Source: a virus
Taxonomy: Duplodnaviria > Caudoviricetes
DNA length: 61,047 nt
Virus record (IMG/VR): IMGVR_UViG_3300028198_000003
Location: 1-61,047 of that record
Reading direction: 5' to 3' (one strand)
Of the stretch, positions 1 through 61,047 are shown one piece after another. The position numbers were made by a program, and so were the translations under genes. The notes beneath the pieces were generated by a model. The model saw nothing but the letters and a program-made list of their open reading frames with translations. It ran no database searches and was not told the origin of the DNA. The stretch's first letter is position 1. Every line of letters starts with the position of its first letter.

Positions 1-31
1 GTTTTGCAACTTTAGGTTTTGCAACTTTAGG
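1..31. repeat. 15-bp tandem repeat (gttttgcaactttag) encoding PKVAK
   Basis: Directly visible; the same unit occurs at ~61005-61047. Confidence 0.9.
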
Positions 32-85
32 CTTTTCATCTGGGTGTTTACAACTGTCGTCACATTTATGGAACTTTTTAGTCAT
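1..85 (-). CDS. 5' part of a small Lys/Pro-rich protein (MTKKFHKCDDSCKHPDEKPKVAKPKVAK...) running off the left end; probably continues at 60881-61047
   Basis: Translated by hand. ATG at 85 overlaps the end of the portal gene. The reading ends in PKVAK repeats that resume at the right end. Confidence 0.75.
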   Translation of the reverse strand, partial: MTKKFHKCDDSCKHPDEKPKVAKPKVAK

Positions 86-1943
86 TTTGTTCATCGTCCC
101 ATCTTTGTATATGACCAAACTCTTCGTTAACTATATCTCTTGCATTTCTTACTGTCATACCTGCATATTTTCTTAACTCTTCAACGGTCTTTGTCTTTTT
201 CCAACCAAAGTCCATTGCTGTTTGCAATGTTTTCTTTACTACGTCAAAGTTAGTTGGTGTTATACCATTAGGGAAATTCTTTTGTGACATTGATGTTCCA
301 CTACCAGATGAAGGGTGTCCTTGTGCAACTCCTCCCATGTCAGAAGGTCTACTTTCAACATGTTCGCCTTGTGCGTTTTGTCTTCCCTCTTCAGGTGCAG
401 CAGTTGACCTGCCTCTACCGTTTTTAAGTTCCTCGTTTTCATATTCCTGAACCTCTTTAGATATATTGTATTCTCCAGTGTGGGTTCTTTCTATTTTGAA
501 TCCCATCTGTTGTAGTTTTGCCATGTTGTCAATCTCTACACCTTCTCTTTGTAGTTCTGAAAGTTTGTCGTTCTCTTCTCCTGCTACAAGTTTAAGATCC
601 CAATCGTCAACTCCCATGACTTCTGCAAATTTCTTAAAGAATGATTTGTATAAAATATCCTGTCCCCATTTAACTGCTCTGTTTGTAATTGTAACTTGTA
701 ATCCTTCTTGTGACCAACCACCTACCATCTCTCCGTAGTATAATGGAAGTACACCATATACTGCACCAATGATTTGTCTTAACTCTTTTCTTACTTCAAT
801 GAATTGTAACTCTTGTAATGAACCAGTAAAGTCTATCCAGTTAGCCATGTTCTTTCCACCTTTGTCAGATTCAACCATAAGTGGGTGTATCATGTATGGA
901 TCTTCAGTTGCTTTTTGTTCTAATGCGTCCCATGATTTTCTGAATGTCTCGTAGTTTCTTGATGCAACAACAAGTAATCCTCGTGGTGGTCGCATTTTAT
1001 CAAAGTATTTTCTGACATATTCGTCCATGTGTGACAATGACATTGCCTTACTCCATATAGCGAATATAGGAGATAGACCATAAATTAAACTTGGTTTGTA
1101 TTTACCTGCTTTCCAAATAACTTCACCTTCACCGTAAATTACTCTCTTTGGGTGTGGAATACCTATAGAATATACAGAGTTTACTTCAATTATTGCCTTT
1201 AGGCATTTAGCGTTACATATATCACATCTGTCAGTGTATTGTCTCTTATCTCTGTGTTCAAATCTAGGACATACCCAAATCTTTTGTCTCTTATCATCAT
1301 AACCTATTCTACCATCAGAGTCAGCAATCATTGCAACTTGTGGTGGATCAATTCTTAAAAGTTCTTTAATTTCAGTTTTCAATGGATCTATTTCTCCTGA
1401 TATATCATCAATAAAATAATTCTTCAACAATAACATGTAAGCGTTATCTGCAATCTCCAAATCCCTTTCCAACTGTCTTGAAAGGTCTTCCATGTTTTGC
1501 ATGTTTCCATTTACAGGCTTGCTCATAATGTCTTCAAGAATCTTTCTGTGTTCTGGTACAGGTCTTCTCATATCATAACTTCCACATGAATCACACTGTA
1601 CTTTTTTCATATCTATTTTGTCTTCACTTTCATCGTGAATGTTTGGTGCATATTGGAATGTCTTTGCACAGTTTTCACATTTGTATTTGAATCTCTCTAC
1701 TATCTCAAAACCGTTCTTAAACATCTCACGGTTAAGTGTCTCAATAGGAATTCTAATAGCATCAATGTTATCTGCCAACTCATAGATCATAATGAGTGGG
1801 AATGGGAAAATTGGTAGTTTGGCACCTGTATCGGTACTCATATAAGGTTGTGCTATACTAGGTCTAGTCGTAGCATCAGTGTATCCTTTGTTTACTGGGG
1901 TTAGTGCTTTTCTTAATCCACTAAGAGAATCTCTAATACCCAT
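78..1943 (-). CDS. Portal protein with Cys-rich (Zn-ribbon-like) insertions
   Basis: 621 aa. Portal-like segments DLEIADNAYMLL, YGLSPI, YFDKMRPPRGLL, ELQFIEVRKELRQIIGAVYGV. Lies upstream of the head genes in circular order. Confidence 0.85.
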   Translation of the reverse strand: MGIRDSLSGLRKALTPVNKGYTDATTRPSIAQPYMSTDTGAKLPIFPFPLIMIYELADNIDAIRIPIETLNREMFKNGFEIVERFKYKCENCAKTFQYAPNIHDESEDKIDMKKVQCDSCGSYDMRRPVPEHRKILEDIMSKPVNGNMQNMEDLSRQLERDLEIADNAYMLLLKNYFIDDISGEIDPLKTEIKELLRIDPPQVAMIADSDGRIGYDDKRQKIWVCPRFEHRDKRQYTDRCDICNAKCLKAIIEVNSVYSIGIPHPKRVIYGEGEVIWKAGKYKPSLIYGLSPIFAIWSKAMSLSHMDEYVRKYFDKMRPPRGLLVVASRNYETFRKSWDALEQKATEDPYMIHPLMVESDKGGKNMANWIDFTGSLQELQFIEVRKELRQIIGAVYGVLPLYYGEMVGGWSQEGLQVTITNRAVKWGQDILYKSFFKKFAEVMGVDDWDLKLVAGEENDKLSELQREGVEIDNMAKLQQMGFKIERTHTGEYNISKEVQEYENEELKNGRGRSTAAPEEGRQNAQGEHVESRPSDMGGVAQGHPSSGSGTSMSQKNFPNGITPTNFDVVKKTLQTAMDFGWKKTKTVEELRKYAGMTVRNARDIVNEEFGHIQRWDDEQND

Positions 1944-2008
1944 GATATATCAGTAATTTGTTAGTTAATAAACTTTGTCTAATATTGTTAAAATTATGTC
2001 AGATTGTG

Positions 2009-2119
2009 TTATAGACTATGTTCAGGACATTTTGGGTGTTTACCAATTTCAGGGGTACACAAGCATTTTTTAACAGGTTTTTTTACCTCTTTTGGCTCAT
2101 TAAAGGACTTTTCTTCCAT
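2009..2119 (-). CDS. Small Cys/His protein (CLC...HPKCPEH)
   Basis: Likely real start is MEEKSF at 2119, with an AT-rich TATA-like sequence upstream. Confidence 0.5.
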   Translation of the reverse strand: MEEKSFNEPKEVKKPVKKCLCTPEIGKHPKCPEHSL

Positions 2120-2155
2120 TATAACACTTATATTACGACAAATATATAGTTTATT

Positions 2156-2353
2156 ATGCATCATTGTAAAGGAGTATGTCAGAGATATAGAGCACCACAT
2201 GGTAATAGAATGTATATACATGGTGGTAAGAGATGTACATTATGTGCATTGTTTGTAAAATGGGAAGGAATACACTGTCCTTGCTGTGGAACCAAATTAC
2301 GTGTCAAAATTCGTTCTAGGGCTATACCAATGTGTACATACAAAAGAATTTAA
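2156..2353 (+). CDS. Small Zn-binding protein, CPCC family paralog 1
   Basis: CKGVC...CTLC-FVKWEGIH-CPCCG. Confidence 0.75.
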   Translation: MHHCKGVCQRYRAPHGNRMYIHGGKRCTLCALFVKWEGIHCPCCGTKLRVKIRSRAIPMCTYKRI

Positions 2354-2375
2354 ACTACCTATTTAAAGAGATTAT

Positions 2376-2555
2376 ATGGTTGACTTTACTGTAACCGACT
2401 ATAAAACCCTATTAGTATGGTTTGAGTTGGCATTTGCTAAACTACCTAAATCATCAATATCTACTGATGATAAGAAAACATTTTGGAAACTTACATTTTT
2501 ATCCGAAGACGCTGTCAAAGAAGCAAGAGAAAAAGAAGAAGAAGATGAGAGTTAA
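2376..2555 (+). CDS. Hypothetical 59-aa protein (MVDFTVTDYKTLLVWFELAFAK...)
   Basis: Translated by hand; below the ORF-track cutoff. Preceded by a tatttaaa box; acidic C-terminus. Confidence 0.7.
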   Translation: MVDFTVTDYKTLLVWFELAFAKLPKSSISTDDKKTFWKLTFLSEDAVKEAREKEEEDES

Positions 2556-2586
2556 ACCTATAAATAAGGTAGTGTATTAATATAAT

Positions 2587-2682
2587 TGGTTGTCAGGGAT
2601 TACCCACCGTTAAGTCGGGAATAATAAGGTAGCCCTCTTAAACCACCTAATAATAACTCGATAAGGGAACGGTTGTTATTAG
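2587..2682 (+). ncRNA. Putative small structured RNA
   Basis: TATA-like tataaata at ~2559. Stems tggtt/aacca and agggattacc/ggtagccct, plus hairpin ctaataataact/ggttgttattag with G-U pairs on +. No ORF. Confidence 0.35.
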
Positions 2683-2740
2683 TGTTTACTTTATATAGTA
2701 GTGTCATGTATATATGTTACTAGGTAACTAGCGTTCTATC

Positions 2741-2780
2741 AGGTCGATAGTGGACAAACACGTAAGATTTGTCCCGACCT
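2741..2780. other. Strong intergenic hairpin (aggtcg..ggacaaa / tttgtcc cgacct)
   Basis: Visible inverted repeat downstream of a tttatata box at ~2690. Confidence 0.5.
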
Positions 2781-2818
2781 ATAATAAGATTAATATAGGG
2801 TGTGTTCATAACATAATT

Positions 2819-3016
2819 ATGAATATACCTTTATTCTTTATAGGTTTGTTTTTAACTTTTACATTATTCCTAACTCCAGTAGGATTGATATTATTGTATG
2901 TATCTTTCAAACTTAACAATAAGACAGAAACAGTTGAAAGAAGATGCAAATACAAAGATGAAAATGGATATGAAATGAATACATACGATGAAGAACTGTT
3001 AGAAAATTTGCGTTAG
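2819..3016 (+). CDS. Small membrane protein
   Basis: Hydrophobic N-terminus (IPLFFIGLFLTFTLFLTPVGLILLYV). ATG 2819 preferred over GTG 2750. Confidence 0.7.
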   Translation: MNIPLFFIGLFLTFTLFLTPVGLILLYVSFKLNNKTETVERRCKYKDENGYEMNTYDEELLENLR

Positions 3017-3058
3017 ATATGCAAACATTTAATTAAGGCTAACATAGTATAACTACTT

Positions 3059-3277
3059 ATGAAAGGCTGCAAAGGATTATGTGACAGAATACCTGATAAT
3101 AGACCATTTGGAAACGCATACAAAACACATGTATTATGTAGACGTTGCGACAAATGGATAGAGAAAATTTACTTAGTTAATGAAAACTGTCCTTGCTGTA
3201 AACGTAGACCAAAAACAGTTTCAAGAAAAAATAAGAGAGAGACAGCAGTTAGATATGACATTCCAATACATGTTTAA
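3059..3277 (+). CDS. Small Zn-binding protein, CPCC family paralog 2
   Basis: CKGLC...CRRC...CPCC. Confidence 0.75.
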   Translation: MKGCKGLCDRIPDNRPFGNAYKTHVLCRRCDKWIEKIYLVNENCPCCKRRPKTVSRKNKRETAVRYDIPIHV

Positions 3278-3317
3278 TTCGATACGTTTATATTAGATAT
3301 ATATATCATACTATGTA

Positions 3318-4109
3318 ATGATAGGAATGACAACAATAGCACCAATAGTAGTTATGCTAGTTATCTTTGTAACTCTAATTGGATTTGCTTATGCAGAAAC
3401 ACCAGATCGTGTTACGGTTGACACTTTTCCTTTTGAAATCACAATGATGGAAGAGGGGGAACTTACAATAATTAACACTGGCAGTGTAACACACACGTTT
3501 AATCTAAGTGGTGGATTTTCTCATACAGTTGAAGCTGGAGAAGGATTGGTATTTAATTTACCTGATTACATGACAGCAGATAACACTGACGGTTGGTATC
3601 TATTTGACGAGGCTACGGGGGGATATAACATTATTCATACCGAAGCAGTCTATGTAGCACCACCACAACCAGTGTATGTCGCACCAGTGTACGTTGAACC
3701 GACACCAGAGCCAGTAGTAGCGAAGCCTTTAGAGGTGGTAACTACAAGCACTGGTATCAACAATGTCGCAACATACGACGGGGACGTTGACGCAAAGGCT
3801 TTACAAATAGCACTTGCAGATGTTACGGCAAACTTTAACAAGTCAGTTGAGAAGATAGCAGAGCAAAGAACGGAAATTGAGTTGCTTAACGCAAACGTAA
3901 CTTTGTTGCAAGTACAACAACAAGTCGTAACAGTTGACACAACAGAACTGGACAACAAAGTGTTGGCACTACAGGCAAACAATACGAGCCTAGCAAATGA
4001 AATAACCACCATCACAAACGACAGAGATGAGTGGAAGGCATTGGCAGAGAACTGGTATGGCGTTGCAATGGCACAACTAAAAGTCATGGTTAATATCTTA
4101 GGATTATAA
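3318..4109 (+). CDS. Secreted/membrane-anchored protein: cupredoxin-like domain, Pro-rich linker, C-terminal coiled coil
   Basis: Signal peptide ending AYA; LTIINTGSVTHTF...VEAGE...GWYLF resembles a plastocyanin-like fold; YVAP repeats; heptad-rich C-terminus. Confidence 0.65.
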   Translation: MIGMTTIAPIVVMLVIFVTLIGFAYAETPDRVTVDTFPFEITMMEEGELTIINTGSVTHTFNLSGGFSHTVEAGEGLVFNLPDYMTADNTDGWYLFDEATGGYNIIHTEAVYVAPPQPVYVAPVYVEPTPEPVVAKPLEVVTTSTGINNVATYDGDVDAKALQIALADVTANFNKSVEKIAEQRTEIELLNANVTLLQVQQQVVTVDTTELDNKVLALQANNTSLANEITTITNDRDEWKALAENWYGVAMAQLKVMVNILGL

Positions 4110-4338
4110 CCTAACTTTCTTTTTATTTTTTCAGTTACGTTTATATAGATGGTTATTAGTGGTAATGTATGGTAACAAAAGACATATCAGAACAATACTT
4201 TGATTTTTGTGATAGTGTATATGAGAACTGGAAACTAGCCAGTCAGTCATATTATATCTCATACATCAAACCATACGTCAAATAGACGTCTTTTTTTTTA
4301 TTAGATAGATTTATATAACGTTTGGGTGTAATAATAAC

Positions 4339-4563
4339 ATGATAGGATCAAAACAAATACAAATGATGATGTGTATTGCGTGTCAAAAATTAATCGCTGT
4401 ACATAGTAAACGTGACTTAGGACGCTGCCTATTTCGAGTGCAGGGAACTTTGATAGCCGAAGGCAAAAAACGAGTTGACGGGGACATTGAGAAATACAAA
4501 TCAAAATCCTTACCAGAATTGAATGAAGGCTTTGTAAAACAAGGCGAGGAGAAAATGCAATGA
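4339..4563 (+). CDS. Small Zn-finger-like protein (CIAC..H..C)
   Basis: ORF track; tttatata box upstream. Confidence 0.65.
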   Translation: MIGSKQIQMMMCIACQKLIAVHSKRDLGRCLFRVQGTLIAEGKKRVDGDIEKYKSKSLPELNEGFVKQGEEKMQ

Positions 4564-4772
4564 CTTGGGACTGTGACGAGTGCTATTCGCAAAAACAACT
4601 TTGCGAGGATTGCGAAAGCAAGGACTGTCCTTCATGCAAGAACATTAAAAATTTGCTTTTTAACACAAGCATTATAGCCTACGCATTAGATGATAATAAA
4701 AGTATAACGTGCAACAACGGACATACAATCTTCAAGCCTGAAGAGACTACCACGTTTGGAGTCATGCTGTGA
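4560..4772 (+). CDS. Small Cys-rich protein
   Basis: CDEC, CEDC, CPSC, CNNGH; ATGA overlap with the previous gene. Confidence 0.65.
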   Translation: MTWDCDECYSQKQLCEDCESKDCPSCKNIKNLLFNTSIIAYALDDNKSITCNNGHTIFKPEETTTFGVML

Positions 4773-5001
4773 GGGAATGAAAATGACCAGAACAATAAGA
4801 AAACGTGATACCAAACACCCTACTAGGGACGGTAATCACAACCCTGTATGCAAAGATCCAGATAACTGTGAGGATTGTAAAAATGAATAAAGTAATGACT
4901 GGTACGCCAAGACTTCATCCTTACTGTTTGATATGTAAAGAGTCATACATGGACTTTTGTGTTCTACATCATCATATTAAGGGCAGTTGGGAGATGAGGG
5001 A

Positions 5002-5199
5002 ATGAAACTAACCAAAGACAGATTCACTACATGGGAAGACATAAACGATAATGACTATGAAAAAGAATATGACGATGAGTTAATGATCAAAGTTTATCCA
5101 AACGAATCAAGTGTAGAGATAGCAGATTATATCTTATCGTTACAAGAACAAGTAGACAAGTTAAAAGCGGAATTAGCAAAGCATGAGGGTAAAGCATGA
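5002..5199 (+). CDS. Small acidic protein with C-terminal coiled coil
   Basis: MKLTKDRF start preceded by an SD-like gaggg. Confidence 0.6.
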   Translation: MKLTKDRFTTWEDINDNDYEKEYDDELMIKVYPNESSVEIADYILSLQEQVDKLKAELAKHEGKA

Positions 5200-5275
5200 G
5201 GGAGTGTGTGTGGTGCGTGATAGAACTAAAGTACCAAATGCAACTACCCAACCATACATGTGACGGGAGAAAATA

Positions 5276-5491
5276 ATGGCTTTAATTTGTAAAAACACAT
5301 GCCTAGAGCCTATATATGAACATAGGAAAACTGTAAGGCATATAGCAGAAACAGATTATAAAAAATGCAGCAAGTGCTGTGTATTTATAAAGTGGGAAGG
5401 TATATTTTGTCCTTGTTGTGGCGTACGCCTATCCAATAGAGCAAAGAATAACAAGGCTAGGCAGAGAAGGAATATAAAAATTGTCTTATAG
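5276..5491 (+). CDS. Small Zn-binding protein, CPCC family paralog 3
   Basis: CKNTC...CSKC-FIKWEGIF-CPCCG; clearly similar to 2156-2353. Confidence 0.75.
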   Translation: MALICKNTCLEPIYEHRKTVRHIAETDYKKCSKCCVFIKWEGIFCPCCGVRLSNRAKNNKARQRRNIKIVL

Positions 5492-5984
5492 ACCTGAAGA
5501 AGAAAAAGACTTGGAGGAGGAAGACTATGACTGTTAAACGAAAGACTTTTATATATAAATGAATTAATCATATTATGTATCAAGACAAAAAATTGAGACA
5601 AGATCATTTGGTTGAATTTAAGCGTGTATACGATAGGGTTTCTAAAGAGCCTAATCCTAACGAGTATAGACTTAAAAGGATACAGGAATGTATAAAAAGA
5701 TGTCAAGACTAATTAAGTTCATGACTAGCCTGTTTCATAAACATAATGATAATATTACAGGCATGTGTCATAGTTGTTGGAAGAGTAATGTTACTATTGA
5801 GGATAGGAGATTGATATTATGTCATGGTTGCTGTCAGGCTTCTTAACTGGGCTCAAAAAATCCTTCTCAGGCAGGGATTTTCTTAGAGATATAAATCAAT
5901 GCGTAAAGTGTGGTAAGCCCTCCTTTTTTTCATCGTGCCTAAAATGTGAAGTTGATGATGCTTATAAAGGTTGGAATAAACAAA

Positions 5985-6203
5985 ATGAACGATAAGGTAC
6001 AGCATTTTATAGTAGGCTTGTGCCTAAGTCTTACAGGCGTGTTTTTCTTCCCGTTAATAATAACAGGGTTTATATTTGGTATAGGCAAGGAACTCTACGA
6101 CTATGTTACTGGCAGAGGCGTAGCAGAATGGAAAGATATGTATGCCACTTTTTATGGTGCAGCCCTAGGCTCAGTAATAGTATGGATAGTATTGATACTA
6201 TGA
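5985..6203 (+). CDS. Small membrane protein (DKxxHF...KE..D...D motif, VanZ/YfiM-like)
   Basis: MNDKVQHF start; three hydrophobic segments; GKELYD and WKDMYAT motifs. Confidence 0.6.
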   Translation: MNDKVQHFIVGLCLSLTGVFFFPLIITGFIFGIGKELYDYVTGRGVAEWKDMYATFYGAALGSVIVWIVLIL

Positions 6204-6287
6204 CCAAATGTCCTCGTTGTAAAAAGGTTTATGACTCCCCTTGGCAAGAGTGTTATAAATGTATCGAAACAGTGTACCCCGAAACCT

Positions 6288-6392
6288 GAGCCTATTTGAG
6301 CCTAGTTGTATCCGTATTTTTTTCCGATTGAGTTGTAATTTTTTTCCGATTTCGTATATATAGGTTTCCTAAAATTCGTTTTTTTTCCATAG
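6288..6392. repeat. Short direct repeats and spaced T-tracts (gagccta x2, agttgta x2, tttttttccgatt x2)
   Basis: Directly visible in non-coding DNA. Confidence 0.6.
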
Positions 6393-6439
6393 CCACTAGG
6401 CACGCTATTAACGTTCCTAAACAGTGTGGAAATGTTATA

Positions 6440-6996
6440 TGTCTCGGACGCCTACTAATATTGTAGATTACTACGGCTTCACGCCTACGGGCGTCGGGCA
6501 GTAGTGATTAGCACACACGCCATACCAACTCGGTAGGCGTCTTATAGTTAGCATTGTATAGTGGACGCTCATTAGTAGGCTTACCTAGCCTGTACTAACT
6601 ACGTTCAAAGTTAATCTCAACAAAGATTATTGAGAGAGCACAGCAGTGTGTGAAGCCAATAGTCGAGAGTGTCAACTGAGAGCACCCATTGATAGTATTA
6701 ATGACCTAGAACGCTTAGTGTCGAGTGTGAGTGCCACTGCTCGTGGACGAGAGTGAATGAAGCGAGTAATTCAGAGAATAGACTGGACTCTGTTTATACA
6801 ACGTAGTGATACGACGAAACTGTTGAGAATCTGAACATTTATGACATTGTTCGGTAAATCAAAAATGGACTCCCTTAGTGGATAGAACATTCTCAACAAT
6901 CAAGACGCAAGCAAACTCGGTAGGAAAGGTTAGCAATAACTATAACTATCGAGGGCAAAATCTTTTACTAATACCCCTTTCGTGCCTGCTTTTTTT
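6440..6996 (+). ncRNA. Putative large structured non-coding RNA (RNA-1, ~550 nt), family unknown
   Basis: ORF-free and GC-richer than its flanks. Stems gacgcctac 6447-6455/gtaggcgtc 6533-6541, acgcc-TACG-ggcgt (UNCG loop), actacgtt 6598-6605/aacgtagt 6800-6807, tgttgagaat 6821-6830/attctcaaca 6889-6898. Ends in a T-tract. Confidence 0.6.
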
Positions 6997-7106
6997 AATT
7001 GGCACATTCCCCTAGCACTTGTAGTGATAGAATTAGAAAGGGTTATATACCACGTGCTCGCCCAGTATTCCAACAGAATAACTAGGCATAAGATAGCAAA
7101 CAAAGC

Positions 7107-7727
7107 GTGAGTTTATATAACAATACTTCTATTTCTATTGATTACTCTATGTGTGGGGAAAGAATGGAGTCAACCATTAGTAAATCTAAGATAGTCACAA
7201 ATATGGAAGCCATTAAGAACATAATGACTGACATACATAACGGTGACTCAACTATTATCAAAGGTTATCAAGCGATTGGTGACTATTCCGATAATAAATC
7301 CCCTGATTTTTTCAAAGGTGGTAGGTGTAGTTTCGATATTATTATCGAACCACCGACCGAACGCCTAGACTATTGGTCTTTGGGTGTGTTCGCAACTAGA
7401 AAGGCTATTGATATGCTAGCAATGGCGTGTCAATCCAATTCTGTTGCCTATGATGATATACTTGCTATGTCACATAGAACTGATAGGCACTATCACGGCT
7501 CTGAAGATAACTTCAAAGCTGAGACAGGTTTCTTATCAGCACTCATTACTCAATCAACAAGGCGTGCAAGACATGGTTTTGTATTGAAAACCACCCATTT
7601 CCCTGCCTCGAAAGAGATGATGGATAAGGTGTTTATTACAGTACAAGACGTCTTAGTGCAAGCAATACAAGAAGCTTCTACTTTGTCATTGTACAAACAG
7701 AGAAGATTCATGGAGTCATTATCTTGA
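7107..7727 (+). CDS. Hypothetical protein, first gene of the probable early operon (true start likely ATG 7149 or 7164)
   Basis: ORF track; tttatata box at ~7112. Confidence 0.7.
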   Translation: MSLYNNTSISIDYSMCGERMESTISKSKIVTNMEAIKNIMTDIHNGDSTIIKGYQAIGDYSDNKSPDFFKGGRCSFDIIIEPPTERLDYWSLGVFATRKAIDMLAMACQSNSVAYDDILAMSHRTDRHYHGSEDNFKAETGFLSALITQSTRRARHGFVLKTTHFPASKEMMDKVFITVQDVLVQAIQEASTLSLYKQRRFMESLS

Positions 7728-8758
7728 TAGTGACTGCAACAAAACGAAAGACGGTAAAAGATGACTACGCATACAAACATGTCAACCGTATAGGAGAGGA
7801 AGACGAGGGAGCACACCCTGCTCACCGTAGAGAATCCTCTTCATTTCATGGCGACTCATCAGTAGAGGTGAGTGGTAATGAAGGATACGAATGTGATGGC
7901 GATTGCGATTACGATTGTGATTGTGATGGTTGTCGTGTGTGTGATAACTGTGATACTTCACATGAAGATTGTGAATGTATAGATTGTAAACGTTGTAACG
8001 ACTGTGATAGAAGATTAGATAACTGTAGCTGTTATATAACTTCAGCAGTTGCTGATGATTGTGATGAATGTAGATTCATTCACCCAAGTTGTGCATGTGA
8101 TGAGGAATCAGAAGCATGTGGACAACATCAACGTGACGCATTTGAAGACAACTGTTATACTGACTGTGATAGCACATACCAACATTGTGAAGGCGACTGT
8201 GGTTGTGAGATATATCACGAATGTGGTATGAATGACGACAGTGGTTTAGTTGATGGCGAGATGGTTAGTCCACCATTATTACCTGCCCAGATGGCAGAAT
8301 GGTCTAGAGAAAACTATCCATCAGAAGTTAATACTTCATGTGGTAGTCACCAACATACATCATTCAAACTCATGAAAGACTATTGTATAGCATTAGATAG
8401 AGAATTAGAAACCTATCTAATACAAAGATTAGCCTCATGGGGCAAGAAAAATAATATAAATGCAGGCAGTGCATTGTATAATAGACTTGCAGGCGACAAG
8501 CATTGGTGTAGGAAAGGTTATAGAGGATATGACCAGCTAATTACATCAGAGAAATCAGATTGTAGGTATCAGATAATTAATTACTGCTACCTATTACATG
8601 GCACAGTTGAAGTGCGTGTACTACCAGCATTTGCTCAGGTAGAATTGAATGTATCTGCTCACAAAGAACTTACGAGAGCTATTGAGCAGTTTATAGAAGA
8701 CAACAAAGACTCGTTACAACAACGCAGAAAGACAATAACAATGGAGGTGATGGTCTAA
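7724..8758 (+). CDS. COOH-NH2 ligase (putative amidoligase, Amidoligase_2-like) with large Cys-rich insertion
   Basis: Ordered motifs IGEEDEG (GxExE), HGDSS, GEMVSPP, VNTSCGSHQH, RYQIIN, GTVEVR match the glutamine-synthetase-like amidoligase pattern. Confidence 0.8.
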   Translation: MIVTATKRKTVKDDYAYKHVNRIGEEDEGAHPAHRRESSSFHGDSSVEVSGNEGYECDGDCDYDCDCDGCRVCDNCDTSHEDCECIDCKRCNDCDRRLDNCSCYITSAVADDCDECRFIHPSCACDEESEACGQHQRDAFEDNCYTDCDSTYQHCEGDCGCEIYHECGMNDDSGLVDGEMVSPPLLPAQMAEWSRENYPSEVNTSCGSHQHTSFKLMKDYCIALDRELETYLIQRLASWGKKNNINAGSALYNRLAGDKHWCRKGYRGYDQLITSEKSDCRYQIINYCYLLHGTVEVRVLPAFAQVELNVSAHKELTRAIEQFIEDNKDSLQQRRKTITMEVMV

Positions 8759-8759
8759 A

Positions 8760-9725
8760 ATGTGTGTAATAATATGTATAGAAGATGGTAAATACCCAAG
8801 TAAGTCCACGCTTGAAGACGCAGAAAGTATGAATTGTCATGGTGGTTCAATAGCATGGCTTGATAAGAATGGTAAAAAGTATTACCAAAAAGGTATCAAG
8901 GCTAAAGCAATCACTAAGATAATCAAGAAGCAACTCAAGCCCAAAGGTATTAAGACAGCAATCATTCACTTTAGGATTGCAAGTGTAGGAAATGTTAACA
9001 AGAAACTATGCCACCCGTTTGAGATATCTAATAGAGTTGATCTTAATCTAAGTGGCGAACGCATGACTACTGACTTACTATTCCACAACGGAACATGGTC
9101 AGAGTATGCAGAGGAAATGTTAGAGTTCTTAGGCAAACATAACAAGCCACTAAAAATACCATACGGTGAGTTTAGTGACAGTAGAGTGATGGCATACCTA
9201 GCTAAACGCATGGGTGTCAGAAAGATGGCTAAGAAAGTAACAGGTTGGAATAAGATAGCAGTACTCACGAGTGATGGTATCAAACGATACGGCACAGGTT
9301 GGGTTAACTTCAAAGGTAACAAGTGTAGTAATGATTACTTTGTACCAACATTAACCTCATGGAGTTATGGGGGCATGGGTGACTATAATTTTGGGGATAA
9401 GTCAGGTAGTAAAGAGTATGGTGGTGGCGAGTATCTCAATGATGAAGAAACTCTTGTAGCTGATACATTAAAAAACGTCTACGACGTTACTGATGAAGAA
9501 ATCAATGACTACTTAGCAGGTGGCATGAGTATATTTGATGTTGAAGCTATGTATGAAGCAGCAGAATTAACAGTAGCGTATGAAGATGATGGTCAGATAG
9601 GAATGGAAGAGGAACGATTGATACCTGTTGATACAGATAAACAACTGAGTTATCAAAAGAGATTAGATGAAGAGTGTGCATTGAGTGAAGCGATAGAACA
9701 TACAAGGAGAGGAGCAATATGGTAA
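8760..9725 (+). CDS. Class II (Ntn) glutamine amidotransferase with acidic C-terminal extension
   Basis: N-terminal Met-Cys; NCHGGSIA, IHFRIAS, CHPF, LFHNG, SDSR motifs. Confidence 0.85.
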   Translation: MCVIICIEDGKYPSKSTLEDAESMNCHGGSIAWLDKNGKKYYQKGIKAKAITKIIKKQLKPKGIKTAIIHFRIASVGNVNKKLCHPFEISNRVDLNLSGERMTTDLLFHNGTWSEYAEEMLEFLGKHNKPLKIPYGEFSDSRVMAYLAKRMGVRKMAKKVTGWNKIAVLTSDGIKRYGTGWVNFKGNKCSNDYFVPTLTSWSYGGMGDYNFGDKSGSKEYGGGEYLNDEETLVADTLKNVYDVTDEEINDYLAGGMSIFDVEAMYEAAELTVAYEDDGQIGMEEERLIPVDTDKQLSYQKRLDEECALSEAIEHTRRGAIW

Positions 9726-10003
9726 CTAACATACAATCAATATACCCACAAAGTATGATAAGTAGAACACTATTAAAGGCACACAACAACCAACAAAATA
9801 GTATACTATGTCCGTACTTGGCTATTGCATTGGAAACAAACTTCATTAATGAGGATTACATTAGAATGTTCCCTAGTCAATTTGGTAGAATGTCAATGAG
9901 AAAAATCATAGACCACTTAGGTATGACTGAGTTTAATTCCAATAAGATTTGGCGTATGATTGAAGATGGTTATACTCTTGAACAAATATCGAGGAGTTTT
10001 TAA
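9719..10003 (+). CDS. Hypothetical protein
   Basis: ORF track; SD ggagga upstream. Confidence 0.7.
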   Translation: MVTNIQSIYPQSMISRTLLKAHNNQQNSILCPYLAIALETNFINEDYIRMFPSQFGRMSMRKIIDHLGMTEFNSNKIWRMIEDGYTLEQISRSF

Positions 10004-10106
10004 ATGAAGATGAATAACATAAGAATGATAACATTGCTACATAACTATGGGTATAGTCATAGACAAATTGATAGAATGATAGCATGGAATAAATCAGGAG
10101 TGACTG

Positions 10107-10250
10107 ATGATTGTTAGGTGTTCGCTTTGTGGTATGGAATTACCTATCGAACCACCCAGATTATCTAGGCACAATGAATGGCATCGTAAGGCGTGGGTAC
10201 AGCATAGGAATACTACTAACGGTACTCCTGAATGGTATGTAGTAGATTAA
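10107..10250 (+). CDS. Small C2H2-type Zn finger protein (CSLC...HNEWH)
   Basis: Translated by hand, 47 aa; SD-like ggagtg upstream. Confidence 0.6.
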   Translation: MIVRCSLCGMELPIEPPRLSRHNEWHRKAWVQHRNTTNGTPEWYVVD

Positions 10251-10254
10251 ATAT

Positions 10255-10740
10255 TATATTAAATTGCAATGTAGGTAAAGTATGTAGATACATCATGCCT
10301 ATGTTTATGACAACGGTAGGGTATATTATTTGGGGAAACATATACCCTGCCTACTTTTACCATAGTTCATGACGTGAACCTCTCAGGAGTAAGAACATAA
10401 AGTCATGACCTACTTAACACCCAGAGTTGTACACGACTACTGGGGGGGAGTAGAGTATAGCCCATGTGTAAGTTGAGGAATGGGTTTTACATATTATAGT
10501 TAACTAAGGAGATCTGAAACATCTTGGGAGTGGAACAACGACAGTTGTGTAACAACACTACAAGCGATAACAGTTGCCTTGTTAAACAACGTATTAGGAT
10601 AGGATTAGGAAGATATACTTGAGGTGTCTTACCAACTAAGTTTGGAACCAATGATAGTAATGACCTGATCAACATGCATAGACGTTAGTTAGTACATGGG
10701 CTTCCCATAAGAATAGCATAACTGAGATTAACAACGGTGC
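10255..10740 (+). ncRNA. Putative structured non-coding RNA(s) (RNA-3) inside the early operon
   Basis: ~490-nt gap with no long + strand ORF in a tightly packed operon. Hairpins ggtagggtatat/atataccctgcc, tcatgac/gtcatga, cccag/ctggg. Long-range pairs agcccatgt ~10459/acatgggct ~10694 and taactaa/ttagtta. Confidence 0.55.
10422..10438 (+). promoter_or_regulatory. Conserved motif CAGAGTTGTACACGACT, copy 1
   Basis: Identical 17-mer at 12082-12098; partial copies at 16217-16246. Confidence 0.6.
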
Positions 10741-10743
10741 AAC

Positions 10744-11127
10744 ATGATGAAACATGATAAAGAAACTGTCAAAGACAGGCATATATTTAGTCATCAAGAG
10801 TGTGGCTGTATAAATTGTTACAGGCATACTCGTGACATATTGATTGCTGAATTAGAAAGCCTTTGTATCATTGACGTACAAAAAGACCCCAATATAATGA
10901 GGTTGAGTGAGAAATTTGCTGACGCACTACCAAATAGTGAAAACGCTGACATTCCTCACATATCAAACGAAGATATTTGGGGAACACTGATAATGCGTTT
11001 CAATCAAACTGAACCTGACGCCATTCAAGACTATGGCATAATTATACGAATGGTGATAGATGTTTTGATTGAGACTCACAGAAACAATACTACAAACAAA
11101 CATGGAGGTGATATGTATGGAGTATAA
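10744..11127 (+). CDS. Hypothetical protein (HxxCGCxxC motif)
   Basis: ORF track. Confidence 0.7.
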   Translation: MMKHDKETVKDRHIFSHQECGCINCYRHTRDILIAELESLCIIDVQKDPNIMRLSEKFADALPNSENADIPHISNEDIWGTLIMRFNQTEPDAIQDYGIIIRMVIDVLIETHRNNTTNKHGGDMYGV

Positions 11128-11248
11128 AACAAAAAAACCAACTTACAAACAAGCCAAGAAAGCATACGAAGTATATCAATCAGGTATGAGTAATGGTGGA
11201 GAATTTTGGGATACGTTAGCACAGTATTTCAAAGGAGAAGAAGCATGA
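11117..11248 (+). CDS. Hypothetical 43-aa protein
   Basis: Translated by hand; ggaggtg SD upstream; ATGA overlap with the next gene. Confidence 0.55.
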   Translation: MEYKTKKPTYKQAKKAYEVYQSGMSNGGEFWDTLAQYFKGEEA

Positions 11249-11523
11249 ACCACGAACAATGGGTAAACGCTATCAAATCTAAGAAATCAGTCAGATTTAC
11301 TGAGGAGTTTTTGACTTCATTAACTCAGATTGGTATGGATAAAATAGAACCGTTCAAATATCTTGGAAGCAGTATGACAACAAGAGAAATGCATTTAGTA
11401 GAATGTAAGATGGTTGATTTCTTATCAAACAAACCAACACTAACTAACTCAGAACTATCAGTGTTACAATCATTGTTATGGGACGAGAAGAAGTTTGGTA
11501 TAATGAAAGAGGTGAAAGAATAA
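11245..11523 (+). CDS. Hypothetical protein (start MNHEQW)
   Basis: ORF track, start refined from the overlap and SD. Confidence 0.65.
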   Translation: MNHEQWVNAIKSKKSVRFTEEFLTSLTQIGMDKIEPFKYLGSSMTTREMHLVECKMVDFLSNKPTLTNSELSVLQSLLWDEKKFGIMKEVKE

Positions 11524-11702
11524 TGCAAATACAAAGTTGCAATACAAACACACCTGAAAAGGTATACGAGACTACGTTAGAATCGTGTACCTGTGGTGAC
11601 TGGCGATACAAAAAGTCAGTAACAGGAGAGTTGTGTAAACACCAAAAGATGTTGTGTGATGAAGCCCCACCAACAGTATCAGAAAGAACATGGAGGGAAT
11701 AA
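11523..11702 (+). CDS. SWIM-type Zn finger protein
   Basis: Y-x-T...CTCGDW...CKHQ (CxC..CxH). Confidence 0.7.
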   Translation: MQIQSCNTNTPEKVYETTLESCTCGDWRYKKSVTGELCKHQKMLCDEAPPTVSERTWRE

Positions 11703-11905
11703 TGACTGAGAAATGTTATGTGGTTGTAAGAGATACTGAAATTCTTCAATGTCTTGAAGAATATTACACATTAGATAATAAAGACGAGGCTAATGGTTTC
11801 ATTCTTGGCTTGAAAGTTGCAAGTAAGTATTATAATGACAAACTGGTGAGAGTTGAGGTAAATGAACCAGTAGAACCAGTAGAAGAGGAGATAGACAGAA
11901 CATGA
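11702..11905 (+). CDS. Hypothetical protein with acidic tail
   Basis: ORF track; start MTEKC after SD ggaggg. Confidence 0.6.
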   Translation: MTEKCYVVVRDTEILQCLEEYYTLDNKDEANGFILGLKVASKYYNDKLVRVEVNEPVEPVEEEIDRT

Positions 11906-12075
11906 CTGAGACATTCAAGTGCACCAACTGTGAAGAGTTGTTTAACATTGATGATGAGAATTACAGCAACGAACTTGACAACTCATACTGTGACTCATGC
12001 TGTGATGCAATGGAAGAAGACGAGCATGCGGCAAAGGTTGACCACATGATGGGTGTGATGGAGGACAGGGATTAA

Positions 12076-12135
12076 CATGTGCAGAGTTGTACACGACTGC
12101 TGCACACATACCCACACTGACATACGTGTTAGGTG
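12076..12135 (+). promoter_or_regulatory. Intergenic double hairpin containing motif copy 2
   Basis: tgtgcag-agttg-taca-cgact-g-ctgcaca followed by ccac..ctgaca/tgttag gtgg. Confidence 0.55.
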
Positions 12136-12141
12136 GAAAGT

Positions 12142-12390
12142 ATGACTGATATAACAAAACAAAAGACATGCCCTAACTGTGAAGACCAAGACTGTGAGAT
12201 AGATATGGACTTATGTGAAGGCTGTGAAAGATGTAAAACCTGTTTTGGTACAGGTATACAAGAGTATCAAATAGCAGTAGACGACTTTAAAGAAATGGGT
12301 TGTGAAGACTGTGGATATGATCCTAATGATAGTGACGATGCGTATGACGCATGGAAAGATGATCAACTTACGGAGAGTAAAGATGATTAG
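12142..12390 (+). CDS. Small acidic Cys-rich protein (includes DnaJ-like CxxCxGxG)
   Basis: CPNC, CEGC, CKTCFGTG, CEDCG. Confidence 0.65.
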   Translation: MTDITKQKTCPNCEDQDCEIDMDLCEGCERCKTCFGTGIQEYQIAVDDFKEMGCEDCGYDPNDSDDAYDAWKDDQLTESKDD

Positions 12391-12597
12391 ATACATGTTC
12401 ATGGACATACTTGACATGTCACCTCGTGGTAGATTCCAAGATGAAGATGATGAGGAAGATGAAGATGAGGAAGATGATTGATATGGATAAATGTGTAGAA
12501 TGTGGAAATGAAAAACCAATAGAAGAAATATTATGTTTACATTGTTGGTGTTTACAAAATAATTTTCCTTGTGAATGTAGGGAGGAAGATGAGGAAG

Positions 12598-12807
12598 ATG
12601 AGTAAACATATAGATATTTCTTTACCCAAATATAAATGGGGTAAATGTCATTGTCATGATTGTGATGAAGATGATATTATGTGGCAAAAGTCTAAAGTAT
12701 ACATTCCTTTACCTGATAACGTAAGACCAAAGAGTTCTTTAAAAATGGTTGATGAATTGAGTAGTAATAATCGTACCCACACCAATTATATTGGGTGGAG
12801 AGTATGA
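12598..12807 (+). CDS. Small Cys-rich protein (CHCHDC)
   Basis: Start MSKHID inside ORF 12571-12807. Confidence 0.55.
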   Translation: MSKHIDISLPKYKWGKCHCHDCDEDDIMWQKSKVYIPLPDNVRPKSSLKMVDELSSNNRTHTNYIGWRV

Positions 12808-13748
12808 CAGATACTATGGAAAAACAATTTATCGAGTCCATAAAACCGACTCAAGTAGATCCATCAGCTAGGACATATAAAGTTCCTACTGCTGAGATAG
12901 ATTACACTAACTATCTTCCTACAAAATGGGGAGTGGAATACGTGCAACTATCTGACGAAGCAGATGAACTGGAAGCCTGTCTTTTAAAAGGCATGAACTA
13001 TCTGATTGAAGGAGACAAAGGTTTGGGTAAAACCCAATTAGTACATAACCTATGTTTCAAACATACATTACCAATCGTCCCCATTAATTGTTCTGAAGGA
13101 ACAAAGATAGGAGACTTGATAGGTAGACCTCAGATTAATGAGTTCGGAAGTTACTTCCAACTTGGTGTACTACCAACAGCTATCGAGGTAGCAAATAAAT
13201 CTGAGCATAAGATAGCAGTTTTATACATGGACGAGTTCAATGCAATGCGTCATGAGATACAGAAGGCAACCAACTCTGTGACTGATGATAGAAGATCAAT
13301 CGTTGCAAACGGTACGACATACCGACTCAATAAAGGTGTAAAACTTGCAGTGGTTGCAACAATTAACCCAAGTACCTACGCAGGTGTCAACACATTAACT
13401 GAAGACACTAAGAGTAGATTCATTGGGGCTACGTGGGACTATCCATCTAGTGAAGACATGGAAAGAATTATTAACTGGAGTGGCATACCTGTTGATACGG
13501 TTAAAGAACCAATGTTAACACTCGTACAAAACATTCATAACTTGAGGATCAACGCAGATGTTGAGTACTCATTGTCACCTAGAGATGTGGCACAGTTTAC
13601 TGACTGTTATAGAATGTGGACAGATTCACCACTCAAAAAACCACTTGAAAGAAGTTTGAATAACGCAGTACTTTCAAAGTTTGGTGACACAACACAAAGA
13701 ACATTGATTAAGAAACAGATCATTGAGATATTTGGAGTGACCGTATAA
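12795..13748 (+). CDS. MoxR/CbbQ/CobS-like AAA+ ATPase
   Basis: Walker A GDKGLGKT, DLIG, Walker B LYMDEFN, ATINP..YAG, SRF, SPR motifs. Confidence 0.9.
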   Translation: MESMTDTMEKQFIESIKPTQVDPSARTYKVPTAEIDYTNYLPTKWGVEYVQLSDEADELEACLLKGMNYLIEGDKGLGKTQLVHNLCFKHTLPIVPINCSEGTKIGDLIGRPQINEFGSYFQLGVLPTAIEVANKSEHKIAVLYMDEFNAMRHEIQKATNSVTDDRRSIVANGTTYRLNKGVKLAVVATINPSTYAGVNTLTEDTKSRFIGATWDYPSSEDMERIINWSGIPVDTVKEPMLTLVQNIHNLRINADVEYSLSPRDVAQFTDCYRMWTDSPLKKPLERSLNNAVLSKFGDTTQRTLIKKQIIEIFGVTV

Positions 13749-15551
13749 ATGGTTCTACCATCATCTACTGATGTCACTCTTAATGTCAATGACTTTTTAT
13801 CTGAGCAGGAATATGACAGAAAGAAAGCAGGGATTATATCTCGTGTAGTTAACACGCCTATTGAAGTTGACTATCAAAGAGATCTAAACTGTGCTTACGA
13901 ATTAAATGATAAAGTAACAGGAAAAAGATCAGGGTTCAAAGTTATCAAAGCAAAACCTAAACTAAAAGGTATTGATGGTAACACAGCAATGAATCATGAA
14001 TTGGCACACGTTCTGTTCGATTCATTTGATCCCAAAGCACTTCAAACATTAAAAGACTGGGCATTTCAATGGGGTGCAGAAAACTCAAACGAGTATAGAA
14101 GAGCCTTTAATATATATCATACAGCAATGAATGTGATTGAAGACCAACGCATTGAGTCATTGTGGGGCAAGATATACTTGGGTAACTTTAGAGACTTTCA
14201 AAGAGTGAGAAAGAAGTTAGGTAAAGAACTAACATTCATTGACCACCCATCTGCTGTACTATTGGCAGAGAGATTCTTTAGACCTGACTTGGTAACACCA
14301 AGCAAGTATGCACACGTGGCACCGTTCATACATGATGTTGAAGGTAAGGATCTTAAAGCCACTATGATTGTCATGAATCGTATAAAACAATACCTTGATG
14401 ATAAGATTAAAGACATGGAAAAAGATGCTGAAGAATACAAAGACCAATCTGACAAGTATAACAAATGCAGCAGTGATGTATCAGATTCTTCTGATGAAGA
14501 ACAGAGAGCAAGAAGAGTTAAGGAAAGAGACTTTGAATATGACAAAGTAAAAACGATGAACAAAGAGATATCTAAGGACAATAATCCTGTTCAAATAGAA
14601 AGACGGGCAACACCTAGATTATCAAAACATGCACAAAATGCAGAATCACTGTATGGACTTGAAGATCTTGGAGCAGGAAAATATGAAGAGGCATTGGAGG
14701 AGGAACAAGAAAATGCACAACAAAAACTACAAGCAATCAAACAGAGTATGGAAGGATCAGATATGGTTAAAGTCCCATCATATATTAGAGACAAACCAGT
14801 AGACAAAACAGGTGGATTTAAACCTGTTATTGACAACCATATTGTTGCACAATTTAAAAGATTGTTGCGATCCTTCAAAGAAAAGACGCATGAAGACGCA
14901 AGTGATGAGGGATATGACTTGGACATTGGCGAATACATTAACATGAAAGCCAATGGATATGGTGATTGCTTCATAGAGGACAAAGACACCAATGGTCTAT
15001 CAATAATGTTAAGTATTGATGGCTCAGGTAGTATGAGAGATCACAACCCAATGGTTGCAAACATGGTAGCAACTATGCAAGAAGCAACCAAAGACCAAAA
15101 AGATATAGAAATAAAGACTATGGTTTGGTCGTCAGATCGTACAGGTAATGTAGCGATACAAAGGTATGAATCAGAAGATATTAAATATCTACCCACTCAA
15201 CGAGGTGGATACACACCTACACACTTTGGTATTGAAGCAGGCTCAAGAGAACTTGCAAAGATGAATGGTAGAAGAAAACTATTGATAGTAATTACCGATG
15301 GATTTCCAAACTATCATAACAACGGTACCAAAGTTAGAACAGATGCAACAGTGAGTGCAACAATTAAAGCCTACAAGAAATCAATGAGAACAACACCAAA
15401 CATAGCAATAGTTGGAGTTGGATTCTTAAATGTTGAATACATGAGAAGAATGTTTGGAAACAAATATATATCCTGTAGGTCTATGAAAGAAGTAGGACAC
15501 TTTATGACCACAACACTTAGTAGAGAAATAGTCCGAGTTATGAAACGATAG
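13749..15551 (+). CDS. vWA-domain protein (CobT/NorD-like partner) with N-terminal HExxH
   Basis: HELAH, NVIEDQRIE, MIDAS DGSGS, GYTPT, LIVITDGFP. Confidence 0.9.
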   Translation: MVLPSSTDVTLNVNDFLSEQEYDRKKAGIISRVVNTPIEVDYQRDLNCAYELNDKVTGKRSGFKVIKAKPKLKGIDGNTAMNHELAHVLFDSFDPKALQTLKDWAFQWGAENSNEYRRAFNIYHTAMNVIEDQRIESLWGKIYLGNFRDFQRVRKKLGKELTFIDHPSAVLLAERFFRPDLVTPSKYAHVAPFIHDVEGKDLKATMIVMNRIKQYLDDKIKDMEKDAEEYKDQSDKYNKCSSDVSDSSDEEQRARRVKERDFEYDKVKTMNKEISKDNNPVQIERRATPRLSKHAQNAESLYGLEDLGAGKYEEALEEEQENAQQKLQAIKQSMEGSDMVKVPSYIRDKPVDKTGGFKPVIDNHIVAQFKRLLRSFKEKTHEDASDEGYDLDIGEYINMKANGYGDCFIEDKDTNGLSIMLSIDGSGSMRDHNPMVANMVATMQEATKDQKDIEIKTMVWSSDRTGNVAIQRYESEDIKYLPTQRGGYTPTHFGIEAGSRELAKMNGRRKLLIVITDGFPNYHNNGTKVRTDATVSATIKAYKKSMRTTPNIAIVGVGFLNVEYMRRMFGNKYISCRSMKEVGHFMTTTLSREIVRVMKR

Positions 15552-15565
15552 GAGGTGATAATGAC

Positions 15566-15889
15566 ATGGATAAAATAGAAATCAAAAAACAAGAAGATAG
15601 GTTACGAAAGAAATTAGTAACACAGTTAGGTAACATGCAGTACATGTGGATACCAAAACATAGAATGACTACTGAAGAAATACAAGGGTTAGATCAACTT
15701 GAACTGGAATCACAACATAGAAAACATTCAACTCTATGGGTTGAGTACAAAGTTAAACCAGTAGCACCAGTAGTATGTTTGTCTTGTGGGGTACAAACAG
15801 GTAAGTATGAGAATCACTTACTTAACGACCAAGACAAAATGGAATGGTATAATGATGAGTGCCAAGAATGTATGAGTGATAATTATTAG
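15566..15889 (+). CDS. Hypothetical protein with CxxC pairs
   Basis: ORF track; ggaggtg SD. Confidence 0.7.
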   Translation: MDKIEIKKQEDRLRKKLVTQLGNMQYMWIPKHRMTTEEIQGLDQLELESQHRKHSTLWVEYKVKPVAPVVCLSCGVQTGKYENHLLNDQDKMEWYNDECQECMSDNY

Positions 15890-15905
15890 TCACTCATATT
15901 TTTTT
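15871..15905 (+). terminator. Hairpin plus T-tract closing the + operon
   Basis: tatgagtga-loop-tcactcata followed by T7. Confidence 0.6.
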
Positions 15906-15911
15906 ATATTT

Positions 15912-16265
15912 AATTGCGTCTTGATTGTTGCTCAACAGTTTCGTAGTATCAATTTGTAGGGGCTAATCAGTGTGTGAATTGACACAATCTTAGAAATCTA
16001 AATAAGATGAAAAGATACGGTGACTGATCATCACCAAGCTGGTGTATCTCCTTTATATGAGTTAGAACCTTCGGGTAAAGTACTCTTGTGCTGCTTAGAT
16101 AAAGGAGTTCCCAGTCTTTTAGCTACAGGGATTACATATCCCACATGAACGAGGCGTTTTCAGAATGGGCTTGAGGCTCATTGTAGAACAGGCACGCCTA
16201 CCTACATACAACAAAAAGTTGTACACGAAAATTTGTACACAACTCTATTTGGCAAAATAGGGTTT
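15912..16265 (+). ncRNA. Putative structured non-coding RNA (RNA-2); strand not certain
   Basis: ORF-free. Closing stem tgtagg/cctaca; stems agatac/gtatct, ggtga/tcacc, ctcctttat/ataaaggag, aggcgt/acgcct, aatgggc/gctcatt; acc-TTCG-ggt tetraloop on +. Confidence 0.6.
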
Positions 16266-16309
16266 TTTCTAAGCGAAACGCTTATATTACATTTATGTAT
16301 ATAGCAAAT

Positions 16310-16615
16310 ATGACTAACATATTTGTTTATGGAACTTTATTAGATGATACAGTAAGAGGTAGGGTATTAGGTAAAGATATTAAAGGAAAATCCGATACCT
16401 TAGAGGATTATATCATTGATACTCACAGTGTACTTACAAGTTATCCTACTATTGTACAACAAAACAGAGGATTTGTTAATGGCAAGTATTTTGACGTTGA
16501 CATGGAAGATATTAAGAAATTAGACCGTTATGAAAGTGAATACTATAAAAAAATAGAAGTTAAGTTAAAAAGTGGTGTTGATACTTTGGTATACACTGAA
16601 CGTATTTACATGTAA
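16310..16615 (+). CDS. Gamma-glutamylcyclotransferase (AIG2/GGCT family)
   Basis: IFVYGTL, YP, VNG, LDRYE..Y signature. Confidence 0.9.
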   Translation: MTNIFVYGTLLDDTVRGRVLGKDIKGKSDTLEDYIIDTHSVLTSYPTIVQQNRGFVNGKYFDVDMEDIKKLDRYESEYYKKIEVKLKSGVDTLVYTERIYM

Positions 16616-16827
16616 TTAGCCCAAGACATAGCATAAATTAATTTTTCCTCTTGATCTTCATCTAAATTTTCATCTTCTATTGCTGCATGAATCAATTCAT
16701 GTTGAATTGTACTTAAAATATCCTCTAAACACTCATGTCTATCCAAATATATGACTATTCTCTTGTTTTCAGAGTAATATATCCCTCTTTCTCCATGTCC
16801 TAACACTTGCATGCTTACTGTGACCAT
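16606..16827 (-). CDS. Minimal HExxH zincin-like protein
   Basis: G-x-Y...I-x-I...TIQHELIHA...EE. Confidence 0.7.
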   Translation of the reverse strand: MVTVSMQVLGHGERGIYYSENKRIVIYLDRHECLEDILSTIQHELIHAAIEDENLDEDQEEKLIYAMSWANYM

Positions 16828-16882
16828 AATATTACTATCTCTATAAAATTATAAAGATTTTGATTGATATAGAGTATATATA

Positions 16883-17284
16883 CTAATGTATACCTGCATG
16901 TTTAAATGCTTCCAGTACTTCACGCATGGATTCATCACATCTATTGTCTTTAAATACGTTAATACAGTCATAATGATTAATATCAACTACTTTAATATCA
17001 TTCCATTCCAATGTCTTTTTTTGAACCGTATCACGCTGACTCATACCTATTCCAGTATGTCTAGCGTCCTGCACACGTACAGCGATTATAGGATCAGTAT
17101 AAATTACTATATCTATGGTTTCTTTTTCTTGTCTACCTGATACTGTATCTTTCCATTCACCTTTTAACAGGTCTTTGAACTTGACCTGAATCTTTACTTC
17201 TGCCTCTGGAAACAACTGTACTACATGATCAAATACAACATACTCACCATGTCCTATGAAATTACCCTGTTTATCTATTTCCAT
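16883..17284 (-). CDS. Putative PD-(D/E)xK / Vsr-like endonuclease
   Basis: GE..V, IDIVI, IAVRVQD..H, RD..QK pattern. Confidence 0.55.
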   Translation of the reverse strand: MEIDKQGNFIGHGEYVVFDHVVQLFPEAEVKIQVKFKDLLKGEWKDTVSGRQEKETIDIVIYTDPIIAVRVQDARHTGIGMSQRDTVQKKTLEWNDIKVVDINHYDCINVFKDNRCDESMREVLEAFKHAGIH

Positions 17285-17314
17285 AATTATAATTTGTTTG
17301 TTACAATATAAGTC

Positions 17315-17653
17315 TTAGTACTCTCTTGTGTAAACGTTCCACTTGCCTTTCTCTCCCTTTACATTCATTGACAGTACCTTGATGTTCTTGTGATCCTTTG
17401 CAAACTGTTTCAAAGGTTTTTCCTTTGCCCATGCGTTTGTTTTTATCTGCAGCATGATTATATTATTGTCATGGTCAAAACATATACCGTCAAAAAGATT
17501 CCACAAGTCCAGTGCCCTGTACCATTCGCCCACAGTATATACCAAGTCACTGCGTCTAGTGTGTGACTTTAGCCATATCTCGTCATATCCGTTCTTTAAC
17601 AGCCACATGACAGATTTCCTGTTAGATGCTCTCATACGTTGTCTAGGGTTCAT
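17315..17653 (-). CDS. Holliday junction resolvase-like (Hjc-type PD-(D/E)xK) nuclease
   Basis: L.KNGY, DLWNLFDGIC, MLQIKT. Confidence 0.7.
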   Translation of the reverse strand: MNPRQRMRASNRKSVMWLLKNGYDEIWLKSHTRRSDLVYTVGEWYRALDLWNLFDGICFDHDNNIIMLQIKTNAWAKEKPLKQFAKDHKNIKVLSMNVKGEKGKWNVYTREY

Positions 17654-18003
17654 TAATCTACCAATGATCTTAAATGTTCAATTCTTAATATTAACCTGTC
17701 TATATGTTCTTCTGATCTTATTATATCTTTTGGTATATTCCAAAACTTACTTCTACAAGTATCAGAACAATACATTTTTTGACGGGTTTTGCTTATAAAA
17801 TCATTTTTACAAAATTTACAGTTTATTACATATTCTGATATACGATTTTCTGCTCGTTTTCTTTTTAACTCCTGTCTCTTATCTTCATGTCTTTTATCCA
17901 TACATGGTGTACATACCCTTTTGGCTGTTAGAAGAGTTTCATCAAAATTACCCTTACATTTTACACATTTTATAATGAACGGCTCAGCCAACTCTTTCCC
18001 CAC
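17653..18003 (-). CDS. Zn-finger protein (CxxC...YCSxxC)
   Basis: Multiple CxxC motifs. Confidence 0.7.
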   Translation of the reverse strand: MGKELAEPFIIKCVKCKGNFDETLLTAKRVCTPCMDKRHEDKRQELKRKRAENRISEYVINCKFCKNDFISKTRQKMYCSDTCRSKFWNIPKDIIRSEEHIDRLILRIEHLRSLVD

Positions 18004-18193
18004 AGTTTCTACAAGTCTCTACTCTGATTTCAAAATTATCTTCGTCCAAATCATATCCCTCATCTATAGGATAACCTATATGAAAGCATGGAAGTCTTGA
18101 TAATTGTTCCTCCAATGCTTCTATCCTATGAAGCATGTCATTAAGAAGTTCTTCAGTCTTATCCTGTTGTATGTCGTCCATATTTGCACTCAT
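17984..18193 (-). CDS. Hypothetical small protein (CxH...CRNCG)
   Basis: ORF track; overlaps neighbouring genes. Confidence 0.65.
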   Translation of the reverse strand: MSANMDDIQQDKTEELLNDMLHRIEALEEQLSRLPCFHIGYPIDEGYDLDEDNFEIRVETCRNCGERVG

Positions 18194-19221
18194 GCTTTTT
18201 CAGCGTCCTCTATGCCTTTTACTGTTAGTTGATATGCAGCGTCCTTCTGTTCATGTTCAGGACTGTCTATCATTCTAGCAATTCGTTTCTTGCCTGATTT
18301 CTTCAAGTATACCCTGTAAGTACTTGCATGTGCTACTATGTTGCCACCTATAGGTTTTACAGGATCACCAAACATTACTGACGGATCTGATTGAACTTGA
18401 TTGGTAAATAATACCACACATCTAAAGTAAAACGATATGTTTTTGATATGAGTCATTAGTCTTGCTATCTGGTTTTGTCTCTCAGATAGAGTTCCTCTAC
18501 CTAGGTATTCTTCCCTAAATTGACCTATTGCACCGTCTAATATTACTATTCTTGGGTGTATCTCTAACATTAGTTTTGATAGAGAGTCAACAGTACCTAA
18601 CAGTTGTTCTGTATTAGGAGTATAGAAATATTTTACATTTGCAAGTTTTTCATCAACATTTTCTTCTGTAGCCAATTCTCTTGCTAGCATGATTTCTTTA
18701 AGTCTTCTAGGTTTGAATGTATCTTCACAGTCAATCCATACGACAGGTTCGTCATTTGCTAATGCTTCTGCTGCCAATGACAAACATAACTGTGTCTTGC
18801 CACAGCCAAATTCACCATATACCTCATATACGGCTTCTGATACAAGACCACCATTAAACAGGTCGTCTACCTCAGTACATTTAGATGCCAATCTAGGCTG
18901 TGCCTCTTGATAAGCCATAAGCTCCATTATGTCCATATCAGTTTTTCTGATAAGACCGTTTTCTTCAAGTATTCGCTGAGAGTTGAATACCCAAGCATTT
19001 GACTTTATCTTGTCAACACCTGAAATAATTGATACCTCTTTGCCACCCCTTACACAAATGTCTATTATATTGGTTATACCAAATGATTCAAGTTTCTTTG
19101 TAGTTACAGCACCAACACCTTCCAGTTGACCTACTGAAAGGTCTAGTTGTATTTCTGGGGCTTTCAAATCTGTAGTTTTTTCATTTTCAATGTCTTCATT
19201 TTTAATTTCTAAAGTACTCAT
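18190..19221 (-). CDS. radA: DNA repair/recombination protein RadA
   Basis: N-terminal HhH (LEGVGAVT), Walker A GEFGCGKT, EYLGRGTLSERQ, TNQV, PIGGNIVAHAST. Confidence 0.95.
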   Translation of the reverse strand: MSTLEIKNEDIENEKTTDLKAPEIQLDLSVGQLEGVGAVTTKKLESFGITNIIDICVRGGKEVSIISGVDKIKSNAWVFNSQRILEENGLIRKTDMDIMELMAYQEAQPRLASKCTEVDDLFNGGLVSEAVYEVYGEFGCGKTQLCLSLAAEALANDEPVVWIDCEDTFKPRRLKEIMLARELATEENVDEKLANVKYFYTPNTEQLLGTVDSLSKLMLEIHPRIVILDGAIGQFREEYLGRGTLSERQNQIARLMTHIKNISFYFRCVVLFTNQVQSDPSVMFGDPVKPIGGNIVAHASTYRVYLKKSGKKRIARMIDSPEHEQKDAAYQLTVKGIEDAEKA

Positions 19222-19259
19222 ATTATCTATAAACTCTCCCTCTATATGAGTCTTTGGTT

Positions 19260-21251
19260 TTACAGTTTTCGGTATGTCCCATCACCATTTAGTTTTATTA
19301 CACATTGTTGTTCCCAGTTGCCAAAGAGTTTCTTTGCAGAGTTCTCGTCAAACAGAGGACTCTCCCCTAGTTTTTTTATAAAGCCCTCATACATTACGTT
19401 CCCTTTCTCGTTCATACACTCTGTCCATACTGAGTGTGCTGACTGTTCCTTGTTCTCTTTCTTACCAACTATGAATGTTGCTTGATTGAATTTATTGTCA
19501 GTGTTTACTCCGAGTGAGCCAAACATTCTTTTCAAGAGTGCTTCCACAATGAGGACATCTGATACGTCGACTTTATCTTTGAATAAAATTTTTGCGTGTG
19601 CTGTCGCTAAACGAGCAAGGGCTTCGAGTTGTCGTACTCCGATAGCGAGTGAGTCGTTTGATACTGACAACGCACGCATTGTTTTATATATTTCAGCAAG
19701 TTTTTGTTTTGCCTCGATAGTTATGATTGGTTTATACTCTCGTATGTAATTAAGATATGATGTAAGTTCATTTCTTGAAAGGTATGTTGTCCCTGACATA
19801 TCATTGCCAGTAAATGTATCAAGTACGTGCTGTGCTTTCTTACTGTCTTCATCAACATTAACTACGTCCCTGATCAACCAGATTAAATCGAACCTTGATA
19901 CTAATGGCACAGGTATGTTAATGTTATCTATTAATGATGATTCAATATCATACTTACCATACTTTGGATTTGCTGCTGCAAGTATGCTAGCCTTTGCAGG
20001 TAATGTCATTCTAAATCCTGCCTTTGCAATAGATACTGTTTGTTGTTCCATACCTTCATGCATTGCACTTCTGTCATCAGGATTCATCTTGTCAAACTCA
20101 TCTATACATGCATGTCCCTCGTTACATAGTGGTAGTACCCCTGCTTGTGCTACTTGTGTACCGTTTTCCATCTTAACTATACCTATTGTAAGTCCTGCTG
20201 CACTTGCTCCTCTGCCTGAGGTGTACATGGACTTGTTAGAAATCTTTGAACATTCCTTTAGTAGTTCTGACTTTGCTAATGAAGGATCACCTACCAACAG
20301 TATGTTAATATCATTACGTTTTACTGTGGAATATCCACCTGCTAACATTAATAATATAGAAAATTTAATATCCTCATAGCCTATGATAAGTGGTGCAAAA
20401 CTATTGGTTAATTTATCAGTAAAACCATCTTCCTTTGAGGCTTTCTTTAGTTTGTCTATCTCTTCTTCTGTCATACATACGTCATTCTTTTTCTCCAAGT
20501 CTTGAGCAGATATTATCTCTATAACTATATCATGTATGTTACCTTCCTTGCCTAGCTTTACTACTGATTTGTATATACCTGTGATTCTTTTCTTCTGTCC
20601 AACAAATATTTTACCTGACAATTCATCAACTGCTACTGCCCTGAACATTATAGGTGTGCTGTTTTTTGCATCAGATAATTGCTGTTGAACATAGATGTAT
20701 TGTATATTATCTGTAACCAATCCCTCTTTAGATACAGTTAGTTTATGTCTCTTACACTTGATATTATTACACATGATGGTAGTAATATCTCTCTCATAGT
20801 CACATTTAATCTTCTGTGTTTGGAAACATAAAGGACACACACCATTACACTCTTTGATATATGATCTCTCTTTCTCAACTGCTACTATCTCACAGTCAAA
20901 TGTTACTGTTGTAAGCTCATGTTCTTTTGCATTTAATTCATGCATTTGAACAACACTATCCGATATAAGATTGATCTTTAAGTTTCTAAACGAATGTCTT
21001 ACCTCTGTGTAGTCAGCATATTTTGTCTCAAGATATTTAAGAACTGCTTGTTTAATAATATGTTTGAACTCATGTTCCTGTGTTAAAAAGTATTTGTATA
21101 TACCATCTTCCATTATATTAATACTGAATGTACTGTTAGGAGTAAGTGCATTAAGTACATCAAAGTATTTTTTACCTTGTAATATACCAGTACCACTGAT
21201 GTTTACAAAAACATCAATCATTGCTGACTCAGTATAAGTTTGCTCTTCCAT
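19260..21251 (-). CDS. mcm: MCM replicative helicase
   Basis: Zn finger, GDPSLAKS, SAAGLT, CIDEFDKM, HEGMEQQT, SRFD, RQLEAL. Confidence 0.95.
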   Translation of the reverse strand: MEEQTYTESAMIDVFVNISGTGILQGKKYFDVLNALTPNSTFSINIMEDGIYKYFLTQEHEFKHIIKQAVLKYLETKYADYTEVRHSFRNLKINLISDSVVQMHELNAKEHELTTVTFDCEIVAVEKERSYIKECNGVCPLCFQTQKIKCDYERDITTIMCNNIKCKRHKLTVSKEGLVTDNIQYIYVQQQLSDAKNSTPIMFRAVAVDELSGKIFVGQKKRITGIYKSVVKLGKEGNIHDIVIEIISAQDLEKKNDVCMTEEEIDKLKKASKEDGFTDKLTNSFAPLIIGYEDIKFSILLMLAGGYSTVKRNDINILLVGDPSLAKSELLKECSKISNKSMYTSGRGASAAGLTIGIVKMENGTQVAQAGVLPLCNEGHACIDEFDKMNPDDRSAMHEGMEQQTVSIAKAGFRMTLPAKASILAAANPKYGKYDIESSLIDNINIPVPLVSRFDLIWLIRDVVNVDEDSKKAQHVLDTFTGNDMSGTTYLSRNELTSYLNYIREYKPIITIEAKQKLAEIYKTMRALSVSNDSLAIGVRQLEALARLATAHAKILFKDKVDVSDVLIVEALLKRMFGSLGVNTDNKFNQATFIVGKKENKEQSAHSVWTECMNEKGNVMYEGFIKKLGESPLFDENSAKKLFGNWEQQCVIKLNGDGTYRKL

Positions 21252-21570
21252 CTCTCTGATCCATTATGTTTTGTAACTGTAGTATTCTTTGCTGCAATAG
21301 TTTTACTTCTTCATCATCTATACTTGTAATATAACCTGCCCAATCCTCTATGTCAGATAAGAAGTTTGGTATATTAGAACTAACTTCGTCAGTAGTGAAG
21401 TGATCTAGTTTTACTAAACCTTTCTTATGGTTTTTAATATATTCATCTGCTGTGATAGCCAACATTAAGCTGAAAGAAATATGCTTAGGGCGTATAATAT
21501 CAAGTTCCTCATACACTTTCTTGGCATTGGAACTTATTGATATTGATTTGATTCCACAATTAAAATTCAT
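21229..21570 (-). CDS. Hypothetical, possibly ribbon-helix-helix DNA-binding protein
   Basis: KSISIS...SFS...ADEYI pattern; upstream of mcm. Confidence 0.55.
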   Translation of the reverse strand: MNFNCGIKSISISSNAKKVYEELDIIRPKHISFSLMLAITADEYIKNHKKGLVKLDHFTTDEVSSNIPNFLSDIEDWAGYITSIDDEEVKLLQQRILQLQNIMDQRDGRANLY

Positions 21571-21618
21571 ATATTCTATATGAATATGTTATAATATAAA
21601 TGTAACTGAAAAAAATTA

Positions 21619-21744
21619 CTAGCAGATTTTTCCTAGACGGAAACGTTTGCCTCGCTTTTCTAACTGTTCAGCAAGTTGACCTGCTTTCTCAATAGCAACA
21701 ATTTGTGGATCTTTAAGATCTTCAATATGAATTTCTATAAACAT
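21619..21744 (-). CDS. Hypothetical 41-aa protein
   Basis: Translated by hand; tttaaata box upstream. Confidence 0.5.
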   Translation of the reverse strand: MFIEIHIEDLKDPQIVAIEKAGQLAEQLEKRGKRFRLGKIC

Positions 21745-21815
21745 AAGATACTGTTATCAAGAACCCTATTTAAATTATTCTATTGAAAGAAATATAAAAA
21801 GAGATATAAATATTA

Positions 21816-22094
21816 TTATATAGAAAGTTTATATATTTCGGTTCGACCACAATGAGTACATGGTGTTAATGTTACTTCATTTCTTCTCAACATACGTTTC
21901 ATTACTGTGTGTAGATTACCTTGACTTGGTATGTCAGCGTCCTCACCTATTGCAATTAAAGACATTCCTGTCTTGTTCTTTTTTAAACTTTTTATAACCT
22001 TGTCTCTGGTCTTCATTTTTCTAGGAGTTGTATCCACATTAATATAATTAGGAATAGTTTTTTTCTTTGAACGAACAGGTTTAGATATGACCAT
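21816..22094 (-). CDS. Winged HTH protein with CxxC in the wing
   Basis: VIKSL..GMSL..I...LHTVMKRM...EV..CTHCG..Y. Confidence 0.6.
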   Translation of the reverse strand: MVISKPVRSKKKTIPNYINVDTTPRKMKTRDKVIKSLKKNKTGMSLIAIGEDADIPSQGNLHTVMKRMLRRNEVTLTPCTHCGRTEIYKLSI

Positions 22095-22881
22095 TTATAG
22101 TTGCCTCCTGAGCATTGAATGATAGTGTTAGTGTTCCTATCTGTGAACCTATGATTTCATTCTTTCTATCCATGTATCCATCTGTATTTTCTACCAAAGT
22201 CTTACAGAATGTGCCTGTATTACCTAGATGAATGTCTCTTTCCCATGTCTTGCCACTCTCCCAGTCAAAATCATATACTAATTCAGGTTGGTATCTCTTT
22301 TGATGTAAGTGTCCACATAAGAACACATCATAGTAAGCATTATGTTTCATTTGTTCCATCATTCTTTCTGGTTTACCCCCACCAGATCCATGCATGAATA
22401 GTATAGACCACTGTGCTAATATTTTTTTATTGTATTTAATTTCTAATCCTAATACCCCACGGCTGCCCAAAAAGGTTAGGTTGTTAGGAGTACACATGGT
22501 ATTTTGTAGGTATGCCCTACTGATTTGAGGTATTTTATAGTCATGATTTCCATGAAAGAATCCCCACACCTTTTCATTCTTTTGTGTAGCATGAATATCT
22601 AATAGTTTTTGAGTGAGGTTTTGCCATCTCATTCTTTGATTATCTATGTCATGTTCTAAACTCATGTCAGGATTAAATCTTTTATCGTAAGTTGTGATTG
22701 CATCTAAGGCATCTCCACCAAAGAATGTATATCTATTCTTGTCTCTACAAATTGCTTTGATTCTTTTCTTATAATGTTCTTCATCAAAACCTGCGTGACC
22801 AATATGTATATCACTGATAGGTTCTAGATGTATAATATCATCTGGTTTATCTAAATTTATTGTTATTTTCTTTGAAAACAT
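22081..22881 (-). CDS. Calcineurin-like metallophosphoesterase
   Basis: SDIHIG, GGDALD, GNHD, HG, GHLH motifs. Confidence 0.9.
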   Translation of the reverse strand: MFSKKITINLDKPDDIIHLEPISDIHIGHAGFDEEHYKKRIKAICRDKNRYTFFGGDALDAITTYDKRFNPDMSLEHDIDNQRMRWQNLTQKLLDIHATQKNEKVWGFFHGNHDYKIPQISRAYLQNTMCTPNNLTFLGSRGVLGLEIKYNKKILAQWSILFMHGSGGGKPERMMEQMKHNAYYDVFLCGHLHQKRYQPELVYDFDWESGKTWERDIHLGNTGTFCKTLVENTDGYMDRKNEIIGSQIGTLTLSFNAQEATINGHI

Positions 22882-22914
22882 GATACTATATTATAATATA
22901 ACCATTATATAAAT

Positions 22915-23280
22915 CTACTTATTTATTTTACTCTCGTATTTATAATAGTGTTTATCATTTTTCCAAAACTTTAACCAGTAACTTGATGATGTAGTTATTT
23001 TCATAATCCAATCTAACTCTGTTAACATCTCTCCGTTAGGGTGATACTTTCTTAGGTGTTCTTCCTTATCTTCCTTCTTACATTTACCAAAGTTTGATTC
23101 GCTGCACAGTTCACATAAATCATAGTCAGTTTTACTTGCCATCAACTTTTCCTGAGGTTTGTTGCACCACTTACCATTAACTTTGTGATTATCTAGTTTC
23201 CATTTACCCATCTTCTTATGAAATTCTAGATCCCAATCAAGTCCTCTCTTACCACAACGGTTACATGTTTTATTATTCAT
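22915..23280 (-). CDS. Hypothetical Zn-binding protein
   Basis: CNRCG, H..C, CELC...H...H. Confidence 0.7.
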   Translation of the reverse strand: MNNKTCNRCGKRGLDWDLEFHKKMGKWKLDNHKVNGKWCNKPQEKLMASKTDYDLCELCSESNFGKCKKEDKEEHLRKYHPNGEMLTELDWIMKITTSSSYWLKFWKNDKHYYKYESKINK

Positions 23281-23387
23281 TAGTCAAATACTCCATCACT
23301 ACAATCTACTACTGCTCCACAGTTGGGACAGATCTGGTGGCACACTGTCATTTTATCCATTTCATAATCACATCTTATACAAATCAA
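23280..23387 (-). CDS. Small archaeal CPxCG Zn-finger micro-protein
   Basis: Translated by hand (TTG start): ICIRC..M...CHQICPNCGAVVDCSD. Confidence 0.65.
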   Translation of the reverse strand: MICIRCDYEMDKMTVCHQICPNCGAVVDCSDGVFD

Positions 23388-23401
23388 AATAAAAAAAAAG
23401 A

Positions 23402-23734
23402 TTAAGCTTTGGGTGGAAACATAGAGAGACTTAACATTGTACGTCCTGTACCTTCGGCTAGTTTCTCAACTACCCATACATCAAGTCCATCACTTGCGTC
23501 CTTATCCAAACACTTTTCTACTACATCATTCCAATAGTCACTCTTAGCTTGACCGATAACGGCTTTACCAAAAGAGTGTCGTAGACCTTCTGTAGTTTTG
23601 ATCTCTGCGACATCGGCATCAGTAGATTCTACATGTTTAACTAAGAAGCCTTGAACTGTGATCTTATCACCAGCTTCTAGTTTAACTGAGTTACTACCAG
23701 ATGTTTCAATATCTAATACTTCACTTACTAGCAT
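23402..23734 (-). CDS. Hypothetical protein (possible OB-fold/SSB)
   Basis: Beta-rich acidic protein in the replication block; function is a guess. Confidence 0.6.
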   Translation of the reverse strand: MLVSEVLDIETSGSNSVKLEAGDKITVQGFLVKHVESTDADVAEIKTTEGLRHSFGKAVIGQAKSDYWNDVVEKCLDKDASDGLDVWVVEKLAEGTGRTMLSLSMFPPKA

Positions 23735-23781
23735 TAGATACTATAGAATAGTGACACCATATAAATGTTGTGATAAAAAAA

Positions 23782-24201
23782 TTATTGTCTCTGTAACTCT
23801 GAACATTTTTGTAACTGATCAATTATTTTTGAACGGATCTGTCCAAACGTATGCGTGTTAACATCTAACTCAGGATACAGAGACTTTGTTAAATGATGTG
23901 CGACCACTATGTATTGCTGCAATGATTCTGCTATCTGTTTAACAGAGTCACTAACATCAACATCAGGAATCTTTGTAATTATAACATCACTTCCCTTAGG
24001 TTTGAAGGAACCGAATGAACTTATGGTTCCACCTTGACCAGTGAAACATTTCTCATCTGCACAGATTGCTTTAGGTGTTTTTTGATAACATAAGTTATCT
24101 CCTACTACCCATTCTTCTCCACAGATTCTACAGTTACCATCATACTTTGCTTTAATTTTAGTACCCATAATTGTTAATATTATAAACCCTATATAAATCA
24201 T
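23782..24201 (-). CDS. Hypothetical protein with AKYxGxCxxC Zn ribbon (start probably MGTK at 24168)
   Basis: ORF track. Confidence 0.7.
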   Translation of the reverse strand: MIYIGFIILTIMGTKIKAKYDGNCRICGEEWVVGDNLCYQKTPKAICADEKCFTGQGGTISSFGSFKPKGSDVIITKIPDVDVSDSVKQIAESLQQYIVVAHHLTKSLYPELDVNTHTFGQIRSKIIDQLQKCSELQRQ

Positions 24202-24244
24202 ACTCCTTCATAACATTTATATAAATGTTATTTATTATAGTAGT

Positions 24245-24487
24245 ATGGCAAAGAGAAAAATTGGAAACTCTCACACTACCATCTGTATAACTTGGAACGA
24301 TAAAGATATGTTTAGAACGTTTGCTAAACTTGTAAAGAAAACAAAGAATGGTAACATGTATGAAAGTGACTCTGTTATATTTAATAGAATGTTGGAATCA
24401 TTTAAACAAACAAATGAAAGTGGTGATACTTCCCATGAAACATACCCTAGAAAAACTACTTCTCAAGAACATGACCAGCAAGGTTAA
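24245..24487 (+). CDS. Putative RHH-type DNA-binding protein
   Basis: HTTICIT...ESDSVIFNRML; divergent gene with a tttatata box. Confidence 0.55.
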   Translation: MAKRKIGNSHTTICITWNDKDMFRTFAKLVKKTKNGNMYESDSVIFNRMLESFKQTNESGDTSHETYPRKTTSQEHDQQG

Positions 24488-24800
24488 ACTTTCTTGAAAT
24501 CCATATTAATTTTATTTTTTTAGTCATCATAGGTTTACATTTATTATAAAGTACTAATAAATTATCAGTTGTCACACGATAGTTACCATTGATCTGATTG
24601 ACTATTAACTTAGAGTCACTATATATTCTGACATATTTATCAGGATAATTATCCCTCACATATCCCAATGCATATAATACTGCCAAGTATTCAAGTTCGT
24701 TGTTGGTAGGCTCACCTCTTCTATATTTTACAATACATTTATCTTTATTTACAAGACAGATATTGGAGTTCCTTGTTCCACCGTCAACATAGATGTCCAC
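24456..24800 (-). CDS. rnhA: Ribonuclease HI
   Basis: IYVDGG, TNNELEY, IYSDSKL, WISR..NLA. Confidence 0.85.
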   Translation of the reverse strand: MDIYVDGGTRNSNICLVNKDKCIVKYRRGEPTNNELEYLAVLYALGYVRDNYPDKYVRIYSDSKLIVNQINGNYRVTTDNLLVLYNKCKPMMTKKIKLIWISRKFNLAGHVLEK

Positions 24801-24812
24801 ATATATATTATG

Positions 24813-24932
24813 CTAGTCTTTTTTATAACTCTTTCGACATAAATCAGAACAATATATTCTTTGTCTACCTTTATATCTATAGGGTAAAGATGTACCACAA
24901 TGTATGCATTTCTTTGGTTCGTCCTTACGCAT
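24813..24932 (-). CDS. Small Zn-finger protein (CIHCG...YCSDLC)
   Basis: Translated by hand, 39 aa. Confidence 0.6.
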   Translation of the reverse strand: MRKDEPKKCIHCGTSLPYRYKGRQRIYCSDLCRKSYKKD

Positions 24933-24968
24933 ATTAAAAGTTTATATATTTACTATAAAAGGCTTTTG

Positions 24969-25904
24969 TTATGATTGCATTACTTGTTGATCTGATCTTG
25001 TTGTACCCATTGCAGGTGGTGTTGCTTGTGTATCTCCACCTAATGATCCTCTTCCTCTTCTACCTGTATTAGTAATCTTTGGTTTCTTACCCTTACCTTC
25101 TGCTTCATTAAACTTATCATCTTCATAAGTTTTGTACAAGTCTTGGAAATTATCAAGTAAAGTATTAAATGTTTCATTAAGTTCTGTCTTCCATAAACGA
25201 CATGTTGTTGCTTTTAATGTTGATGCTCCACCTGTAGTTGTTTGATAATTTAACCTTCCTGCTTTTCTTTCTTTAGGTTTGCCAGTTGGATCTCTAATAA
25301 CTGTTCTATCACCTCTATTTCTCTCCATTATTTGTGTTCCTTCAAACTGAGTATTGCCACCTTTTACTCCTTTACCACTGTGTTCTCCTTCAGTTGTTAG
25401 TTTTCTGGAAGTTTTATGAGGTGCTCTATTTAATTTTAATATTGTTAACATGCCTTGGAATGTTCCTTGTAACGTATCTAATGATTTTCTAGTTCTTCTT
25501 CCTGAAGAAGTGTAACTATCTCTAGAAGTTATTCTTCCACTTGTGTTACCTCTTCCTGATGCATTGTCTATTGCATTGCGTGCATTTGAAGGAGTTTGTT
25601 CACTAAGATATTTATCAAATGATGGTTTTTCTTTTGTTGGTTTAACTTTTTTAGTTGGTTGTTTTTTCTTCTGTGGCTGTGCTGTTCCTGTAGGACTTTT
25701 TGGTTTTGCCTTAGGTTTTTTCTTTGCTTCGGCTGCTGCTACTCTTGCTCTTGAAAATGCTTGTCCTCTATCTGATGCTGCTTGTGCTCTAATTTGTTCA
25801 TCAGTAGGAGTTTCTGAACCGTATCTTCTTCTTGCTCTTTGATTTCTTAATGATCTTTGTGAATTTCTACTGTTTGCTGCAGGTGTACGAGAACGTTTAA
25901 CCAT
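24969..25904 (-). CDS. Highly basic low-complexity protein (possible internal/DNA-condensing protein)
   Basis: R/K/G/T-rich, predicted disordered. Confidence 0.65.
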   Translation of the reverse strand: MVKRSRTPAANSRNSQRSLRNQRARRRYGSETPTDEQIRAQAASDRGQAFSRARVAAAEAKKKPKAKPKSPTGTAQPQKKKQPTKKVKPTKEKPSFDKYLSEQTPSNARNAIDNASGRGNTSGRITSRDSYTSSGRRTRKSLDTLQGTFQGMLTILKLNRAPHKTSRKLTTEGEHSGKGVKGGNTQFEGTQIMERNRGDRTVIRDPTGKPKERKAGRLNYQTTTGGASTLKATTCRLWKTELNETFNTLLDNFQDLYKTYEDDKFNEAEGKGKKPKITNTGRRGRGSLGGDTQATPPAMGTTRSDQQVMQS

Positions 25905-25906
25905 AT

Positions 25907-27388
25907 CTAATTATCCTCCTCTTCATTTATATATTTTACCCCATATCTCATACCATATCCCTTTTGTTTTGTTTGTGGTGGGAGTTTATATCCTTGTGGG
26001 TTATCTGAATATACGAATGAAGGGTTGGCTTTGATAAGACCTTGTTCATCTAATTTGACTTCAGGTGCTTTTGGTTCATTGCCTACTTCAGGTTTCTCAT
26101 CTTCATATTCAAATTGTGTAGGTCTAGTGTCATGGGTTGTTCCCTCATAATCTTCAGTGGCATCAAAAGGAATCTTGGTTGATACTCCTGTGGTTGGGCT
26201 GCTACCTGTGTTACCTAATGCACCGTCTTCGATAGATGAATGTTTTGTATATTCTAAATCATTATGTTCTGGATCATAACTATTATGTTTTGGTTCTTTA
26301 TATGGTTCTCCATGTTCATAATCATCTTCTACTCCCCCTAACTGTGGAGTTGATTCTGAATTATGTGAAGTGTGTTGTTTATCAGGTTCTCCTGTAGCCT
26401 TCATTGAATCCCACTCGGCTTTAGTTATTTTTACTTTTTTAGGAATACGTTTTGGTTTAGGTGGTTCTTCATTACCAATAGAGAATGGTTCACTTTCATC
26501 ATCATCACTAAAATAATGTGATTGTTCTCTCTTTGCACCTCTTTCATCTTGCTCTGTATCTTTCATTAAATCCCATTCGGCTTTAGATATTCTAGATTTT
26601 AAAGTTGAATTTGCTTGTCTCTCATAAATCTCCTTATATTCTTCATCATCTTCACCAAATGTTTGTTTCTTTGGATCTATATTTTCTGTTCCATAACCTT
26701 GTCCTGCTGCACCATTAGATGAACCTTGATGATGTAACATTTCTTGAACGTCTTTAAAACTACGGGAATGATCATCACTCTTATCTCCATCACCTCTACC
26801 TCCACGACCACTTCTTCTTTCATTATCTCTTTCATTTTTATCCCAATCATCTTTTTTCATTACATCTTTGAGTTCTCTTGGTAATTGATCCCAAGTCTTA
26901 GACAAGAATCGTGGTGAATATGCTTTGATCTTTAAGAGTTGATCCGTTCTCTCTTCCAAATTCATAGCGTCCCAAGTCTTGTTAATGAGTATATCTGATA
27001 CGTGGAAGGTATCGTTAATGTTTATATTATAAAATTTACCATCATCTTTGAATATCTGAATGAATTGACCTGACATTTTAGAGACTATGCCGTTACCAGA
27101 TACACCGTTATCGTAATAGTTTATATGATCTCCTAGCTTGGTGTTCTTTAGTTTGTTCTGATCTGTCATTCCCATACTATAACTTTTACGTTCCTGTATA
27201 TAAGTTTCGCTCTTAACTGGTGCAGGTCTACCTACATAAGTCTCTGCATCACGGTTAGTATCATCAGGTTGTGCATTTAAAGACTGTAAATCCCCATATC
27301 CTGCACCATCTTTTTCAATAACTTCTTCTATTTCTGACTCTTCTTCTAATTCTTTGTCAGAAACTGGCTTACTATCAGTCTTATCCAT
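25907..27388 (-). CDS. Acidic low-complexity protein with repeated K[AT](E)WD motifs
   Basis: NKTWDAM, SKTWDQL, SKAEWDLMK, TKAEWDSMK. Confidence 0.7.
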   Translation of the reverse strand: MDKTDSKPVSDKELEEESEIEEVIEKDGAGYGDLQSLNAQPDDTNRDAETYVGRPAPVKSETYIQERKSYSMGMTDQNKLKNTKLGDHINYYDNGVSGNGIVSKMSGQFIQIFKDDGKFYNININDTFHVSDILINKTWDAMNLEERTDQLLKIKAYSPRFLSKTWDQLPRELKDVMKKDDWDKNERDNERRSGRGGRGDGDKSDDHSRSFKDVQEMLHHQGSSNGAAGQGYGTENIDPKKQTFGEDDEEYKEIYERQANSTLKSRISKAEWDLMKDTEQDERGAKREQSHYFSDDDESEPFSIGNEEPPKPKRIPKKVKITKAEWDSMKATGEPDKQHTSHNSESTPQLGGVEDDYEHGEPYKEPKHNSYDPEHNDLEYTKHSSIEDGALGNTGSSPTTGVSTKIPFDATEDYEGTTHDTRPTQFEYEDEKPEVGNEPKAPEVKLDEQGLIKANPSFVYSDNPQGYKLPPQTKQKGYGMRYGVKYINEEEDN

Positions 27389-27418
27389 ATATAACTACTA
27401 TATTTATTGTATTTATAG

Positions 27419-28804
27419 TTAACCGAACAGTGCTTTTCTTATATTATCACCGATTTCCATAACATGCCAGCCACCATCATTGGATACTGCCCTACATGCA
27501 AGAGCCAAACTGTCAGGATAGTCGTCATGATCATCTGATTTGATTTTCATTATGCCTGACTCTGTATACTCTCTTCGTAGATATGATAATTGATATATTA
27601 GTTTGTTAAATTGTTTAAGTTTAATCTTATGGTTCTCAAATATCAGTCTTAGATTCTTATACATTTCTGCTTTCTCTTGGAGAGTGAACACAACTCCTCT
27701 TACTGGTAGTTGTCTCTCATTACACATGTCTACTAGACCTCCACCCAACCCTGTCTCGTCTATAAATACTGTCTCTATTCTATAATCTCTAACCATATCC
27801 TGTATTCTTCCTGCCACATCTACCACATTAGACTGACCTTCTGCCTCTACATGTTCTACAAATACCGTATCATCATCATCTACTTTTATCACAGTGAATA
27901 CAGTTTCATCTCTACCTGTCCTAGCTATGTCCACACCCATGTAACATCTTACATTATTACCCTTTGGTCTTTTATCTGATATGGCATCTGTGATCAAACT
28001 GTTTGGAATTAATGCATCACCAATATCCAAGAACTCTCCTTCAACTTCTTGAACAAATTCTTCTTTGGTTAATCTTTTAATCTCTTCTATGAATGTAGGA
28101 TCTGATTGAATCAGTGGGTTTTCCATTGACTTTACATGGAACTCTGTCCACATGCCTTCTGGGTTTCTAGGTGATGAGTTCTGACACGCTTCATAAAAGT
28201 ATCCATTCTTACTGAACGGTGTTGAGGTAAGCCATACCTTTGCCTGTGTTGCCATACCAGATGGCAAAAATGCTCTGAGTATATCTGTCTTAATGAAAGA
28301 ACATTCGTCAGCAATGATTACATGGGGAGAATAACCTCTGAGTCCTGTACCAGTTTCACCTGTTGCCCTTGTAATTATCTTGCTCATTCCTGTATTGTCT
28401 AAAAAGTTTAACCATAATTCTGTTTGTGTATTTCTTACCACATATCCTTTAAGGAAATCATTCTTCATCACTAGGGTTCTAATCCTATCAAACATGATAC
28501 TAGCCTGATTTTGAGTAGGTGCTGCTATAACTATGATACATTCATTATTTACTGTCTCGGATAATAACGGAGCAAAGAAAGCAAAGTGTACTGTCTTCAC
28601 TGCAGTTGACATTGTTTTACCCACCTGTCTTCCCGATCTATATACTATGAATCTATCTTTACAGTCAACATACTTTCTGTTATACTCAAATAACTTATGA
28701 CCTAAGAATACCTCACTAAATACACTTGGTTTATGAACACAGTCAACTATACTCTGCATGAAGTTTGCCCTCTCTGCTATGATTTCTTTAGTAGGTTGTG
28801 GCAT
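27419..28804 (-). CDS. terL: Terminase large subunit
   Basis: GRQVGKT, APTQNQA, IIADE, TSTP, GVDIARTGRDET, IDETGLG, DDYPDSLALA. Confidence 0.95.
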   Translation of the reverse strand: MPQPTKEIIAERANFMQSIVDCVHKPSVFSEVFLGHKLFEYNRKYVDCKDRFIVYRSGRQVGKTMSTAVKTVHFAFFAPLLSETVNNECIIVIAAPTQNQASIMFDRIRTLVMKNDFLKGYVVRNTQTELWLNFLDNTGMSKIITRATGETGTGLRGYSPHVIIADECSFIKTDILRAFLPSGMATQAKVWLTSTPFSKNGYFYEACQNSSPRNPEGMWTEFHVKSMENPLIQSDPTFIEEIKRLTKEEFVQEVEGEFLDIGDALIPNSLITDAISDKRPKGNNVRCYMGVDIARTGRDETVFTVIKVDDDDTVFVEHVEAEGQSNVVDVAGRIQDMVRDYRIETVFIDETGLGGGLVDMCNERQLPVRGVVFTLQEKAEMYKNLRLIFENHKIKLKQFNKLIYQLSYLRREYTESGIMKIKSDDHDDYPDSLALACRAVSNDGGWHVMEIGDNIRKALFG

Positions 28805-29322
28805 TAGTCCCCTGTCTTTTGTGCTTTGATCTGTCGGAATATAGATTCTATATCACCCAGTTTGTTGAACCTCTGTTCTTCACTGACAACTATCTTACTA
28901 GATATTTCACCTATGGTTGATATGATTTTAAGTAAAGTATTGACTTCTGATTTAGTATTTCTATCTGGTATGTTACCATCAAATTTACTTTCAGTCAATG
29001 CCATGAGTACATTTTCAAATGATAGTTTGGCTAACATATCTAGCATAGTTTTAACATGTTCTGGGTTACGTGTATCAAGTTCATTAATTAATGCAATGAA
29101 ATCTTTTCGTATGGCACACATTGCACCCTCTTCATACTTTGGACACTTGCCATTACCACCTGAATCAATAGAACGGTATACACATTGATCACATAGTGCA
29201 GGTATGTTTGCAGTTTTAAGATGTTTGGCTGAGTTGAATGGTGATACAGTCTTGTGTCCATCAACTACCACCTTTGAAGCATGCTTATCTAAAGGTTTAA
29301 TCTTAAATATATCTCCTTCCAT
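28804..29322 (-). CDS. Candidate terminase small subunit
   Basis: Immediately upstream of terL; helical C-terminus and Cys cluster; positional inference. Confidence 0.45.
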   Translation of the reverse strand: MEGDIFKIKPLDKHASKVVVDGHKTVSPFNSAKHLKTANIPALCDQCVYRSIDSGGNGKCPKYEEGAMCAIRKDFIALINELDTRNPEHVKTMLDMLAKLSFENVLMALTESKFDGNIPDRNTKSEVNTLLKIISTIGEISSKIVVSEEQRFNKLGDIESIFRQIKAQKTGD

Positions 29323-29348
29323 ATATAACTTTAACTAAAACAAAGTAT

Positions 29349-30119
29349 TTAAAGATTAAAATTATCTTTCAATATGTTTAATTGTTTACACATTGGTAAG
29401 TATAGTAAAGCGAACGGTGCTTTTAATAATGCTTTGTAATCACCATCAATTATGTCCTGCTTATTTAAATTAATTAACTCAAGATATTCCTTATGTACCT
29501 CACATGCATGATTTAGCATGGGTATCATAGTCTTTCCTTTGTCTCCAAAGAACATAAAGTTAGTAGAGTTGTTATTCCATACCTCACATTTCTTTGACAT
29601 GGCTGCAGAAATCCACCCTGATGTATCCAATGATTCAAACAGTTTAGTTTTTGTTGTGTATCTTCCTTTTGCCAACCCATGATATTTTAAGTTGGGAGGA
29701 AGTTTTCTTATCTGATCTTCTGTTTCATCTCTTCCATGTACCTCGCCTAGACATACATAGGTATCTGGTTCTAGTCTTAACTGTGAAAGATGATTAAGAT
29801 AGTTCTCTTGTAGTACAGGTATTGTCCAATCTATACCCATCTCTCTTTCTTTTCTATAATGTTTTAATGTCTCATTCATATTATACATTACATCATACTG
29901 TATGGCATAGTCATATACTCCTCTATGTTTCTTTAACAGTTCATAGTATCTTTCTGGTTCGGTTTTAGTACCTGCCACAACGAATAACTTATCAAACCTA
30001 TCCCTAAACTTGGTGATATTGGCATAAGAATACTTGAAAGAGAGGACTACATTCTTGACTTTACATTCTTGCAAGGCTTCCATGTGAGCCTTGTTGTTTC
30101 CATTGAAATATATTTTCAA
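29349..30119 (-). CDS. tRNA-guanine transglycosylase/DpdA-like TIM-barrel protein
   Basis: MKIYF.G, LSF, YDV, IPV, YVCLG, YHGL, SLDTSGW pattern; the usual DSG motif reads VVAG. Confidence 0.6.
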   Translation of the reverse strand: MKIYFNGNNKAHMEALQECKVKNVVLSFKYSYANITKFRDRFDKLFVVAGTKTEPERYYELLKKHRGVYDYAIQYDVMYNMNETLKHYRKEREMGIDWTIPVLQENYLNHLSQLRLEPDTYVCLGEVHGRDETEDQIRKLPPNLKYHGLAKGRYTTKTKLFESLDTSGWISAAMSKKCEVWNNNSTNFMFFGDKGKTMIPMLNHACEVHKEYLELINLNKQDIIDGDYKALLKAPFALLYLPMCKQLNILKDNFNL

Positions 30120-30208
30120 CTATGACACTCACATTTACATGGCTCTAGTCCAGCATATTGTTGTGGACAAGTTTTATGTTTACTGTCTTTACAAGCAGGA
30201 TAAATCAT
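30116..30208 (-). CDS. 30-aa Cys/His micro-protein (paralog B)
   Basis: Translated by hand: MIYPACKDSKHKTCPQQYAGLEPCKCECHS. Confidence 0.6.
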   Translation of the reverse strand: MIYPACKDSKHKTCPQQYAGLEPCKCECHS

Positions 30209-30325
30209 TTATTCACCTGCTATCTTATGACACATGCATTGGCATTTAATGTTAAGTCTTTCTACAGGACAATCAAAATGCCTATGAGTGTGACACTCAG
30301 GTGATATTATTTTTATTCCTTCCAT
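30209..30325 (-). CDS. 38-aa Cys/His micro-protein (paralog A)
   Basis: Translated by hand: MEGIKIISPECHTHRHFDCPVERLNIKCQCMCHKIAGE. Confidence 0.6.
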   Translation of the reverse strand: MEGIKIISPECHTHRHFDCPVERLNIKCQCMCHKIAGE

Positions 30326-31098
30326 TTTGTCCTGTTATCCTCAAAGCAAGTTGATGCAAAAGGACACATTCCATCACAAAGGAAACATTTAGTTCTCTCT
30401 GGGAGAGTACACTCAGTCATTGCATCTTTAATTATCCTAGATTTCTCAATCATATCAGCAAGAGTTTCTTCTATTGGTTTAAGTTTAAATGCCATAGGTA
30501 TAGGTATGTCACGTTTTTCCTTTTCAATCTTGTTAGAGATATATATTACACAACCAAAAGTTGCATCAATATCATAGCATTTCTTTAGTAATACCCTGTA
30601 TCTATTGATCTGATCTGTGTGACTTTCACTTGGTTTAGAGTTATACCTACTAAAGTAATCAATAGATCCTGTCGTCTTTTTGTCACAAATTATCCATTTT
30701 CCGTCAATTTCTATCAAATCATCTATACTGCCATATATAATATCCAAGTGTTCTGGATCTTCTGCAGGTATTTTTAATGCTTCTTCTCTTGTAAGAGGTT
30801 CATCTTTTACATAGTTATATGCTAAGAACATTTCATTATGTTTTGGTTCTGCTATCATTGAATTTGAATGTACTATCTGTCCAAAGTAAAGTGACTTCAT
30901 ATCCTCAGTACTCATTGAATGAGGAGTTATTTTATTATAAATTACATTTCTCATACATGGTTTAATTACATCTGACACATGTATCACACCAAGTCTCTCT
31001 GTTTTCATGGCTTCCATCTGTGCTCTTCTGTATTCAAAATATACTTTTTCTTTGATATTATCTAATGTTAACATACATATACATAATGTATCATACAT
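30313..31098 (-). CDS. Cas4-like PD-(D/E)xK exonuclease with Fe-S Cys motif (start probably MLTL at 31074)
   Basis: HVSD..C.R, G..VH, GSIDD, DKKT, QINRY, CFLCDGMCPFASTC. Confidence 0.85.
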   Translation of the reverse strand: MYDTLCICMLTLDNIKEKVYFEYRRAQMEAMKTERLGVIHVSDVIKPCMRNVIYNKITPHSMSTEDMKSLYFGQIVHSNSMIAEPKHNEMFLAYNYVKDEPLTREEALKIPAEDPEHLDIIYGSIDDLIEIDGKWIICDKKTTGSIDYFSRYNSKPSESHTDQINRYRVLLKKCYDIDATFGCVIYISNKIEKEKRDIPIPMAFKLKPIEETLADMIEKSRIIKDAMTECTLPERTKCFLCDGMCPFASTCFEDNRTKWKE

Positions 31099-31106
31099 AT
31101 AAATGT

Positions 31107-31658
31107 TTAGACACTATAATCTTTCTTTGCTTGTTTGATTGGTATGTATGGTATTGTGATTGGCAACCAAATAAATTTATGTCGTATCCAAAACTTGATA
31201 GTTTTCTTTGAACCATACCAGTTATCATGTACAATTACTGTTGCTGCTGCACCCTTAGTACCTGCCCTTCCTTCTGGTGCGTCATATTTTCTAGTGATAT
31301 GATGTGTACCAATACCGTCTTGGTATACTGCATGAAGTAATTCATGTGCAAGAGGCATTATATTAGATCTAAGTATGAATGGATTCTTACTATCATTGAC
31401 AAACATATAGATTACTTTCTTTCCAGTTACACCCCATGCTATACCATCACTGGTTTCAATATCAAGGTGTTCATAGAATTTCTTGAACTCTTCCTGTTTG
31501 GTAGTAGGTATTATGTTAAGTTCCCAATTATCCTTAAAATTCTCCCAAGCATAGTATCCTGATAGATGTTTACCGTTACTGCCGTTAAGCATGATAGTGC
31601 GACAAACAATATCTGTATACCTATTGGTATCAATATTTTTCGTATAGAAATTAATCAT
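31107..31658 (-). CDS. Putative zincin metallopeptidase
   Basis: AHELLHA with a downstream VHD. Confidence 0.6.
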   Translation of the reverse strand: MINFYTKNIDTNRYTDIVCRTIMLNGSNGKHLSGYYAWENFKDNWELNIIPTTKQEEFKKFYEHLDIETSDGIAWGVTGKKVIYMFVNDSKNPFILRSNIMPLAHELLHAVYQDGIGTHHITRKYDAPEGRAGTKGAAATVIVHDNWYGSKKTIKFWIRHKFIWLPITIPYIPIKQAKKDYSV

Positions 31659-31664
31659 TTTTAT

Positions 31665-31811
31665 CTAGTAATTTCCTATGTTTGAACATAAACAAGGTTT
31701 GCTTGGATCATCTGCTGAAGGTGCTACACACCCAGTATTTTGATCATGTGCTTCCTGTGAGTGACCACATTCTGCACAAGCCCCTGATGCTACGAATATT
31801 ATATCTGTCAT
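31665..31811 (-). CDS. 48-aa Cys/His micro-protein
   Basis: Translated by hand: CAECGH...H....C...CLC. Confidence 0.6.
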   Translation of the reverse strand: MTDIIFVASGACAECGHSQEAHDQNTGCVAPSADDPSKPCLCSNIGNY

Positions 31812-32164
31812 TAGTAACTCTCCTCAATGGTGAAATTAAAAGTTTGCGTTTGTTCTGATATGACATCAGATGTGTTTCTTAACTCTACTTCCCCTGCCCA
31901 AATACCTGCTTTGGCTGCTGTTATCTCTGTACTACCAAATGTTACAGATACTATTCCACTGGATCTAGTGCCATATACAATGGATTTGTCTATTAAAAGA
32001 GTACCATCTGGTTGCCATACCTTCCATTTGCCTGAATAAAATGTAGTACTATTAGTCAAATCCCTTGCCGTTCCATCAGCGTTCTTAATGGTAAGTTCAA
32101 GCGTAGTAGTACTGCCTACCTTTATGGTAAAAGATGTTGATCTTGGTGTCATATCCATGCTCAT
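31811..32164 (-). CDS. Ig-like (BppU N-terminal-like) virion protein
   Basis: IKVG.T..L.L..ADG...DLT...G.V......AG.W.GEVEL pattern. Confidence 0.6.
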   Translation of the reverse strand: MSMDMTPRSTSFTIKVGSTTTLELTIKNADGTARDLTNSTTFYSGKWKVWQPDGTLLIDKSIVYGTRSSGIVSVTFGSTEITAAKAGIWAGEVELRNTSDVISEQTQTFNFTIEESY

Positions 32165-35100
32165 GTGTCTTCACCCTTTATATCCTGACTTCGTTTATTA
32201 ACTTTCGCATTTTTACTCCTATCATGTACTTCCTGAGAGCCCTTTCTGCTTAGTCTAGTAGTCTTGGATCTGCCTTTGAGGCTAGAGGTTCTGTCTCTTC
32301 TGTTGATTCTTATAGTTCTTCTTACCCTTACAAGTCCATCTCTCAAGTCCTTGATTATTGATTCTACTACCTGAACAGTCTCAGTTATTACTTGTGTAAT
32401 TATGAATAGTCTTGAAATTGGCTCAGATATTCTAATTATACTATTAACAACAATAGATATTACTTTCTTCCTACTTCTAAATGCTAGTATATTAACAGTC
32501 TCAGTTACATTCTTAATACTACCAATTATTGTATTCTTTAATTCAGATATGTTAATTGTATCAGATACTATCTTTGATAAACCTCTTAATCTTGGAATGG
32601 TTTCTGATAATTGTATAGTTTCAGTTATGATTCTGAGTATTTCTCTTGATCTATCTCTGAATGATTGTATGGATATGGTTTCATTTACATGTTTTATCAA
32701 GTCTTTGAGTCTTGAGATTGATTCTGAAATACTTACTGCATCAGTGATTGTTTTTATTACTCCTCTTAATTTGACATTGCCATCACTAATAGATATTGAC
32801 TCAGTAAATGCTCTTGACCAACCTTGTGCAAATGATTCAGATACAGATATGTTTTCAGTTATGATTCTGAGTAGTCCTCTCGCCCTGTCTCTGAATGACT
32901 GTATTGATACTGTCTCATTGATATGTTTTATCAAGTCTTTGAGTCTTGAGACTGTCTCAGATACATTGACGGTATCAGTTATTGTTCTACCTAGTGAACG
33001 TAATGATATTAATCCTGTAGATATATTAACTGTGTTAGATATTATCTTTATGATTTCTTTTAATGTAACTCTGGTTTCTGCTACGTTGACTGTATCAGAT
33101 AAGATTCTACTCAACTCTCTATATAATATATAGACATCTGAGGTTTGAACTGTGTCAGTAATTGTCTTTATTACTCCTCTTGATCTTATTCTTGTTTCAG
33201 ATATACTCATTGATTCAGATATAATTCTTCTGATTACTCTGAGTCTATCTCTAAATGCCAATATGTTTACAGTCTCAGATACTATCTTTCTAATGTCTTT
33301 GAGTTTTGAGATTGATTCAGATATGCTTACTGATTTTGTTATCACTCTGCTCAATATTCTGTAAGTCAATAATGATTCTGCAACATTCATGGTGTTTGTT
33401 ACTACTCTCTTGATTGAAAGTATTCTTGATAATGTTTCAGATATGTTTACAGATTGAGTCAACACTCTTCTCATTGTAAGTAATACCAATGCTTCTTTAT
33501 ACACTGTTTGGAACACATTGTTTTGGAATATGTTCTGGAATATTCCTGATAGGTTAACTGCAACTGTCTCGTTGACACTCTTTATCCAACCCTTGTAGAC
33601 GTTTTCAGATACAGATAACGTGTTGTTGATAATTCTAATTAGTACTCTTAGTCTATCTCTAAATGCCAACACGTTGACTGTCTCGTTGATCAATCTTCTT
33701 AATACTCTTCTTGGTGTCAATGAAGTTACTATCTGTATTGACTCGTTTACATGTTTGGTGTGTGATTTGAGTCTAGTTATTATTTCAGATACGTTGATTG
33801 TATCTGAAACAATCTTTGCAAGTCCTCTGAGTCTTGGTACAGTTTCAGATATGCTTACTGATTTTGTAATCACTCTGCTCAACATTCTTAATCTTGATTT
33901 AGTAGTAGATATGTTGACTTCATCAGTAACTATTCTTCCTAATACTCTGAGTCTAACTCTTACTTCTGTTACACTTACTGTGTCAGATAACACTCTACCT
34001 AACACTCTGTATAACATGTATGAATCTGAGGTTTTAACTGTATCAGTAATTGTCTTTATTACTCCTCTTAATCTTATTCTTGACTCATTCATGTTTACAG
34101 TTTCAGTTACAATTCTTCTGATTACTCTTAATCTGTCTCTAAATACTAGTACATTAACAGTTTCAGATATGGTTCTAGTTAATACACGTAGTCTAACTAT
34201 TGATTCTGATAATTGAATAGTGTTATTCAATATTCTAATCAACACTTTTCTTGGTGTGAATGATGTTGCTATTCGTATTGACTCGTTCACATGCTTGGTG
34301 TGAGATTTGAGTCTAGTTACTATCTCAGATACGCTGACTGTCTCGGATACAATCTTTGCAATTCCTCTGAGTCTTGAAATTGATTCAGATATGCTGACAG
34401 ATTTGGTTATTGTTCTTGTCAAAACTCTGAGTCTTGGGAACGTGGTGGACACACTTACTGACTCAGTGAATGACCTGCTCCAACCCTGTGCGAATGACTC
34501 AGATATAGATGTACTGCTGGTTACTATTCTTCTTAACACTCTTAACACTATGTTTCCATCAGATATGCTTACACTCTCAGTAAATGATCTTGACCATTTC
34601 TTTCCAAATGCTTCTGCTACTTGCACGACATCAGTGATGATTCTTGTTATGGATCTGTTTCTTACTCTAAATGCCAACACGTTGACTGTCTCGTTGACAT
34701 GTTTTATTAGATCTTTAAGTCTTGAAATGTTCTCAGATACAGATAACGTACTGTTGATAATTCTAGTTAGTGCCCTGTATTTTAATACTGATTCAGATAC
34801 ACTCAACGTGTTATTGATGGTTCTTCTCATGCCTCTTATCCTTATAGCCTCTGATATTCCTTGGAACACGTTGTTCTGGAACACGTTTGACTGGAATACC
34901 TTTTTACCTATGTCAACGGTATCGGTAAACACTTTCAACATTACCGTGTATCTTGCGAATGATTCTGATACCTGTATGGTTGATGTTACAACTCTCTTGA
35001 TAGATCTATACCATTTAGAAGCATCTGCAACCTGCATTGATTCTATGAATGATCTAGTTATACCTCTGAGTCTTGGCACTGTCTCAGATATACTAATAGA

Positions 35101-36960
35101 GTTATTTATGATTCTAAGTAATACTCTTAATCTGTCTCTAAATGCTAATATGTTTACAGTCTCAGCAACTAATTTAATTAATACCTTAGATCTGATTATT
35201 GATTCAGATGTACTTATGGTACTGTTGACTCTCTTTATCCAACCTTTGTATAACGACTCAGATAATGATATGGTGCTGTCTATTACCCTTCTCAATGATG
35301 TGAGTCTTACATAAGAGTGTGCTACATTAACAATACTGTTTGCTACCTTTACAAATCCAAGTGCTCTAGCCTGATTATCTGATATGTTTAATGTATTGTT
35401 AATTATTCTACCTAGACCTCTAAAGTCATTAATGATTTCACTATGTTGAATTGTCTCACTTATCACTCTTGTGAACTGTTCTAACTTGGTTCTAAATGCT
35501 AGTATGTTTACTGTCTCGTTATACACTTTCTTCATTATAGATGATCGTATTGCTGAGCCTGCTACTTGAACAGTGTTAGTGAACACTCTCTTGATAACCA
35601 TTAATCTGTTCTCTGACTGTGATACACTTACAGTATCAGATAATATTCTTCCTAATGATACATGTTTATTGAAGGAGTCAGATACACTGACAGTCTTATT
35701 AATTATTCTATTCAATCCTCTTATTACGATAGCCTCTACATTTACATTCTGGAACACATTGGATTGGAATATATTAGACTGGAATAATCCTATTATGTTA
35801 ATAGAAATAGTATTGTTTACTAACATGGTTATGGATTGGAAGTAATTCTTAACCTCTGCTACCTGTACTGAGTCAGTAACTATCTTTCTAAGTGCTCTGA
35901 GCCTGTCTCTAAAGGCTAATATATTGACTGTCTCTGATACAATCTTTCTTATATCCATTAACTTTGCCTTTGATTCGGCTGCCTGTACTGCATGAGTTAC
36001 AACTTTTTTGATTCCTCGTAACATCTTGAAAGCATCACTTGCCTGAACTGTTTCAGATACAACTCTTACCTTTCCTAATAACGCAACAGTTTCATCAATA
36101 GTATTTTGGAATACACTGTTCTGGAATACATTGGACTGGAATACTGCCTTACCTATTGACAATACTTCTGATATGATTTTAGTTATATTGAACACAGGCA
36201 TGTTTACTGCGACAATATTAACAGTATTATTGACTCTCTTAATCCAACCCTTGTATAGAGATTCTGATAGACTAATACCCTCACTTATTACTCTTTTAAT
36301 ACCCCTTGATCTGTCTCTGAATGACTGTATGGATATGGTTTCTGTTACGGTCTTTATTCTTTCTCTTAACAGTATGGATTCATCTAAAGATAACTGGAAC
36401 ACGTTGTTCTGGAATATATTGGATTGGAATACTGCCTTACCCACAGTTACTATCTCACTTATGACCTTTCTAATTCCTCTTGATTTTACTATTGAACTGG
36501 CTACCTGCATGGTCTTGTTTATAATTCTCTTGATAGAAAGTCGTCTTACCTTTGACTCTGATGTTTGTTCAGTCTCTAACAAAGATCTTAGTATGGTCAT
36601 ATATTTCTCCATTGATTCCTGAGTGTTCACGGTTTCATTTAATGCCCTTGACAGTCCTCTTAGTATAATTCTTTGTTCTGTGGTTTGAACGTTATCTGAT
36701 ACGAGTTTAAGGATTGCTCTAAGTCTACTTCTAAATGCCTGTATGGATATTGTCTCATCAAGTGATCTTATTAATGACTGTAATTTTGCTTTAGATTCTA
36801 CTGTGTTTATAGTCTCATTGATAACTCTAAGTATTGTTGTAGGTACGTCAAATACGTTGTTCTGGAACACGTTCTTTTGAAATACAGGAGAACCGTATCC
36901 CTGTTGGAACACACTGTTCTGAAATACATTTGATTGGAATACTTGTGCAATAACTGCCAA
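32161..36960 (-). CDS. Giant basic repeat protein (1599 aa, ~23-aa period, FQxNxFQ modules); probable virion fibre
   Basis: Repeats such as ETVNILAFRDRLR and ESISRLK; seven VFQSNVFQNNVFQ-like blocks; located in the tail cluster. Confidence 0.75.
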   Translation of the reverse strand: MAVIAQVFQSNVFQNSVFQQGYGSPVFQKNVFQNNVFDVPTTILRVINETINTVESKAKLQSLIRSLDETISIQAFRSRLRAILKLVSDNVQTTEQRIILRGLSRALNETVNTQESMEKYMTILRSLLETEQTSESKVRRLSIKRIINKTMQVASSIVKSRGIRKVISEIVTVGKAVFQSNIFQNNVFQLSLDESILLRERIKTVTETISIQSFRDRSRGIKRVISEGISLSESLYKGWIKRVNNTVNIVAVNMPVFNITKIISEVLSIGKAVFQSNVFQNSVFQNTIDETVALLGKVRVVSETVQASDAFKMLRGIKKVVTHAVQAAESKAKLMDIRKIVSETVNILAFRDRLRALRKIVTDSVQVAEVKNYFQSITMLVNNTISINIIGLFQSNIFQSNVFQNVNVEAIVIRGLNRIINKTVSVSDSFNKHVSLGRILSDTVSVSQSENRLMVIKRVFTNTVQVAGSAIRSSIMKKVYNETVNILAFRTKLEQFTRVISETIQHSEIINDFRGLGRIINNTLNISDNQARALGFVKVANSIVNVAHSYVRLTSLRRVIDSTISLSESLYKGWIKRVNSTISTSESIIRSKVLIKLVAETVNILAFRDRLRVLLRIINNSISISETVPRLRGITRSFIESMQVADASKWYRSIKRVVTSTIQVSESFARYTVMLKVFTDTVDIGKKVFQSNVFQNNVFQGISEAIRIRGMRRTINNTLSVSESVLKYRALTRIINSTLSVSENISRLKDLIKHVNETVNVLAFRVRNRSITRIITDVVQVAEAFGKKWSRSFTESVSISDGNIVLRVLRRIVTSSTSISESFAQGWSRSFTESVSVSTTFPRLRVLTRTITKSVSISESISRLRGIAKIVSETVSVSEIVTRLKSHTKHVNESIRIATSFTPRKVLIRILNNTIQLSESIVRLRVLTRTISETVNVLVFRDRLRVIRRIVTETVNMNESRIRLRGVIKTITDTVKTSDSYMLYRVLGRVLSDTVSVTEVRVRLRVLGRIVTDEVNISTTKSRLRMLSRVITKSVSISETVPRLRGLAKIVSDTINVSEIITRLKSHTKHVNESIQIVTSLTPRRVLRRLINETVNVLAFRDRLRVLIRIINNTLSVSENVYKGWIKSVNETVAVNLSGIFQNIFQNNVFQTVYKEALVLLTMRRVLTQSVNISETLSRILSIKRVVTNTMNVAESLLTYRILSRVITKSVSISESISKLKDIRKIVSETVNILAFRDRLRVIRRIISESMSISETRIRSRGVIKTITDTVQTSDVYILYRELSRILSDTVNVAETRVTLKEIIKIISNTVNISTGLISLRSLGRTITDTVNVSETVSRLKDLIKHINETVSIQSFRDRARGLLRIITENISVSESFAQGWSRAFTESISISDGNVKLRGVIKTITDAVSISESISRLKDLIKHVNETISIQSFRDRSREILRIITETIQLSETIPRLRGLSKIVSDTINISELKNTIIGSIKNVTETVNILAFRSRKKVISIVVNSIIRISEPISRLFIITQVITETVQVVESIIKDLRDGLVRVRRTIRINRRDRTSSLKGRSKTTRLSRKGSQEVHDRSKNAKVNKRSQDIKGEDT

Positions 36961-36970
36961 GTTTGACTAC

Positions 36971-37957
36971 CTATAATTCAGTCCAAGTATTGCTCGAAAG
37001 TACGTAGGATTTGTTAGTATCTTTAGCGTAAAATACTGTTCCGTCTTCTACAGTGATTGCAACTGGTACACCTGTATCAATGGATATTAGTCCTTTCCCA
37101 CCCTGTGCATTAGCTTTTCCCTCTCCAATACCTGCTACATAAGATGAATCTGATGCATTTGGAGCTGCTGTTGTAGCACCACTACCATCATTACCTTGAG
37201 TATTAACAGGATTAGTAACTGCATTAGTTACTGTTCCCCCTGTATAACTTGAACCTCCACCACAAGCAACACCACCTGCAATTCCATTAGAACCATAAGC
37301 AGAACCTCCACCATAATAACCTGAACCTCCACCTCCATGAGAATAATTACCTGCACCTGATGAATTACCACCTTGTAATGCACCACCAGCAGTATTACCT
37401 GCACCACCAGCAGATTGTGTTCCACCATAACCTCTTGTTGTACCCCAAGTACCTGATGCAGGTTCTCCATTTCCTCCAGTCGTTCCACCACCTGCTCCTC
37501 CTGAACTTCCACTTTGAGAACCGCTTGAACCACCGCCACCAGCAATTAATATCGAATTAGCATGACTTACACTTGTTGTAAATATACCTGTATATCCTGA
37601 ACCGTATGACAAAGGACTTGTAGCCCAACTTTCTACTGTACCTGCACCTGCATAATTAGAACCACCAAAGTTACCACCTTGTGCACCACCATCTCCAACT
37701 ACAATTTTAATTACATCTCCTGATGAAACTGCAACTGTTCCTGAAACAAATCCTCCAGAACCTCCGCCATTAGCGTATCCACCTGCACCTGCTCCCCACA
37801 TTTTTACAGCGAGACTTGTAATTCCACTTGGCACTGTATATGATTCATCTGCACCTGTAAATGTATATGTATCAATTCCAGAACTATAGATAAATCCTGT
37901 CGATGAAAGTTCAGAGTCAAGTCCAATGACACGATTACCTGCTAACCATTCCACCAT
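36971..37957 (-). CDS. Glycine-rich adhesin/tail appendage protein
   Basis: WGAGAGG and AGGGG tracts; shared N- and C-terminal motifs with its neighbours. Confidence 0.75.
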   Translation of the reverse strand: MVEWLAGNRVIGLDSELSSTGFIYSSGIDTYTFTGADESYTVPSGITSLAVKMWGAGAGGYANGGGSGGFVSGTVAVSSGDVIKIVVGDGGAQGGNFGGSNYAGAGTVESWATSPLSYGSGYTGIFTTSVSHANSILIAGGGGSSGSQSGSSGGAGGGTTGGNGEPASGTWGTTRGYGGTQSAGGAGNTAGGALQGGNSSGAGNYSHGGGGSGYYGGGSAYGSNGIAGGVACGGGSSYTGGTVTNAVTNPVNTQGNDGSGATTAAPNASDSSYVAGIGEGKANAQGGKGLISIDTGVPVAITVEDGTVFYAKDTNKSYVLSSNTWTEL

Positions 37958-38027
37958 GTCTATACGTTCACTCCCATATTAGATAAAGATTCTTTCCCTG
38001 CCTCTGCATGATCTTTAAACTCTTGGC

Positions 38028-40043
38028 TCAATTTGGTGTGGTCACTCCGTTGTAAATTTCCAAATCATCTAATGTTCCATTTAATGCACCATTCGCACTA
38101 GATAAGTAATTTTTAATACCAACATACTGTAAACCTGTGACATTTGTTTCTGTAAATGATTTTGTTTCTATTAATGTTGAATAACCAGAATCAGAATAAA
38201 GATTGATTGTAAATACATCTTCATTTCTAACAAGTTCCACATAAATTGTTTCAGCAGTTGGTTTTTTAGTGTAATTTCCACCGTCTCCTGCTGTGTTTGA
38301 AAATCCTGTTGAACCATCTCCCTCAACTCTTATCCTATATTGTTTGTTATTTCCACCTGCTGTATCTGATATTATATACAATGCAAATCCATCTTGTGCT
38401 GTACTTGTTGATGTGCCATGTGAAGCATCAAATAAACCAATATAAATTTGCTGTGAATCACTTGTTGTATTTGTAATCGTATCAATAATTAGTTTGCTTC
38501 TAAAGATAAATTTAGTTGATAACGCATAACCTATATCATAAGTTGTGGCTTGATTGCTAGACGAAGCCGAATCCCAATCTAAAACGTTTGTTGAAGTGTT
38601 TGCAGTAACCAATGTTCCTGTTTTTGTCCACCCACTTGAGAAAGTATCATCTTCAAATGTTGGTTGCATAGTCCAAGTAGCAGGTGTTACTGATGTTGCT
38701 TCGTCATATACTTTTACATCAGTTATTGCTCCTACCATATTATTTGTAGTTGCTTCGGAATATGTCGTTAATTTTACATATTGTAATGCAGTTGCAGTAA
38801 CTCCTGTAACCACTTTAGATTCTAATAATGTAGAGTAAGCAGTATCAGAATACTGATTTACTGTAAACCCTGTTGCAGACGTTCTAATTATCTCAAGGTA
38901 TATTGTTTCAGCAGATGGGGTACGAGTAAAGTTGGAAGTGTTTCCATTTTGTGATGTATCATTTCCCCATGTGGATTTATATTTACTACCTGCTCCATCT
39001 GCTCGTATTAACATACCAATAGAATCCTGAGTTGTATTGTAAGCACCGTTGGTTGATGACAGACCTATGGTAAAATTTTGCATATTTGCACTTGTAGCAC
39101 TAAATGTATCCAATCTTACTTTCATTCTCATAACCCAAGCAGTATCAGATAATGTAGAACCTAAATTCCAATATGCTGACGAACCTGATGTATCGGCATT
39201 AAAATCAATTTCATCATTTGTTGCATCATAAGAAAATGCTCCACTTAATCCTGCCCAGTTAGTTGATGATGATAAATCATCTTCAAATGTTAATGTTGTT
39301 GCTTCATCAAACCAATATCTTCTAGCAGTATCAGTTTCTACAAAGATAGAGTTGTTTTGTACGTTAGTTGGTTTAATATTATCTACATTTCTAGTTAAGA
39401 CTCCAGTTGCACCTGTTCTTGTTCCATTAATACTACCTACTTGATCTGTTAATGTTGATCCTGTTTGTGCGAAATCATAATGATGTGTTAAGTTTGTTTG
39501 TGAAATTGAATCAATTTTAGCAGTATTATAAAGTGTTAATACTTCACTTGCAGTTAATTCTCTTTGCCATAATGAGAAATCTGCAATATTGGATTGTCCA
39601 CTTGCGTGAGTTGCAAATCTAAAATCACTACTAAGATCAATATCAGATGTAGAAGTTCCTGTTGCTCTAGATACACCATTAACATAAATTGTAAATGCAC
39701 CACCACTAGATCGTGTTACTACTATATGATCCCAACCACCGACAGTTGGGGAAACACCTGAATTAATTTGAAGTACACCATAATCTACCCAATAATATCC
39801 AGCAGAACCTTGAGTTCCTGCTAGGAAGAACCCATTATCAGGGCTAGAATTATATTTTTCATAAACAGTTACAGAATTTGTATCATCAGCTTTATGCCAT
39901 ACAGCTTGTGTCCATGCACCTGTTCCCTCATTACCTAAACTACTACCCATATTTACAAGTTTACTTGTATGTAATTGCCAATAACTATCTGCGAATGTGC
40001 TAGTATCTACAATTCGTTTACTATCTTTGTATTCTATGGTCAT
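38028..40043 (-). CDS. LamG/concanavalin-like adhesin with two tandem C-terminal beta-sandwich repeats
   Basis: WDHIVVT...IYVNG...RELTASEV..LY; duplicated TFEDD...P[ST]AETIY[LV]E..R...YSD..YSTL.E.K. Start MTIEY at 40043. Confidence 0.8.
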   Translation of the reverse strand: MTIEYKDSKRIVDTSTFADSYWQLHTSKLVNMGSSLGNEGTGAWTQAVWHKADDTNSVTVYEKYNSSPDNGFFLAGTQGSAGYYWVDYGVLQINSGVSPTVGGWDHIVVTRSSGGAFTIYVNGVSRATGTSTSDIDLSSDFRFATHASGQSNIADFSLWQRELTASEVLTLYNTAKIDSISQTNLTHHYDFAQTGSTLTDQVGSINGTRTGATGVLTRNVDNIKPTNVQNNSIFVETDTARRYWFDEATTLTFEDDLSSSTNWAGLSGAFSYDATNDEIDFNADTSGSSAYWNLGSTLSDTAWVMRMKVRLDTFSATSANMQNFTIGLSSTNGAYNTTQDSIGMLIRADGAGSKYKSTWGNDTSQNGNTSNFTRTPSAETIYLEIIRTSATGFTVNQYSDTAYSTLLESKVVTGVTATALQYVKLTTYSEATTNNMVGAITDVKVYDEATSVTPATWTMQPTFEDDTFSSGWTKTGTLVTANTSTNVLDWDSASSSNQATTYDIGYALSTKFIFRSKLIIDTITNTTSDSQQIYIGLFDASHGTSTSTAQDGFALYIISDTAGGNNKQYRIRVEGDGSTGFSNTAGDGGNYTKKPTAETIYVELVRNEDVFTINLYSDSGYSTLIETKSFTETNVTGLQYVGIKNYLSSANGALNGTLDDLEIYNGVTTPN

Positions 40044-41656
40044 GTTCCTTCCTCCTTCCATACGTTGTCAGTAGATGTTACATCATTGTAAAACTTCAAA
40101 TCATCAATAGTAAAATTTAATGTTCCACTAAAACCTTCAACATATTGAGATACTTTAATATATTTTGTTCCTGTTATATTTGAAAGATTATTTGAAGCTT
40201 CTGTAATTGTAGGTGTATCAGAATAATCTGCATTATTATAAATATATGTTTTAAAACTTGTATTTCCATCTCTAATCAATTTTATGTATTTTGTTCCTGA
40301 TGTTACTGTAACACCTGTTCCAACATATTGTGCTGTTGTATTGTTATTATTGAAAGATTCGTGAGCATTAATATCACTTCTTGGACATATAGTGAAATCT
40401 ACTTCATCAATATTTGCAGGTTCGCCAACTGTTGTTGCACTTGCCAATCCAATATAACATCTATGTTGATTTCCTGAATTGGTATTAACAGCATAAGGGG
40501 AAGCAATATCTAAAGTAAAAGTCATTACCCATGATGTTCCAACTGTTATTGAATCGTTTGCAAGTAGGTCATAAGTCATATTTGTTTGTATATTATCTGT
40601 ATCTGATTTTACATTTAGTTTGTTTGAACCAATATTAAAATAAGTTGGGTTTCCACTAACCCACCCTGTACTGCTTGAGAAATTAAATTCTTTTGTCATT
40701 GGATCAGAATAATGATACATCTTTCGTGTATCGGTTTCTTCAAATCTGCTTCCTACTTGGACATTGGTTGGTTTACCACCTGCTGAAGTATCATAAGTAT
40801 TACCACTTGTAGCAAATTTAATAATTACAATACCTGAACCACCATCACCACCTGTTCCACCAAGTGAGTGTTGTCCACCACCACCACCTGTTCCATCAGT
40901 TCCAGATACCCCTGCTGTACCACCACCATGAGAAGCAGTTCCACTAGGAGTTGAACCTTCACTTCCACCTGAACCACCACCAGCATAACCAACTGACGTT
41001 CCAGTAATTGAAATATCTAACCCTGCACCACCATTACCAACGGTATTGCCACCACTACTTGATGAAGTAATACCGATAGTACCTGCACCACCTGCACCAC
41101 CACCACCTGAACCTGTCCAATATGATGAACTACCAGATGATGTTGATGAAGCTGTACCACCATTGTTTCCTTGTCCAGTAGTTCCTTGTCCAGTAGTTAC
41201 ACTGTTACTTGGAAATGACAATCCAACTCCACCTCCAGAACCTCCATTTTGACCGTCAATATCCCAAGATTCACGACCTCCTCCACCACCAATGGCAGTT
41301 AATGAGTTAATTGATGAATCATTACCATTAGATGCTGATGTTCCAGAAACAGCACCATTTCCCCCATCACCTACAACAACTGAATAAGTGCCACTTGCTA
41401 AATTAGAAAATGTGCCTTGTAACAATCCTCCAGCTCCGCCACCGCCACCTGATTTTGTGCCTCCCCCACCACCACCAGCAACTACGAGATATTCCACATT
41501 GAATGAGGAAGTTGGTGTGAATGTTCCTGACTCTGTAAATGTGATTATAGTATTACCTGCTGATGATGATGTATCTATTGTTCCACGATTAGAAACTACT
41601 GGTACATCAGAACTTGTTGCTTGAATCCTTCTACCTGCGTGATATGTTATTGCCAT
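40040..41656 (-). CDS. Glycine-rich-domain adhesin/tail appendage protein
   Basis: FTESGTF..VEYLVVAGGGGGG...GGSGIVII; KPTNVQVGSRFEETDT motif. Confidence 0.8.
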   Translation of the reverse strand: MAITYHAGRRIQATSSDVPVVSNRGTIDTSSSAGNTIITFTESGTFTPTSSFNVEYLVVAGGGGGGTKSGGGGGAGGLLQGTFSNLASGTYSVVVGDGGNGAVSGTSASNGNDSSINSLTAIGGGGGRESWDIDGQNGGSGGGVGLSFPSNSVTTGQGTTGQGNNGGTASSTSSGSSSYWTGSGGGGAGGAGTIGITSSSSGGNTVGNGGAGLDISITGTSVGYAGGGSGGSEGSTPSGTASHGGGTAGVSGTDGTGGGGGQHSLGGTGGDGGSGIVIIKFATSGNTYDTSAGGKPTNVQVGSRFEETDTRKMYHYSDPMTKEFNFSSSTGWVSGNPTYFNIGSNKLNVKSDTDNIQTNMTYDLLANDSITVGTSWVMTFTLDIASPYAVNTNSGNQHRCYIGLASATTVGEPANIDEVDFTICPRSDINAHESFNNNNTTAQYVGTGVTVTSGTKYIKLIRDGNTSFKTYIYNNADYSDTPTITEASNNLSNITGTKYIKVSQYVEGFSGTLNFTIDDLKFYNDVTSTDNVWKEEGT

Positions 41657-41672
41657 CAGTCAATCAATCCAC

Positions 41673-43385
41673 CTATGCAATTTGAACCTCGACAGCGGCT
41701 CCGTTCTTCCAGATCTTTGTAAATACGCCTTCGTTGTTGGCATCTATCTTCTTTATGTAAATGTCTCTTGTACCTACACCCACGGTTCCGAAAGATGATG
41801 CTGTGCCTGTATAGGTAGTAGTTTGAGTATTTGAAAATTCGTGAACAATCGTTGCTCCTCCACCTGCTGATTGCCATTGACCATCACCTCTAAGGAATGT
41901 TGTTGAACTTGGTGTTCCTGATGATGTGGCTATTCCTGCTATTGGTAATCCAGTTGCATTTGTTAATACACCTGATGCTGGTGTTCCTAATGTTGGCGTT
42001 GAAAAAGTTGGTGATGTTAATGTTTTATTAGTTAATGTTTGTGATGTTGATAAATCTACTGTTACTGCTGTATCTATTGCTATTGTATTTCCAGTCTTTG
42101 TGATTCCTGTTCCTCCTACAAGATCTCCTACTCCTGAGAATTGTGAGAAAGTTAATACTGTAGTGCCTACTGTAATTGGATCATCTGTAGTTAATACAAA
42201 TCCTTGACCTGCTAAAGTTGTACCCTCAGTAATTAAAGTGTATAAACCTGCTGTTACTTCAACGTTTGCATCTGCATCAGTTGATCTTGCCCATGCTCCT
42301 GCTGCTGAAACATAGATACCGTTTTGTGATCCTGTTGTTTGATTTTTAACTAAAACTCTATCTGTTGTAGTTGTTACTCCATCGATAGTTTGTTCTCCAC
42401 TTAATGTAATGTTTGCAGTAGTTGCTACTCTACATGAATCTTTTGCGTCTAATCCTGCTTGGGCTGCATCTACTTGAGATTTTGTTGCTGCGTCCTGTGC
42501 TGCTGTACCATCTGCCAGTCCTGTTAATTTTTGTGAGTTAAATGCCACTGATGCTGAAGGTGCTGTCATGTTTGCATAACTTAATGGATCTGTTGCTAAT
42601 TTTGCGATTGCAATATCTCCATCTGCGATTGCTGTGGCGTTACCTGTTGAGGTTACGATTCCTGTCAAGTTTGCGTTGGTTGTTACTGTTGCTGAATTAC
42701 CTGTACAACTTGCTGAACTGCCTGTTGTATTTTGATTCAATGTTGCTACACTAACTACACCTGCATTGGTCATTGTAGCATCTCCAGAAAGTGCTGCTGC
42801 TGTAAATCCTGTTCCATCTCCAATTAATAATTCTGTATCTGCTAATGCTACATCTGATGGAACTCCTGTTGAATTTGCATTTCTAACTTTAATTGTATTT
42901 GCTGCCATATCTGCAAGTTTGACATTTGTAACTGATCCATCTGCCGTGGTTCCTCCACCATAACCATACCAATAATTTCCTTTTCTAATTAGGATTGTAG
43001 GTTTGGTTGTAGATAATGTTTCATTTGCATCACTAATAGTTTTTATGTGACCATCTGCTGATGGACTTGAAGTATTTGTTAATGTAATTGTATCTCCTGT
43101 ATCTGCAAAAAGATATATCAAATCATATTGACTTGTGTTTGCTATTGCTAATTTATCTAAAGTATCTGTAATTCCTGCCTCTGCTGCTGCAACTGTAACT
43201 GAATCTGTTACTGTTAATACACCTGAGGCTATTGTTACTGTTGCTGTTGTAGGTGTGTTACCATACATTCCTGATTGTGCAGGATCTTCATTCCACTCAT
43301 TAGTTCCTACTGGAGAAGAGCCATCATCAGGATAAGTGGTAGTATTGACTTCTGTTGCGTGCTTGTAGATTGCTTTACGTGCCAT
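41673..43385 (-). CDS. Tail fibre protein
   Basis: DAATK..VD; ATTANITLSGEQTIDGV..DRVLVKNQT...NGIY; QTLTNKTLTSP; FLRGDGQW. Confidence 0.85.
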   Translation of the reverse strand: MARKAIYKHATEVNTTTYPDDGSSPVGTNEWNEDPAQSGMYGNTPTTATVTIASGVLTVTDSVTVAAAEAGITDTLDKLAIANTSQYDLIYLFADTGDTITLTNTSSPSADGHIKTISDANETLSTTKPTILIRKGNYWYGYGGGTTADGSVTNVKLADMAANTIKVRNANSTGVPSDVALADTELLIGDGTGFTAAALSGDATMTNAGVVSVATLNQNTTGSSASCTGNSATVTTNANLTGIVTSTGNATAIADGDIAIAKLATDPLSYANMTAPSASVAFNSQKLTGLADGTAAQDAATKSQVDAAQAGLDAKDSCRVATTANITLSGEQTIDGVTTTTDRVLVKNQTTGSQNGIYVSAAGAWARSTDADANVEVTAGLYTLITEGTTLAGQGFVLTTDDPITVGTTVLTFSQFSGVGDLVGGTGITKTGNTIAIDTAVTVDLSTSQTLTNKTLTSPTFSTPTLGTPASGVLTNATGLPIAGIATSSGTPSSTTFLRGDGQWQSAGGGATIVHEFSNTQTTTYTGTASSFGTVGVGTRDIYIKKIDANNEGVFTKIWKNGAAVEVQIA

Positions 43386-43531
43386 CAGTTATTACCTCGT
43401 ATCTCTTCCTTATTAACCTTTGTTAATACAAAATTAACCTTCTCATCAAATCTTACTTTATCATCAAGTCCACCTGTTGCTTTTGGGAACTTCATACTAA
43501 TTCTTTCTAACAAATTAAATATGCCTCCCAT
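43385..43531 (-). CDS. Hypothetical 48-aa protein
   Basis: Translated by hand (MGGIFNLLERISMKFPK...); TGATG overlap with the next gene. Confidence 0.55.
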   Translation of the reverse strand: MGGIFNLLERISMKFPKATGGLDDKVRFDEKVNFVLTKVNKEEIRGNN

Positions 43532-43553
43532 AGATAAGCCTTTAGGCAAAGGG

Positions 43554-44132
43554 TTATACTCCGTTAAATGTATGATTTACGAAGAGTTTTAGTGTATCAG
43601 TGCTTGTTTTATGGAATGTTGCAGGTGATGTAAAGTTCCAGTGTGTCAAGATTTTGGTTGCACTTACTGGTGATGTTTGTCCAACATCATAAATTGCTCC
43701 ACCTGTAATTGGGTTTCCTGCTGATGTGTCAATTTGGTTGGTTGCCCAATCAAATCTATAAGATATTGCATCTGCTGAAGCACCTGTATTATCGGAATCC
43801 TGATCATTGGTTAATGGGTAGGTTGCTGTTAGTCCTCTAACTGCACCTGTAGTTGTAATTGGACTGCTTACTTGACCATATGCATCTGTTTTTGCAATGG
43901 TATCTGCTGAAGCAGGGTTTTGTAGAACGCATGCTGAAGCATGAAAGTTTTCATTTGTTGCAGGATTTTCTTCTGCTGACTGTTTAGCGTAAAATATATC
44001 ACCGTCATTAGTGACTAGGTTTGAGCCATACCACCAGTCTTTTGAACCGTCTTGATGAGTGACTACTACACAAATATTATTTTTTGGATCTATTTCTGTT
44101 GGAAGTTGTTTGCCGTTACCGTGAATTAACAT
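43554..44132 (-). CDS. Probable virion structural protein (baseplate/fibre-associated)
   Basis: NLVTNDG...ITGGAIYD...KTSTDTLKL pattern seen in tail-associated proteins. Confidence 0.65.
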   Translation of the reverse strand: MLIHGNGKQLPTEIDPKNNICVVVTHQDGSKDWWYGSNLVTNDGDIFYAKQSAEENPATNENFHASACVLQNPASADTIAKTDAYGQVSSPITTTGAVRGLTATYPLTNDQDSDNTGASADAISYRFDWATNQIDTSAGNPITGGAIYDVGQTSPVSATKILTHWNFTSPATFHKTSTDTLKLFVNHTFNGV

Positions 44133-44194
44133 GTAATATGTTTAATATTGAAGTATTTAAATATTATTGTCTTTGAATAAGACAGTAATCTTTA

Positions 44195-46132
44195 TTATGG
44201 GTTCAAATTGGTATCTGTGACTAGGTTACTGATTGCCTCTGCTGAGGTCTTTTCAATATCAAATGCGTCCAATAGGAAGTCACCTGTCTCTATGGTTGTT
44301 TTACCTTCTGGGTAAGTCCAAGTTATTGATTTTATTGTGGTACTGACATCAAGATTTTTAGTGGTATTTGTTACCTTTACCTTGAAATTCTCTCTAACAA
44401 AATCTATCAAAGCAGGAGCAACTATAGTATATCTGGTATTAATAACTGCATGTTTTGTAAGAAATTTATTTCTAAAAATTATTGCTGCTGCTGCATCAGT
44501 AATTTGTGGTGTAAATATTCTTTTTGAGTATAATCCTATAAGATTAATAGAAGTTGTATCAGAATCGTGTATTATATTAAAACTACCTGATATTCTGGTT
44601 GATACATATAAATCGTTTACAGTCATACTATCATCATATCCATCAGCAGTTACATCATATAGTTTACCAAATTTCAATGTATCAGTTAAATCAATATCAT
44701 TATCTTCTATAATACATTTACCTCTTGGTGATACATAAAATGATTTATCTACTATAGTCATTAACTGATTAATAATTTCTAAGAAATTACCTGATCCTTC
44801 ATAAGAGTTTATTGTATTTGATACTGAAGTTAGATCTCTTACACTTAATTTAAAATTAGGTGAATTTATAAGTGTTTGATTAAGGTGAGCAAATATTGAT
44901 CTTATAATTTCTACAGAGGAACAAATAGTGAAAGTTTTACCAGATCTACTTGGACTTGTTGCAGGACTTAAATTTCTATACCATTCACCAGTAACATAAG
45001 TACTTCCACTAGGTAATATTATATCACTTATAACTGAATCTATTATGACTTTACCAAATCCTTTTACATATATTTTCTTTTGATCTATACTAGATTCTAT
45101 TTTCCATACTGTTCCTGCAAGTTTCATGATCAAAGGTATAGGTCTTGATGAAAATATTTGTTTGGAACTTTCTGAGTCAAGTACATTAGAATATATTCTT
45201 ATAGAATATAATTTTCCTTCAAATTTACTATTTGTTGATGTAACAGTATTAGTACTCCATGCTGATGCTTTTGATCCTATAGTTGCATCAGTTGGAACTG
45301 AAAAAGAGCCTGATGATTTTGGATATGAAGCAGTTCCAGTATAAGTTCCATTGGGTGCTCCAAAAGGAATACTCTCTGAACCATTAACTAACCATAAATT
45401 AAATGTTATACCTTTTCTTTGTAATCTCACAAGACATGGTGTATCAGCTTGACAGTATGATGCAGAGCCACCATCACTACCTGAAGTAGAAAATGATTTA
45501 GATCCTACTCCTGAAGTAGTATTCTCAATGGTTGCGATTGCATAAAATTGATTAGAAGTCATACCTAATTTAATTGTTATGCCTTCACCAGAACTATTAA
45601 TTTTTGAAAATATAACTCCACCTTGTTCACCGTCTTCTGGTTCAACCCAACAAAATATATCAAAATCTCCTGAGAAATCTAATGTATTGGTAGTACCGTC
45701 TTTAAGAAACTTGTTTGGAATTATAGCACCTTTACCATTACTTGTTGCAGTAGCACCGTAAAATCCTTTGAATTTATTATTTGCAGTTGTAGTTAAAGTA
45801 TAATCCAATCCATCATAATCTGTAAATCCAGATAAAGTACTATGTGTTTGATTTACAGGATCATTGTTATATCCACTTTCATCAAGACATGAGCCTTGAA
45901 ACAAATAAGCACCTCTCAAATGTGTTGCATCTGCTACGTCTTGTATGTATTTATATTCATCTCCTATAAGTGATGATATTCTTGAAGGAACTTTGAATAT
46001 ACCAGAATCTACTGCTCTTAACCCATCTCTTGCTATTTCTGCATGATCCATAGGAACAGTGGATACTACTCTTACATCAGAACCTCCAATATCTTGAGTG
46101 TCTTCTTTAACAAGTTTAGCAAAAGATTTCAA
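44195..46132 (-). CDS. Baseplate hub/tail protein with LamG-like domain
   Basis: DESGYNN, FDIFCWV, FEGKL..IRIYS; C-terminal hub-like end; position after the distal tail gene. Confidence 0.7.
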   Translation of the reverse strand: MKSFAKLVKEDTQDIGGSDVRVVSTVPMDHAEIARDGLRAVDSGIFKVPSRISSLIGDEYKYIQDVADATHLRGAYLFQGSCLDESGYNNDPVNQTHSTLSGFTDYDGLDYTLTTTANNKFKGFYGATATSNGKGAIIPNKFLKDGTTNTLDFSGDFDIFCWVEPEDGEQGGVIFSKINSSGEGITIKLGMTSNQFYAIATIENTTSGVGSKSFSTSGSDGGSASYCQADTPCLVRLQRKGITFNLWLVNGSESIPFGAPNGTYTGTASYPKSSGSFSVPTDATIGSKASAWSTNTVTSTNSKFEGKLYSIRIYSNVLDSESSKQIFSSRPIPLIMKLAGTVWKIESSIDQKKIYVKGFGKVIIDSVISDIILPSGSTYVTGEWYRNLSPATSPSRSGKTFTICSSVEIIRSIFAHLNQTLINSPNFKLSVRDLTSVSNTINSYEGSGNFLEIINQLMTIVDKSFYVSPRGKCIIEDNDIDLTDTLKFGKLYDVTADGYDDSMTVNDLYVSTRISGSFNIIHDSDTTSINLIGLYSKRIFTPQITDAAAAIIFRNKFLTKHAVINTRYTIVAPALIDFVRENFKVKVTNTTKNLDVSTTIKSITWTYPEGKTTIETGDFLLDAFDIEKTSAEAISNLVTDTNLNP

Positions 46133-47043
46133 GTAGAATCAACTCTTACTCTCTCTGAACGTATGCCTGAACCACCTGTATTTTTAGCAACTATGAAGAC
46201 ATAATATTGACCTGTTAATGATGTTGCAGTAAATTGATATTTACCATTTGTTATACTAGCAGTTGCAGCAGCCTGCGTAACTTTATGATAACTTGTAACA
46301 GCATCACCAACTTTTTGATAACCCAAAGAAAATGATATAATATTAGTTCCACCTGATCTTACAGGATCAGTCCATCTATATCTTATACTTCCTGATGCAG
46401 GACTACTTATCTCTAAACCTGTTACCATTTCAGGAGTATCTGCATCATATATTGACATTACATTTCCTACTAAATAGTCTACATTAACAGTCCATACTAC
46501 AGGAGAACCTGAATCTACAGATGTTGAGATTGATTGTATAGATCCTGCACCTTCATAAAATATTGAGTCAGTGGTAGTGTCTATAATTCTTAATAGAAAT
46601 GTATCTGTAATTGATCTTGATTCAAAGTTACTAAGAAAAGAATCTACTAACTTTATATTATTGGCTTCAACTTGGTCAACATAAACATAATCAGTTTCAG
46701 TTCCATTATTATCATACTTATCAACGTCTATATGATCATCTTCTTCCAATATTTCATCTAATGCTATACCAGTTACATTAGCTAATGTGACCAAGTTAGA
46801 ATCAAATTTACAACCAAATCTTATCTGTTGTGAGTTACCTTCCATTTTTACCAATATATTTTCTGTTGATTTATCTTCAGGTAATGGCATAGGTGATATG
46901 GGTGTGTTTAAATCTATCCCTATAGTTTCAAATGTTTTAGCTTGAAATCTATCTATTCTATAAGTATTTGTTTGAGTTGTGCCACCTTGAGGAAGATATG
47001 ATTCAGGGTGAATCTTATACAACTCTATCATTATATCAGTCAT
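46129..47043 (-). CDS. Distal tail-like protein with C-terminal fibronectin type III domain
   Basis: Follows the tape measure gene; P..VTGL...WTDP..SGG...Y...IVAKN..GSG. Confidence 0.65.
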   Translation of the reverse strand: MTDIMIELYKIHPESYLPQGGTTQTNTYRIDRFQAKTFETIGIDLNTPISPMPLPEDKSTENILVKMEGNSQQIRFGCKFDSNLVTLANVTGIALDEILEEDDHIDVDKYDNNGTETDYVYVDQVEANNIKLVDSFLSNFESRSITDTFLLRIIDTTTDSIFYEGAGSIQSISTSVDSGSPVVWTVNVDYLVGNVMSIYDADTPEMVTGLEISSPASGSIRYRWTDPVRSGGTNIISFSLGYQKVGDAVTSYHKVTQAAATASITNGKYQFTATSLTGQYYVFIVAKNTGGSGIRSERVRVDST

Positions 47044-48980
47044 AATTTAGCCTTCCTCGTACTACTTGTCTCTATTGCTTTCATTATTGTTCTTTGAAAT
47101 TTAAGCATATCTCTATCTGAGTATATGTTACCATTAACTGTTACGTTTACTGTTACGCCTGAGTCACCTCCACCACTACGTCTTCCCATTTTAGACATAG
47201 GTGTAACCATTTCAGATCCTCCTTCTCCAAATACATATCTTCTACCTGATTTACCGAAACCTCTAACCTCTTCACTTATCATTCCACCAAATGCATGTCT
47301 TCTACCACTATTATTCCTTCCTCCTGTAACTGGTGCTGCTAATGTTTCAGCTAAACCGACTAACTGTTGACCTGTTGACTGTTCACCAAATCCTACAAAG
47401 TCTAAAGCACCTTCAGTCAACCAATCAGGAATACCTATTGCTGATCCACCTTCACGAACACCCTTGTTAAAAGATTTGTAATGATCAGGTGCTATGGCTT
47501 GTATTGCAGTTCCTAATGCGTCTATTCCCAATAACACTTGACCTACTATAGGTATAGCTCTTGTTGCTATTTTTGCTGTTGTTGTGGCTGCTATTTTACT
47601 TACTGCTTTTGTTGCTGCACCTGCAACTGGTTTTGTTATAGGGCTAGCAGCACTTTTAGCTACATTTGCTACTTTAGCATTAGTTCCAAGAGACACTGCA
47701 TTGGCTGCTGCAATAGCTTTATCTGCTAATTTAAGACCACCTTTACCAACTTTTACTGCAAGTTGTGCAGGTAAACTCATAACAGCATCTACTGCCTTTA
47801 TACTTTTAAGTGCAACATTAACAGCTTTTGTAGATGCCTTGATAACGGGTGCAGGACTAGGTACTTTTGTATTTAACCACGGGGTTCTTGGTTTTGTAGT
47901 TTTAGGCAAAGTTGGTGGTGGTTTAGTAGCTGCATTAATTGCTGCCTTACCCTGTGCTCCTGTTAAAGTTTTAGTACCTAAACCTGCTTGTTTAAGAATT
48001 GACTTACCCTGTGCTCCTGTTATAGGAGTTTTAACTTTAGGAGTAGGAGTTTTAACTTTAGGAGTAGGAGTAGGAGTAGCAGTAGCAGCAAATGCCTTTG
48101 GAAATCTTTTAGTAATAATATCTGTAAGAGATTGAATTTTTAACCCTACTTTAGTTGTTCCATCTGGTGTTCCTATTGGAGTTTTATTTGGAGTAAGTGT
48201 AGGATCAAGTTTTCCAACAATAAACTTACCACTTGTTTCTACTGATTTAACAATACCCTCTCCTATATCTTCAATAGCTTTGGTTGAATTATTTAATTGA
48301 TTTGCAGCATTTAAGAACCACGGATATACAGTTTGATAAAATGGTATGATAAACTTTCGTAACAACAATATTAATATTGGTCGCATGAGCATGCCGAAAA
48401 AGTCACCTATAGGTCTAAGTACAAGCATAATACCAAAGTTAAGTAATTTTAACATCTGTTGCATTAACGGAGATGAATCAATGATTTTAGCACCTAATCC
48501 TATTCCTGCTCCTGCAGCACCTATTCCCATTCCTACTGCTGCCATTTTACCTCTTCCAGCAAACATCTTATTCCATTTAGAATCACCACCAAAATTTTTC
48601 TCAAATATTTTATCTAATTTTGAAAACACACCAACAGTTCCACTTTGTTGTAACATACCAAATCTTTTACGTTCTGCAGGATCTTTATGAAATTGTCCAC
48701 CTTGATTTGCTAATGCTTGTTTATCTTTCATGTTTTGGAATCCCATTCCACCTACAGATTGTAACATTGCCATTGCTGTTCCAAGAACTCCACCACCACC
48801 CATAGATTTAGTCATAACTTCTAGCATACGTCTTTGACCTTTCAAAGCATGGTCAGTTTGTAAAGCACCTTGTTTTTGTAACATATAAATCTTTGATTGT
48901 GATGTTGCAACCTCTATTTTTTTTCTTGCTTCAAGTTCAATAAGTTCTTTCTCTTGCTCAAATGAAATTTCTGTTACCAT
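47040..48980 (-). CDS. Tail tape measure protein
   Basis: Position after the tail chaperones; A/G/K-rich helical with hydrophobic segments; HAFGG...GEGGSE...VTVNVTVNG C-terminus. Confidence 0.8.
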   Translation of the reverse strand: MVTEISFEQEKELIELEARKKIEVATSQSKIYMLQKQGALQTDHALKGQRRMLEVMTKSMGGGGVLGTAMAMLQSVGGMGFQNMKDKQALANQGGQFHKDPAERKRFGMLQQSGTVGVFSKLDKIFEKNFGGDSKWNKMFAGRGKMAAVGMGIGAAGAGIGLGAKIIDSSPLMQQMLKLLNFGIMLVLRPIGDFFGMLMRPILILLLRKFIIPFYQTVYPWFLNAANQLNNSTKAIEDIGEGIVKSVETSGKFIVGKLDPTLTPNKTPIGTPDGTTKVGLKIQSLTDIITKRFPKAFAATATPTPTPKVKTPTPKVKTPITGAQGKSILKQAGLGTKTLTGAQGKAAINAATKPPPTLPKTTKPRTPWLNTKVPSPAPVIKASTKAVNVALKSIKAVDAVMSLPAQLAVKVGKGGLKLADKAIAAANAVSLGTNAKVANVAKSAASPITKPVAGAATKAVSKIAATTTAKIATRAIPIVGQVLLGIDALGTAIQAIAPDHYKSFNKGVREGGSAIGIPDWLTEGALDFVGFGEQSTGQQLVGLAETLAAPVTGGRNNSGRRHAFGGMISEEVRGFGKSGRRYVFGEGGSEMVTPMSKMGRRSGGGDSGVTVNVTVNGNIYSDRDMLKFQRTIMKAIETSSTRKAKL

Positions 48981-48993
48981 GATATATAACCTA

Positions 48994-49206
48994 TTACTTA
49001 GATCTATTTAAATTTACACGTTCTTTACGTTGTTCGTCTTTATATTCAGATATAATTGTATTAAGATAGCCTATTGGCTGCGAGTCGACTTGGTCTTTCG
49101 TCCAACCGTATTCCCTTGCGAAGAAGTAGTAGAGATTTCCTGTGCCTCTGCTATATCCTGTCCCACGAAAGTCTCCACCCACTCTTCCAAATATTTCGCT
49201 AAAGGG
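48994..49206 (-). CDS. Tail assembly chaperone -1 frameshift extension (gpGT-like)
   Basis: The -1 frame is open from slippery C CCT TTA (49206-49200) to 48994; YFFAREYGWT..V motif. Confidence 0.7.
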   Translation of the reverse strand, partial: PFSEIFGRVGGDFRGTGYSRGTGNLYYFFAREYGWTKDQVDSQPIGYLNTIISEYKDEQRKERVNLNRSK

Positions 49207-49481
49207 TAGTCTTTCATGACCTCCTTCATGATGGTCTTTGCTACACTTGATTTAAGATTTCTAATTGAAGCAACTTCTTTTACTTTAAAAGGTGCTTTTG
49301 TAATTACTGCTGTTAATATTAACTGTCTATAAAGTGGCAAGTTAACCTTAGGTTCATTTACCTGAGTCATATCTAAACATTGATTTAGAATTGCTTCTAA
49401 TTCACCAAATGTAATATCATCTTCGTATGATACAGTTTCTTTTGTATTATTGTCCCACGGGATCTCAAACGATTTAATCAT
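49071..49481 (-). CDS. Tail assembly chaperone (gpG-like)
   Basis: Between tail tube and tape measure genes. Confidence 0.75.
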   Translation of the reverse strand: MIKSFEIPWDNNTKETVSYEDDITFGELEAILNQCLDMTQVNEPKVNLPLYRQLILTAVITKAPFKVKEVASIRNLKSSVAKTIMKEVMKDYPLAKYLEEWVETFVGQDIAEAQEISTTSSQGNTVGRKTKSTRSQ

Positions 49482-49512
49482 ATATATTGTGTATAATTGT
49501 TATATTAAAGTG

Positions 49513-50493
49513 TTATTGTTCTGCTGTTGCTGCAGAGGTTGCTACTACAGATATGGTCTTTGCTGTCCAACTAATGTCTTCAAATACTGGTTCTACTGGT
49601 TCAAGACCTGAGACACCATGATCATTTATTGCCAATCCTGTCAAGGTTATTACTATTTTTTCAGCAGAAGATTTTTCAAATGTTAATCTAAATTCTGTTG
49701 CTCCTCCACCAACTGTTTCTTGAGGAACTGCTGCTATCTGTGCAAGTAAATCATCTAGTAAATTTTTATTTAACCATGAGGCTTTGAATGAACCAGTTAT
49801 ATCCAAGACTCGTTTGTATGCTGCTGCACCTGAATGACTACCTAAACCATAAAGTAGTTCTGCATTTTGTGTAAGACTTAAACTTGCATCTTGACACTGT
49901 GCAACTAATGCTCCTGCAAAATATAACTCTGCGTGAGCGAATGTATATGGAAATTCTTCTGCTGGTTTTGTAGGTGTTGCTGTCAAGGTTGTTGATGGTG
50001 CTGTTTCTATACCGTAAGTAATATCTGCACTACAGTCTACTAATCCACCTACTGAAGCACTTATGGAAAGTGATCCTACAATTCCACCTTTTAATGTTCT
50101 GACTATATCTGCTGATAATCCGTCATAACCAACTTCTATTTGAATTGTTCTAGCTGTCTTAGGTAGTCCTGCACTTGCAGGATATGTATATGTAAATGGT
50201 GTTGTACCTGCTTTAGTTGGAGATCCTAAAATTGAACCAATTATCCACGGGCTTGAAAGTGTAAATGACATTGAAGCAGATCCTTGTTGTTGACCGTATG
50301 CAAATTTATCTACTGTATTTTGATTAAGTTTAGCTAAATTAACTTTATTATTTGTGAGTGTAAGACTAGACATTTTGTCTTGAAGACCGAATTTTTTATC
50401 TGCTACTTGACCTGAACCAGTTGCGTCTAAAACACCGTAAGTGTCTCCTTCCCAGCCGTATTTTACATATACATGAGCACCAGTTCGTACCAT
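49513..50493 (-). CDS. Major tail tube protein
   Basis: 326 aa; YGWE..YG, ITGSF; position in the tail cluster. Confidence 0.8.
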   Translation of the reverse strand: MVRTGAHVYVKYGWEGDTYGVLDATGSGQVADKKFGLQDKMSSLTLTNNKVNLAKLNQNTVDKFAYGQQQGSASMSFTLSSPWIIGSILGSPTKAGTTPFTYTYPASAGLPKTARTIQIEVGYDGLSADIVRTLKGGIVGSLSISASVGGLVDCSADITYGIETAPSTTLTATPTKPAEEFPYTFAHAELYFAGALVAQCQDASLSLTQNAELLYGLGSHSGAAAYKRVLDITGSFKASWLNKNLLDDLLAQIAAVPQETVGGGATEFRLTFEKSSAEKIVITLTGLAINDHGVSGLEPVEPVFEDISWTAKTISVVATSAATAEQ

Positions 50494-50523
50494 GATATTA
50501 TTTAAACTATTACCTTATAAATA

Positions 50524-50940
50524 TTATGGATTAAGTTTTCTGTACTTCATAACGATGGTATGCCTATAAATATTCCTATATAAATCATTATCATGGTTAG
50601 ATTGGGTTAACATTAGATCCACATAATCAGTTCCTCGTATGTTTGCTTTCACTATTCTAAACACTTCATCTACCAAATTTTCATGATGTTGTAGATTTTT
50701 AAATGAATGTACCTCTATTTTAACATAAATAGTATGTAGAAAATCTTCACCATGTAGACCAAAATATTGTGGATCTTCATTGGTAGGAGTCACTAATATG
50801 AAATCACGCCTATCGTCCATAAAACCAGTGGTTCTTTCTTCCCATACGAAAGTTATATCTGGTTGAGATGATAAAGTCCAATTATCTACAATAAGATTCT
50901 TTGCAGTTTCTGCACTTTGATACATGTTGGAATTACCCAT
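50524..50940 (-). CDS. Putative tail terminator
   Basis: Size and position upstream of the tail tube gene. Confidence 0.55.
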   Translation of the reverse strand: MGNSNMYQSAETAKNLIVDNWTLSSQPDITFVWEERTTGFMDDRRDFILVTPTNEDPQYFGLHGEDFLHTIYVKIEVHSFKNLQHHENLVDEVFRIVKANIRGTDYVDLMLTQSNHDNDLYRNIYRHTIVMKYRKLNP

Positions 50941-50977
50941 ACTTTATATAGATTTTACAAAGTTATTAAGTTTGTCT

Positions 50978-52291
50978 TTATACACGGTCGTCAGTACGAC
51001 TACTCGTAGGTTTTTTTCTTCTACCCTTATCATATCTATTATACCAACCACGAGCAATAGTAGTATTTGCTTTTCTCCAAACTTCATATTTAATCTGTCT
51101 TTCTGTTTGATATTTGGATCTATCCCCACGTTCTTTATACAAATCTGATTTTACTTGTCTTTTATTTTTTCTTGCCTTAGATATAGGTATTTTAGCACCT
51201 GCATTTTGTTTATATTTACCACTCCAACTTGCTGTATTCTGTCCTAAAGCATTAGCATATACTCCATTTGCTATCAAAAACACTGATCTGTCTATAAAAT
51301 TCATTCTTCCTTTTACTGTTTTAATATTTAAGAAATCATCAAATTTATAAGATTTGAAAATACCTGTTCTAATAAACCAGTCTCTAATATTGTTTATATT
51401 TGGAAATTTAGGTGTTTTTATCTGTTGTTGTTTTATCTCATCAATCTCACTTAAAAATTCTTTATGTTTGTCAGATGTTTTTTTCTGAGATTCTATCTCT
51501 TCTTTTGAAGCAACTGTTTCTGTTAGATCAAGATTTAGAAATGCCTCATTAAACTTTTCCAATGCTGCTGTTAATACACTTTGTATTCTTTCATCACTAT
51601 TTTCATCTAAATAAGATTTTATATTACCTTTGAATAAAAAACCTTCTCCTTCAAAAAACTTTTCAACATCTCTACCAGTAAATGATTTGAAATCTTTTTG
51701 TCCATGTTCTGTAGTACTTTGCTTTTCTCTAACATACCCTAAAATGGTTGATGCTTTTTGATCAATTCTTCCACTTTTTGTTTTGATTTTATTAGGTAAT
51801 ATATCTGGTCGTTGTAATTGATGTGGAACTTCTGCATGATATTGTTTTTTTAATGATTCATATTGTGGACTATCAGGGTGGTCTAACTTAACATGTTTCC
51901 AATGAGCCCGTGATATTTGAGGGTGATTACTAGAAAGCCAAGAATCATATCCTATTTTATCCTGAAAATAATACTCAAGAAATTTTGAATCAAGATTTAA
52001 AGTTACATTTTTTACTGATTTCCATACTTCCCCTTCTGTTCCATCTTTTTTATAAGGGGTTTTAGTAGGATCATATAAATTATTATAAGATCCACGAACT
52101 GAATATGTATTATATTCTAATTTAAATGGTACATAATCCAAACCTTGTCCTCTAAACATTTCTAATATATCTTGATTTGTTTGATCTACCAATGAATTTA
52201 TTTTACTTCCAATTAATCTTGCATGCATTACTTTTTTTGTTTTAGAAGTAAGAGATCTATCACCTCTTCTAGATCCTTTAATTCTTACCAT
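50978..52291 (-). CDS. Basic hypothetical protein in the neck region
   Basis: ORF track; K/R-rich termini. Confidence 0.65.
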   Translation of the reverse strand: MVRIKGSRRGDRSLTSKTKKVMHARLIGSKINSLVDQTNQDILEMFRGQGLDYVPFKLEYNTYSVRGSYNNLYDPTKTPYKKDGTEGEVWKSVKNVTLNLDSKFLEYYFQDKIGYDSWLSSNHPQISRAHWKHVKLDHPDSPQYESLKKQYHAEVPHQLQRPDILPNKIKTKSGRIDQKASTILGYVREKQSTTEHGQKDFKSFTGRDVEKFFEGEGFLFKGNIKSYLDENSDERIQSVLTAALEKFNEAFLNLDLTETVASKEEIESQKKTSDKHKEFLSEIDEIKQQQIKTPKFPNINNIRDWFIRTGIFKSYKFDDFLNIKTVKGRMNFIDRSVFLIANGVYANALGQNTASWSGKYKQNAGAKIPISKARKNKRQVKSDLYKERGDRSKYQTERQIKYEVWRKANTTIARGWYNRYDKGRRKKPTSSRTDDRV

Positions 52292-52292
52292 A

Positions 52293-52907
52293 CTAAGGTA
52301 TAAAGAATATTTCTTGTCGATTGTCTATACAGTTTTCAATATCAGCTCTCCAATCTGACTTAGATGCAGATATGTCTACACCGTTTGCACCAGTTGGTAG
52401 AATATCCATTCTGAAACTAGAGTTGATCAAATCTATTGCTGTTAGTTTAATACATGCGTCTTGTATATCATAAGGAACCGTTGGATCTCCATAACGATAT
52501 GTTACTCTTATTCTGTTCTTTCTCATAATTGTAAATATATAACCACGAAAATATAACTTTCCATACTCCCCTTCAAGGTTATGAACTCCTGTATCATTTG
52601 TATGATCAATATAACTGTCACCTGTCCATATTTCTATTTTATCTCCTTCATCGGGATCTAAATCTGCAATCTGTCTATGTTTTAAAAATATTGGTGAACC
52701 CCAACCATAAGAATATAATAATGGTAAATCATGAATTTCCTTACCTGATGATATAACTCCTCCAAAATGGTGTCCTATTCTTCTGTCAAGTTCTTTCTCT
52801 TTCCTGAGGATAATTTTCTCGACCTGAGCCTTATTTGGAGTAGTAGTAGCAGTGATTGGAACACGAAGAAAATCAGAAACATCGGCTACTGTACAGTATG
52901 TGACCAT
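52293..52907 (-). CDS. Head-tail adaptor/connector
   Basis: YCTVADV start; IRVTYRYG..VP.DI..AC. Confidence 0.75.
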   Translation of the reverse strand: MVTYCTVADVSDFLRVPITATTTPNKAQVEKIILRKEKELDRRIGHHFGGVISSGKEIHDLPLLYSYGWGSPIFLKHRQIADLDPDEGDKIEIWTGDSYIDHTNDTGVHNLEGEYGKLYFRGYIFTIMRKNRIRVTYRYGDPTVPYDIQDACIKLTAIDLINSSFRMDILPTGANGVDISASKSDWRADIENCIDNRQEIFFIP

Positions 52908-52940
52908 AGTTTTATAAAGGTTACTTTGTATTTAAATTTT

Positions 52941-53207
52941 CTATTTGAAAACTACTATCCATTCGGCTGCATTAGTCACTTTTAGGAAAATACCATCTTC
53001 TAAACGTCTATTTATGTTAAAGACTGATTGAGTTGATGATCCAAATACCTCAAATTCAACTGTGCCTGCTGCATTAGTACCATTAATTACTTCTAATTTT
53101 GCTCCTGCATGTTCCTTAGTACAATATATAGCGACTATGACACCATGAGATCCTTTTGCCAAAGTATTAGCATTGAAGGAAACAACATTATGATTCTCTG
53201 TACCCAT
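52941..53207 (-). CDS. Small beta-rich virion protein
   Basis: ORF track; position in the head-neck block. Confidence 0.6.
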   Translation of the reverse strand: MGTENHNVVSFNANTLAKGSHGVIVAIYCTKEHAGAKLEVINGTNAAGTVEFEVFGSSTQSVFNINRRLEDGIFLKVTNAAEWIVVFK

Positions 53208-53263
53208 ATTATATCATATATGAGGAATTATATAAACTTTATCAACTATAGAAATACATAGTA

Positions 53264-53327
53264 TTAATTAACTGTTAGCTAACGTATGTAAAGTTAGCTA
53301 ACTTAGCTTAATTAAGTTAATTAACTT
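53264..53327. repeat. Cluster of palindromic TTA(A/G)(T/C)TAA boxes
   Basis: ttaattaa 53264, gttagctaac 53274-53283, aagttagctaactt 53291-53304, cttaattaag 53307-53316, aagttaattaactt 53314-53327. Confidence 0.75.
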
Positions 53328-53350
53328 TATAAAAAATAGAAAAAAAGAGA

Positions 53351-53746
53351 CTAGAAACCTAGTACTCGGATTTTACAGGTCATACTGTTTGTTGCAGTTG
53401 ATGCGTTTGCTAATTCTGCAAATGCTCTTGCTGCTGAACCTTTGGCAGTATGATCTTCACCATAACATTTAATCTTACCTGTTGCTGCTGCATTTGTTGC
53501 AGAAGGAACATATTGCAAAAGTAAACCTTTATTGCCATCGAAGATTTGTGCTCCGATAACAGTACCGATTCTACTACCTAATGAAAGATCTACGACATTA
53601 CCGTTTGTAGCATAGTTATCACCTGCTGCATAGGTTATATCTACTACTACTGATTTCAATTTTGATGTCAGCTCACTTTGTATAGATAGTGTCTTGCCTG
53701 AAAGACTTTTATGTAAGGCATTTTGTGCGATTGTTATTGCCATCAA
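53351..53746 (-). CDS. Putative capsid decoration/minor head protein
   Basis: Y..NG..VDL...ELANAS pattern; near the MCP gene. Confidence 0.55.
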   Translation of the reverse strand: MMAITIAQNALHKSLSGKTLSIQSELTSKLKSVVVDITYAAGDNYATNGNVVDLSLGSRIGTVIGAQIFDGNKGLLLQYVPSATNAAATGKIKCYGEDHTAKGSAARAFAELANASTATNSMTCKIRVLGF

Positions 53747-53775
53747 CTTATATAAAAAAGACTATTATATATACT

Positions 53776-54564
53776 TTAATAACATCTAAAAATATAACTA
53801 TCTGATATATAACACCCTTTAATATGGAATACTGGTACTGGTTTATTCCAACCATTTTCTCCATATATTTTACCAATCATGACTAAATCTAGATATGTGA
53901 CAGATAAAATCTGATTTTCATCAAATGGACTTATTGTTGGTGCCATTACAGATTGTGTGTAACCTTGCATTGACCTGTTTAAGTTAAAATGTGCCAAACC
54001 TAAACCATGTCCAAATTCATGCACTATGATATTTTTTATTGTGTTCTCTGATAAAGGATAACTTTCTTGCACCATGTTAACTGTAGATGTAGATATATCA
54101 TCACCTATAACAATCTTAGTTATGTTTTTTTGACTTTCTAAAAATACATTGATGAACATAAATTTATGCCAAGATGCATTAAAATTTAAACCTGTGTTTC
54201 CTAATGTTTTACTGTTTGATGTTTTTTCATAATTTATCATAATATTACATTGAGGATAATCTAATGCACTTGCAGTTTTATGGTCTTCCCAAGGTATTGT
54301 TTCTACAAGAACAGCCCAACTACCGTTAGGATAAGCATATTCTAATTTTAATATCCATTCTTCTATTGCAGATATTGTTATGTATTTTAACTTATACCAA
54401 TCATATAACTCAGGATTGACCTCAAACAAACAAACATGAGGATTAGTAGCATGTCTTAATTTTAATGAATTATATTTACTATATTCCCCATTTTCTGCAA
54501 ATGAATTTAAAGGTACATTCATGAACAAAACCATAAATACAAGGATTATAACAGCATACTTCAT
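53776..54564 (-). CDS. Secreted metzincin (matrixin/M10-like) metalloprotease
   Basis: Signal peptide; HEFGHGLGLAH; Met-turn SVMAP. Confidence 0.85.
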   Translation of the reverse strand: MKYAVIILVFMVLFMNVPLNSFAENGEYSKYNSLKLRHATNPHVCLFEVNPELYDWYKLKYITISAIEEWILKLEYAYPNGSWAVLVETIPWEDHKTASALDYPQCNIMINYEKTSNSKTLGNTGLNFNASWHKFMFINVFLESQKNITKIVIGDDISTSTVNMVQESYPLSENTIKNIIVHEFGHGLGLAHFNLNRSMQGYTQSVMAPTISPFDENQILSVTYLDLVMIGKIYGENGWNKPVPVFHIKGCYISDSYIFRCY

Positions 54565-54658
54565 ATTAAAATAATGGGTTAAACCTATAAATATATTCTT
54601 AGTTTAGGGAGTTACTTGATATATATCTAAAAAAGTAAAAAATTGGATTTTGGTTTGA

Positions 54659-55876
54659 CTAGAGTTTAATATCTCTGATCTTGCCTTGAGATTTGAAGTG
54701 ACGACATACAGTTTCACCCATAGTTCTGTATACACCTTTCTCAACAAATGCATTGTTGACAAATGGATATGCAGGAGTTCTTCGGGTTGCTTCGTAATAT
54801 TCGGTAGGAATTGCTACTTGGATTCCGATTCTTGGATAACCATAACCTTCTGCATCAGATGTATCTAATGCAAATAGTCTTCCAACTTCAGTGTTACCGT
54901 ATGACGGTGCATCTTTTGTTGGAATGAATGGGACTCCATAGATAGAATCTACGTGAATACCTACTCCAGTGCCTTTGAAAGTTTGGATTCCGTTTACGTC
55001 GATTTGTACTAAGCTCTCACCGTAAGGGTTTGCAACTCTTACAGAAGGCATATACAAGCCTTGGATTTCGGAATAAACTTCGTGGGAACCTAAGAATACG
55101 TTTGGATCTTTACCTGCTGCAATACGGATCTTTCTAAGGAAAGTTCGTAATGTATCATCGGTAAGAACACCATCTGTTCCTATTGCTCCACCAGCGGATT
55201 CTACAGTACAATCAAATTCAGGCATTGCGTTGGTATCTCTATTGATATCAGCACTTGCTGCCCAAGGATTGTAGTGTTTTGAACCTGCACCACCGACAAC
55301 TGTTTCTTCAGCGTTTGAAGAAATAATTCTGTCTAGTGACTCAAAGTCCAGTGTGCCTGCGAAGGCACCACCTGCTGCTGCACCAACCTCTGAATCTTTT
55401 AGCAATGCTCTATTGAGGAATTCTTTATGCTGTACAGCCATAAATAGTCTAAGACTACCTAAGCCTCCCCAAATATCATCTTTAGAGTGTGTTGCAAGCC
55501 ATTCCATTACTTCAGATGCACTGAATGGCAACTGAGCTGTTTTTGGTTTTACATCAATCTCTTTAAGTTGAGGTTTGGTTGTTTCAGCAATTAATCCACC
55601 TTCTGCAGTTCCACCTAATACTGTATTAGAGTTTGTGGTATTAAGGACAGCTTTGTCAGTAATAACCCTCCAACCAGATTTGTCCCAAGGGACTTTTGGT
55701 AGAATACCGAAAGCGTTTGCCTCTAAGTTAAGTTGAGCCCATGCATAAGCACCAAATACGGCATTAAAAGTGCCTGCAGTTGATGTTGTGATTGGAGCGT
55801 CAGCTTTTCTGATGAGGTTTCTATTATATCCATAATAGAGTGCTTCAAGTTCGTCGATTGTTTGGATTTTAGGCAT
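54659..55876 (-). CDS. Major capsid protein (HK97 fold), start MPKIQ at 55876
   Basis: 405 aa following protease and scaffold; GGTAEGG, FESLDRII, IYGVPFI; optimised codon usage. Confidence 0.85.
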   Translation of the reverse strand: MPKIQTIDELEALYYGYNRNLIRKADAPITTSTAGTFNAVFGAYAWAQLNLEANAFGILPKVPWDKSGWRVITDKAVLNTTNSNTVLGGTAEGGLIAETTKPQLKEIDVKPKTAQLPFSASEVMEWLATHSKDDIWGGLGSLRLFMAVQHKEFLNRALLKDSEVGAAAGGAFAGTLDFESLDRIISSNAEETVVGGAGSKHYNPWAASADINRDTNAMPEFDCTVESAGGAIGTDGVLTDDTLRTFLRKIRIAAGKDPNVFLGSHEVYSEIQGLYMPSVRVANPYGESLVQIDVNGIQTFKGTGVGIHVDSIYGVPFIPTKDAPSYGNTEVGRLFALDTSDAEGYGYPRIGIQVAIPTEYYEATRRTPAYPFVNNAFVEKGVYRTMGETVCRHFKSQGKIRDIKL

Positions 55877-55877
55877 T

Positions 55878-56453
55878 TTAATAATACCCTCCGTTTTGTT
55901 GTGTCGTTTCTGGGCTTCCATAATCGCCTGCTAAGATTCTTTTTGCAACATGGGATAGACCTTCATAACCTTGACTTCTTGCGTCTTTCAAAACCATATT
56001 CAATTCTACGTCAGCAGATTTGTTTATGTTTTCAACAGAAGCACTTGGTCTTGGTGTTTCAGTGGTGAAATTGAAATTAGCTTTTTGTTGCATAGCTAAT
56101 CCTGAATCATCACTTTCAGGTTTATCTTGACCAGATTTATCGTCATCTAATCCTGCTTGCACAGAATTGGATTGTAATGTATCTGGTACAGTTACATCAG
56201 CACCAATGTCCTCAGAATCTGATTCTTTTGGTTTGATATTTAACTGTGTTTTTGGTTCTTCAAAGAGAGCTTTTTCAACTCGTTCTTCGAGATTTGCTTG
56301 AGAATCTGACAGAGCTTTTACGTGCTCAGTTAGAGTAGACAAAGTTTCAATTAAAGCTTCGTCAAAAGATTTTTCTTTTGATTCATATTCTTCTTCTTCT
56401 TCTTCGTCTTTCTCGTCTTCATGATCTTCTTTTCTAAGTTCTTCTAAAGTCAT
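55878..56453 (-). CDS. Capsid scaffolding protein
   Basis: Acidic coiled coil between protease and MCP. Confidence 0.7.
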   Translation of the reverse strand: MTLEELRKEDHEDEKDEEEEEEYESKEKSFDEALIETLSTLTEHVKALSDSQANLEERVEKALFEEPKTQLNIKPKESDSEDIGADVTVPDTLQSNSVQAGLDDDKSGQDKPESDDSGLAMQQKANFNFTTETPRPSASVENINKSADVELNMVLKDARSQGYEGLSHVAKRILAGDYGSPETTQQNGGYY

Positions 56454-56508
56454 GTATATTGAATTACATATAACAGGGTTTATAAAGATTGTGGGAACAT
56501 TTATATTG

Positions 56509-59313
56509 TTATTCTTTTAGTCTATCGCCTATAGTTTGTCTAGTATCTGCTCTATAAGCATTTCTTCTATCACGTGCTAGTCTTCTATTCATACGTTTTC
56601 TTGCAGGAACTGCATCTGCTTCTGCCTGTGTTTTCCAAGCTTTTCCATTATGATCAATATATCTGGTATTTTCATCGGCAACAGGTGCTTCATTTTTAGA
56701 TCCATCAGGTAAATCACTACCAAATGCTCCTACACCTCTGTTTGCTCTTATCTTTTTTACAACTTTAGGTTCTTGTGTTGTTCTTTTTGATTGTACCCTA
56801 TCATCTTCAGGTCTTGGTTGTACTAATGTTACTTGAGTACTGTCGCCTGAGCCTTGAGTATGTCCATGATCTGATCCTAGACCTCTTGAGCCTAAACCAC
56901 CTGAAATTTGTAGTTTTTTAAGTTCATATAATGCTTTTTCTAATGCCATTGTTCTTTTTGGTGTCTTGGTTTCTTTAACACGTTTTTGTTGTTTTGAATC
57001 CCATACTTCTTCACCTACTGTTGGATATTTCATTTCTACGTTACCTCTTGTTTTTCTATATGTCATAGCTTTTTTTTTATTGAGTTCATCTAATGACATT
57101 TTAAGTTGTCTTGCAGCAGTATCTCCACCTCTACTGTAACGTATCTTTGGAGTTGGTGGATCATTATTATCATCTCTATCATCACGATCTCTTGGAGGTT
57201 TAGGACTAGATCTACCATCTATTTCAACTGATGAATCTGAGTAAAAATTAGGATCTTTATCATGTTTTGGTAGTGATCTTGGTTTTTTACCCTCTGAATC
57301 TTTGTTTTCATAATTACTTCCATCTTCAAAACCATCTTCAAACCTCATATTACTATATGCATCTCGAACTACTTTATCTTGCTTTCTTGTTTTTCTACTT
57401 CTATACACTGGAAGTGTATCTCCTTCATTTCTCATTCCTCTTGCTTTTAAACCACAGTTTTTACATGCTTTTACTCTTACTTTGTTTAATTTTAATAAAG
57501 CATGAACCTTGTTTACCTCTCTAATTGCCTTTGATTTATGTCTATTCATTAACCAATCCCATTCAGGTCTTTCTTCTTCAACCTCTTGTGGTGCTGCTAC
57601 TTCTTCGTCTTCCTCATCATCTGCCTTCTTTTTAGCATTTTGTCCAGATGTTAATCTTGTAGCAAGTGATCTATGTCCACCTCCACCTTTCTTACCTTTA
57701 ATATTTTCAGTCTCTTCTTCAATAATTTTATCTAAATCTACATCATCTGCTTTGTTATTCAATCTTTGTGCGTTAGGTGCATCTTGATTAAATGCTCCTT
57801 CTGTTGTTCCACCTGAACCAGTATTACTAATATCTGCTGCTTTAGGTTTTCTTGGATCTTTAAAACCATGACCACAATTAGGACAGGCTCCACCCATAGA
57901 TGTCATATCACCCATATCCCTTCCATTATCTGCAACACCAAGTTTTTTATGTTTTCCACAGTTAGGACAATAATCTCCTTTTGCTTTTTCTAATCCCTTA
58001 CTTCTACATTTATCACATTGACATTTATTATTATGTATTGGGTTATTTGCACCACCAGTTTGTGTTGTTAAAGTTCCACCGTTAGTCATATTTGCTCCAC
58101 CAATACCTGCACCACCTGAGCCTGAACTTGCTTCGACCTTGTGTACAAATGAACCAACAATCTTTTCTGCTGATTCTCTTGACTTACCTTCTGCCATCAA
58201 TGCTTGTACTTTTTGTTCAAATGTTTGTGATTCGTTTAGATCTGCTTGTTGAATTTGAGTTGGAAGTTCTTGTGATAGTGATCCTTTTATTGGAAGTTTC
58301 TTTTCAGGTATTTCTCTTTTTGTATCATTGATTTCTGTACCATTATTTCTATCTTCAGTATCAACTCTATATCCTGCTTTATTAATAATTTCAATAGCTT
58401 TTTCTAGATCTGGTGTATAACCTGATGTTTCAGTTTCTCTCATATCACTTTCAGGTTGTGTTGGGCGTTTCTCTTCCTTATTACCTAATGTTGCGTCCAA
58501 CATCTCTTTTTTCTCCATAAATTTATTATAATATTGATTATCAGAATCTTCTTTATCATCTTCCTGTATTTCTTTCCATAATTTTAATTGTCTAGCAGTT
58601 AAACCTGTTGGTTCAGTTTTATCAATGGCTCTACCACGTTGTTTTCCTGCCTCAACTTCATTATAATTTTCTGGTTTGTCACCTTCCATAACAGTTAAGA
58701 GATCTCCTCCTCCAGTTTTATTGACATAACAACCCATCTTGTCACATTGAATTACCATCTTACCATCATCTCTAACAGATGAGTTAAAATTTGCTTTAGC
58801 AATCTGATTAAAATCAGTAATGATAGCCATTGGTACTGCAGGATCTGCACATACAGCAACTTCATAATGTTCAAGATCACTTAATGCATAAGCAGTACTT
58901 CCGTCTTTCATTTTAATTGGGGATCTTGCTGATCTCGTTGCACCACCAAATGATAATCCCTTGTATTCATTATTTTTAATTTTATTCCAAATAACATTAT
59001 CTAATTCATAATTCTTGAAAATTTTACCAGTTATTTTAATTGCAGGTAACTCATGACCCTCACCATTTTTTACAGTTGTTCTAGAATAATTGATACCTTT
59101 GCCTACAATTCTGTTAGAGTGAGTATCACTGATTGGTGCTCCTCTGTCTATCCATACAGGCAATACCTTGTATAACTCATCAACTATGGTAACTTCACCT
59201 TGCTTATCTTTCATTTGAACAGTCAAAAGACCTTCAAAGTATCTTTCATCTGAAGATATACCTTCCATGCTTTTTAACGTACTTGTAAGCTTATGGAAAC
59301 CATAAATTGTCAT
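56509..59313 (-). CDS. Prohead protease (HK97-type) with ~730-aa low-complexity extension
   Basis: DKQGE, DTHSNRIVG, YKGLSFGG, YEVAVCADPAVP. Confidence 0.85.
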   Translation of the reverse strand: MTIYGFHKLTSTLKSMEGISSDERYFEGLLTVQMKDKQGEVTIVDELYKVLPVWIDRGAPISDTHSNRIVGKGINYSRTTVKNGEGHELPAIKITGKIFKNYELDNVIWNKIKNNEYKGLSFGGATRSARSPIKMKDGSTAYALSDLEHYEVAVCADPAVPMAIITDFNQIAKANFNSSVRDDGKMVIQCDKMGCYVNKTGGGDLLTVMEGDKPENYNEVEAGKQRGRAIDKTEPTGLTARQLKLWKEIQEDDKEDSDNQYYNKFMEKKEMLDATLGNKEEKRPTQPESDMRETETSGYTPDLEKAIEIINKAGYRVDTEDRNNGTEINDTKREIPEKKLPIKGSLSQELPTQIQQADLNESQTFEQKVQALMAEGKSRESAEKIVGSFVHKVEASSGSGGAGIGGANMTNGGTLTTQTGGANNPIHNNKCQCDKCRSKGLEKAKGDYCPNCGKHKKLGVADNGRDMGDMTSMGGACPNCGHGFKDPRKPKAADISNTGSGGTTEGAFNQDAPNAQRLNNKADDVDLDKIIEEETENIKGKKGGGGHRSLATRLTSGQNAKKKADDEEDEEVAAPQEVEEERPEWDWLMNRHKSKAIREVNKVHALLKLNKVRVKACKNCGLKARGMRNEGDTLPVYRSRKTRKQDKVVRDAYSNMRFEDGFEDGSNYENKDSEGKKPRSLPKHDKDPNFYSDSSVEIDGRSSPKPPRDRDDRDDNNDPPTPKIRYSRGGDTAARQLKMSLDELNKKKAMTYRKTRGNVEMKYPTVGEEVWDSKQQKRVKETKTPKRTMALEKALYELKKLQISGGLGSRGLGSDHGHTQGSGDSTQVTLVQPRPEDDRVQSKRTTQEPKVVKKIRANRGVGAFGSDLPDGSKNEAPVADENTRYIDHNGKAWKTQAEADAVPARKRMNRRLARDRRNAYRADTRQTIGDRLKE

Positions 59314-59376
59314 ATATAAATTGAACGTAACAAGGTTAATAAATATTATGATAAAAAAGTAAAAACTAGAGGTTTT

Positions 59377-59643
59377 TTAGTCCTCTGTTAATTTTTTGGC
59401 TTTTGAAACAGCATAATCTACAGAGAAACCTGCTGTAAGACCTATCAATGCTAGACCTAATGTGTCTATGCCTGATAATCCTATTGTTTGTGCTATAGCA
59501 ATACCTGCAAAGCCTGAAACAATTACTGCACCAAAGAATTTCTTAATATCATAGGAACTTTCAGAACCTAGAAATCCTCTTATGGTGTTTAAGATTGCAC
59601 CAGATACTGTTGCGATTACTACCACGAGTAATGGATCTACCAT
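59377..59643 (-). CDS. Small 3-TM membrane protein (holin-like)
   Basis: Three hydrophobic segments and a basic tail; start MVDP. Confidence 0.6.
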   Translation of the reverse strand: MVDPLLVVVIATVSGAILNTIRGFLGSESSYDIKKFFGAVIVSGFAGIAIAQTIGLSGIDTLGLALIGLTAGFSVDYAVSKAKKLTED

Positions 59644-59681
59644 AAATGAAAGACAATCCATCTATATTTAACTATTACTAC

Positions 59682-59930
59682 TCATTTGTCGAGTAATTCC
59701 TTGACTAGGTCGTCAAGATCTGATTTTGCCTCTTCTGGGTGTAATCTATTTGACTGCCTATCAACTGCTTTAGCTAAAATAATAATGGTTTTTTGTAATC
59801 TTTCTACTGTCTCACATAGACTTTTCTGTGTTTTTTGTACTTTTTTAAAATATGTGACTACTGCTGCCCCTGTACCAAGAGCAATAGCCATAACTACTTC
59901 TTCATATATTGAATCTAACAATTCAAGCAT
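59682..59930 (-). CDS. Single-TM coiled-coil protein
   Basis: ORF track. Confidence 0.65.
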   Translation of the reverse strand: MLELLDSIYEEVVMAIALGTGAAVVTYFKKVQKTQKSLCETVERLQKTIIILAKAVDRQSNRLHPEEAKSDLDDLVKELLDK

Positions 59931-59982
59931 ATTAATTAATAATATTTATGCTTTTTATTTATATCGGTTGATTTATTAATGG

Positions 59983-60438
59983 GTGATATATATGAATATT
60001 ATGGCTTCTTCCATATATTTATACAATAATTATGAAGAATTTGAGTTATTTAACAAGGATAATTTCAATGAAAAATTCAAAACAATTAAGATAATAGACA
60101 TGTATATCCATCAAAAAACTAAATTATGGGTGGTAACTGACACAAATGACCTCATAGAAAAGCCATATTTGCAAAAATCTTTGGTTCATTTTAGAAATGC
60201 AACTGTAGAAGAGTACATAACTGATGAAACTAAGCTTATATTGCATGATAAGATCAAATTTAACCCTAAAAAGATGTTTATTGATATATTTCCAAGATTT
60301 TTAAGAAAACCAGAACTTAGATGGAGAGTTGACAAATATATTAACGATGGTAATAATATGGAAACTAGAATGGTTGATTATGACAACAGATATTATGATT
60401 TTGAAAATAATAGAATAAATTTTGTGTTAAAAAACTAA
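59983..60438 (+). CDS. Hypothetical protein on the opposite strand
   Basis: 151-aa ORF. Confidence 0.7.
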   Translation: MIYMNIMASSIYLYNNYEEFELFNKDNFNEKFKTIKIIDMYIHQKTKLWVVTDTNDLIEKPYLQKSLVHFRNATVEEYITDETKLILHDKIKFNPKKMFIDIFPRFLRKPELRWRVDKYINDGNNMETRMVDYDNRYYDFENNRINFVLKN

Positions 60439-60881
60439 CGTTTGTTACCTAAATTTTTACCCAGTATGTGTTGCCAGTCTTTTCCGTGTTTTCTTCTCAT
60501 ACTCTTCCAAAACGGATCAACTTCAAACATTCCACCTTTTGCATTGTATGATTTCATTATATTTGAAACCTTTCTGTGACACTTTTGACAAAGTCTTGCG
60601 TTTATTTGTTCCATGCCATGTTTATATTCTCCACAGAAATGACACATGCCATAAACAATCTCTTTAATTGGGACTAGAATGGTTTCTCTGCCTTTTTTAC
60701 CTGCACAGTCACCACAAATGTCGTTTACACCTGCACCTACTGGAATACCGTTACCAAAGCAACTAAAACACATTCCTTCTTTATAGTTGTTCACTCTTGT
60801 ATATTCATTTTTTTGATGTATATCTACAATTTTACTACCAATTTTTGTTTGTCCAGAGTCTATTTTAACTTTTTCTGCCAC
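60435..60881 (-). CDS. Multi-CxxC Zn-binding protein
   Basis: CFSC, CGDC, CHFC, CQKC. Confidence 0.75.
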   Translation of the reverse strand: MAEKVKIDSGQTKIGSKIVDIHQKNEYTRVNNYKEGMCFSCFGNGIPVGAGVNDICGDCAGKKGRETILVPIKEIVYGMCHFCGEYKHGMEQINARLCQKCHRKVSNIMKSYNAKGGMFEVDPFWKSMRRKHGKDWQHILGKNLGNKR

Positions 60882-61047
60882 TATTTGTCCCTATTCTCCA
60901 TGTTTCTTAAACACTCCATTAGTATTCCAAGTGACCTGTTGTCTTTTTTAATATCTAACAAATCAACAATACGTCCTAAATATATATCCCATTCATCTAA
61001 TTTTTTAGGTTTTGCAACTTTAGGTTTTGTAACTTTAGGTTTTGTAA
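60881..61047 (-). CDS. 3' part of the PKV[A/T]K-repeat protein begun at 85 (...TKPKVTKPKVAKPKKLDEWDIYLGRIVDLL...RDK*)
   Basis: Translated by hand; its stop overlaps the GTG start of the next gene. Confidence 0.75.
   Translation of the reverse strand, partial: TKPKVTKPKVAKPKKLDEWDIYLGRIVDLLDIKKDNRSLGILMECLRNMENRDK

Follow-up and report, generated by a model that had tools for sequence, protein, structure and literature searches.

Phages P1 and P7 encode the c4 RNA (Rfam C4, RF01695), a trans-acting phage RNA with two short segments complementary to one target mRNA, and the heteroimmunity of these phages rests on covarying guide and target bases. The CI RNA of the bacterial phage P4 is ~80 nt long and has its sites no more than a few hundred nt away, and P4 relatives of other specificities carry matched changes. 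This immunity factor is described as a stable untranslated RNA from the leader of the operon under its control (PMC4825925, citing Sabbattini 1995, Briani 2000), acting as an antisense RNA on complementary sites upstream and downstream in the same transcription unit and thereby causing termination (PMC4825925). For archaeal trans-encoded sRNAs, masking of start regions is described and interaction with the 3′ UTR is discussed as likely, the complementarity of trans-encoded sRNAs to their targets being partial as a rule (PMC3432209). Here, we analysed the record IMGVR_UViG_3300028198_000003 (Duplodnaviria; Caudoviricetes), a marine archaeal tailed virus, over its whole stretch of 61,047 nt (the window). 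Two non-coding regions, NC1 and NC2, are linked across an operon by a split complementarity, and the retention of this match with wholly different sequences in relatives points to a new virus-encoded antisense regulator.

The locus and its split complementarity

The features of the locus are as follows.

6290..7106, +: NC1, the long intergenic region leading from upstream small genes to the operon (ORF maps)
6317..6400, +: three T-rich TTTTTTTCCGAT-like repeats and a TATA-like TATATATA (~6354-6361), from sequence conservation
6568..6953, listed as + although the contigs are strandless: part of NC1 found in metatranscriptome contigs
6807..6827, +: left half of the guide, complementary to 15931-15951 (20/21)
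6828..6893, +: 66-nt hairpin inside the guide, stem tgttgagaat/attctcaaca (6821-6830 with 6889-6898)
6894..6910, +: right half of the guide, exact complement of 15914-15930
6916..6954, +: handle hairpin directly 3′ of the guide, with a lower stem, a GUAGGAAA / AUAACUAUC internal region and an upper hairpin
6990..6996, +: T7 run after the handle, conserved in NC1 alignment A1
7040-7051, +: TATA-like GGGTTATATACC, conserved in A1, putatively serving the operon
7107..15889, +: operon between the two sites (ORF map, protein-family scans)
15872..15905, +: terminator-like operon-end hairpin and T7 run; 15872-15879 pairs with 15890-15897 across the stop codon
15914..15951, +: target, a contiguous 38-mer complementary to the split guide
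15956..16212, +: NC2 core (GUAGGGGCUA ... CCUACAUACAAC), structured and conserved, its own ends pairing to close the fold
16245..16289, +: hairpin and T6 (16245-16268), then a BRE/TATA-like AAGCGAAACGCTTATATTA (16271-16289) serving the GGACT gene

The operon proteins include a Cys-rich 344-aa protein, for which no family match was found, a GATase-like protein, an AAA_5 (CobS/MoxR-like) ATPase (12795-13748), a VWA (CobT-like) protein (13749-15551) and a 107-aa protein (15566-15889), and this synteny is retained in the related genomes G001-G004. NC1 was found in all syntenic relatives examined, with a size of 0.9-1.6 kb, and consists in alignment A1 of a variable core flanked by conserved 5′ and 3′ blocks. 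The segment 6317..6400, nearly invariant in the window, L013, L019 and L034 and also present in L107, may drive transcription of a long NC1 precursor, or else serve as an origin or as a binding region for a protein. The terminator-like operon end is kept in relatives (alignment A3), and the conserved terminator-promoter module 16245..16289 closes the region in every lineage.

A sequence-only reading of this DNA had pointed out a split 38-nt complementarity between the two regions, and all its elements were found again. The match is exact between 15914-15930 and 6894-6910 (17/17) and extends over 20/21 positions between 15931-15951 and 6807-6827, the lone mismatch placing G6813 of NC1 opposite A15945 of NC2, which is no wobble pair. 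Hence the contiguous 38-mer is the complement of NC1 with 66 nt left out; the junctions fall at 6827|6828 and 6893|6894 and are staggered by 2 nt across the stem, as 6827 pairs with 6892 and 6894 with 6825. Both the 38-mer (one N, ≤3 mismatches) and the split pattern occurred a single time in the window and in 0/100 dinucleotide shuffles each. The halves alone reached blastn E values of 0.005 and 0.02 in a 15-kb self-comparison and are, moreover, adjacent. This complementarity is neither a product of chance nor the trace of a paralogue; comparing the NC1 and NC2 intergenic sequences revealed no further similarity beyond the 38 nt.

The target fills the variable segment between the T-run of the operon and the NC2 core, and the corresponding segment of L103 is the same with 3 substitutions. 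Natural variants of the hairpin stem include a compensatory exchange (6830 T>C with 6889 A>G) and 6829 A>G, which gives a G-U pair with U6890; a further variant differs by numerous indels in its apical portion, and L019 carries a hairpin at the same place. In the predicted fold, the inner 5-7 nt of the guide are tied up in the base of the 66-nt hairpin, which speaks against pairing.

Structure and RNA-library coverage

Folding the handle alignment (A4) with RNAalifold, we observed compensatory changes in 5/10 pairs and a covariation score of 0.514, compared with 0.192 ± 0.043 in shuffles (0/500 reached the score) and ≤0.104 when the alignment was slid. The G-U pairs of the handle favour the + strand, and a covariance model (R1) found one handle match in the window. 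Judged by covariation, the handle is thus shown to be an RNA structure of the + strand. The fold z-scores of NC1 (6400-6960) likewise favoured + (-3.27 vs -1.37), a UNCG hairpin (acgcc-UACG-ggcgt, 6481-6494) is predicted on +, and the T7 run behind the handle is likely an archaeal-type terminator of the NC1 RNA.

For NC2, the alignment comprises 60 pairs, 10 of them with compensatory changes, and invariant G-U pairs favouring +; the z-scores were -4.59 on + and -1.72 on -. A second UNCG hairpin (acc-UUCG-ggu, near 16066-16071) is predicted on + and covaries in relatives. The target lies directly 5′ of the conserved start of the NC2 core in the window, L103, L107, L104, L105 and L111, while L108 and G002 have lost the NC2 core by deletion and retain the target. 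The NC2-side copy is a variable leader. These observations bear out the UNCG loops, the + bias of the G-U pairs and the + structured, non-coding nature of both regions that the sequence-only reading had proposed, and they give no support to its alternative of NC2 as a - strand paralogue with a shortened hairpin, as NC2 is a + RNA with its own fold that has only the 38 nt in common with NC1. Its idea of NC2 as a splint seems to have the roles reversed, the guide-like part being the NC1 segment beside the conserved handle.

Both sites are present in contigs assembled from marine metatranscriptome runs of four studies (X1-X4); such contigs carry no strand, end or level information, and the libraries may contain DNA. 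Guide and handle are covered by contigs of all four studies, with starts at 6587 (X1, X3) and 6568 (X2, adapter letters immediately before), and one X4 contig stops at 6953 with adapter letters behind; these starts and this end hint weakly at a stable small RNA processed from a leader transcript. Contigs of X1 (6587-7395) and X2 (6568-7647) span the T-run and link NC1 to the first gene without a gap, although a contig across two genes does not equal a single transcript, and an X3 contig (14979-15963) extends from the VWA gene through the target. No contig of the four RNA runs joined 6827 to 6894, a joint that had been suggested for inspection, or NC1 to NC2 (contigs can miss rare forms), and none contained a strand-changing joint.

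Guide and target pairs in related viruses

In seven of the 11 related contigs that contain both regions, an NC1-side segment is complementary to a + site downstream of the operon on the same contig. Where the handle was recognisable as well (six contigs), it was in every case the segment abutting the handle that complements a + site, at most ~1.3 kb past the VWA gene. One of the six is the window itself, with its 17/17 and 20/21 positions. The match amounts to 14/14 in each of L108, G003 and G001, and to blocks of 10 + 12 + 13 nt in G002, with the handle itself between blocks 2 and 3. In L107 it is 21/22 (NC1 4139-4160 vs 12163-12184), and its mismatch, G in NC1 and T in the target, would be a G-U pair if both are + RNAs, the only intermolecular one seen. 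In comparisons of 5000 x 1300 nt, the pairs were the longest or second-longest exact complementary matches in 5/6 contigs; the exact core of L107 ranked third and extends to 21/22. The seventh contig, L132, whose VWA is 43% identical, shows a pair of 17 nt (94%) at analogous distances, its target just 5′ of the same TGTACACAAC and T-run module. In the other four, G004 (L093/L147), L135, L143 and L145, neither a convincing pair nor, with model R1, a convincing handle was found; among the relatives examined they are on the more distant side, with VWA 40-50% identical, and three positives fall in this range as well.

The guide and target sequences are unrelated between lineages, so the complementarity is not kept by shared ancestry alone. 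Each 13-14-mer is limited to its guide and target places among 170 loci (including the whole of G001-G003). These comparisons support the view that the complementarity behaves like a selected pairing, retained in relatives despite changed sequences. The position of the target varies: it follows the last gene of the operon in five lineages, and in G003 and G001 it falls within the opening codons of small ORFs, which weakens any model with a single outcome.

Further partners were found across contigs, for which linkage in the same genome is inferred. NC2 of L105 contains the exact complement of the L013 guide GTTCAACGACTTGT, and NC2 of L104 that of the co-occurring variant GTTTAACAACTTGT, found in loose ends of X2 and X3. 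Between these two pairs, two positions are changed on both sides, amounting to one double compensatory change; together with the matches kept by different sequences, this is the kind of compensation between the sites that the earlier reading had proposed to look for. The split guide of L019 matches a contiguous target in L111 (25/26 plus shorter blocks), and the L034 guide had no partner among the loci compared. Targets of the G001, G002 and G003 types turned up again in metagenome contigs independent of these genomes (L130, L119 and L121/L122, respectively). In a strain that shares 99.2% identity over the first operon genes (19 differences/2261 nt), the guide is a different one. Guide and target are, in our best reading of these sequences, a matched, fast-evolving cassette pair.

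Possible modes of action

With moderate confidence, we propose that NC1 gives rise to a + ncRNA with a guide that anneals to the + transcript at the operon's distal end. The 3′ domain of this RNA would consist of the lineage-specific guide, the conserved handle and the T-run, and the guide would pair with 15914-15951, just past the hairpin and T-run of the operon and just before the NC2 RNA, forming a 38-bp helix from which the 66-nt hairpin, a tolerated insert, would project as a three-way junction. We infer that such pairing takes place in vivo, in trans or in a read-through mode, and that its likely consequence would be control at the boundary of the operon and the downstream unit. This might be definition or protection of the 3′ end, or antisense-dependent termination or processing, and a translation block would be an option for lineages with the target placed on a start region. 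Further, the cassettes may constitute an RNA-based specificity determinant of marine archaeal tailed viruses, by which the NC1 RNA of a strain recognises only its own type of operon end for autoregulation and for interference with co-infecting relatives (heteroimmunity or superinfection exclusion); we put this forward tentatively and hold it to be rather doubtful. If true, this role of the pair in strain-specific autoregulation and interference would be the reason why strains with 99% identity in neighbouring genes differ in their matched pairs.

The same complementarity could act within one molecule, if read-through from NC1 gave a ~9.4 kb transcript in which the 5′ leader folded back onto the 3′ end, looping the operon for end protection or processing in the manner of the processing stems around archaeal and bacterial rRNAs. 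The unbroken RNA contigs from NC1 into the first gene and from the VWA gene into the target fit this idea, as does the bracketing of the operon by the two sites in most lineages. Nevertheless, we consider it unlikely: the contigs are no proof of a single transcript, NC1 and the operon are separated by a T7 run and a distinct TATA-like element, both conserved, the targets of G003 and G001 lie beyond the terminator-promoter module or beyond the GGACT gene, and a bulge-helix-bulge motif is absent. A two-piece ribonucleoprotein or split RNA made of NC1 and NC2, comparable to split tRNA genes or crRNA-tracrRNA and used for assembly, for trans-splicing or to process the 5′ end of NC2, would agree with the + structure of both regions and with the target directly preceding the NC2 core in the six loci named above. 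We regard it as improbable, as L108 and G002 keep the guide-target pair without that core, no bulge-helix-bulge can be drawn at the junctions, and the four RNA runs held no joint from NC1 to NC2, rare forms aside.

A role at the DNA level is quite unlikely, too, either as inverted repeats of a recombinase delimiting an invertible or mobile 9-kb segment or through an NC1 RNA that guides a protein to the DNA site or forms an R-loop there. The copies are indeed inverted and bracket a block of genes, the guide-plus-scaffold layout resembles that of guide RNAs of RNA-guided DNA-binding proteins, and the DNA contig L102 (VWA 99% identical) stops exactly one base before the target. However, the genes keep a collinear order and orientation in G001-G004, L107 and L108, the RNA contigs lack strand-changing joints, the target moves between lineages, and no TnpB, RuvC, recombinase or Nop family match was obtained in the 10 proteins scanned; moreover, one copy is broken up by a 66-nt hairpin or the handle, which fits an RNA three-way junction but no recombination site. 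Finally, en-bloc replacement of cassettes instead of many single compensatory changes is what recombination would produce, and the match might be a non-functional remnant, an inverted copy from a replication or recombination accident held similar by occasional gene conversion. This appears highly improbable given the retention of the match next to the handle, in an equivalent structural position, in seven lineages with unrelated sequences, the double compensatory difference between close variants, and the survival of the pair through NC2 deletion and target relocation.

Comparison with known RNA systems

The whole window gave no Rfam match at the gathering score, and at E ≤10 only chance-level matches appeared in 6200-7200 and 15850-16350, the best being CRISPR-DR45 (20.8 bits, gathering 37, E = 1). 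NC1 and NC2 fall outside every Rfam family, including C4 antisense RNA, snoRNA, CRISPR repeats, group I/II introns, RNase P and SRP; the earlier reading had recognised neither arrangement as an RNA family known from archaeal viruses.

Archaeal split tRNA genes and rRNA processing stems likewise join distant complementary leader and trailer sequences in a long helix beside a structured RNA, and a bulge-helix-bulge consists of two 3-nt bulges around a 4-bp helix. Here, in contrast, every position of the stem 6821-6830 / 6889-6898 is paired, the junctions are staggered by 2 nt, and the four RNA runs contained neither a spliced nor a circular joint, so that intron-type or split-gene trans-splicing was rejected. 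Box C/D sRNAs have a C (RUGAUGA) and D (CUGA) K-turn and ~12-nt guides ending at D or D′; the only resemblance is GUGAUAC (6805-6811) with CUGA 19 nt later (6832-6835), with no terminal D box and no snoRNA model match in NC1. H/ACA guide RNAs have a bipartite guide flanking an upper stem, an unpaired target U and an ACA box ~14 nt away. A bipartite guide around a hairpin is present, but the target has 0 unpaired nt in the window and AC in G002, and no ACA box was identified. A viral mini-CRISPR array is contradicted by the single handle in the window and the lack of an NC1 direct repeat among the repeat families listed. Inverted repeats of an invertible segment or transposon are at odds with the collinear relatives and the lack of strand-changing joints, and no recombinase family was found in the 10 proteins scanned, a subset of the ORFs. 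For omega-RNAs or guide RNAs of TnpB, IscB, TldR or TIGR-Tas, the flanking proteins showed no RuvC, HNH or Nop domain (Pfam, PHROGs), and there is none of the tandem arrays that characterise TIGR-Tas.

As in cellular archaeal sRNAs, an intergenic RNA would pair with a distant mRNA site, and the targets of G003 and G001 fall on start or early codons; unlike those sRNAs, this one would be virus-encoded, with near-perfect pairing of 14-38 nt in the same genome and hypervariable matched cassettes. The phage antisense immunity RNAs share two traits with this locus: an RNA segment is complementary to a site in a transcript of the same element, and guide and target covary, here in seven in-contig pairs with unrelated sequences, the double compensatory case being a cross-contig linkage. 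In contrast to P4 CI, this RNA belongs to a virus of an archaeal host and has, 9 kb away, a single site at the distal end of the operon; its guide is split by a hairpin and joined to a different conserved handle, and sequence or Rfam similarity is absent. From P1/P7 c4, it differs in architecture, size and host domain, and neither region gave a match to this family at E ≤10. An action like that of the P4 CI or P1 c4 RNAs, without homology to either, is the best reading of these parallels. Should the more doubtful idea of a specificity determinant be true, archaeal viruses would have their own equivalent of P1/P7 c4 and P4 CI, based on a new handle structure that perhaps recruits an unfamiliar protein.

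Genome layout and the split complementarity

The portal protein encoded in the window matches PHROG portal families and is ~24% identical to haloarchaeal tailed virus portals; the window, an IMG/VR virus record of 61,047 nt with an estimated completeness of 98%, is therefore, judging from these protein matches, an archaeal tailed virus, and the runs containing it are marine or seawater metatranscriptomes. Its genes lie on the + strand from about 2000 to 16600 and on the - strand elsewhere. The following features of the + block are of interest here.

6290-7106, inside the + gene block: NC1, a long non-coding region
7107-15889, + strand: operon between NC1 and NC2, encoding an AAA_5 (CobS/MoxR-like) ATPase and a VWA (CobT-like) protein among others
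15890-16294, inside the + gene block: NC2, a long non-coding region
15956-16212, + strand: NC2 core, a structured RNA of ~260 nt, conserved and outside known families

A sequence-only reading had described a 38-nt complementarity between NC1 and NC2 that is split on the NC1 side, and this was confirmed to the base: 15914-15930 is the exact reverse complement of 6894-6910, 15931-15951 is that of 6807-6827 with one mismatch, and the 66 nt between the two NC1 halves are the upper part of a hairpin (stem 6821-6830/6889-6898), across which the junctions are staggered by 2 nt. We refer to the two NC1 halves as the guide and to the 38-mer as its target. The 38-mer and the split pattern are each found at a single place in the window, and neither was seen in any of 100 shuffles; NC1 and NC2 share no further sequence beyond this complementarity. 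An Rfam search gave no match to NC1 or NC2; no tRNA was found in the window and no match to NC1 or NC2 DNA among named phage records. The exact 17-mer has eight matches in IMG/VR, all in unrelated contexts and attributed to chance, and the motif halves were not found in 80 portal loci when up to 4 and 3 mismatches were allowed.

NC1 is kept in all four long relatives (G001-G004; 0.9-1.6 kb) and has three parts, namely a conserved 5′ block (T-rich repeats, TATA-like box), a core that varies, and a conserved 3′ block consisting of a hairpin directly 3′ of the guide (6916-6954), the handle. In an alignment of eight sequences, 5 of the 10 predicted handle pairs show compensatory changes and 89.9% of cells are paired; the covariation score of 0.514 was reached by none of 500 shuffles (0.192 +/- 0.043), and slid controls stayed at <=0.104. 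The G-U pairs of the handle are compatible with the + strand only. R1, a covariance model of the handle, finds it only in close relatives (the window, L024 and L019); four more matches with E 0.1-1 were not accepted as handles. Within 6317-6400, a TATATATA box sits among three copies of a TTTTTTTCC(G/A)AT-like motif that are near-invariant in relatives; they could act as a strong promoter, as repeats bound by a protein or within a replication origin.

NC2 is conserved in many relatives. The last gene is followed by a hairpin with a T-run, then by 0-50 nt of variable sequence, which in the window is exactly the 38-mer target, and then by the conserved core. The core starts with GTAGGGGCTA and ends with CCTACATACAAC, followed by a hairpin and T-run and then by the promoter-like element of the GGACT gene. 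Its fold has a z of -4.59 on the + strand vs -1.72 on the - strand, with the 5′ GUAGGGGCUA predicted to pair with internal and 3′ segments; 10 of 60 predicted pairs show compensatory changes, and there are invariant G-U pairs. It is found in the window, L103-L105, L107, L111 and L113, and is absent or deleted in L108, L109 and G002.

Elsewhere in the genome, a 344-aa protein (7724-8758, +) carries over 20 invariant cysteines in the N-terminal half, and its conserved C-terminal domain has DGELVSP, SCGxHxH, NYCY and ExR motifs. Pfam and PHROG gave no match to this protein, which is conserved across G001-G004 and precedes a GATase-like protein and then the AAA_5 and VWA pair. A 1599-aa ORF (32161-36960, -) with many diverged repeats in a 60-nt (20-aa) register presumably encodes a tail or fibre protein. 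A perfect 22-nt inverted repeat, ATTGCAGGTGGTGTTGCTTGTG, has its arms 12 kb apart (25009-25030/37261-37282) in the - strand gene block. The 15-nt unit GTTTTGCAACTTTAG is repeated at both record ends (1-35 and 61009-61043), which suggests that the contig closes on itself within a repeat-containing gene and that the genome is circular or circularly permuted.

Guide-target pairs in related viruses

Relatives were collected by a portal-based IMG/VR scan (324 found, 80 of them kept) and a VWA-profile scan (40 loci from metagenomes and 20 from viruses); the 344-aa and VWA proteins, each used alone as a query for loci, gave no match in viral contigs. Between NC1 and NC2 the four long relatives are collinear in gene order. 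The NC1 segment adjoining the handle is the complement of a + strand site past the operon on the same contig, while the sequence itself is different in each lineage.

Guide-target pairs within single contigs (L, related contigs and loci)
Window: 17 + 20/21 nt complementary
L107: ATAATCCGACGACTAAAATCAA vs TTGATTTTAGTTGTCGGATTAT, 21/22 nt, the mismatch being G opposite T
L108: 14/14 nt, kept despite the deleted NC2 core
G002: blocks of 10, 12 and 13 nt vs a contiguous ~39-nt stretch immediately past the VWA stop codon
G003: 14/14 nt, target among the initial codons of a small zinc-ribbon-like ORF
G001: 14/14 nt, target at the start of a small ORF, on its ATG and initial codons
L132: 17 nt, 94%, at analogous distances; VWA 43% identical

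The L107 guide is contiguous and ends 1 nt before the handle, and its target directly precedes GTAGGGGCT. In G002 the handle sits between guide blocks 2 and 3, giving a split geometry like that of the window with a different hairpin. A handle-adjoining pair is present in all six contigs with a recognisable handle, and in five of these six it is the longest or second-longest exact match in comparisons of 5000 x 1300 nt. Pattern searches across all loci confined each 13-14-mer to its two sites among 170 loci, whole G001-G003 included. Overall, 7 of the 11 contigs having both regions carry a pair, and no convincing one was found between the regions of G004, L135, L143 and L145. Rejected candidates were an 18-nt pair in L135 with its partner within a coding gene and pairs in L143, L145 and L147 that are AT-rich or misplaced. 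An exact 15-mer pair in G003 (L091, reverse-complement orientation; 2498-2512/10607-10621) is probably chance (E 0.47); its arms lie in both regions of interest, at the very start of NC1 and at a site past the 107-aa-gene homologue.

The pairs extend across contigs. The target types of G001, G002 and G003 recur in independent metagenome contigs (L130, L119, and L121 and L122, respectively). The guide of L013, whose portal is 97% identical to that of the window, is GTTCAACGACTTGT, and its exact complement is the NC2 variable segment of L105. The L019 guide, split by a hairpin at the place equivalent to that in the window, matches a contiguous L111 NC2 segment (25/26 plus shorter blocks). L103 has a window-type target with three substitutions, and the L034 guide has no partner in the collected loci.

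The region in marine metatranscriptomes

At least 14 RNA runs contain parts of the region, of which four from four studies (X1-X4) were examined; these are assembled contigs, from which strand, ends and level are not provable and in which DNA carry-over is possible. Contigs start at 6587 (X1, X3) and 6568 (X2, with adapter letters immediately before), and one ends at 6953, the handle 3′ end, with adapter letters behind. Contigs also continue from NC1 into the first operon gene, and one runs from the VWA gene over the T-run and target to 15963. No joint of NC1 to NC2 and no strand-changing joint is listed in the RNA contigs, nor is a joint of 6827 to 6894. Mean depth was 53-127 for contigs with 6587-6953 vs about 11-21 for the compared operon contigs, a difference that, contig depth being a poor measure, is a hint only. 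Bins 6164-6527 and 16356-16700 were uncovered in all four runs, such contig gaps being no evidence either way. At or near the target, DNA contig L102 ends at 15913, two X1 contigs end at ~15930 (inferred positions) and an X3 contig ends at 15963; we do not rely on these ends, which may be genuine RNA ends or a sign that strains differ at the cassette.

The contigs also contain natural variants. In the stem of the 66-nt hairpin, 6830 T>C is accompanied by a compensatory 6889 A>G, and 6829 A>G gives a G-U pair on the + strand; in a further variant, numerous indels affect the apical part. The variant guide GTTTAACAACTTGT, a loose end in X2 and X3, has its exact complement in L104 NC2, with two positions changed on both sides, and guide and target may derive from one genome. 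The L013-type guide is found in a contig that matches the window at 99.2% identity over its operon part (19 differences/2261 nt), which makes the guide a hypervariable cassette within genomes that are nearly identical elsewhere. Relative to L013 and run X3, the NC1 core 6455-6911 is replaced whole rather than the guide alone, in a strain with a 97% identical portal and 99.2% identical first operon genes; NC1 thus looks like a recombination hot spot or cassette.

A candidate antisense RNA and its alternatives

Seven lineages with unrelated sequences retain the complementarity in an equivalent structural position, which independent drift cannot achieve. The match is kept by selection or by repeated copying, both of which imply function, and a remnant without function is most improbable. 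We infer that NC1 is the gene of an antisense RNA comprising guide, handle and T-run, with its cognate site at the distal operon end, because a hairpin or handle is tolerated inside the guide (a three-way junction), the handle RNA structure lies on the + strand, the L107 mismatch is a G-U pair and the target survives without the NC2 core. A role at the DNA level is quite unlikely, since a guide split by hairpin or handle and the G-U in L107 are unlike a recombination site or protein operator, to which the + strand handle and a target without the NC2 core are likewise a poor fit. Pairing inside one read-through transcript seems unlikely, and a two-piece particle of NC1 and NC2 RNAs very unlikely. 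Readings as C/D box, H/ACA, BHB, CRISPR or omega-RNA were rejected, since for each of these classes defining features were missing.

For the antisense RNA, pairing of guide and target would most plausibly lead to 3′-end definition or protection, or to antisense-dependent termination or processing limiting downstream read-through; we favour such effects because the target directly follows a T-run with its hairpin, and RNA contigs end a short way beyond the target. In G003 and G001, where the target lies on start regions, pairing could instead block translation.

To our knowledge, no trans-acting regulatory RNA of uncultivated marine archaeal viruses has been characterised by experiment, and a literature search, mostly at the level of titles and abstracts, found no such RNA described for marine archaeal viruses. 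The system provides a defined RNA whose structured handle covaries, a target-finding rule (the complement of the segment adjoining the handle), natural matched variants as ready-made compensatory mutants, and evidence of the region in the ocean RNA libraries of four studies. Should the pairing be functional, viruses of abundant marine archaea would supply a model, open to direct testing, for the timing of gene expression or for strain-specific interference, and a new guide-plus-handle module with a possible protein partner. A poorly conserved 206-aa protein encoded beside NC1 is one viral candidate for such a partner. The NC1 RNA, which we take to be functionally close also to the c4 RNA of P1/P7, lies outside the P4 CI and P1/P7 c4 families, differing in its architecture, its archaeal host and the lack of an Rfam match. 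In function it would be closest to the CI RNA of P4 (PMC4825925).

Follow-up and report, generated by a model that had tools for sequence, protein, structure and literature searches.

A putative structured non-coding RNA family in marine archaeal head-tailed viruses

We report that a stretch of DNA in a marine archaeal head-tailed virus is very probably the gene for a genuine structured non-coding RNA encoded on the + strand. The best explanation of the data is that this RNA represents a previously undescribed family, which a clade of such viruses carries and in which a short hairpin near the 3′ end (HP-A) is kept beside a body that varies in sequence and length. The window analysed here, a virus contig, has 61,047 nt and an estimated completeness of 98%. 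The initial annotation had proposed a large structured RNA of no known class at 6440-6996, had suggested examining it against known RNA families, for excess folding, for covariation and for transcripts, and had named a DNA terminal element as an alternative. Its core inference is supported by the evidence given below, and a DNA terminal element is argued against by three related contigs (48-63 kb) that have the locus at internal positions.

The virus and the non-coding stretch

By its gene content the window, 61 kb long, is an archaeal head-tailed virus and not a bacterial phage. It encodes an MCM helicase (E 6.6e-73) and Rad51/RadA (E 1.7e-53), together with a halovirus-like portal whose matches among cultured phage records are all Haloarcula tailed viruses (8 of 8). 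The window also has a large terminase of ordinary type (Terminase_6N/6C), a VWA protein and an ATPase of the AAA_5 type that is CobS-like; a family B DNA polymerase was not seen among the 53 ORFs scanned, unlike in magroviruses, and ARAGORN found no tRNA or tmRNA genes. Putative viruses of marine Thaumarchaeota that are head-tailed and carry radA, ATPases, cobS and host-linked genes have been given the informal name Marthavirus-like (PMC7678222). RadA of the window is 32-42% identical to Nitrososphaeria RadA over full-length matches, with no discriminating host signal, and the CobS-like protein has no match at E≤1e-20 in 41 Nitrososphaeria genomes. A portal search in IMG/VR returned 324 relatives of the virus.

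The RNA had been placed at the head of the early region; the locus in fact lies about 3 kb inside a + strand gene block, among early or auxiliary genes and not among packaging genes. Other features attributed to it were confirmed. The longest ORF-free stretch of the record is found here when ORFs of at least 50 aa (6290-6929) or at least 60 aa (6290-7106) are counted, while at a threshold of at least 80 aa the interval 4110-5355 is longer. ORFs that overlap the stretch have only 33-57 aa, and none is conserved. Between 6400 and 6899 the GC content is 0.41-0.465, compared with 0.30-0.40 for the flanking DNA, and a run of seven T residues (T7) stands at 6990-6996. An 11-nt repeat noted earlier is exact, at 6527 and 6914, and its first copy, which sits in the loop and 3′ arm of a hairpin at 6517-6540, is not conserved, since L144, the nearest relative, has 4 of the 11 positions changed; when the region was simulated 2000 times with a first-order Markov model, an 11-nt direct repeat arose in 84 of the runs.

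RNA libraries from several studies contain the stretch, and the RNA is apparently abundant. At least half of the sampled words of 6290-7110 were found in six RNA-library rows from five studies, two of these rows coming from runs of only 7-8 million letters. When contigs of four metatranscriptome runs (four studies), picked because they contain the stretch, were compared with the locus, all four runs gave contigs over it, covering about 6482-7064; RNA libraries can contain DNA, and such contigs give neither strand, true ends nor level. The contigs, with strand not given, are X12 (6482-7064), X17 (6489-7058), X20 (6548-7037) and X18 (6568-7647), the last of which crosses into the next gene. The whole unit is spanned in one piece in two of the runs, and contigs of two studies end at nearly identical places with no loose end, which we regard as a weak hint. 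A circular RNA was considered and is unlikely, as two independent contigs share both ends and run colinearly. Gaps in RNA cover occur at 6072-6473 in all four runs and at 7144-7545 in three; a gap is not evidence of silence.

The signature hairpin and the variable body

The best-supported element of the RNA is HP-A (6916-6953, + strand), the signature hairpin of the family, which shows covariation across 11 distinct sequences, with homologues drawn from marine viral and metagenome contigs. It comprises an outer stem (6916-6923/6946-6953), an invariant internal loop of GAAA (6924-6927) opposite AUAA (6942-6945), an inner stem (6928-6932/6937-6941) and a GCAA terminal loop (6933-6936). Among the 11 distinct homologues both sides have changed in 9 of 16 pairs, giving 25 such cells, a value reached in none of 500 shuffles, and 82.7% of cells are paired, compared with 28-42% in controls with slid partners. 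Ten of the 11 sequences have a G.U pair; read as the - strand, pairing falls from 82.7% to 69.4%, and 29 cells are wobbles. The G.U pairs fix the strand of the RNA as +. Eleven columns within the internal loop and next to it are invariant, while the terminal loop and inner stem vary freely. HP-A, the penultimate hairpin, seems to keep an invariant GGUAG/CURUC helix, with G.U at its second pair, and the GAAA/AUAA loop, beside inner and outer stems that covary.

In sequence the internal loop resembles a known module. In the UAA/GAN motif a 5′-UAA-3′ strand lies opposite 5′-GAN-3′ beside a Watson-Crick pair, and the adenines form a cross-strand stack. In HP-A the UAA (6943-6945) is invariant in 11 of 11 sequences and lies opposite GAA (6924-6926), beside the G6923-C6946 pair, which is the sequence signature of this motif. 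A kink-turn or L7Ae site consists of tandem sheared G.A pairs beside a 3-nt bulge; this assignment was rejected by eye, since the AUAA strand lacks a G for the second G.A pair. Inspection by eye for box C/D or H/ACA features found neither RUGAUGA/CUGA pairing nor a conserved ACA after the hairpin, and Rfam gave no match of snoRNA type.

Folding of the whole stretch was compared with shuffled sequences, here and in relatives. In the window 6440-6996 has a z-score of -2.49 when read as the + strand (equalled by 1 of 100 shuffles) and of -1.71 when read as the - strand; the z-score of 6465-7000 is -3.34 (0 of 100) and that of 6482-7064 is -2.76. Five of six relatives have bodies with z between -2.1 and -5.3 (L144, -3.26; L086, -5.0/-5.1; L087, -5.3/-3.5; L089, -2.2; L167, -2.1), the sixth, L090, folding no better than shuffles (z +0.30, 21 of 30 as good). 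The homologous bodies have GC contents of 0.42-0.45, against about 0.35 genome-wide.

Several body helices appear, from the window/L144 comparison, to be maintained through compensatory changes. Of 145 predicted pairs 11 are compensatory, compared with 0-1 in six slid controls; most body helices are judged from this one pair of sequences, which also supplied the structure under test. In the consensus fold (+ strand) a GC-rich 5′ hairpin (6477-6511, arms 6477-6488/6493-6511) has three compensatory pairs in a sequence otherwise only 40-58% identical to L144, and the hairpin at 6517-6540 (6517-6526/6532-6540) has another three. A central domain (6560-6738) is closed by a long-range helix (6560-6571/6728-6738) with two compensatory pairs; the hairpins inside it (6575-6593, 6603-6683 and 6703-6722) are predictions, since variation in its inner helices is one-sided or lacking. 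A further domain (6821-6898) has one compensatory pair in the helix 6821-6830/6889-6898 and one in its inner hairpin (6831-6837/6848-6854). Three pairings were set aside as invariant in window and L144 and as competing with a downstream hairpin, HP-C: a 5′-3′ terminal helix (about 6489-6514 with 7054-7063), 6739-6746/7050-7057 and 6747-6753/6977-6983. We infer that the RNA consists of successive stem-loop domains, free to change in both sequence and length.

The RNA contigs agree with this fold. The ten substitutions listed for them in 6482-7064 are compensatory, wobble-forming, in loops or unpaired, and none breaks a predicted helix. Contigs X12 and X18 repeat the paired changes that L144 shows in the domain 6821-6898 (6830 T>C with 6889 A>G; 6835 A>G with 6850 T>C), a G.U pair results from the change 6829 A>G, and a variant of X17 (6529 C>T) falls in the loop of hairpin 6517-6540. 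As for the three helices described in the initial annotation, all are present as inverted repeats, and only 6821-6830/6889-6898 is kept in L144. Judged by eye from the alignment, 6447-6455/6533-6541 has no complement there, the local hairpin 6517-6526/6532-6540 being formed instead, and 6598-6605/6800-6807 is broken; the 6447-6455 arm moreover lies upstream of the likely RNA start.

Transcription signals and distribution of the family

Upstream of the RNA lies a conserved non-coding block (6290-6432, + strand), found by nhmmer in 12 distinct loci of portal relatives and almost invariant across four close sequences. It includes a conserved stretch of about 45 nt, two phased, T-rich 14-nt direct repeats spaced 22 nt apart (6316-6329 and 6338-6351), a TATA-like box (6355-6362) and a T8 run (about 6379-6386), and may be a promoter or regulator site. 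Because the virus is archaeal, its promoter and terminator logic is taken to be a TATA box and an oligo-T tract, and a scan of 5800-7400 with bacterial models is uninformative (three promoter-like sites, all on the - strand, with 4.4 expected, and one terminator-like site, also on the - strand). The proposed promoter is a TATA-like box, TTATATG, at 6434-6440 (+), present in most of nine aligned relatives and missing at that position in L030; a second AT-rich box follows at 6456-6462 (+). Transcription is predicted to start at about 6462-6465, some 22-25 nt after the TATA box. A related heptamer stands 17-30 nt before ATG starts elsewhere in the genome, at 4311, 7113 and 24217 (+) and at 22906, 24218 and 53229 (-), a spacing that fits archaeal promoters with leaderless mRNAs.

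The proposed primary transcript extends from 6462 to 6996 (+), about 535 nt, both ends being inferred and its support coming from fold z-scores, covariation and G.U pairs. Transcription would mostly end at T7, the proposed oligo-T terminator (6990-6996, +); a T-run of at least five residues is located 30-64 nt downstream of HP-A in 10 of 12 distinct homologues. Since the RNA contigs run through the tract, extending 60-70 nt beyond it, termination there is at best partial, and the unit may be longer (about 600 nt is possible with read-through) or partly co-transcribed. Beyond the tract, two TATA-like boxes (7043-7049 and 7113-7119, +), conserved in 12 sequences, stand ahead of the next gene. 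The ATG of that gene is at 7149 or 7164, with the second box 30 nt before it. Between the boxes is HP-C (about 7055-7098, +), a conserved hairpin with weak support, 3 of 11 pairs being compensatory in six sequences.

The family comprises 12 distinct sequences with HP-A. The hairpin was found in 7 of 9 portal-relative loci holding the syntenic region, and 15 of 94 metagenome pattern matches are family members. A model of it, R1, scores 67.9 bits in the window, at least 38.9 bits in members and at most 34.8 bits in pattern-only matches, such that its HP-A hits of 38.9 bits or more are confined to family loci. Dropped from the family were L088, L092, L093 and L094 of the viral scan, which have no outer stem, and L098, L100, L126, L172 and L178 of the metagenome scan, which contain the searched motif alone (R1 23.8-34.8 bits). 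Family loci share an ORF-poor region of about 330-650 nt that runs from the conserved TATA-bearing block to the oligo-T tract and is in every case followed immediately by one and the same conserved protein (about 190-220 aa). Within it the 3′ hairpin and terminator are kept, while the body varies in sequence and in length (about 270-530 nt), is unalignable between subgroups and leaves family-wide constraint shown for only about 50 nt.

Wider searches gave no further members. Neither blastn of 6200-7200 against 50,697 phage records nor single-protein searches of IMG/VR with the two downstream proteins found any match; a four-protein alignment returned only one already known contig and a 19-nt upstream motif only three, and a nine-protein alignment was set aside as too diverse. 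The HP-A pattern had 52 matches in 185,579 species genomes, none with the family's stems and context, and Rfam gave no match for three Bacteroidota-type pattern matches and L179. In 151 Nitrososphaeria genomes R1 matched twice (E 0.007-0.01), both times the same unrelated sequence, which belongs to no Rfam family and is putatively coding. Searching 401 Nitrososphaeria genomes with the RNA itself produced only chance-level matches of 20-35 nt in eight genomes (E 0.006-0.01). These host-genome negatives hold for the genomes searched and are not proof of absence.

Possible roles and known RNAs

If the RNA is genuine, the chance that it acts in trans, as a ribonucleoprotein or a decoy, is in our analysis somewhat below even. 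The best explanation overall, which we put forward tentatively, would be an independently transcribed structured RNA that serves in trans as an abundant scaffold or decoy through HP-A. The hairpin would be recognised specifically by a protein of host or virus, or would act as a docking module in a tertiary or RNA-RNA contact, and the variable body would give bulk, stability or strain-specific contacts. In favour of a recognition site are the eleven invariant columns at the internal loop of HP-A, beside a terminal loop and inner stem that vary.

A cis-acting leader or attenuator would also account for part of the data. Here T7 would be a conditional terminator, terminated leaders would accumulate and read-through would feed 7149-9725 and beyond, as suggested by the RNA contigs that cross the tract, by X18 joining it to the next gene and by the constant protein downstream. 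However, the conserved TATA-like boxes between tract and gene give the downstream gene its own promoter, a sensing core should have been kept and yet the body cannot be aligned between subgroups, and Rfam found no riboswitch family; we hold this reading unlikely. Of similarly low probability is a viral replication origin whose RNA is an activating or primer transcript like ColE1 RNA II. The virus has its own MCM helicase, the conserved upstream block has its phased T-rich direct repeats, and the stretch is the largest non-coding one at the 50- and 60-aa thresholds. Against this, the RNA is the most GC-rich part of the genome and contains no AT-rich unwinding element, GC skew tracks gene orientation without a switch at the locus, the MCM gene is 12 kb away on the opposite strand, and nothing at the locus needs constraint at the DNA level; the conserved G.U pairs argue for selection on an RNA fold.

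Another view, improbable in our estimate, is that only the 3′ end matters, with HP-A, a terminator hairpin and the T-tract forming a transcript-end or stability module and the body being a fast-evolving spacer or recombination scar. Family-wide conservation is indeed confined to HP-A and the terminator region; the bodies of L087 and L167 are wholly different while their flanks align, L090 lacks excess folding and L050 has ORFs at the corresponding place. Yet five of six unrelated bodies fold better than shuffles, all have raised GC, the 11 compensatory changes keep body helices paired and a TATA box stands directly before the body. That the transcript is a precursor cut into small guide-like or regulatory RNAs, as the chain of separate stem-loops and a variable body with a constant 3′ handle might recall, is less probable still: the unit was recovered whole in two RNA runs, no box C/D or H/ACA arrangement was apparent by eye, Rfam gave no match, and complementarity to the 401 Nitrososphaeria genomes is not beyond chance. 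We give hardly any credence to an unrecognised protein-coding region, whether in the overlapping short ORFs or in some other reading, as indels relative to L144 are scattered throughout and interrupt it, changes are paired across helices and not codon-periodic, and length varies two-fold between relatives.

We know of no large structured non-coding RNA in archaeal viruses. None turned up in the literature searched, and the text of a preprint on the virome of ammonia-oxidising archaea (AOA) contains neither 'non-coding' nor 'ncRNA'. Returning to a scaffold or decoy acting through HP-A, the RNA might be the first such class in archaeal viruses, an idea we advance with reserve: about 0.35-0.65 kb long, it would combine a hypervariable, strongly folded body with an invariant hairpin of UAA/GAN type, which would dock onto a host machine or onto further RNA copies and so make a host-takeover decoy or self-assembling scaffold. 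A new RNA that is apparently abundant and belongs to a widespread group of marine archaeal viruses would bring an RNA layer into archaeal virus-host biology and may explain unassigned reads in ocean metatranscriptomes. HP-A, a 38-nt hairpin with an invariant loop, is a compact and testable handle, and its unusual combination with a variable body invites structural work.

Rfam 15, including GOLLD, ROOL, HEARO, OLE and IMES, gave no match at gathering scores in the whole window. At E≤10 the sole match in 6200-7200 was CRISPR-DR45 on the - strand (20.8 bits, the threshold being 37; E=1), a chance match, and nine homologous loci had none at E≤5. Rfam and ARAGORN likewise gave no match to RNase P RNA, SRP RNA, tmRNA, tRNA, group I/II introns or small ribozymes.

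GOLLD and ROOL are large, intricately folded non-coding RNAs of several hundred nucleotides in phages and prophages. They were first found by comparative analysis and to our knowledge have no enzymatic role; a self-assembling scaffold role is now reportedly proposed for both. The analogy drawn in the initial annotation is apt as a likeness of kind, a large, intricately folded RNA carried by a prokaryote virus, and not of family: no covariance model matches, the virus here is archaeal and the body is unconserved across the family. The present RNA is also smaller than GOLLD and has no tRNA genes nearby. ColE1 RNA II, which is about 550 nt long and primes DNA synthesis, is comparable as a structured non-coding transcript of that size in the main non-coding region of a replicon, whereas the locus here gives no evidence for an RNA-DNA hybrid, for an antisense partner or for an origin.

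A further comparison is with the phi29 packaging RNA (pRNA), which has its own promoter, keeps its structure while its sequence drifts and is part of a ribonucleoprotein. The RNA described here likewise keeps secondary structure under sequence drift; it is about three times longer, its locus is not among packaging genes, and it matches nothing in an Rfam library that presumably includes a pRNA model. Adenovirus VA RNA and the EBERs of EBV are abundant structured non-coding RNAs with a dedicated promoter, an oligo-T terminator and a conserved protein-binding stem beside variable parts. A proposed promoter, an oligo-T tract and a conserved stem beside variable parts recur here, in an RNA some 3-4 times longer from another domain of life with other transcription machinery. 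Tan1, an abundant 229-nt non-coding RNA of marine group II archaea, was recognised in a metatranscriptome (PMC5069720). It is cellular and shorter than the present RNA. By its description it is, like the present one, a structured non-coding RNA of uncultured marine archaeal origin, noticed through high RNA abundance and with few homologues.

Setting of the ORF-free stretch

The longest ORF-free stretch of the window covers 6290-6929 when ORFs of at least 50 aa are counted, or 6290-7106 with at least 60 aa, and its GC content (0.41-0.465 over 6400-6899) exceeds that of the sequence beside it (0.30-0.40) and overall (~0.35), in agreement with the initial annotation, which had placed a candidate structured non-coding RNA at 6440-6996. 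All the features described there, namely three inverted repeats, an exact 11-mer at both 6527 and 6914 and a T7 tract (6990-6996), are present, although 84 of 2000 simulated sequences also contain such an 11-nt repeat, making it only mildly unusual. Folding energies were compared with dinucleotide shuffles, 100 for each window stretch. The annotated interval folds better than expected on the + strand (z -2.49, 1/100 shuffles as good), compared with z -1.71 on the - strand (6/100); on the + strand, 6465-7000 and 6482-7064 reached z -3.34 (0/100) and z -2.76 (1/100).

Known identities were searched for. The proposal that the RNA belongs to no known class held, with no match to the families of Rfam 15 in the whole window or, at E<=5, in nine homologous loci; a search of the RNA region at E<=10 returned a single chance match (E=1), which lies on the other strand. 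No tRNA or tmRNA was found in the window. A DNA terminal element, raised in the initial annotation, is ruled out by the internal position of the locus in related contigs of 48-63 kb.

The window is a linear virus record of 61,047 nt, complete or nearly so (completeness 98%), encoding a portal, large terminase, tail tube protein, MCM helicase (PF00493, E 6.6e-73), Rad51/RadA recombinase (E 1.7e-53) and a CobS-like AAA_5 ATPase adjoining a VWA protein. Among 50,697 deposited phage records, all eight portal matches are Haloarcula tailed viruses (23.5-24.6% identity). This gene set is described as typical of 'marthaviruses', putative marine Thaumarchaeota viruses (PMC7678222), which are distinct from the ICTV genus Marthavirus of Arthrobacter phages. 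RadA is 32-42% identical to Nitrososphaeria RadA over full-length matches (97 of 101 genomes), and the CobS-like protein has no match at E<=1e-20 among 41 Nitrososphaeria genomes. Judged by its genes, the window is taken as an archaeal virus, probably marthavirus-like, with a host assignment that neither protein confirmed. Elsewhere in the genome, a 1599-aa ORF at 32161-36960 (-) with no Pfam match and many diverged repeats (period 60 nt or multiples, i.e. 20-aa units) probably encodes a fibre or decoration protein. Glycine-rich proteins with ALK_LTK_GRD and Gly_rich_2 domains are encoded at 36971-37957 and 40040-41656 (-), near a Laminin_G_3 protein; a tail fibre or host-recognition role is likely for them.

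A conserved hairpin among related loci

A portal search of IMG/VR returned 324 relatives, from which 80 loci were kept. The best conserved part is the non-coding block just upstream of the RNA (6300-6440; blastn, nhmmer), found in 12 distinct loci. In relatives reaching far enough, an ORF-poor gap of ~450-900 nt comes next, and then a conserved 190-220-aa protein. Alignment of nine such regions revealed one island, common to seven, at window 6913-6957, which was turned into a degenerate motif for searching three collections. Family members numbered 6 of 10 pattern matches in IMG/VR, 15 of 94 in metagenome contigs and 0 of 52 in 185,579 species genomes, giving 12 distinct versions of the hairpin within the island (HP-A), counting one locus (L018) with a variant motif. 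HP-A is present in 7 of 9 portal-relative loci containing the whole syntenic region; the two more distant relatives L050 and L030 are without the HP-A RNA at this site. After the conserved upstream block L050 has ORFs of 167 and 186 aa (~4400-4900, -) rather than the RNA, and L030 a different ORF-poor stretch of ~900 nt (~5900-6800, -). The site has the appearance of an exchange hot spot. No copy of the RNA was found in the genomes searched: a model of HP-A gave two chance-level matches in 151 Nitrososphaeria genomes, both to one unrelated sequence, and the RNA gave just chance-level matches of 20-35 nt in 401.

HP-A (6916-6953, +) comprises an outer stem (CUCGGUAG/CUAUCGAG), a symmetric internal loop (GAAA/AUAA), an inner stem (GGUUA/UAACU) and a GCAA terminal loop. 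Across 11 distinct sequences, 82.7% of 173 cells are paired, compared with 28-42% when partners are slid, and none of 500 shuffles reached any of five measures. Covariation in homologues, a check suggested in the initial annotation, was detected: both sides changed in 9 of 16 pairs (25 cells), as high in 0/500 shuffles. In the lower outer stem and the inner stem, sequence is free to change (one pair, for instance, occurs as CG, UA, GC and AU); invariant columns make up GGUAG/CURUC, the top five pairs, as well as the loop letters. G.U occupies one pair in 10 of 11 sequences; the adjacent pair is U-A in five sequences and U.G in another five. Pairing fell to 69.4% when read as the opposite strand, indicating that the constraint acts on the + strand RNA. 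By its sequence signature the internal loop is a candidate UAA/GAN internal-loop motif; a kink-turn was rejected by sequence. By eye, terminator hairpins in L089 (~1228-1290, -), L086 (~1222-1290, -) and L087 (~1240-1290, -) repeat the GGUAG/CU(A/G)(U/C)C helix, and some members may thus carry two copies of a putative recognition helix.

A variable but folded body

The body, the part of the RNA 5' of HP-A, is unalignable across subgroups. Between 268 and 530 nt separate the promoter block from HP-A in different relatives, and L087 and L167 have flanks and HP-A in common but unrelated bodies. Outside the 5' part, identity to the nearest relative (L144) is 64-96% over most of the region; over the first 100 nt it is just 40-58%. 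The consensus fold of the two, with 145 pairs, derived from the same two sequences used to test it, contains 11 compensatory pairs compared with 0-1 in six slid controls. Three lie in a 5' hairpin (6477-6511), three in a hairpin at 6517-6526/6532-6540, two in a long-range helix (6560-6571/6728-6738) and one each in a short helix (6802-6804/6811-6813), a helix at 6821-6830/6889-6898 and a hairpin at 6831-6837/6848-6854. Among three helices originally proposed, 6821-6830/6889-6898 is therefore supported in L144, but the other two are not. The same paired changes occur in contigs from RNA libraries (6830 T>C with 6889 A>G; 6835 A>G with 6850 T>C), and none of the 10 substitutions they list within 6482-7064 breaks a predicted helix. 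Five of six relatives nevertheless fold well (z: L144 -3.26; L086 -5.0/-5.14; L087 -5.3/-3.53; L089 -2.23; L167 -2.06), the exception being L090 (+0.30); GC is 0.42-0.45 in all six. Short members are predicted to fold into successive extended stem-loops, of which HP-A is the penultimate and a terminator hairpin the final one.

Archaeal transcription signals are TATA boxes and oligo-T runs, and promoter and terminator signals were read as such because the window is taken as an archaeal virus; a scan for bacterial promoters and terminators gave no useful information here, as expected. A TATA-like box at 6434-6440 has the same place in most aligned relatives and is absent in L030. A related heptamer lies 17-30 nt before six ATG starts in the window genome (sites include 4311, 7113 and 24217, +; 22906, 24218 and 53229, -), a spacing that suggests archaeal promoters with leaderless mRNAs and an RNA start ~22-25 nt after the 6434-6440 box, near 6462-6465. 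In 10 of 12 distinct homologues, a T-run of at least five lies 30-64 nt beyond HP-A. We infer that the RNA has its own promoter and oligo-T terminator.

Within the non-coding block at 6290-6432, which is better conserved than flanking genes, an exact 14-nt T-rich sequence occurs twice as direct repeats (spacing 22 nt), and a third element, T8-CC, resembles them; the block also has a strong TATA-like box and ~45 nt of conserved sequence. A TTGTA element lying ~20 nt before a TATA box was noticed by eye to recur at 7023-7049; these elements look like putative binding sites for a shared regulator. Just 5' of the block ends a 28-aa small ORF (6203-6289, +), zinc-ribbon-like with two CxxC pairs; a cysteine-rich small ORF occupies this place in all relatives looked at.

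The stretch is present in RNA libraries. Among 24 listed entries for public runs, 20 include at least half of the words sampled from 6290-7110. These 20 comprise six metatranscriptomes from five studies, two of the six being runs of just 7-8 million letters. Contigs over the stretch came from four runs of four studies, spanning 6482-7064 (X12, 584 nt), 6489-7058 (X17), 6548-7037 (X20, continuing upstream in variant form) and 6568-7647 (X18, with adapter letters at its start); they carry neither strand nor level, RNA libraries can include DNA, and presence of the stretch was the basis for selecting the runs. Both ends of the X12 and X17 contigs lie within 7 nt of each other with no loose end, a weak hint judged from RNA runs alone. 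Contigs extend 60-70 nt past the T7 tract, so termination is partial or the RNA longer. A conserved hairpin at ~7055-7098, before the next gene and flanked by TATA-like boxes (7043-7049 and 7113-7119, ~70 nt apart), shows weak covariation (3/11 pairs, 6 sequences) and may mark the 3' end of a longer form. The same layout of box, conserved 70 nt and box (7043-7119) also precedes the RNA itself (6355-6440).

Possible roles

Taken together, the results show that the locus is a non-coding, + strand, structured RNA present in RNA libraries, combining a sequence-invariant internal-loop hairpin with a body free to vary yet still folded. By analogy, we tentatively favour an abundant RNA acting in trans, in which HP-A would be a specific binding or docking site and the body a stable, strain-specific scaffold. 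HP-A is proposed for this role because its invariant helix letters, including G.U, beside a purine-rich loop resemble protein sites and tertiary-contact modules.

The RNA might instead be a cis-acting leader or attenuator, which we consider unlikely, and an origin-associated transcript is unlikely to the same degree. Slightly more doubtful is a 3'-end module preceded by functionless spacer. A precursor of small RNAs is improbable, and hidden coding in this ORF-free stretch highly so.

The neighbouring genes give no clue to the role of the RNA. The protein after it has no family assigned, and a 344-aa neighbour is at best amidoligase-like (Atlas lead at 0.89). An auxiliary cluster at 7724-16615 (+) contains this amidoligase-like candidate, known from an Atlas lead only, together with a weak match to GATase_6, the CobS-like AAA_5 ATPase, the VWA protein and a gamma-glutamyl cyclotransferase (GGACT).

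No such RNA was found in the literature searched on marthaviruses, Thaumarchaeota viruses and archaeal-virus ncRNA; an earlier mention in the original marthavirus paper or the 2009 marine small-RNA papers is possible. The literature covered includes PMC7678222, PMC5069720, PMC5434244, PMC12451628 and an AOA-virome preprint. Large structured non-coding RNAs of prokaryotic viruses have precedents as a kind; as a family, and within archaeal viruses, the RNA described here appears new.
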